Below are positions 1 through 17,974 of a stretch of 17,974 bases of DNA, piece after piece; within the stretch, counting starts at the first letter, position 1, and each line of letters begins with the position of its first letter. Location: the NCBI GenBank assembly GCA_030740155.1, contig JASLXV010000064.1, forward strand, positions 1 to 17,974, given 5' to 3'. A program made the position numbers and the translations under genes. The notes beneath the pieces are model-generated. The model was given only the letters and a program-made list of their open reading frames with translations, was not told the DNA's origin and did not search any database. This DNA comes from Dehalococcoidia bacterium (GTDB taxonomy: Bacteria; Chloroflexota; Dehalococcoidia; Lucifugimonadales; UBA3495).

Positions 1-140
1 ACAGCGCAGAAAGGAGGTGAAGGCTCAAACGATCGATAGGCGAAGACTTCATAACCGGACCCTCAGGCAGCTCACCCAAGCTCTTCCACACCTCTGATCT
101 CTCGGGTCCCAAACTGTCCCATTTGTGCTGGTTGCCAACA

Positions 141-695
141 ATGGCGCGCACCCCCACTGTAACCCGAGACCAAGTACCCGAGAAGTACCGTGAAGCCTTC
201 GACCATGAAGTGGCCATTAGCCGAGGCAACATGGAAAACGGACCGGGATCGGTGATGATCAACAGCCCCGAGATGCGAAAACGCGCCAATCACCTGGTCT
301 TTTACTTCAGGGAGCAGTCGGAACTGCCGCAGAAGATTCAAGAGATGGCGATGATCTTGACCGCGAGGGCCAAGGACTGCCAATACATTTGGTTCGCCCA
401 CGCCGCCAGGGCTCGTCAACAGGGAATCAGCAACGAGTTCGCGGACGCGCTCCGGGACAAAAAGCCCCTGCCCAAACTGCCACCCGACGAACAGATCGTC
501 GTGGACTACGCAACCGAACTGTTCACCACCAACCGGGTCAGCCAGGGGACGTTTCAAGCCGCTCTGGACCATTTCGGAGCCCTGCTACTGACGGAGTTGA
601 CCACTATGATGGGGTACTACTCCCTGCTCGCCCTGAACGTCAACGCCTTCGAGGTCGACGTTCCTGAAGGGGGCGAGAAGCCACTGGTGGTTTAG
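141..695 (+). CDS. Carboxymuconolactone decarboxylase / AhpD-like family protein
   Basis: ORF of ~184 aa from ATG 141. It has the CMD-like pattern ELPQKIQEMAMILTARAKDCQYIWFAHAARARQQGIS and a typical C-terminus, ELTTMMGYYSLLALNVNAFEV. No SD directly upstream, so the start is uncertain. Confidence 0.8.
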   Translation: MARTPTVTRDQVPEKYREAFDHEVAISRGNMENGPGSVMINSPEMRKRANHLVFYFREQSELPQKIQEMAMILTARAKDCQYIWFAHAARARQQGISNEFADALRDKKPLPKLPPDEQIVVDYATELFTTNRVSQGTFQAALDHFGALLLTELTTMMGYYSLLALNVNAFEVDVPEGGEKPLVV

Positions 696-882
696 GAAAC
701 AGGGTCTAACCGTATACGGAACCGGTAGACCAAGGCTGCGGCGCCCCGGCGGCCATCACAATTGGGACCCGGCAGGACCCCGGGGAGTCAGGGGTGTGGA
801 TGCCGGCCGGCCCTCCCCATGACCGGGGCGCCGGCATCAAGCGGGAATTTACCTGCCGCCCGATGCCGGGCCAATTCTCCGT

Positions 883-1686
883 CTAATTTAGCCCTTCCTC
901 GCCCATCCATTGTGGCGAGCGCTTCTCCACGAAGGCTCGCATCCCCTCGAGCCGGTCGGGGGAATTCACCTGTCGGTCCACCCAGAAGTAGCTATTGTTC
1001 ATGGCCGCTTCCAGAGGCAGGTCGAGCCCGGTCGTCGCCGCCTGCTTGCTGCCACGGACCGACATGGGCGCGCACTCCATTACTTCATTGGCCCATCGCT
1101 CCGCGGTGGCCAGCAGGTCCGCCAGGGGTACTACCTCGTTGGCCAGACCCAGGCGGTAGGCGTCCTGCGCCGAAAGGCGCTTGCCGGTCAGCATCATTCC
1201 CATGGCCACCTTCATGGGAACCTGGCGGGGGAGACGGTGCATCCCGCCGGCGCCCGCCGTCAGGCCCACTCGCGGCTCCGGCAGGCCAAACTCGGCGTGG
1301 TCGGCGGCGATGATGATGTCGCACGCCAGAGCCAGCTCGAAGCCACCTCCCAGGGCGAAGCCGTTGACCGCGGCGATCACCGGTTTCCACAGCTTGAACC
1401 GGGGATTCGTGAACCCGCCAAAGCCTCCTAGCGGCGGCAATGGCGGCCGTTCCCCCGAAAGGGCCAATTCGGTCGAGAACTTCAGGTCGTTACCCGCGCT
1501 GAATGCCTTTTCTCCTGCTCCGGTGATTATGGCAACCCGGAGATTAGGGTCGGAGTCGAAGTCCTCCCAAACCTTGAACATCTCGTGGTGGGCAAGCACG
1601 TGCAAGGCGTTTCGCACCTCCGGCCGGTTGATCGTCACCCAGGCGATGTGGCCTCGTTTCTCGTACTTGACGTATTTAAGATCCAT
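883..1686 (-). CDS. Enoyl-CoA hydratase/isomerase (crotonase) family protein
   Basis: 267 aa with motifs VTINRPEVRNAL, AFSAGNDLK, KPVIAAVNGFALGGGFELALACD and EFGLPEPRVGL (both catalytic-type Glu present). SD AAGGAGG upstream. Confidence 0.95.
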   Translation of the reverse strand: MDLKYVKYEKRGHIAWVTINRPEVRNALHVLAHHEMFKVWEDFDSDPNLRVAIITGAGEKAFSAGNDLKFSTELALSGERPPLPPLGGFGGFTNPRFKLWKPVIAAVNGFALGGGFELALACDIIIAADHAEFGLPEPRVGLTAGAGGMHRLPRQVPMKVAMGMMLTGKRLSAQDAYRLGLANEVVPLADLLATAERWANEVMECAPMSVRGSKQAATTGLDLPLEAAMNNSYFWVDRQVNSPDRLEGMRAFVEKRSPQWMGEEGLN

Positions 1687-1785
1687 TCTTCGCCTCCTTC
1701 ATATGCAAGTCGCAGCCTGGTTGAGAGCAGTCCGAAGGCGCGGTGGTTGTTCAATCCGCGTGCGGCGGGCCGCCACTCCGAAAGC

Positions 1786-1791
1786 ATTATA
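1786..1791 (-). promoter_or_regulatory. Candidate -10 box (TATAAT) for the crotonase gene
   Basis: Perfect TATAAT on the minus strand ~100 nt upstream of the crotonase start. The -35 match is weak. Confidence 0.4.
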
Positions 1792-1882
1792 CTTCGTCCC
1801 ACCGGCAACGGAAACAAAATAAGATGTAGGGCGCGGCCCCGTGAAGCCGCAAGCGGAATCCACGCCCTGAACGACGATTCTG

Positions 1883-1911
1883 TTTACAACTCAAGGGCTA
1901 CGTTGTACTAT
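1883..1911 (+). promoter_or_regulatory. Sigma70-type promoter of the thiolase/DUF35 operon
   Basis: TTTACA (1883-1888), 17-nt spacer, TACTAT (1906-1911), then SD AAGGAG and ATG 1943. Overlapped by the inverted repeat TACAAC-N11-GTTGTA. Confidence 0.6.
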
Positions 1912-1942
1912 ACGCCAAGCAACAGGTAAGGAGTTGTGAGCC

Positions 1943-3121
1943 ATGAGTCTCAGGGGCAAAGCTTGCATAATTGGCATCGGCGAGACGCCGCATCGGAGGA
2001 ACTGGCCAGGTAGGACCGAGCGCGGCCTGTGCGCTGAGGCCGCTGCCATGGCCATCGCCGACGCCGGTCTCCGCAGAGAGGACATCGACGGCCTCATCAC
2101 CTTCGGGGGTCCGACCTACCCCGGACCCATGGCAGAGTACATCGGAGTCCGCCCGATCCATTACCAGGCGGGCGTGAGCATGATGGGCTCGAGTTCCGGG
2201 GTGGCCCTCACAACGGCCGCGGCCGTGGTTCACTCCGGGATTGCCAAGTACATCCTCTGCGTGTTCGGTGGGGGGCGCGACGTCGCCTGGGACCGGCGCA
2301 TGCTGGTCGTCGGGCCCAACACGCGCACCGAGTTCGAAGACCCCTACGGGATGGCTGCCGGGGCCAACACGATGTACGGGCTCCTCTACACCCGGCACAT
2401 GCACGAGTACGGCACCAAACCCGAGCAGCTTGCCAAGTTGGCGGTGGACCAACGGTTCAACACGCTGAAGAACCCTCGCTCCGCGTTCGCCGCCGCCGGG
2501 CCCATCACTATCGACGATGTTCTCGCCTCCCGTTACGTAAACTACCCCCTGCACCTGCTGGAGTGCGTCATGCCGGTTGCCGGCGCCGCAGCCTACATCG
2601 TGGCCTCGCCGGACAACGCCAAAGCGTCTCCCAACCCTCGCGTCTTCGTCCTCGGGGCAGGCGTCCACGGGGGGTACGCGTCGAGCTGGACAAACCCCAG
2701 GATGACCACGGTGCCAGCGGCCATATCGGCCCGAAGCGCCTTCGAGATGTCCGGGTATAGCCCGAATGATATAGAGTTCGCTGAATTCTATGATTGATAC
2801 ACCATCCTCGCGGCCGTGAGCCTCGAAGATGCCGGATTCTGCAAGAAGGGTGAGATTGGTCCCTTCCTGGAGTCTACGGACCTGACTTACAACGGGACCT
2901 TCCCGGTCAACACCGATGGCGGCCAGCTCTCGTCGGGCCAGTTGAATCCCGCCGGGGCCAGCGGGTGCCAGCAGATCCTGGAGGCGTTCCGCCAGTTGAC
3001 AGGCCGCGCCGCCGAAGAGGGGCGCCAGGTATCCAAACACGACTTGTGTATGATCAACACTTGAGGGGGACCTCCGGGACAGATGGTCTCGGCAGTTCTC
3101 GGCACCGAAGCCGCCCTCTAG
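1943..3121 (+). CDS. Thiolase-superfamily (SCP2-thiolase/Ltp2-like) protein, predicted selenoprotein with two in-frame UGA codons (U285, U374), 392 aa
   Basis: One continuous frame: ACIIGIGET...AIADAGLRREDIDGL...IEFAEFYD-TGA(2795-2797)-YTILAAVSLEDAGFCKKGE...PVNTDGGQLS...EAFRQLTGRA...LCMINT-TGA(3062-3064)-GGPPGQMVSAVLGTEAAL-TAG(3119-3121). Read-through gives a normal thiolase length and ends just before the DUF35 start. Confidence 0.85.
2803..2831 (+). promoter_or_regulatory. Candidate bacterial SECIS hairpin after UGA 2795-2797
   Basis: CAUCCUCGCGGC [CGUGA] GCCUCGAAGAUG: 10 of 12 positions pair. The loop starts 17 nt after the UGA and has G at loop position 2. Confidence 0.65.
3066..3100 (+). 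promoter_or_regulatory. Candidate bacterial SECIS hairpin after UGA 3062-3064
   Basis: GGGGAC-CU-CCGGGAC [AGAUG] GUCUCGG-CA-GUUCUC: 7-bp upper stem and 6-bp lower stem (with G-U pairs). The loop starts 16 nt after the UGA and has G at loop position 2. Confidence 0.6.
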
Positions 3122-3132
3122 GATGGATGACC

Positions 3133-3549
3133 ATGACTAACCAATATGAAAAGCCGCTTCCTATCCCAGAGAACCCGGCGCCTACCCGGCCCTACTGGGA
3201 GGCGGCGAAACGGCACGAACTGGTACAGCCCCGCTGCAAGAGGTGCAACGACTTCTTCTGGTATCCCAGGGAGCAGTGCCCCAACTGCTTCTCCCAGGAC
3301 CTGGAATGGGTGACCGTCAGCGGCAAGGGTAAGGTCTACGCCTACACCATCGTCTACCAGACGACGCACCCCGCCTTCCAGGATGATGCGCCCCACGTCC
3401 TGGCCGCCATCGACCTGGAGGAGGGCACCCGGCTGATTTCCAACGTGATAGGGTGCCCCGTTGAGGATGTCAAGATCGACATGCCGGTGACCGTTGTCTT
3501 CGACGACGTAACTCCGGAGTGGACGCTGCCCAAATTCAAGCCTGCTTAA
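3133..3549 (+). CDS. Zn-ribbon/OB-fold protein (DUF35 / ChsH2-like), thiolase partner
   Basis: KPLPIP...PYWEAAKRHELVQPRCKRC...YPREQCPNC (CxxC-x10-CxxC), then VSGKGKVYAYT and IDLEEGTRLISNV. Start at ATG 3133 (or 3127), directly after the thiolase TAG. Confidence 0.92.
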   Translation: MTNQYEKPLPIPENPAPTRPYWEAAKRHELVQPRCKRCNDFFWYPREQCPNCFSQDLEWVTVSGKGKVYAYTIVYQTTHPAFQDDAPHVLAAIDLEEGTRLISNVIGCPVEDVKIDMPVTVVFDDVTPEWTLPKFKPA

Positions 3550-3600
3550 AGCCGGTCCCAGTAGCCGGCAACCGGCACAGTTGGACTCTCTCTCCAAACC

Positions 3601-3632
3601 GTCATTCCGATAAGCGAAGCGACGAAGAATCT
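3601..3632. repeat. Degenerate REP-like half element
   Basis: GTCATTCCGATAAGCGAAGCGACGAAGAATCT resembles the widespread GTCATTCTGAGCGAAGCGAAGAATCT-type intergenic palindromic repeat. Single, degenerate copy. Confidence 0.35.
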
Positions 3633-3811
3633 AGTGCGGGGTCCCGCCACGGGACCACCGATCTCCGTGAATCGCTCAACCTCCGGCGCTTAGGCGCCGT
3701 CCAGCATCGGGATAGCCGTTTTCATTGACACCATGTACCTCTTCCTTCAGTGTGGAGTTTGCCTTACATCGGAATTCCGCCGTTTGGCATGAACTCACTG
3801 GGAGGTCCGCC

Positions 3812-4774
3812 ATGGGCATCGTTAACACGGTCCTTGGACCCATAGATTCCAGCGAACTGGGAGTCACCCTCAGCCACGAGCACATCGCCACGGGGTCGGC
3901 CGGAATGCACCGAACCTATCCCCAATTCTTCGACCGCGAGACCGTGATACGGGACGCCGTTGCAGCCTTGAAGGAGGCCCATGCCGAGGGGATTAGGTCC
4001 TACATCGAGCCCACCACCTTCGACATGGGCCGGGATATCGAGCTGATACAAGAGGTATCCAGACTGAGCGGCGTCCACATCGTCGCCGCCACCGGCAGCC
4101 ACCAAGCCATACCCCGCGTCTTCCGCACCGCGTCTCCTGACGCCATCGCGCCTCTGTTTATCAAAGAGGTGGAAGAGGGCATCGAGGACACGGGCGTCAA
4201 AGCAGGAATCATCAAATCGGCCAGCGACAGAGGTGGCGTAACCGATCTGGAGGAGACCGTGCTTCGGGCCGTCGCCAGGGCCAGCAAGCACACCGGGGCG
4301 CCCGTCTTCACCCACACCTGGTCTCCCGACCGGGTGGGGGAGCAACAGGTCCGCATCCTCCAGGACGAAGGTATGGACATGAGCCGAGTCTACATTGGAC
4401 ACAGCAACGACACCCGGGACGTGGACTACATCGTCGGACTGCTCGAGACCGGGGTTTGGGTCGGCTTGGACCGGTTTCCCGGTGGCCGGTTCCCGGGCGT
4501 CCCACTCTGGCAAGAGCGCACCCAAATCGTCAAGCGACTGATCGATGAGGGCTGGGGTGGACGGATCATGCTGGGCCACGACTACTCCTTGCCCAGCGGC
4601 CAACCTACGCCGGAGATGCGGGAGCAGCGGGCCAAGTATCAACCGGAGGGGTACAGCTTCATATCACGGCATGTCCTGCCCTACTTGAAGGAGCTGGGAG
4701 TTACCGGCGACGCCATCCAACAGATCATGGTCGAGAACCCGCGCCGGTTTCTGGAAGGACCGGCCACCCGCTAG
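3812..4774 (+). CDS. Phosphotriesterase-like (PTE/PHP) amidohydrolase-superfamily protein
   Basis: ATG 3812 after SD GGAGG. Motifs VNTVLGPI...LGVTLSHEH (HxH), GIIK, FTHT, IGHS, LGHD and IMVENPRRFL; 320 aa. Confidence 0.92.
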   Translation: MGIVNTVLGPIDSSELGVTLSHEHIATGSAGMHRTYPQFFDRETVIRDAVAALKEAHAEGIRSYIEPTTFDMGRDIELIQEVSRLSGVHIVAATGSHQAIPRVFRTASPDAIAPLFIKEVEEGIEDTGVKAGIIKSASDRGGVTDLEETVLRAVARASKHTGAPVFTHTWSPDRVGEQQVRILQDEGMDMSRVYIGHSNDTRDVDYIVGLLETGVWVGLDRFPGGRFPGVPLWQERTQIVKRLIDEGWGGRIMLGHDYSLPSGQPTPEMREQRAKYQPEGYSFISRHVLPYLKELGVTGDAIQQIMVENPRRFLEGPATR

Positions 4775-5083
4775 CAACGTTGGTCCGCCTGCCCGCCAGA
4801 AAGGGTGGCACTCTATCCCCAGGTATTCATTATGAGGCATTCGCGTTAGACACGGATTGTTTGGTGATTACAATCAACCTACCCCAAAGTCATGGTGGAT
4901 ACGATTGTCTGCCACACGAGGTAGCTTCCAGCGACGGCCTGTCGATGGGAGGCCCGGCACAACGTCCGACCCGCGTCGCATGAGATAGTTACCACGATGG
5001 CTCCAAGCGTCGGGCTTCGGGGACAAGTTCTTAGTTAAGCCGGCGGTTGATGTCCCCAACAACAACCCAAAAGGAGCGACTAT

Positions 5084-5330
5084 ATGCTTTTCATGATCAC
5101 CCAGGTTCATACTCCTGAGGCTTGCCCCTTCGGCGAAGGGGGGGTTGGATATCCTCTTCAACAAGAATGCAAAAGGCATCACCCTGAAAGGGCGCTGGGG
5201 GGCCTGGGCCCACCACACCATCTGGTACCTCGTGGAGGCCGAAGACGCCGCGGCCATCCAGGGTTCCTTGGAGCCCGGGTTTAAGCGGTCCACGGCCACG
5301 GTCGAGCCTGTGGGAGATGCGTCCATCTAG
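5084..5330 (+). pseudogene. Small (81 aa if restored) DUF3303/GYD-like ferredoxin-fold protein, frameshifted in a G7 run
   Basis: SD AAGGAG, then MLFMITQVHTPEACPFGEGG. Removing one G from 5138-5144 joins it to LDILFNKNAKGITLKGRWGAWAHHTIWYLVEAEDAAAIQ...ATVEPV. The family call is tentative. Confidence 0.6.
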
Positions 5331-5814
5331 CGGTGTCCGGCACGACAGGCTGATGCAGCCTCTTCCAACACCAGCAGGGTCTCGACAGTTCTTAGTGGGC
5401 TAGTTCCGCCTCCAAGAGGCATAGTTGGTCGACACTCTGCTGGTATAAGCTGTCCCCGGCGCCCAGGTCAAGACCACCGGCAACGTTGCTGAGGCCGGCC
5501 GGGGAGGGGGCGTCTTAGATCGAAGCCGGGCGTAGTGTGGCTGATGACCTCAGAGCGTGAAGCGTTCGCCGGGCTCGGCGAAACAACTAAACACGCTACG
5601 GCGGAGCCGGCCGCAGACCCGGAATCCGCGGGCCGGTCGAGATGGAGACCGGGCTGACACACCCGGACTTCGACTGACTTCCCCGTAACAACCGCGGGTG
5701 GCTCGCGAATCACGAACTGGGAAGCCGGCGATTGGCACGGGGCTGTCCACTACGAAACGCCCAGGGGGCTGAGCGATGGGACCAGGACAAGATGGCGGCA
5801 GGGAGCCCGGAGAC

Positions 5815-7245
5815 ATGGCCGCGGAACCGATGGCTGTCGCCTATGCCCGGTTCAGGCGAGATTACCCCGCGTACGAAACCACCACCTCGCTGGACGATCT
5901 GCGTGCCCGGGAGTACGGCCGCCTCGAAGAGCAGAATCAGCCGTACCTGGACTATACCGGTGGCGGGCTATACGCCGACTCCCAGTTGCAGGACCACCTG
6001 GGGCTGCTAAGGCAAGGGGTGTTAGGCAATCCCCACTCCACGAGCCCGGCGTCTGAGGCGAGCACCATTTTGGTGGATCGCGCCCGAAACTACGTTCTGG
6101 AGTATTTCAACGCATCACCCGAAGAGTACGTGGCCATCTTCACCCCCAACGCCACCGGGGCCATCAAGCTCGTGGGAGAATCGTACCCCTTCGGCCCGGG
6201 GGGGCAATACCTGCTGACCTTCGACAACCACAACTCGATCAACGGCATACGCGAGTTCGCCCGGGCCAAAGGGGCCAGCGTGACCTACGTCCCGGTGATG
6301 CCACCGGAACTCCGGCTGGATGAGAACAGACTGGCCGGTGGCCTGGGCGACGCTCAAGCGGGAAGCAACAACCTGTTCGCTTACCCAATACAATCCAACT
6401 TCTCCGGAGTTCAGCACCCGCTGGAGTGGATAGCCGAGGCCCAAGCAAAGGGATGGGATGTACTGGCCGACTGCGCGGCTTTTCTGCCAACCAATCGGCT
6501 GGACCTGAGCAAATGGCACCCGGACTTCGTTCCCCTCTCGTTCTACAAAATCTTTGGCTACCCCACGGGAGTCGGGTGCTTGCTGGCCCGCAAGGCCGCA
6601 CTGGCCAAACTCTCCAAGCCCTGGTTTGCCGGTGGAACCATTACCATGGCCTCAGTCCAGGCCGACGACCGTTTCTTGGCCGAAGGCGAGGCGGCCTTCG
6701 AAGAAGGGACCATTAACTACCTCAACCTGCCTGCCGTGGAGATAGGTCTCAAACACGTTGCAGCCGTCGGAGTGGACAAGGTTCACGCGAGGGTAGCCTG
6801 TCTGACCGGTTGGATGTTGGAGGACCTGATATCCATAAGGCACGGAAACGGATCGCCGTTAGTCAAGGTGTACGGCCCGACCGATATGATAGATCGTGGC
6901 GGGACGGTTGCTATCAACTTCTATGATCCCAACGGTGACCTAATCGACCATCGGCGGGTTGAAGCTCTCGCCGGCAGCGAGCGAATCTCGCTGAGGACCG
7001 GCTGTTTCTGCAATCCGGGCGCCGGCGAAATAGCCCATGGCTTGACCAAGGAAGATATGGACGAGGCCTTCAAGAACGACGAGAGGATGACCTTCGACCA
7101 GTTTCTCAGCATCCTCGAGCGGCGAGACGGGAAAAGCGCCGGGGCGGTACGAATTTCGCTGGGATTGGTCAGCAACTTTGAAGACGTGTACCGGATGGCG
7201 CTCTTCGCGAGGGGGTTCGTCGACAAGCTCGCGGCGGGTGTCTGA
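5815..7245 (+). CDS. Aminotransferase class V PLP-dependent enzyme (molybdenum cofactor sulfurase / cysteine desulfurase-like)
   Basis: YLDYTGGGLY, GNPHS, FTPNATGAIKLVGE, DNHNSINGIRE, SFYKIFGYPTGVGCL (PLP Lys), LRTGCFCNPGA (persulfide Cys region), GAVRISLG. Alternative starts at 5776 and 5830. Confidence 0.88.
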   Translation: MAAEPMAVAYARFRRDYPAYETTTSLDDLRAREYGRLEEQNQPYLDYTGGGLYADSQLQDHLGLLRQGVLGNPHSTSPASEASTILVDRARNYVLEYFNASPEEYVAIFTPNATGAIKLVGESYPFGPGGQYLLTFDNHNSINGIREFARAKGASVTYVPVMPPELRLDENRLAGGLGDAQAGSNNLFAYPIQSNFSGVQHPLEWIAEAQAKGWDVLADCAAFLPTNRLDLSKWHPDFVPLSFYKIFGYPTGVGCLLARKAALAKLSKPWFAGGTITMASVQADDRFLAEGEAAFEEGTINYLNLPAVEIGLKHVAAVGVDKVHARVACLTGWMLEDLISIRHGNGSPLVKVYGPTDMIDRGGTVAINFYDPNGDLIDHRRVEALAGSERISLRTGCFCNPGAGEIAHGLTKEDMDEAFKNDERMTFDQFLSILERRDGKSAGAVRISLGLVSNFEDVYRMALFARGFVDKLAAGV

Positions 7246-7562
7246 GCACCGGGTGCGCTAGCCGGGTCAGCCCCGTGGGCCATAAGCGAAAGTGGGAAGC
7301 CGCAGAGAGGACCGGAGAGCGAACCCCCTGTTCCTGAACTTGATCCGGCGATACTTGTAGGTGGCCGGCGTATCGGGGATTGCGGCCCCGGAGGGGCTGT
7401 CCTGGCGCCCGGTCGACAGCCCTCTTTCAAGGCACCGACCTGACCGAATTTGAGTCAGACCCACGCTGGAGATGACCCCTGGCCTATTATCGCTCACGGT
7501 CCACATTAATATGATTGGGCCGCTGCCCAGCACCATTTAATCGACGCCAAGGAGGCATCATT

Positions 7563-8588
7563 GTGCCATTCGGAGGCAATGACTGGCTTGCTCAGACCCA
7601 GGAACCGAAGTTGGAGCCGGAGATACCCATCTGCGATCCGTATCACCACTTCTGGGGCTTCCGGACCGCGCGGATTCCCTATCATCGGTATCTTCTTCAC
7701 GAGCTGGCCGATGACATCAACGCCGGTCACAACGTCCGTTCCACCGTGTACGTCGAGGCAAGGTCCATGTACCGTCGTGACGGACCGGAGGAGATGCGCC
7801 CCGTCGGTGAGGTCGAATTCGTCCAGGGTTTGGCCGCCGCCAGCGCGAGCGGTCTCTACGGCCCGGGCAGGGCAGCGGCAGCCATAGTCGGTCACGCCAA
7901 CCTGAACCTGGGCGATAAAGTTGAGCCGGTCCTGGAAGCGTTGCAGGCAGCCAGCCCAAACCGGTTCCGAGGGGTCCGCCACTCCGCTACCTGGGACCCC
8001 CACGCGGAGGTGGAGAACACCTCCGCGTACCAGATACAGGGCCAGATGGCCGGTGATAATTACCGGGCCGGCGCGCGGGTGCTGGCGCGAAAGGGCCTTT
8101 CCCTGGACATTTGGCTGTACTCGCCACAGCTGCCCGAGTTGGCGGATCTCGCCAAGGCCGTCCCCGGCGTGACGATCGTCTTGAACCATATCGGAGGCCT
8201 GCTGCGGGTCGGCCCCTATGCCAACCGGGACGATGAGGTGCTCGCCAATTGGCGAAGCGGCATCGCGGCCGTGGCGGAATGCCCCAACGTCAACGTCAAG
8301 CTGGGTGGCATCGGCATGCCCATCATCGGCTTCGACTGGCATGCCCGGACCGTGCCCATCGGGTCGGAGGAGCTGGCGGAATCCCTGGCGCCCCTGGTAA
8401 ATTACTGCATCGAGAAGTTCGGACCCAGCCGGTGCATGTTCGAAAGCAACTTCCCCGTCGATAAGGTGGCGTACTCCCGCCACGTGCTGTACAACGCCTT
8501 CAAACGGCTGTCCAAGGGCTACTCGGCAACCGAGCGCGCCGGTTTGTTCCACGACAACGCCACTCGCGTATACCGCGTGAACGTATAA
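7563..8588 (+). CDS. Amidohydrolase_2 family protein (COG3618, lactonase-like)
   Basis: GTG 7563 after SD AAGGAGG. Motifs PICDPYHHFW, STVYVE, FRGVRH, VLNHIGG, VNVKLGG and CMFESNFPVDK; 341 aa. Confidence 0.9.
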   Translation: MPFGGNDWLAQTQEPKLEPEIPICDPYHHFWGFRTARIPYHRYLLHELADDINAGHNVRSTVYVEARSMYRRDGPEEMRPVGEVEFVQGLAAASASGLYGPGRAAAAIVGHANLNLGDKVEPVLEALQAASPNRFRGVRHSATWDPHAEVENTSAYQIQGQMAGDNYRAGARVLARKGLSLDIWLYSPQLPELADLAKAVPGVTIVLNHIGGLLRVGPYANRDDEVLANWRSGIAAVAECPNVNVKLGGIGMPIIGFDWHARTVPIGSEELAESLAPLVNYCIEKFGPSRCMFESNFPVDKVAYSRHVLYNAFKRLSKGYSATERAGLFHDNATRVYRVNV

Positions 8589-8676
8589 CCTCCCTACGGG
8601 ACCCGGCGGGATACGCTGGCACGCAGCCCGTGGATCCCTTGGTGAGGCGTTGGGGACGCGGGCGGTGGCTTCGGGG

Positions 8677-9654
8677 CTAATCCCGGAAACCGTACTCCTC
8701 TCTCCACTGCAAGTAGGCGGTGAGACCCGCCGCCAGGTCATGCTCCGCGGTGAAGCCAATGTCGTCACGCAAACGGGAAACGTCCATCCGGGACCTGGAG
8801 CCGCCGAGTGAGACGTCGTTGTCGTCGCCGGGGGAAGCCTCCACCACCCGGATGCCGGGCCGCAGCTCCTGAAGGGCGTCGATGATGTCCCCCAAGGTTA
8901 GCCAGCGTCCGGTGGACACGTTGTAGGCAAAGTGGGAGGGGCTGGGTGCGTCCAACACGCTACAGATCCCGCCGGCTGTATCGGCCACGTAGGTGTAGTC
9001 GCGGCCCAGGCCGCGGTCGCTGACGGCGATGGTCTCGCCGCGGATGATCCTTCCGGTGAGGTCTTTCACGACGGACTGGTTGGCCCGATGGCCGGTAACC
9101 CGCTCCATGGGACCGTAGGGGGAACTCAGGCGGGTAGCCAAGGTCTGGAAGCCGTGCATCTCGCCGAACCGGCGGGTCAACAGCTCGCTGGCGTACTTGG
9201 TCGACTCGTAAAGGGTGTGAGGGTGAAGGTGGGCGTCCTCCCGGAGCACCTCTTCCGGTCCGGGCCGGGTGCCGTAGACCGCGCCGGAGCTGACGTAGAG
9301 GAAGCGTTGGGGTTTTATCCGCCGCGCCAGCTCCAGCAGATTGGTGGTGCCCATGACGTTGACCTCCACGATGGAACGGCTGCGGCTGGCCTCCACTTCG
9401 GGGAGGACCCCGGTAAACACGGCGGCGTGGACAATCTTATCTATGTCATGGTCCTCGGCCTGTTCCAAGTCGCCGGGGGCCAGGATGTCCCCCTGGAGAA
9501 AGGTGACCTGGTCGGCCCAGGGTTGGATATAGCGGGTGAGCAACTCATTGGGCGGCACCAGATCGAAGCAAACGACCCGGTGTCCCCGTTGGGCCAGGGT
9601 TCTCACTATGTTGCCACCGACGAATCCCGTGCCGCCTGTAACCAACGTGGCCAT
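8677..9654 (-). CDS. NAD-dependent epimerase/dehydratase (extended SDR)
   Basis: LVTGGTGFVG (GxxGxxG), HAAV, VNVMGTTNLLE, YVSSGAVYG, YESTK (YxxxK), RDYTYVAD; 325 aa. Confidence 0.93.
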   Translation of the reverse strand: MATLVTGGTGFVGGNIVRTLAQRGHRVVCFDLVPPNELLTRYIQPWADQVTFLQGDILAPGDLEQAEDHDIDKIVHAAVFTGVLPEVEASRSRSIVEVNVMGTTNLLELARRIKPQRFLYVSSGAVYGTRPGPEEVLREDAHLHPHTLYESTKYASELLTRRFGEMHGFQTLATRLSSPYGPMERVTGHRANQSVVKDLTGRIIRGETIAVSDRGLGRDYTYVADTAGGICSVLDAPSPSHFAYNVSTGRWLTLGDIIDALQELRPGIRVVEASPGDDNDVSLGGSRSRMDVSRLRDDIGFTAEHDLAAGLTAYLQWREEYGFRD

Positions 9655-9746
9655 GGCATTACCTTCCTCTCGGAGTGGGTGCCTCTAAGATACCTCAGTG
9701 CGGCTGGATTGGAAACAGCCGCAGCCCGCAAGAAAGGAGAAGCATC

Positions 9747-10139
9747 ATGGAATACTCAATCAATCATGTGCACATCAGGTCGTCAGACTCCCGGGCTTCG
9801 GCATCGTGGTATGAGAAGTACTTCAACGCCAGGATAGTGTCGGAAAGGGAGATCATGCCGGGTACCGTGACCGTGAGCATGGAGGTCGGAGGCCCGGTGC
9901 GCCTCAACATTTCCTCTCAGCCGGCCGGGGCGTCAAAAGAAAGGAGCGCCGCCGAACTGAACCGGCTGGGACTGGAGCACTTCGGATTCGGCGTCTCGGA
10001 CCTGGAGGCGGAACTGGACCGTCTGAAGAAAGCTGGAGTTCGCGTGGTGCTGCCGCTCACAAAGGTGCCGACCGGGGCCCTCCTGGCCTATATTGAAGGG
10101 CCGGATGACGTGCTCATAGAGCTGGTTCAACCCGCCTGA
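9747..10139 (+). CDS. VOC/glyoxalase family protein
   Basis: ATG 9747 after SD AAAGGAG. INHVHIRS...WYEKYF, GLEHFGFGVSDLE, YIEGPDDVLIELVQ; 130 aa. Confidence 0.92.
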   Translation: MEYSINHVHIRSSDSRASASWYEKYFNARIVSEREIMPGTVTVSMEVGGPVRLNISSQPAGASKERSAAELNRLGLEHFGFGVSDLEAELDRLKKAGVRVVLPLTKVPTGALLAYIEGPDDVLIELVQPA

Positions 10140-10226
10140 TACCCCTCGGCGCCACTGTCGCCTACAGGATCAGGTGCGGGTTGTCGCCTGAAAGAAGCTG
10201 TTCCAGCGCCGGTACGGACTTGGTTG

Positions 10227-10375
10227 CTGTCTTGTAAATAGCTTCACCTCGGCGAAATTAGTCGGCGCCCCCCTACAATCGTCTTTCCGGCGAAGGCCGG
10301 AATCCAGAAAGGCGTAGGCTGGTTCCCGGCCTTCGCCGGGAAGACGGGCCGGGTATCGGGGTGTTTACGGGACAG
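10227..10375. repeat. ~150-bp MITE/REP-like element, copy 1
   Basis: Imperfect terminal inverted repeats CTGTCTTGTAAATA ... TGTTTACGGGACAG. Internal palindrome CGTCTTTCCGGCGAAGGCCGGAATCCAG...CTGGTTCCCGGCCTTCGCCGGGAAGACG. Confidence 0.75.
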
Positions 10376-10409
10376 TAGCCTCGTTGGATCGATTCGACTG
10401 GGTCGCTTC

Positions 10410-11894
10410 CTACTCGACGCGGGCCAGCTCCCGCTCGAGCAGTTGCCGGGCCCGGTCCTGGTCGGTCTGCCAGCCTCGTACCCTGCTTCGCTGGTGTTCC
10501 AGACCCTCTCTAGCCCGGCTGATGAGGCTCCTGGTCTCGGCTTGGCTGGGGCTCCCGGCGGCTCCCTTCCCCTGGATGTTGAGCAGAGGATCGATGGCAT
10601 GCCTGATCTGATCCCCGGTCAGGCTGAGAGGTTCTCCCGTTATTTCCTGGGCAACCTGGTCAATCAACCCGCTGTCAACGGAATTCCAGGCTAGCCCCTG
10701 GTCCAACACCCGGGTAACCAGGTTGCCCACGATGCCGTGGGCCAACCGGAAAGGCAACCCTTTTTCGCGCACCAGGAAATCGGCAAGCTCGGTAGCGGTG
10801 CAGAAGTCTCCTGCCGCCCGCTCGAGCATGAGTTCCTTGTTCACTTTAAGGCCCAGCACCATCCTTCTGGCCAGTTTCAGCATGGCTTCTCCCTGACCAA
10901 GGGCGTCCCACAGAGGGGCGACAGCTTCGGTGCTCATATCCCGGCAGTGCATGAAATTGACGTTCTTCTGGACTGCCAGGCTGGACACCAGGGCTCCAAC
11001 CAGGTGCCCGGCTTTGGACTTGATGTGCTCCAGGATGATGGGGTTCTTCTTCTGGGGCATGATGCTGCTGGTCGAGGCCACGTCGTCGCCCACCTCGACG
11101 GTAGCCCACTCGTCGGAGCACCAGAGGTAGAGGTCCTGGGCCAGACGGCTCAAGGTGACACCCATGACCGCGATGGCCGCCAGAAGCTCCGAAACGTAGT
11201 CGCGGGAGGCCACGGCGTCCAGGGTGCTTTCAACTATGCCATCGAAGGCCAACAGGCGGGCTGTCATGTGGCGGTCTATGGCGAAACCCGTTCCGGCAAA
11301 AGCACAAGCGCCCAGAGGGCACAGGTTCAGGCGGGGATAAACCTCCAGCAGGCGCTCTCCGTCCCGCTCCAACGCCAGGGACACGCTGACCAGGTAATGG
11401 CCGAAGGTGGTGGGTTGAGCCGGTTGAAGGTGAGTGTAGCCGGGGGCCACGGTATCGACGTGTTCTCCGGCCAGTTGTAGCAGGGCCTCCCGGAGTTCGA
11501 ACAGGTCTTCCGAGAAGGTGAACAGGGCCTCCCGGGCCGCGATACGAGCAATCGTGGCGTAGATGTCGTTGCGGCTGCGGCCCGTGTGGATTCTGCCCCC
11601 GACATCCACTCCCACCTTCTGAATGAGAGAATGTTCGAAGTTCAGGTACAGGTCTTCCAGGTTGGGATCAAGAGAAGACGCCTCTATCCCCCGCTCCTCC
11701 AACTCGGCCAGTGCCCGAAGCAACGACTTGCCCGCTTCCTGGGTAATAATTCCCTGATCCATCAGCATCAGGGTGTGGACGTGGTTGATCCACATCAACA
11801 GCCGGTAGTCACGCTGGAGGAAGCCCAGGGACCTGGACTTGAACAGGTATTCCACCACCTCTTCGGCCGGCGGGACTTTGATTCTCTCACGCAT
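10410..11894 (-). CDS. argH: Argininosuccinate lyase-like protein (aspartase/fumarase superfamily)
   Basis: ATG 11894 after SD GAAGGAG. HTGRSRND, PGYTHLQPAQPTTFGH, SSIMPQKKNP signature and ATELADFLVREKGLPFRLAHGIVG; 494 aa. It lacks the usual LWGGRF N-terminus, so the substrate is not certain. Confidence 0.8.
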   Translation of the reverse strand: MRERIKVPPAEEVVEYLFKSRSLGFLQRDYRLLMWINHVHTLMLMDQGIITQEAGKSLLRALAELEERGIEASSLDPNLEDLYLNFEHSLIQKVGVDVGGRIHTGRSRNDIYATIARIAAREALFTFSEDLFELREALLQLAGEHVDTVAPGYTHLQPAQPTTFGHYLVSVSLALERDGERLLEVYPRLNLCPLGACAFAGTGFAIDRHMTARLLAFDGIVESTLDAVASRDYVSELLAAIAVMGVTLSRLAQDLYLWCSDEWATVEVGDDVASTSSIMPQKKNPIILEHIKSKAGHLVGALVSSLAVQKNVNFMHCRDMSTEAVAPLWDALGQGEAMLKLARRMVLGLKVNKELMLERAAGDFCTATELADFLVREKGLPFRLAHGIVGNLVTRVLDQGLAWNSVDSGLIDQVAQEITGEPLSLTGDQIRHAIDPLLNIQGKGAAGSPSQAETRSLISRAREGLEHQRSRVRGWQTDQDRARQLLERELARVE

Positions 11895-12023
11895 GATGTG
11901 CCTCTCCTTCGTTACCGGGTTTCGGGCCGGGTTTTCGGGCTGCCGGCCTGCCCTGGTCCAGGGGGCGAACCACTCGCCGGTCGGTGGCCGTGCCCCTTCC
12001 TCTCGGCCGGAGAGGCTAGTGTA

Positions 12024-12173
12024 CAGTCTCGTAAATAGCTTTACTCCAGCGGAATCCTGCGGCATACCCACCACTAGCGTCTTTCCGGCGAAGGCCGGAA
12101 TCCAGCGAAGCGTTGGCTGGTTCCCGGCCTTCGCCGGAAAGACGGGCAGGGCATCAAACCATTCATGAGACAG
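12024..12173. repeat. ~150-bp MITE/REP-like element, copy 2
   Basis: CAGTCTCGTAAATAGCTT ... CGTCTTTCCGGCGAAGGCCGGAATCCAG...CTGGTTCCCGGCCTTCGCCGGAAAGACGGGC ... CATTCATGAGACAG. Same orientation as copy 1 and nearly the same length (150 vs 149 bp). Confidence 0.75.
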
Positions 12174-12177
12174 ATGG

Positions 12178-12690
12178 CTAGCTGGAAATCAAGACCTCGT
12201 CGCCCTCCCAGGAGAAGCGAACGTCAAGATTTTCGCCTTCCGAGATCTCCTTCAAGTAGTCGAAGATCTCCTGGGCCCGCGGGTCCTGCTTCTGGAGCAC
12301 CTCCGGCTCTCGGTTGGAGTTGATCAAGACCGGGATGTAGGTCACCTTCTGTATCCTCTTATCCTGGATGTAGGCTTTGACAATCATGGTCTTGTTGGAA
12401 TCGGCGTGTTTGGCGGCGTGGGACATCACGTCGAACCCAGCGCCTTCCTCGGTGAGCGCTGTAATATTGTTGGCGCGCAGCTTGGCCGGCCGCGAGGGCA
12501 CGAACTGGGGAGCGCCCCGGTCCGACAGAGGCGCTTCCATCTGACCGAAGACTATGTCCGCCTTTCGGAACACATCCCCACAGAAGCGGAAGATGGAGGG
12601 AGGATCTTCGCGGTTTGGGCTTATGTCCCCCACTCCCACCAGGGTAATCGGCTCGCTGGCGCCGGTACTTGACTTCCGTTGCTCGGGCAT
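12178..12690 (-). pseudogene. CapA (PGA_cap metallophosphatase-like) family gene with a large in-frame internal deletion
   Basis: The N-terminal ITLVGVGDI...ADIVFGQMEAPLSDRG...GFDVMSHAAKH joins directly to C-terminal-like DSNKTMIVKAYI...VTYIPVLIN...EPE. Only 170 aa, and the central catalytic motifs are absent. Confidence 0.7.
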
Positions 12691-12763
12691 AGCTACACCT
12701 CTCGTTCCATACTCGCCGGCATTCCCGTATCAGACCGTGGGCGCCCGAAGGTGCCGCCGCGGG

Positions 12764-14422
12764 TCAGCCGCCGGTCTCTATCTCCCTGGTCACGGGAGTC
12801 CCGAAGCCCTCCAGCACCACGCTTCGGCCCGCTTCGCCGCCGACCACGAAGATATTGACGCGCTCCGCGGAGTCCACCACCTGGAGCAGGTGGTCATCGG
12901 GCAGGTCCAGTATCCATCGCCACTGCGGTGCGGGCTGGTTGTCATCGACGAAGTGGTTCTTCGCGAACTTCGCCCTGAATTTGGCGTGATTGAGGATGTA
13001 CTCCTTAGCCCCCTGCTTGGTCACGCCGTCCCTGACGATGGACTTGGCATGGTCCGGAGCGAGCAGGATGTTGAGGTTGATCGAGTGGTCGATGACCTCG
13101 TCATTGGTTGCTATCATGCTGTAGCCGCCGTGGGGCATCGTGGACGAATAGCCGGCAATGGAGGTCAGCACCCGCTCGGCGGTCCAGTTCTGCAGGTCCT
13201 CGCAGTCAACCTGGTGGGACCTGCCGCACACCGTGATGGTGCTGGTCGCGCGGGCATGGCCCCGGTCGACGTGATAGGGTGCCCACGGGCTGCGAAGCTC
13301 GTTCTCGGCGGTCAGGAAAGGCAGCCCTCGAAAAGCCCCGATGGTCGCCATATCCAGATGGCCGGGGTAGTCGTGGCCTATGTTCAGCATTATCAGCCGC
13401 AGGGCGCGGGCCAGCATTACGTTGACGCGGGACGGCTTGCCAACGTCCAGCGCGTTCTGCGCGCCGTTGATGCCCAGCCGCCCGGCGATCGGCCCGTTCA
13501 CCACGAACAGCAAACCCTGGCCGCCCGTCGATTGCGTCAGGTTGCGCAGCGGGAACGGCTTTGTCGCCATGGCCTCTACCGCGGCGATCAGGAGGGGAAG
13601 GTGTTCGGCGGAGCAGCCGGCCATGGCCGCGTTTATGGCCATCTTCTCGACCGTAGCCACGCCCATGCCCGGCTCGACTATCGCCACCACATCTCCCGGC
13701 GCCCTCCGGGTTCCCTTCAGGATGGCCGCCACGGCTTCGGGCGTCGGAGGCAGCAGGGGATAACCGTCGCCCCAGCCGGAGTCGAGGTATTCCCGGTTCA
13801 TGTCCTGGACCGCGTCGTAACGGTCCGACCCATTGAAGGTCAGTACCTCCGTCTCGGCTGGATGCGCGACGCCCTTCGAGCCGTTGCACTGAAGGGATTT
13901 GGTGAGGAGCTGGACTATCTCGTCCACGTTGTCGTCGGTGTAGCTCCTGATGCTCTCCGGGGTAATGCCGGTCAAGACCTCGGGGAACACAACGTAGCGA
14001 AGTTGCTCGACTCCAAAGGCCCCGGCGCTGGCCCGCCAGTCGCCCTCGAACCGTTTGGCCACGAAGCCCACGGTGGGTTTTCCGGCTCGTTCCAGTTCCG
14101 CCATGTCGCGGGCAAGCCACGACGTGCAGGAGCCTCAATCCGCCGTCGCGCCAATGACGACGTCGCACTCCTGCTTGGCCTGCTCCATGATCACCTTGGG
14201 AGCGGGCATCATGCCCGGATAGAAGATGACCTCGCAATCCTGGAACCGCTCTTGCAGGGCCTCACCGACGCGCCGGAGGGCCACCTCACCCCCTCGCTTG
14301 GCATTCCACAGCAAACCGACGCGCTTCCCCTCCAGGGTCAGGGGGACTTGCGCAAGCTCCGCCCGATCTATCTCACCCTCACTAATCGCCACCGGATGTA
14401 AAACCTCTAGGTCGAAAGCCAT
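12764..14422 (-). CDS. UGSC-family (thioredoxin-like) selenoprotein fused to a large uncharacterised C-terminal domain; Sec at codon 96, 552 aa
   Basis: SD AAGGAGG and ATG 14422. ...LEGKRVGLLWNAK...CDVVIGATAD-TGA(14137-14135)-GSCTSWLARDMAELERAGKPTV... continues in frame into GWGDGYPLLPPTPEAV...ATVEKMAINAAMAGC...VVNGPIA. The UxxC motif is UGSC. Confidence 0.9.
14105..14123 (-). promoter_or_regulatory. Candidate SECIS hairpin after the UGSC UGA
   Basis: The stem starts 11 nt after the UGA: GUCGUGG [CUUGC] CCGCGAC, 7 bp including one U-G pair. Confidence 0.6.
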
Positions 14423-14465
14423 TCCAAGTTCCTCCTTGAATCCTGGTGCAGATGCCTGACCTGTC

Positions 14466-15416
14466 TCAAGTCTTTGTACCACTTGTTGCGTAACCCCACA
14501 AGGGTGAGGTAGGACGACCGGCCGGGTGGCTTGAGGGGCAGGCGGCCGACGGGGTCGAGAATGACTGTAACGGACAGGTCGACGAAGATTTCGGCGTGGC
14601 GGCAGCGGAAGAGCCGAGAACCGCCTTGGACGCCCTCAGGCCGTGGGGGATTGGCGGTGACCACGGACCACCTCCGGCCGAAGCGCTCTTCCCGGTGTGA
14701 TCGAGGACAATGGACGTGGCGAAGGGCCTCCTTCCGGAACAAAAAGGTCCTTTCTTCTGCTCCATATCGATTTTCCAGATACGCTTCTGAGTCCGGAACA
14801 CCACGAAGATCAAGGCCACGGTAAGGCCGGCCGCGATAAACGGCATCGTCACCTCGACCCAGCCGGTACCGAAGAGGATGATCGCGGTGTTCACCAGGAC
14901 AAAGAATAGGCGCGCCTCCGTGGGGCCGATCTTGAGGACCGATATTCGAAACTCATTGGTCGCCGCAAAGGACAAGAACATGGTTGCCATGAACGCCCCA
15001 CCCAGCGCCATGAAGGCCATGAACCAGTACCATGGGATGCCGGTAAATACCAGCGCGTAGCCGGCGATGATTGACGCGAGGAAGACGTAATCCAGTAGAT
15101 GGTCCATGTAGTATCCCCACTTCACCAGCCCGGTGTCTCGATACCGGCCCACCGCCCCGTCCAATACGTCGCTGATATATTGGAGGAAGATGAAGAGTGA
15201 AACCGCCCAGAGCCAGTTGATGTTCTCCCTTGCGAGGAAGCTGCAAGCCACAATGCCGATACTCCACAGCAAGGTAAACAGAGTCAGATGATAGGTTTCC
15301 AAGCAGGAAGGCACGCGCGGCGCCATCCAGTTCACCATCCGCTTTTCCGCCTTGGCGAGGAACCAGTCACCCTTCTTCTTGTCGCCGGCAAATCGATCGT
15401 TCCTCATGGTGTTCAC
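14466..15416 (-). CDS. CDP-alcohol phosphatidyltransferase family membrane protein (with an apparent run-on C-terminal tail)
   Basis: Signature DVLDGAVGRYRDTGLVKWGYYMDHLLD (DxxDGxxxR...GxxxDxxxD) and several hydrophobic helices. The ~95 aa after KIDMEQKK look like non-coding run-on. Confidence 0.85.
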   Translation of the reverse strand: MNTMRNDRFAGDKKKGDWFLAKAEKRMVNWMAPRVPSCLETYHLTLFTLLWSIGIVACSFLARENINWLWAVSLFIFLQYISDVLDGAVGRYRDTGLVKWGYYMDHLLDYVFLASIIAGYALVFTGIPWYWFMAFMALGGAFMATMFLSFAATNEFRISVLKIGPTEARLFFVLVNTAIILFGTGWVEVTMPFIAAGLTVALIFVVFRTQKRIWKIDMEQKKGPFCSGRRPFATSIVLDHTGKSASAGGGPWSPPIPHGLRASKAVLGSSAAATPKSSSTCPLQSFSTPSAACPSSHPAGRPTSPLWGYATSGTKT

Positions 15417-15475
15417 AATCCTCTCCTGTGATCAAGATTTGGACGCTTGATGCCGGCCGTAGCCGGATGCGGCAC

Positions 15476-16108
15476 TTAGGCCCCGGTATAGACAACGCTC
15501 GCATCGTGAAGCTCCGGCAGGGGGATAGGAGACAACAATCGCCCCAGACCCATGAGGCCATAAAGCCCGAAGGGAGGCATCCAGGCTACCTGGTCCAGAG
15601 CCAGGCGCATCAACAGCTTGTTCCACAAAGGGCGAGCCGCTAAATAGGCGAAGCGCCCCAAACCAGGGAGAAGAGACAGGGCCAAGACCAGCGGGGTATG
15701 GATGTTGGGGAGCCAGGCGGCAGGACCGGCGGCCCGGTGGCGAATGCTTTTCACCTGGTCCACTACCATAAAGGCCAGTGTCCAGGAGAGGCGCGCCAGG
15801 TTCTGCAATCCTGGAATGGGTATCGGCGCACTCAGGAGAAGGTGTATCCCCAGGTGGTGCAAGGCATCCTGAGCCTGACCCGATGACAGGTGAGCCCGCA
15901 GCATGGCTGCCTGCGAAGACCCAAGTTTGCCCTCTGTCTCCCAACGCTCAATACCACTCGTAAAGAAGGCCTCGGCGGTGCGGTCCGCGGCAGCCAGTTT
16001 GCGCGTCACCGACCGGCGGCAGGCTTTCCAGGAGGGAACGGCGCCCTCGCGCACGTGGGCCAGATCATCTGCGATCAATACTCTGGTCAAAACTCCGGTC
16101 TTTCCCAT
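15476..16108 (-). CDS. Hypothetical membrane-associated protein with a receiver-domain-like N-terminal stub (possible chimeric remnant)
   Basis: Begins RVLIADDLAHVREG (REC beta1-alpha1) after a GGAG SD, then switches to unrelated hydrophobic sequence. Confidence 0.45.
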   Translation of the reverse strand: MGKTGVLTRVLIADDLAHVREGAVPSWKACRRSVTRKLAAADRTAEAFFTSGIERWETEGKLGSSQAAMLRAHLSSGQAQDALHHLGIHLLLSAPIPIPGLQNLARLSWTLAFMVVDQVKSIRHRAAGPAAWLPNIHTPLVLALSLLPGLGRFAYLAARPLWNKLLMRLALDQVAWMPPFGLYGLMGLGRLLSPIPLPELHDASVVYTGA

Positions 16109-16196
16109 CTCGGCTCTCCACGCTCGAACCTATGCTCTTATTTTGCTTCTGGCCCCCGTTTTTGGGCACAGCCCATCGGGGTATTCATGCCCACGC

Positions 16197-16222
16197 AAAA
16201 AGGCCGATCGTTAGATCGGCCT
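16197..16222 (-). terminator. Candidate intrinsic terminator downstream of the response regulator
   Basis: Minus strand reads AGGCCGATC-TAAC-GATCGGCC-TTTTT: a perfect stem followed by a U-tract. It could alternatively be an operator palindrome. Confidence 0.5.
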
Positions 16223-16297
16223 CAGTAAGCAGGGAGATACTTCTCTGGTCTTAGGACTTCAGATCTAGGTCGCTGGGATCAGGACAAGAGCGCCGGC

Positions 16298-16942
16298 CTA
16301 CTCCTCTTGAACCAGGCCCTTTCGAAGGGCATAGATGGCTGCCTGGGTGCGGTCGGAGAGATGGAGTTTGCTCAGGATGTTGCTCACATGGGTCTTCACT
16401 GTCCTTTCGCTGATCACCAGTTCACCGGCGATGTCACGGTTGTTGCGCCCCCTGGCGATAAGGCGCAAAACCTCCAGCTCTCGCTCGGTTAGGTCGTCGG
16501 AGGCGGGTTTGCTCGGTCTGGCTGAAAACTCGTCCATCAGCTTCTTGGCGATCTCAGGGTCCAATTGGGCCTCCCCGCGGTGGGCGGCCTGAACGGCCTT
16601 GATCAGGTCGGCGGGGGAGACGTTTTTCAGAAGATATCCCAATGCGCCGGCCTTGATGGAGGGGAAGACCTTGTCATCCTCGGCAAAGCTGGTCAGGATG
16701 ATTACTTTGGTGCTGGGGCTGAGGGACCGGATCCTCCTGGTGGCCTCGATCCCGTCCATCTCCGGCATCATCAGGTCCATCAGCACCACATCCGGGAGAA
16801 GCTGGCGGGTCTGTTCCACCGACTCCAAGCCGTTGGCGGCCTCTCCCACCACTTCAATATCCTCCTGTAACTCCAGCAGGGTCCGCAACCCCTGGCGTAC
16901 CACGGCATGATCGTCGACGATCAGGACACCGATCTTATCCAT
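16298..16942 (-). CDS. NarL/LiaR-family response regulator (REC + LuxR HTH)
   Basis: VLIVDDHAVVRQGL, PDVVLMDLMMPEMDG, GALGYLLK, LTERELEVLRLIARG...ISERTVKTHVSNILSKL; 214 aa. Confidence 0.96.
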   Translation of the reverse strand: MDKIGVLIVDDHAVVRQGLRTLLELQEDIEVVGEAANGLESVEQTRQLLPDVVLMDLMMPEMDGIEATRRIRSLSPSTKVIILTSFAEDDKVFPSIKAGALGYLLKNVSPADLIKAVQAAHRGEAQLDPEIAKKLMDEFSARPSKPASDDLTERELEVLRLIARGRNNRDIAGELVISERTVKTHVSNILSKLHLSDRTQAAIYALRKGLVQEE

Positions 16943-16947
16943 CGTGC

Positions 16948-17590
16948 TTATGCTCCCGGTGCATAGGGCACCTCGATTATGACCCGCGTTCCCTCTCCCG
17001 GGCTGGACTCAATCTTGAGGGTGCCGCCCAGTATCTCCGTGCGCTCGCGGATGCTGGCCAGGCCAAGATGCCCTTCCCTTGGTTCGGTGAGAGATGGGTC
17101 GAACCCCACTCCACGGTCTTCTATGGATAGTGTGACCTTACCATCCATCATATTCAAGGCGACCACCGCCCGGTCCGTTTGGGCGTGCTTCGACACGTTG
17201 CTCAGGGCTTCCTGGACGATAGGCAACAACCCCGCTCGTTGCTCCTGGGGCAGTTGCCCCTCTCCTTCCATCTGGAACTCCACCGTCAACCCTTCACGGT
17301 TTTCCAGAGAAGCCAGGTGCCGGCGGATTGCTGGAACCAGTTCCTCCGCGGCTTCGCCGGTGGTGTGGAGTTGGTGAATCAAGGAGCGCATCTCTGACAA
17401 CGCATCTCGGGCCAGGTTCTGGAGGCGCTCAAGTTGAATGGCCACCTTGGTGTGGTCTCTCTCCAGAAGGATTCTTGCTGCCTCGGCGGTTAGAGTCATG
17501 CTGAATATGGACTGGGTGACTGAATCGTGCAGGTCTCTGGCCAACCGGTTGCGTTCCTGGGTCACGGCCAGTTCCTCTGCCTGGGCCGCA
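16948..17590 (-). pseudogene. HisKA_3/HATPase sensor histidine kinase, 5'-truncated by IS insertion
   Basis: ERNRLARDLHDSVTQ (H-box), VQEALSNVSKHA, IEDRGVGFD, GHLGLASIRER and SSPGEGT. Upstream of ...NAAQAEELAV the frame runs into IS sequence, so no sensor domain remains. Confidence 0.8.
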
Positions 17591-17591
17591 T

Positions 17592-17974
17592 TGTAGACCG
17601 TCAGCGATAATGGGACACATTGGGGGTAAGAAAACCCGAGAGAGTGGAAGTGGCGTGAGCTCCTGGAATGAAGGTACATTACTTCCAGAAAGGAGCAAAT
17701 GTGTCCCAGTCAGAAAACATTAAGGCCAATGCAGCAGAAGCCCGGACCGAGGAGACCCGCTCCTTCGTTCGCACGGTGAAGGGTGCCACCCGGCGCAAGT
17801 ACCCTCCTGAAGAGAAGATCCGTATCGTGCTGGAAGGCTTCCGCCGGGAAGTGACAGTGAATGACCTCTGCCGGCGGGAGGGGATAAAGCCCCACTCCTA
17901 CTACGCCTGGACCAAAGAATTCATGGAGGCCGGGAAGGAAAGGCTGACCCGCGACACTGTGCGGGACGCCACCC
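17592..17974 (+). mobile_element. Left end of an IS3-family insertion sequence (runs off the window)
   Basis: Probable IRL beginning TGTAGACCGTCAGCGATAATGGGACAC, followed ~110 nt later by an OrfA-type HTH transposase ORF. The exact left boundary is approximate. Confidence 0.75.
17701..17974 (+). CDS. IS3-family transposase OrfA (HTH_Tnp_1), partial
   Basis: Not in the ORF track because it has no stop in the window. SD AGGAG and GTG 17701: MSQSENIKANAAEARTEETRSFVRTVKGATRRKYPPEEKIRIVLEGFRREVTVNDLCRREGIKPHSYYAWTKEFMEAGKERLTRDTVRDAT. Confidence 0.88.
   Translation, partial: MSQSENIKANAAEARTEETRSFVRTVKGATRRKYPPEEKIRIVLEGFRREVTVNDLCRREGIKPHSYYAWTKEFMEAGKERLTRDTVRDAT

Follow-up and report, generated by a model that had tools for sequence, protein, structure and literature searches.

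Here, we report a gene (positions 1943 to 3121, plus strand) from a Dehalococcoidia bacterium (GenBank assembly GCA_030740155.1) that, judging from its sequence and that of its relatives, is very probably an intact member of a double-selenocysteine family, with both in-frame TGA codons predicted to be recoded for selenium incorporation. The product would have a thiolase fold, which is not listed among known selenoproteins, and two selenocysteine (Sec, U) residues are almost certainly encoded. As an explanation of the whole, we lean slightly toward a double-Sec aldolase that resembles the retro-aldolase CtSal and works with a DUF35 protein. The window is the entire 17,974-nucleotide stretch that was analyzed (contig JASLXV010000064.1, positions 1 to 17,974).

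Results

The gene was assigned from its frame, Pfam, a predicted model, and a fold match to the Sal/Ltp2-like group. It starts at an ATG (1943), 9 nt downstream of a Shine-Dalgarno-like AAGGAG (1928 to 1933, plus strand), and runs to a TAG (3119 to 3121), giving 392 residues when TGA is read as U. Two TGAs lie in frame, at codon 285 (2795 to 2797, FYD-U-YT) and codon 374 (3062 to 3064, MINT-U-GGPPG). A first-pass annotation made from the letters alone had described a 284-residue open reading frame ending at TGA 2795 to 2797 (context EFAEFYD*YTILAAVSLEDAGFC), with thiolase-like sequence continuing in frame; both points were confirmed, the Pfam domain Thiolase_C_1 spanning residues 251 to 388 of the read-through protein, across both TGAs. 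It had proposed a single Sec site, of which codon 285 stands; the TGA at 3062 to 3064 was missed, even though the gene end that it gave requires this codon to be read through. Searched against NCBIfam release 20, the read-through protein matched generic thiolase-like models only, all below cut-off, and no seleno-thiolase model.

Codons at the two sites were tabulated from 158 tblastn rows (150 loci), 100 of which had at least 40% identity and reached residue 370. Among these 100 rows, which are related and in many cases come from one genus, so that the counts overstate independence, the 285/374 codon pairs were TGA/TGA (25), TGY/TGA (53), TGY/AAY (19), GCA/AAC (2), and TCC/TCC (1). TGA was found at 374 in 78 rows and at 285 in 25, always together with TGA374, making the site named by the first-pass annotation the secondary one. 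Its alignment of UGA with a conserved Cys holds for codon 285 (TGY in 72 rows) and does not extend to codon 374, where the counterpart is Asn and a Cys codon (TGY) occurred in 0 of the 158 DNA rows. The same two TGAs recur among genes only 43 to 82% identical, and stops also occupy both sites in a paralog from this genome (C25, 54% identity); the TGA is common to relatives, and not unique to this assembly. One genus has a tandem pair whose second gene varies between genomes (L040 and L076 versus L039): some have the Sec/Sec form, others an Ala/Asn form in which both Sec have been lost together.

A class-wide search matched 69 of 301 genomes at an E value of ≤1e−70, and all inner stops among the matches listed were TGA. 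Relatives with a name belong to the Chloroflexota, for the most part to Dehalococcoidia and SAR202; genomes of SAR202-type ocean bacteria have up to several copies of the gene, and most sequencing runs containing this DNA were marine. A phylum-level sample had homologs in 8 of 301 genomes, the five outside the class being Ser/Ser or Cys forms with no TGA, and the Atlas clusters matched by a Cys/Asn homolog were all generic thiolase-like ones. Annotation handles both TGAs as stops, and the family is truncated in databases at both sites: among the best 120 database proteins, 69 end just before codon 374 and 18 just before codon 285 (87 of 120 in total), the others being 30 full-length proteins (285/374 residues, Cys/Asn in 27 and Arg/Cys, Ser/Asp, and Arg/Ala in one each) and 3 other fragments. 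Proteins P0086, P0104, and P0120 (Arg/Cys, Ser/Asp, and Arg/Ala) are relatives on long branches whose active sites are degenerate and are possibly noncatalytic partners.

Selection persists past both codons. pN/pS was 0.21 over the 40 codons after TGA285 (0.41 before it), at odds with the relaxed selection that had been considered for this segment, and 0.40 over the 16 codons after TGA374 (0.30 before it), compared with 0.98 in a control beyond the true stop. In 72 of 78 rows, the tail after TGA374 (3065 to 3118, plus strand) has 18 codons. It encodes the model's last beta strand (residues 380 to 387), which in CtSal is an inner one of the C-terminal sheet. Of the TGA374 genes, 2 of 78 use TGA as their final stop, versus 16 of 22 Asn-type genes. 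Contigs from RNA libraries span TGA285 (X15 and X18) and TGA374 (X17) with the codon unaltered; such contigs cannot show strand or level, nor prove transcription, and 14 runs with full DNA are possible sources of this assembly.

The host genome carries selA, selB, and selD over cut-off, selD itself with one TGA, as well as a tRNA-Sec (69.4 bits, over cut-off), so the doubt that Sec machinery might be missing falls away. For 56 of the 69 homolog-bearing genomes, the loci were inspected and the sel genes surveyed. Among 37 TGA-carrying genomes, 34 had selA and selB, 3 had one of the two, and 0 had neither; the respective counts for 19 noncarriers were 13, 1, and 5, the 13 genomes with both having non-Sec forms only at the inspected loci. 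Given the TGA in relatives, the Sec machinery, and the downstream selection, there is good support for the earlier placement of Sec in the YDC motif.

It is very improbable that the TGAs are real stops (a pseudogene, a truncated protein, or a sequencing error) or belong to another genetic code. Their annotation as stops and the weak hairpin 1 described below would fit real stops, yet both codons recur in the divergent genes above, selection continues downstream, and without the tail the last strand would be lost. Another code would fit the ARAGORN output, in which no tRNA-Trp was listed for the host genome, a gap probably due to incomplete assembly (93.7% complete); against it, the UCA tRNA is the tRNA-Sec, and TGA ends many ordinary genes (148 of 415 long open reading frames in the host genome, which indicates the standard code). 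A reassigned code is ruled out by these last two observations.

A hairpin follows each TGA. For hairpin 1 (2804 to 2830, plus strand), the first-pass annotation had given 12-bp arms; the loop CGUGA (2815 to 2819) does begin 17 nt past the TGA, and the 11-nt arms pair at 9 positions and mismatch at 2 (−8.6 kcal/mol). Taken from this gene alone, the hairpin did not exceed chance (z of +0.95 in a 66-nt window; P of 0.18 against synonymous-codon shuffles). It is kept in TGA285 carriers, with 88.6% of cells paired across 22 distinct TGA285 sequences, in one register and with 5 double changes (slid controls, 35 to 46%). Mean energy after codon 285 was −8.4 kcal/mol in TGA sequences versus −4.4 kcal/mol in controls, and 3 of 22 TGA sequences versus 3 of 71 controls beat synonymous shuffles at a P value of ≤0.05.

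Hairpin 2 (3074 to 3092, plus strand; 7 pairs; loop AGAUG at 3081 to 3085; −9.6 kcal/mol) was equaled in stability by 0 of 500 synonymous shuffles, and across the family, the region downstream of codon 374 folded better than such shuffles (P ≤ 0.05) in 46 of 57 TGA sequences versus 6 of 22 controls. A single register paired 63.7% of cells, with 35 double changes (slid controls, 25 to 51%, up to 50.6%); one fixed register fits no better because the stem slides between lineages. U at +23 was present in 61/61 TGA374 and 22/22 TGA285 sequences (controls, 2/21 at 374 and 59/68 at 285), and G at +24 was present in 59/61 and 20/22, respectively (controls, 16/21 at 374, of the Asn type, and 26/68 at 285). 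Both hairpins lie within the published bSECIS limits (loop of 3 to 9 nt, G in the first two loop positions, 16 to 37 nt from the UGA, minimum free energy of ≤−7.5), the distance being 17 nt at site 285 and 16 nt at site 374. Family support for a SECIS-like hairpin is strong at 374 and, by energy, weak at 285.

The host genome was scanned for a G24 in a hairpin loop, and 5,474 of 92,805 TGA triplets matched; the scan signature was derived from the thiolase-fold family itself, so matches within the family are circular. When the matches were ordered by coding potential, those at the top included Prx-like and SelW-like genes as well as four UGSC paralogs, each of a known selenoprotein kind, and the TGA285 and the UGSC TGA of the window were absent from the best 60 rows. 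The Prx-like (HW-U-PYC) gene is at L178:394-972 (minus strand) and the SelW-like (CVP-U) gene at L179:302-610 (minus strand). A second selenoprotein of the window lies at 12764 to 14482 (minus strand), where two UGSC-domain reading frames join in frame via a TGA (ATAD-U-GSC) to give about 550 to 570 residues (NF041046, 110.9 bits versus a cut-off of 125); at least four UGSC paralogs with the same TGA are found elsewhere in the host genome. Two MerB-like (organomercurial lyase-like) genes, at L177:154-843 (plus strand; C89) and about L175:870-1728 (minus strand; C79), each have two in-frame TGAs at apparent MerB cysteine positions, with weak MerB/SaoL matches below cut-off; from their sequences, they are candidate double-Sec MerB-like proteins, unlike the CU motif listed for SaoL.

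The predicted model of the read-through protein had a pLDDT of 92.3 and a pTM of 0.93, and its best solved relative by both sequence and fold was CtSal (PDB 9MYR; E value of 5e−65, TM score of 0.89, identity of only 35%). According to PMC12329534, CtSal uses Tyr302 as base and Cys304 as acid (the Ala, Ser, and His variants of Cys304 are dead), Gln347 and Gln352 stabilize the thiolate, and Gln161 and the Gly391 amide form the oxyanion hole. In alignment, Tyr283 (2789 to 2791), kept in at least 90% of the family, corresponds to Tyr302, and U285, Cys in most homologs, to Cys304. Gln328 and Gln333 (2924 to 2941) correspond to Gln347 and Gln352, Ala141 (2363 to 2365) to Gln161, Gly376 to Gly391, and U374 to Thr389. 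Profile alignments to classical thiolases put Ser83 (2189 to 2191) at the nucleophile position, which is Ala in most homologs (all features on the plus strand).

Class assignment was made feature by feature. Of the Sal type, the YDCY dyad (Sec for Cys), the two supporting Gln residues, and the missing nucleophile Cys are present; the oxyanion-hole Gln161 is absent (Ala141), as is the DUF35 domain within a Shy MaoC hydratase with a Cys3His finger, the DUF35 protein here being standalone, 138 residues long, and of the CxxC...CxxC form. Two thiolase features, classical or SCP2-type, are lacking, namely, the CxS nucleophile Cys (Ser83) and the GHP His (Gln333), which excludes thiolysis by the standard route. 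Ltp2-type enzymes have YDHF and a second catalytic Tyr, where this protein has YDUY and Gln333. On these residues, the enzyme is not a thiolase, nor is it a strict Sal member, lacking Gln161 and the Shy fusion. The first-pass name of thiolase thus fails on the nucleophilic Cys (Ser or Ala) and the GHP His (Gln), and its alternative, aldolase-like, is the better one, CtSal being the closest solved match by sequence and modeled fold. With no nucleophile Cys or GHP His, the CtSal Tyr/Cys/Gln/Gln set, and a DUF35 gene downstream, the protein is most likely acyl-CoA aldolase-like, and by analogy the chances that it would work as a Sal-type acyl-CoA aldolase are a little better than even.

The DUF35/ChsH2 gene (3133 to 3549, plus strand; zinc ribbon and OB fold, PF12172 and PF01796) directly follows. 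A DUF35 gene adjoins 89 of 92 loci and lies downstream on the same strand in 94 of 95 hits; this linkage and the analogy with Sal-Shy predict a complex of the two proteins. A conserved pathway was sought around the loci, and only DUF35 was constant. In 20 wide loci, the neighbors leaned toward acyl-CoA functions (CoA-transferase III in 5/20, enoyl-CoA hydratase in 2, and acyl-CoA dehydrogenase in 2), and neither a MaoC hydratase nor an aldehyde dehydrogenase was among the 124 neighbors scanned of 247 called. A divergent enoyl-CoA hydratase gene of the window (883 to 1686, minus strand; domain match) might supply 3-hydroxyacyl-CoA; it is not a conserved neighbor, such a gene occurring in only 3 of 92 short loci.

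Next to the cassette in 8 short loci, which represent four families and of which 7 are double-Sec, lies a Cys-rich DUF169 gene (for example, L200:5900-6793, L206:5530-6240, L207:9474-10169, and L215:9112-9822) that is absent from the window and may encode a third partner. The remaining window genes include CMD-like (123 to 695), phosphotriesterase-like (3725 to 4774), aminotransferase class V (5776 to 7245), amidohydrolase (7515 to 8588), NAD epimerase (8677 to 9654), glyoxalase-like (9675 to 10139), and argininosuccinate-lyase-like (10410 to 12074) genes, none of them a conserved neighbor of the thiolase-fold family. Elsewhere, the host genome has about ten more noncanonical thiolase-like genes, without TGA.

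Residue 374, set in an N-x-U-G-G context two residues before the oxyanion-hole Gly, is Asn in 120 of 120 members of a sister clade, in which Cys285 is equally fixed (120/120). Among the 30 close full-length proteins, 27 have Asn and 1, the degenerate Arg285 form, has Cys; of 133 distant representatives, 1 has Cys. A quick tree was built from 92 rows (129 before near-copy removal) with site 285 masked, sequences cut before 374, and no bootstrap. On it, the U374 label changed about 8 times, at least 7 of them forced by well-supported branches, and in about five cases Asn forms branched from within Sec clades, so the Asn enzyme seems able to substitute. TGA and AAC are three base changes apart, and no intermediate codon occurred among the rows at ≥40% identity. 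In nine full-length distant representatives with a Sal-type dyad, Gln141 went with Thr374 (2/2) and non-Gln141 with Asn374 (7/7), a pairing which suggests that Asn374 gives the amide that CtSal takes from Gln161.

In the human T2 thiolase, the oxyanion-hole Gly415 follows the acid/base Cys413 at a distance of two residues (PMC6790690), the spacing that separates U374 from G376. Given the oxyanion-hole Gly as placed in PMC12329534 and PMC6790690, U374 is probably in the CxG position. By alignment, two profile alignments ended before the loop, MAFFT was ambiguous, and another profile put Cys369 there at 17% probability. The simplest reading of these sequences is that Sec374 would act at the thioester enolate, in a reaction that the Asn enzyme can also run, and the presence in relatives of Asn rather than Cys points to selenium for carbon-bond chemistry, not redox.

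The same CxG register, inferred from those two papers, would also suit a nucleophilic Sec374 that replaces the lost N-terminal Cys and forms an acyl-selenoester from acyl-CoA; residue 285 would then be the acid/base of a thiolase, acyltransferase, or thioesterase reaction. Selenolates are strongly nucleophilic, and 374 is the more conserved Sec. A nucleophile would be expected to fall back on Cys, yet Cys codons are wanting at 374 and Asn prevails, and the mapping to CxG is unsupported by the alignments (two ending short, with low-confidence Cys369 in its place); we consider this reading unlikely.

Slightly less likely still is a redox or metal-binding pair of residues 285 and 374 (Se-S or Se-Se), protecting or switching a catalytic residue or doing redox chemistry. 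Consistent with such a pair, U374 always occurs with Cys or Sec at 285 (78/78 rows), both Sec were lost together in one lineage (Ala/Asn beside a Sec/Sec sister), the Cys-rich DUF169 gene adjoins 8 loci, 7 of them double-Sec, and the majority of selenoproteins are redox proteins (PMC13188914). Since Cys285 is just as fixed in the Asn forms, the association of 285 with 374 needs no bond, and no Cys/Cys version was found among the homologs.

A further reading is a two-base epimerase or isomerase, not a lyase, with acid/base groups flanking C2 of an acyl-CoA; one active site would then have its HDCF-type and CxG-type positions, the two acid/base positions known in this fold, filled together. Asn is unfit as a second base, however, and the aldolase base Tyr283 is retained in at least 90% of the family, which leaves this reading with a low probability, below that of the preceding two. 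The nucleophile, the redox pair, and the epimerase would each predict a Cys fallback at 374.

Discussion

Under the preferred reading of a double-Sec, CtSal-like aldolase, SelB and tRNA-Sec would decode both UGAs as selenocysteine, guided by the hairpin after each, and the 392-residue product would pair with the DUF35 protein encoded directly downstream, as alpha2-beta2 by analogy with Sal-Shy. The substrate would be of the 3-hydroxyacyl-CoA class, handled as by the CtSal retro-aldolase: Tyr283 would take the hydroxyl proton, the C2-C3 bond would break, and Sec285 (Cys in most relatives) would protonate the CoA enolate with the help of Gln328 and Gln333. Sec374 would sit on the loop supplying the oxyanion-hole glycine, where the invariant Asn of non-Sec relatives appears to replace CtSal Gln161, and would most likely be a hydrogen-bonding or proton-giving group on the thioester enolate, not a redox center. 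Weighing against this reading are the 35% identity to CtSal, Ala141 at the place of Gln161, and the lack of a MaoC hydratase or an aldehyde dehydrogenase among the 124 neighbors scanned. In chemical terms, an ionized selenolate would sit awkwardly beside an oxyanion, and selenols make poor late proton donors, points that would also fit a changed reaction. That this family, widespread among marine Dehalococcoidia/SAR202, is a seleno-aldolase, with Sec serving nonredox acid-base or hydrogen-bond catalysis of C-C cleavage and a core Sec374 repeatedly interchanging with Asn and not Cys, is in our view an even call.

If true, selenium would enter both the thiolase fold and acyl-CoA carbon-bond chemistry. 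Nearly all characterized selenoproteins have redox or metal chemistry and Cys homologs. The natural Sec/Sec, Cys/Sec, and Cys/Asn close relatives form a series for asking what Sec does beyond Cys, and, given the Sec/Asn interchange at 374, some Sec sites escape discovery pipelines that rely on Cys/Sec pairs. With 87 of the best 120 database proteins cut short, the carbon catabolism and selenium demand of SAR202-type bacteria are misannotated.

A 2026 inventory of 119 prokaryotic selenoprotein families (PMC13188914, Table 1), which includes the families of Haft and Tolstoy 2025 (mSystems), lists no thiolase-fold family and reports Cys homologs for nearly all selenoproteins. The term "thiolase" occurs 0 times in the main texts of deep-Sep (PMC12013277), BSepDB (PMC13326102), and Haft and Gwadz (bioRxiv 10.1101/2022.07.06.499078) and 0 times in the deep-Sep and BSepDB supplements (the latter being a partial species list), and a title-level search of mostly open literature returned no title on a seleno-thiolase-type protein. 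The gene shares with known prokaryotic selenoproteins (PMC13188914) an in-frame UGA, a 3′ hairpin 16 to 17 nt away, and dependence on selA/selB, and a few known families likewise have two Sec; it differs in its unlisted fold and in having Asn, not Cys, as the usual counterpart at 374.

Among thiolase-fold enzymes, SCP2-type (HDCF) and classical thiolases (CxS, NEAF, GHP, CxG) share the fold and the Cys/Sec at the HDCF position, with Sec374 probably at CxG, whereas the present protein lacks the CxS nucleophile and the GHP His and has Tyr for His before Asp. The Ltp2-ChsH2(DUF35) aldolase (PDB 6OK1) is alike in fold (TM score, 0.86 to 0.88), first catalytic Tyr, and DUF35 partner; its YDHF motif and second Tyr (Tyr344) are matched here by Sec285 and Gln333. 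Sal-type aldolases are defined by retro-aldol cleavage of steroid 22-OH-CoA side chains. Closest is CtSal, the bile-acid side-chain retro-aldolase of Comamonas testosteroni that acts with the Shy DUF35 domain (9MYR; PMC12329534), with the same fold, a YD(C/U)Y dyad, equivalents of Gln347 and Gln352, no N-terminal nucleophile, and a DUF35 partner. At 35% identity, the present protein departs from CtSal at Cys304 (here Sec), Thr389 (Sec or Asn), and Gln161 (Ala), and its DUF35 partner is standalone with four Cys, whereas that of CtSal is fused to a MaoC hydratase and has a Cys3His finger.

Follow-up and report, generated by a model that had tools for sequence, protein, structure and literature searches.

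Does the TGA at positions 3062-3064 of a thiolase-fold gene in a Dehalococcoidia contig end the protein, or is it read as selenocysteine (Sec, U), and what would selenium do at that position? The window, i.e., the whole stretch of DNA that was analysed, is 17,974 nucleotides long. The frame opening at ATG 1943 contains TGA at codons 285 and 374 and runs to a TAG at 3119-3121, 392 aa in total. As the initial annotation had it, the TGA at 3062-3064 lies in frame, read-through yields LCMINT-U-GGPPGQMVSAVLGTEAAL followed by that TAG, and a DUF35 gene starts just beyond, with in-frame ATGs at 3127 and 3133 (5 and 11 nt past the TAG). The features are as follows.

1943..3121, + strand: Sal/Ltp2-like thiolase-fold gene, 392 aa, two in-frame TGA, terminal TAG; PF22691 at residues 251-388
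2186..2188, + strand: Gly82, replacing the thiolase nucleophilic Cys
2795..2797, + strand: TGA, codon 285, predicted Sec in Y-D-U-Y; counterpart of catalytic Cys304 of CtSal; alternates with Cys
3062..3064, + strand: TGA at codon 374; predicted Sec of the U-G-G loop, in the slot of the classical CxG motif
3065..3121, + strand: the true stop and the 18 codons read through before it, which encode the GG turn and the last beta-strand (381-387)
3074..3092, + strand: SECIS-like hairpin in the proximal position, with a 7-bp stem and the loop AGAUG at 16 nt from the UGA, within all four published bSECIS criteria
3095..3112, + strand: site where most homologues form the distal hairpin (loop GGUC, 37 nt from the UGA); degenerate in the window gene
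3133..3549, + strand: DUF35 partner gene (ChsH2-type zinc ribbon plus OB fold), 138 aa; adjoins 68 of 73 U374 genes with enough flank

The TGA at 3062 is confirmed in an RNA-library contig spanning 2901-3171 with 0 differences, and parts of the gene are also found in RNA-library contigs of two studies. A public DNA contig over 1800-3700 likewise shows 0 differences, although it may itself be the source of the window DNA. A nonsense mutation or sequencing error is ruled out by the conserved TGA in homologues and by the independent contigs with 0 differences.

Downstream of codon 374, the 76 close homologues that carry TGA there (U374 genes) have pN 0.23 and pS 0.53, compared with 0.23 and 0.69 upstream. 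Variation past the codon falls mainly at third positions, Ser379 is encoded by both codon families, and the next stop lies exactly 18 codons on in 68 of the 76, after which conservation collapses. By this substitution pattern, the 18 downstream codons are evolving as protein up to a shared stop. The expectation that read-through restores the GG turn and the last strand of the fold holds up, as the constrained segment forms the strand at 381-387 in the predicted structure (an 11-sequence model with mean pLDDT 59, and pLDDT below 50 at 242-284, 324-342 and 375-380) and is covered by the alignments to the top structural matches.

These results bear directly on the alternative that translation truly stops at UGA374, or that the codon is decoded at a low level as Trp, Cys or Gly, with a shortened or regulated product. 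Such a stop would agree with TGA ending 1428 of 3446 long ORFs in the host genome, with databases holding the family cut at the TGA, and with there being no Cys homologues close by. However, it would delete a last core strand that is aligned in all top structural matches, and it leaves the constraint on the downstream codons as protein to be explained. A metagenome pattern that samples only the N-G-x-G-G...M context matched 76 loci with TGA at 374 and returned no match with TGC, TGT or TGG; with the codon left open, 122 of the 125 matches listed were family members, all with TGA, and three were unrelated. Neither TAA nor TAG replaces this TGA in the 76 U374 genes or in those 122 listed matches. 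We consider a genuine stop, or decoding as another residue, very improbable.

Codons 374 and 285 among homologues

The homologue set comprised 196 loci, 193 of them distinct; counts were made on the 112 with scores of 395 bits or more, the query among them, and the 81 more distant ones were set apart. Among the 112, codon 374 is TGA in 76, Asn in 35, Thr in one and never Cys, Trp or Gly. Position 285 is Cys in 72 and Sec in 33, and the combined states at 285/374 are C/U 43, U/U 33, C/N 28, A/N 7 and C/T 1, such that U285 always accompanies U374 and occurs in 0 of the 36 sequences lacking it. The initial annotation had judged homology support to be weaker for 374 than for 285, and the opposite was found (TGA in 76/112 versus 33/112). 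It had also proposed aligning close homologues for TGA or Cys at this codon and for conservation of the 18 codons beyond; the TGA and the constraint were there, but Cys never was. The pattern it had named as adverse, with homologues ending at 374 or having Gly or Trp there, is absent, and the homologues continue. On this distribution, 374 is the constant, earlier of the two predicted Sec sites and U285 is optional.

Among the matches listed from 61 related genomes, all those above 48% identity carry one or two internal TGA codons and none at 40% identity or below carries any. The named relatives that share this TGA belong to Dehalococcoidia/SAR202, and no relative was found in viral contigs. 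Across 150 distant cluster representatives residue 374 varies (Asn 31, Thr 14, Gln 11, others), with Cys in only two, one of which is at 40% identity and has Ala285. The usual Sec/Cys pairing is thereby absent at 374, a point against the selenocysteine reading. Several database representatives break off immediately ahead of one TGA or the other, and the 284-aa fragment of the window gene belongs to a cluster labelled 'acetyl-CoA acetyltransferase'; genes truncated and misnamed in this way distort metabolic reconstructions of SAR202-type bacteria.

A maximum-likelihood tree was built quickly from 93 rows after removal of near-duplicates and short sequences, with U treated as C and the root at the midpoint; in it, all U374 proteins fall in one branch (SH-aLRT 99) among Asn374 relatives that include non-Chloroflexota. 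Within this branch, two lineages have Asn again, one of them also with Ala285, and U285 is confined to a sub-branch where it toggles with Cys. Met381 accompanies U374 in 74 of 76 proteins; the Asn relatives have Gln or Glu381, and one reverted protein has Glu381. Our tentative reading, which we hold as possible rather than probable, is that Sec374 arose once from Asn and falls back to Asn and not to Cys, sulfur being no substitute for selenium here. For the close Cys285/Asn374 relative in genome G166, reversion through loss of the Sec system was considered and ruled out, as that genome has selB and tRNA-Sec.

Downstream hairpins and the selenocysteine machinery

The hairpin previously described 16 nt downstream of UGA374 is present: a 7-bp stem (3074-3080 with 3086-3092) closes the loop AGAUG at -9.6 kcal/mol. 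This lies inside every bSECIS criterion described in PMC13188914, namely a stem of 4-16 bp, a loop of 3-9 nt with an early G, a spacing of 16-37 nt and an energy of at most -7.5 kcal/mol. Taken alone the window hairpin is unremarkable, with shuffle z scores of -1.1 to -1.7 and 25% of 1426 ordinary TGA stops of the host genome folding as well. At U285 the window has a bulged stem only, which the perfect-stem test misses.

Across the family, a bSECIS-like hairpin follows 55 of 74 U374 codons, compared with 7 of 35 Asn374 codons, and 11 of 33 U285 codons, compared with 2 of 43 Cys285 codons in the same clade, the background being 132 of 1426 ordinary TGA stops (9%) and 8-9% of background codons. 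The hairpins occupy two registers, a proximal one with its loop at 16-24 nt and a distal one with its loop (mostly GGUC) at 30-37 nt. In 167 distinct sequences, 48 have the proximal hairpin only, 88 the distal only, 27 both and 4 neither, so that one or the other is found in 163, as it is in 11 of 35 Asn374 sequences; the hairpin cut-off of -5 kcal/mol was set after seeing the data, and all hairpin counts come from related, non-independent sequences. One stem pair covaries (T-A 38, C-G 36, T-G 2, G-C 1, not deduplicated), with pairing kept in 77 of 77, and joins a synonymous Val third base to the first base of an Asn/Asp codon. RNAalifold gave no single consensus hairpin; two helices were 62% and 72% paired, and slid controls matched or beat their covariation score.

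The 3.6 Mb host genome has selA, selB, selD and tRNA-Sec, and its selD itself carries a TGA. Of 54 TGA-bearing genomes, 51 have selA and the other three have selB and tRNA-Sec; because selA is also present in 19 of 26 other genomes tested, this co-occurrence discriminates little. Genome-wide reassignment of TGA is ruled out by the number of long ORFs that it terminates in the host. ARAGORN placed tRNA-SeC on host contig C96 and listed no tRNA-Trp, which is probably unassembled in this 94% complete genome.

On the sequence evidence assembled here, UGA374 is very probably recoded to selenocysteine, and UGA285 likely is too. SelB-tRNA(Sec) would bind the hairpin 16-37 nt downstream and insert Sec, and one 392-residue protein would be made with both codons read as selenocysteine.

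Relation to Sal-type aldolases and the role of residue 374

The initial identification as a thiolase was not borne out; the protein is of the Sal-type, aldolase-like kind. Its best sequence match among solved structures is CtSal (PDB 9MYR; E 4.6e-65, ~34% identity), which is also the top, tied structural match (Z 22.7, rmsd 7.0, 319 aligned). Gly82 aligns to the thiolase nucleophilic Cys and is Gly in 75 of 76 U374 proteins, and the GHP histidine is replaced by Gln333 in all 76. As the nucleophile position is Gly82, thiolysis is excluded.

CtSal and its DUF35 partner CtShy form a bile-acid C5 side-chain retro-aldolase of Comamonas testosteroni. CtSal requires Tyr302 and Cys304; Cys304 is supported by Gln347 and Gln352, and an oxyanion hole is proposed to consist of the Gln161 side chain and the amide of Gly391 (PMC12329534). 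By alignment, Tyr302 corresponds to Y283, Cys304 to U285, Gln347 to Q328, Gln352 to Q333, Gln161 to A141, Gly391 to G376 and Thr389 to U374. The window protein keeps equivalents of Tyr302, Tyr305, Gln347, Gln352, Arg216, Gly89 and Gly391 as well as the DUF35 partner, and shows the Sal residues Tyr283, Gln328, Gln333 and Arg197; the YDCY-type Tyr/Cys and its two supporting Gln are all present, with Sec for Cys. In contrast to CtSal, it has Sec374 for Thr389 and Ala141 for Gln161, leaving the Sal oxyanion hole incomplete (Gly376 is kept, and residue 141 is Ala in 73 of 76). Its DUF35 protein, unlike CtShy, stands alone, has four Cys and lacks a hydratase domain, and no steroid pathway context was seen.

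With classical thiolases (CxS, NEAF, GHP and CxG motifs; TIGR01930) the protein shares the fold, and its U374-G-G likely corresponds to C378-x-G380, but it has Gly82 for the nucleophilic Cys, YDUY for NEAF and GQL for GHP, and scores 18 bits against the TIGR01930 cut-off of 240.55. SCP2-thiolases and Ltp2-ChsH2(DUF35) (6HSJ, 6OK1) share the subfamily fold and the xDCF-type loop position of U285; SCP2-thiolases, however, retain the N-terminal Cys and GHP, whereas Ltp2 uses YDHF and a second Tyr where the window protein has Gln333.

When aligned by profile to eight classical thiolases, the last loop fell into registers that conflicted and had low confidence. A published structure-based alignment sets the CxG motif on NGG of TLP1, with Asn on the acid/base Cys378 (PMC3406046), and the CxG main-chain nitrogen is described as contributing to an oxyanion hole (PMC6790690), which together would place U374-G-G on C378-x-G380. 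The earlier assignment of 374 to the loop bearing the classical acid/base Cys agrees with this match and with the CtSal alignment, and U374 likely occupies the Cys378 slot. Among cluster representatives, Gln141 goes with Thr or Ser374 (five listed cases) and Asn374 with Pro or Ala141; because the type of residue 141 tracks that of 374, the 374 side chain may face the thioester. We regard an active-site position for Sec374 as probable.

Our best explanation as a whole, at a probability of roughly 0.55, is a full-length 392-residue selenoprotein that is a Sal-type, DUF35-partnered, acyl-CoA aldolase-like enzyme with Sec374 in the classical acid/base Cys slot. The ancestral Asn374 probably supplied an oxyanion-hole amide, the role of Gln161 in CtSal (Ala141 here). 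With a pKa of about 5 for Sec, residue 374 would be ionised at neutral pH; it is predicted to work on the acyl-CoA thioester as a base or nucleophile at C-alpha, or at the carbonyl, Cys/Sec285 and Tyr283 would shuttle protons, and the C-C bond of a 3-hydroxyacyl-CoA is predicted to be made or broken in an aldol-type step. A selenolate donates protons poorly and so is hard to reconcile with the role of general acid that has been proposed for Cys304 of CtSal. We lean only slightly toward acid/base chemistry at Sec374 over redox chemistry.

The main rival keeps Sec but makes 285 and 374 a redox pair (a selenenylsulfide in C/U proteins, a diselenide in U/U), which would switch the enzyme on and off or take part in redox catalysis. 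The HDCF and CxG Cys occupy equivalent places in space, all 76 U374 proteins carry a chalcogen at 285 (43 Cys, 33 Sec), U285 is never found without U374, and one paralogue clade (seven sequences, Ala285 and Asn374) lost both at once. Yet Cys285 is present in all 29 other Asn/Thr374 relatives, so its presence needs no pair, and a Cys374, absent from close homologues, could form such a bond too. A Cys88-Cys378 disulfide switch is known in a thiolase (PMC4595758), but no redox partner gene recurs nearby in the 31 loci compared. On balance we think a redox pair unlikely. Still less plausible is that the two chalcogens bind a metal ion polarising the substrate, as in a class II aldolase. Two soft ligands would share one active site, and many homologues have extra Cys (Cys212 in 58/76, Cys382 in 44/76); however, the window protein has Val at both positions, and CtSal is described without an active-site metal (PMC12329534).

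As clues to the substrate, neighbours at the 31 loci gave only DUF35 and paralogues as recurrent. In the window, the gene is flanked by a CMD/AhpD-like protein (147-695, + strand; E 1.5e-5, below Pfam-typical strength), a divergent enoyl-CoA hydratase (883-1686, - strand) and a phosphotriesterase-family protein (3812-4774, + strand), none of which recurs widely beside homologues.

Novelty and natural variants

Table 1 of the 2026 catalogue PMC13188914 has no thiolase-fold entry among its 119 prokaryotic selenoprotein families, and PMC13188914, PMC12013277 and PMC13326102 do not use the word 'thiolase' in their main text. Our literature search found no paper on a thiolase-fold selenoprotein, although the contents of BSepDB and the supplements may bear on this, and no selenoprotein-named NCBIfam model was among the matches listed. 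Like the catalogued selenoproteins (PMC13188914), the window gene has an in-frame UGA, an in-gene bSECIS-type hairpin and database truncation; unlike theirs, its alternative residue at 374 is Asn and not Cys. According to PMC12013277, all known selenoproteins seem to have Cys-containing homologues, and the method of that work filters out Sec sites that lack them. The proposed Asn-to-Sec origin and the two-register hairpin are additions of the present analysis.

Most catalogued selenoproteins are thiol-type redox enzymes discovered via Cys/Sec pairs. A thiolase-fold family that is widespread and has an invariant Sec in alternation with Asn would be a new selenoprotein family and a near-exception to the rule on which search pipelines are built. 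If our reading is true, two chalcogens (Se/S or Se/Se) converge in a C-C bond lyase fold, and abundant ocean Dehalococcoidia would hold a new non-redox or redox-gated selenium chemistry hidden from Cys/Sec-pair searches.

The natural U/U, C/U, C/N and A/N versions would offer, assayed side by side, a clean test of the role that selenium has beyond that of sulfur. Another chalcogen-free version is a close full-length representative, P0002, with Asn285 and Val374 (LYDNFS, NGVGG). In an Asn374 relative (L162:4780-5955, minus strand; G440:C136), a single in-frame TGA stands one residue before the nucleophile-position Gly (K-U-G-S-A-G) and is followed by a 7-bp hairpin; no close copy of this gene was found in 24 other genomes of its family, and the TGA is possibly a third Sec site or a private nonsense change. 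The gene at L044 (G019:C16) has both TGA motifs, but frame breaks near residues 235 and 301-307 spread it over three frames, through decay or assembly error. A tandem paralogue beside a U/U gene (L157-L160, L177-L179) has Ala285 and Asn374, both chalcogens being gone, and keeps a remnant of the proximal hairpin. The same genome as the window has a second two-TGA paralogue (L046:3445-4623; G000:C25:25444-26622) that is 56% identical, with NG-U-GG and a proximal hairpin.
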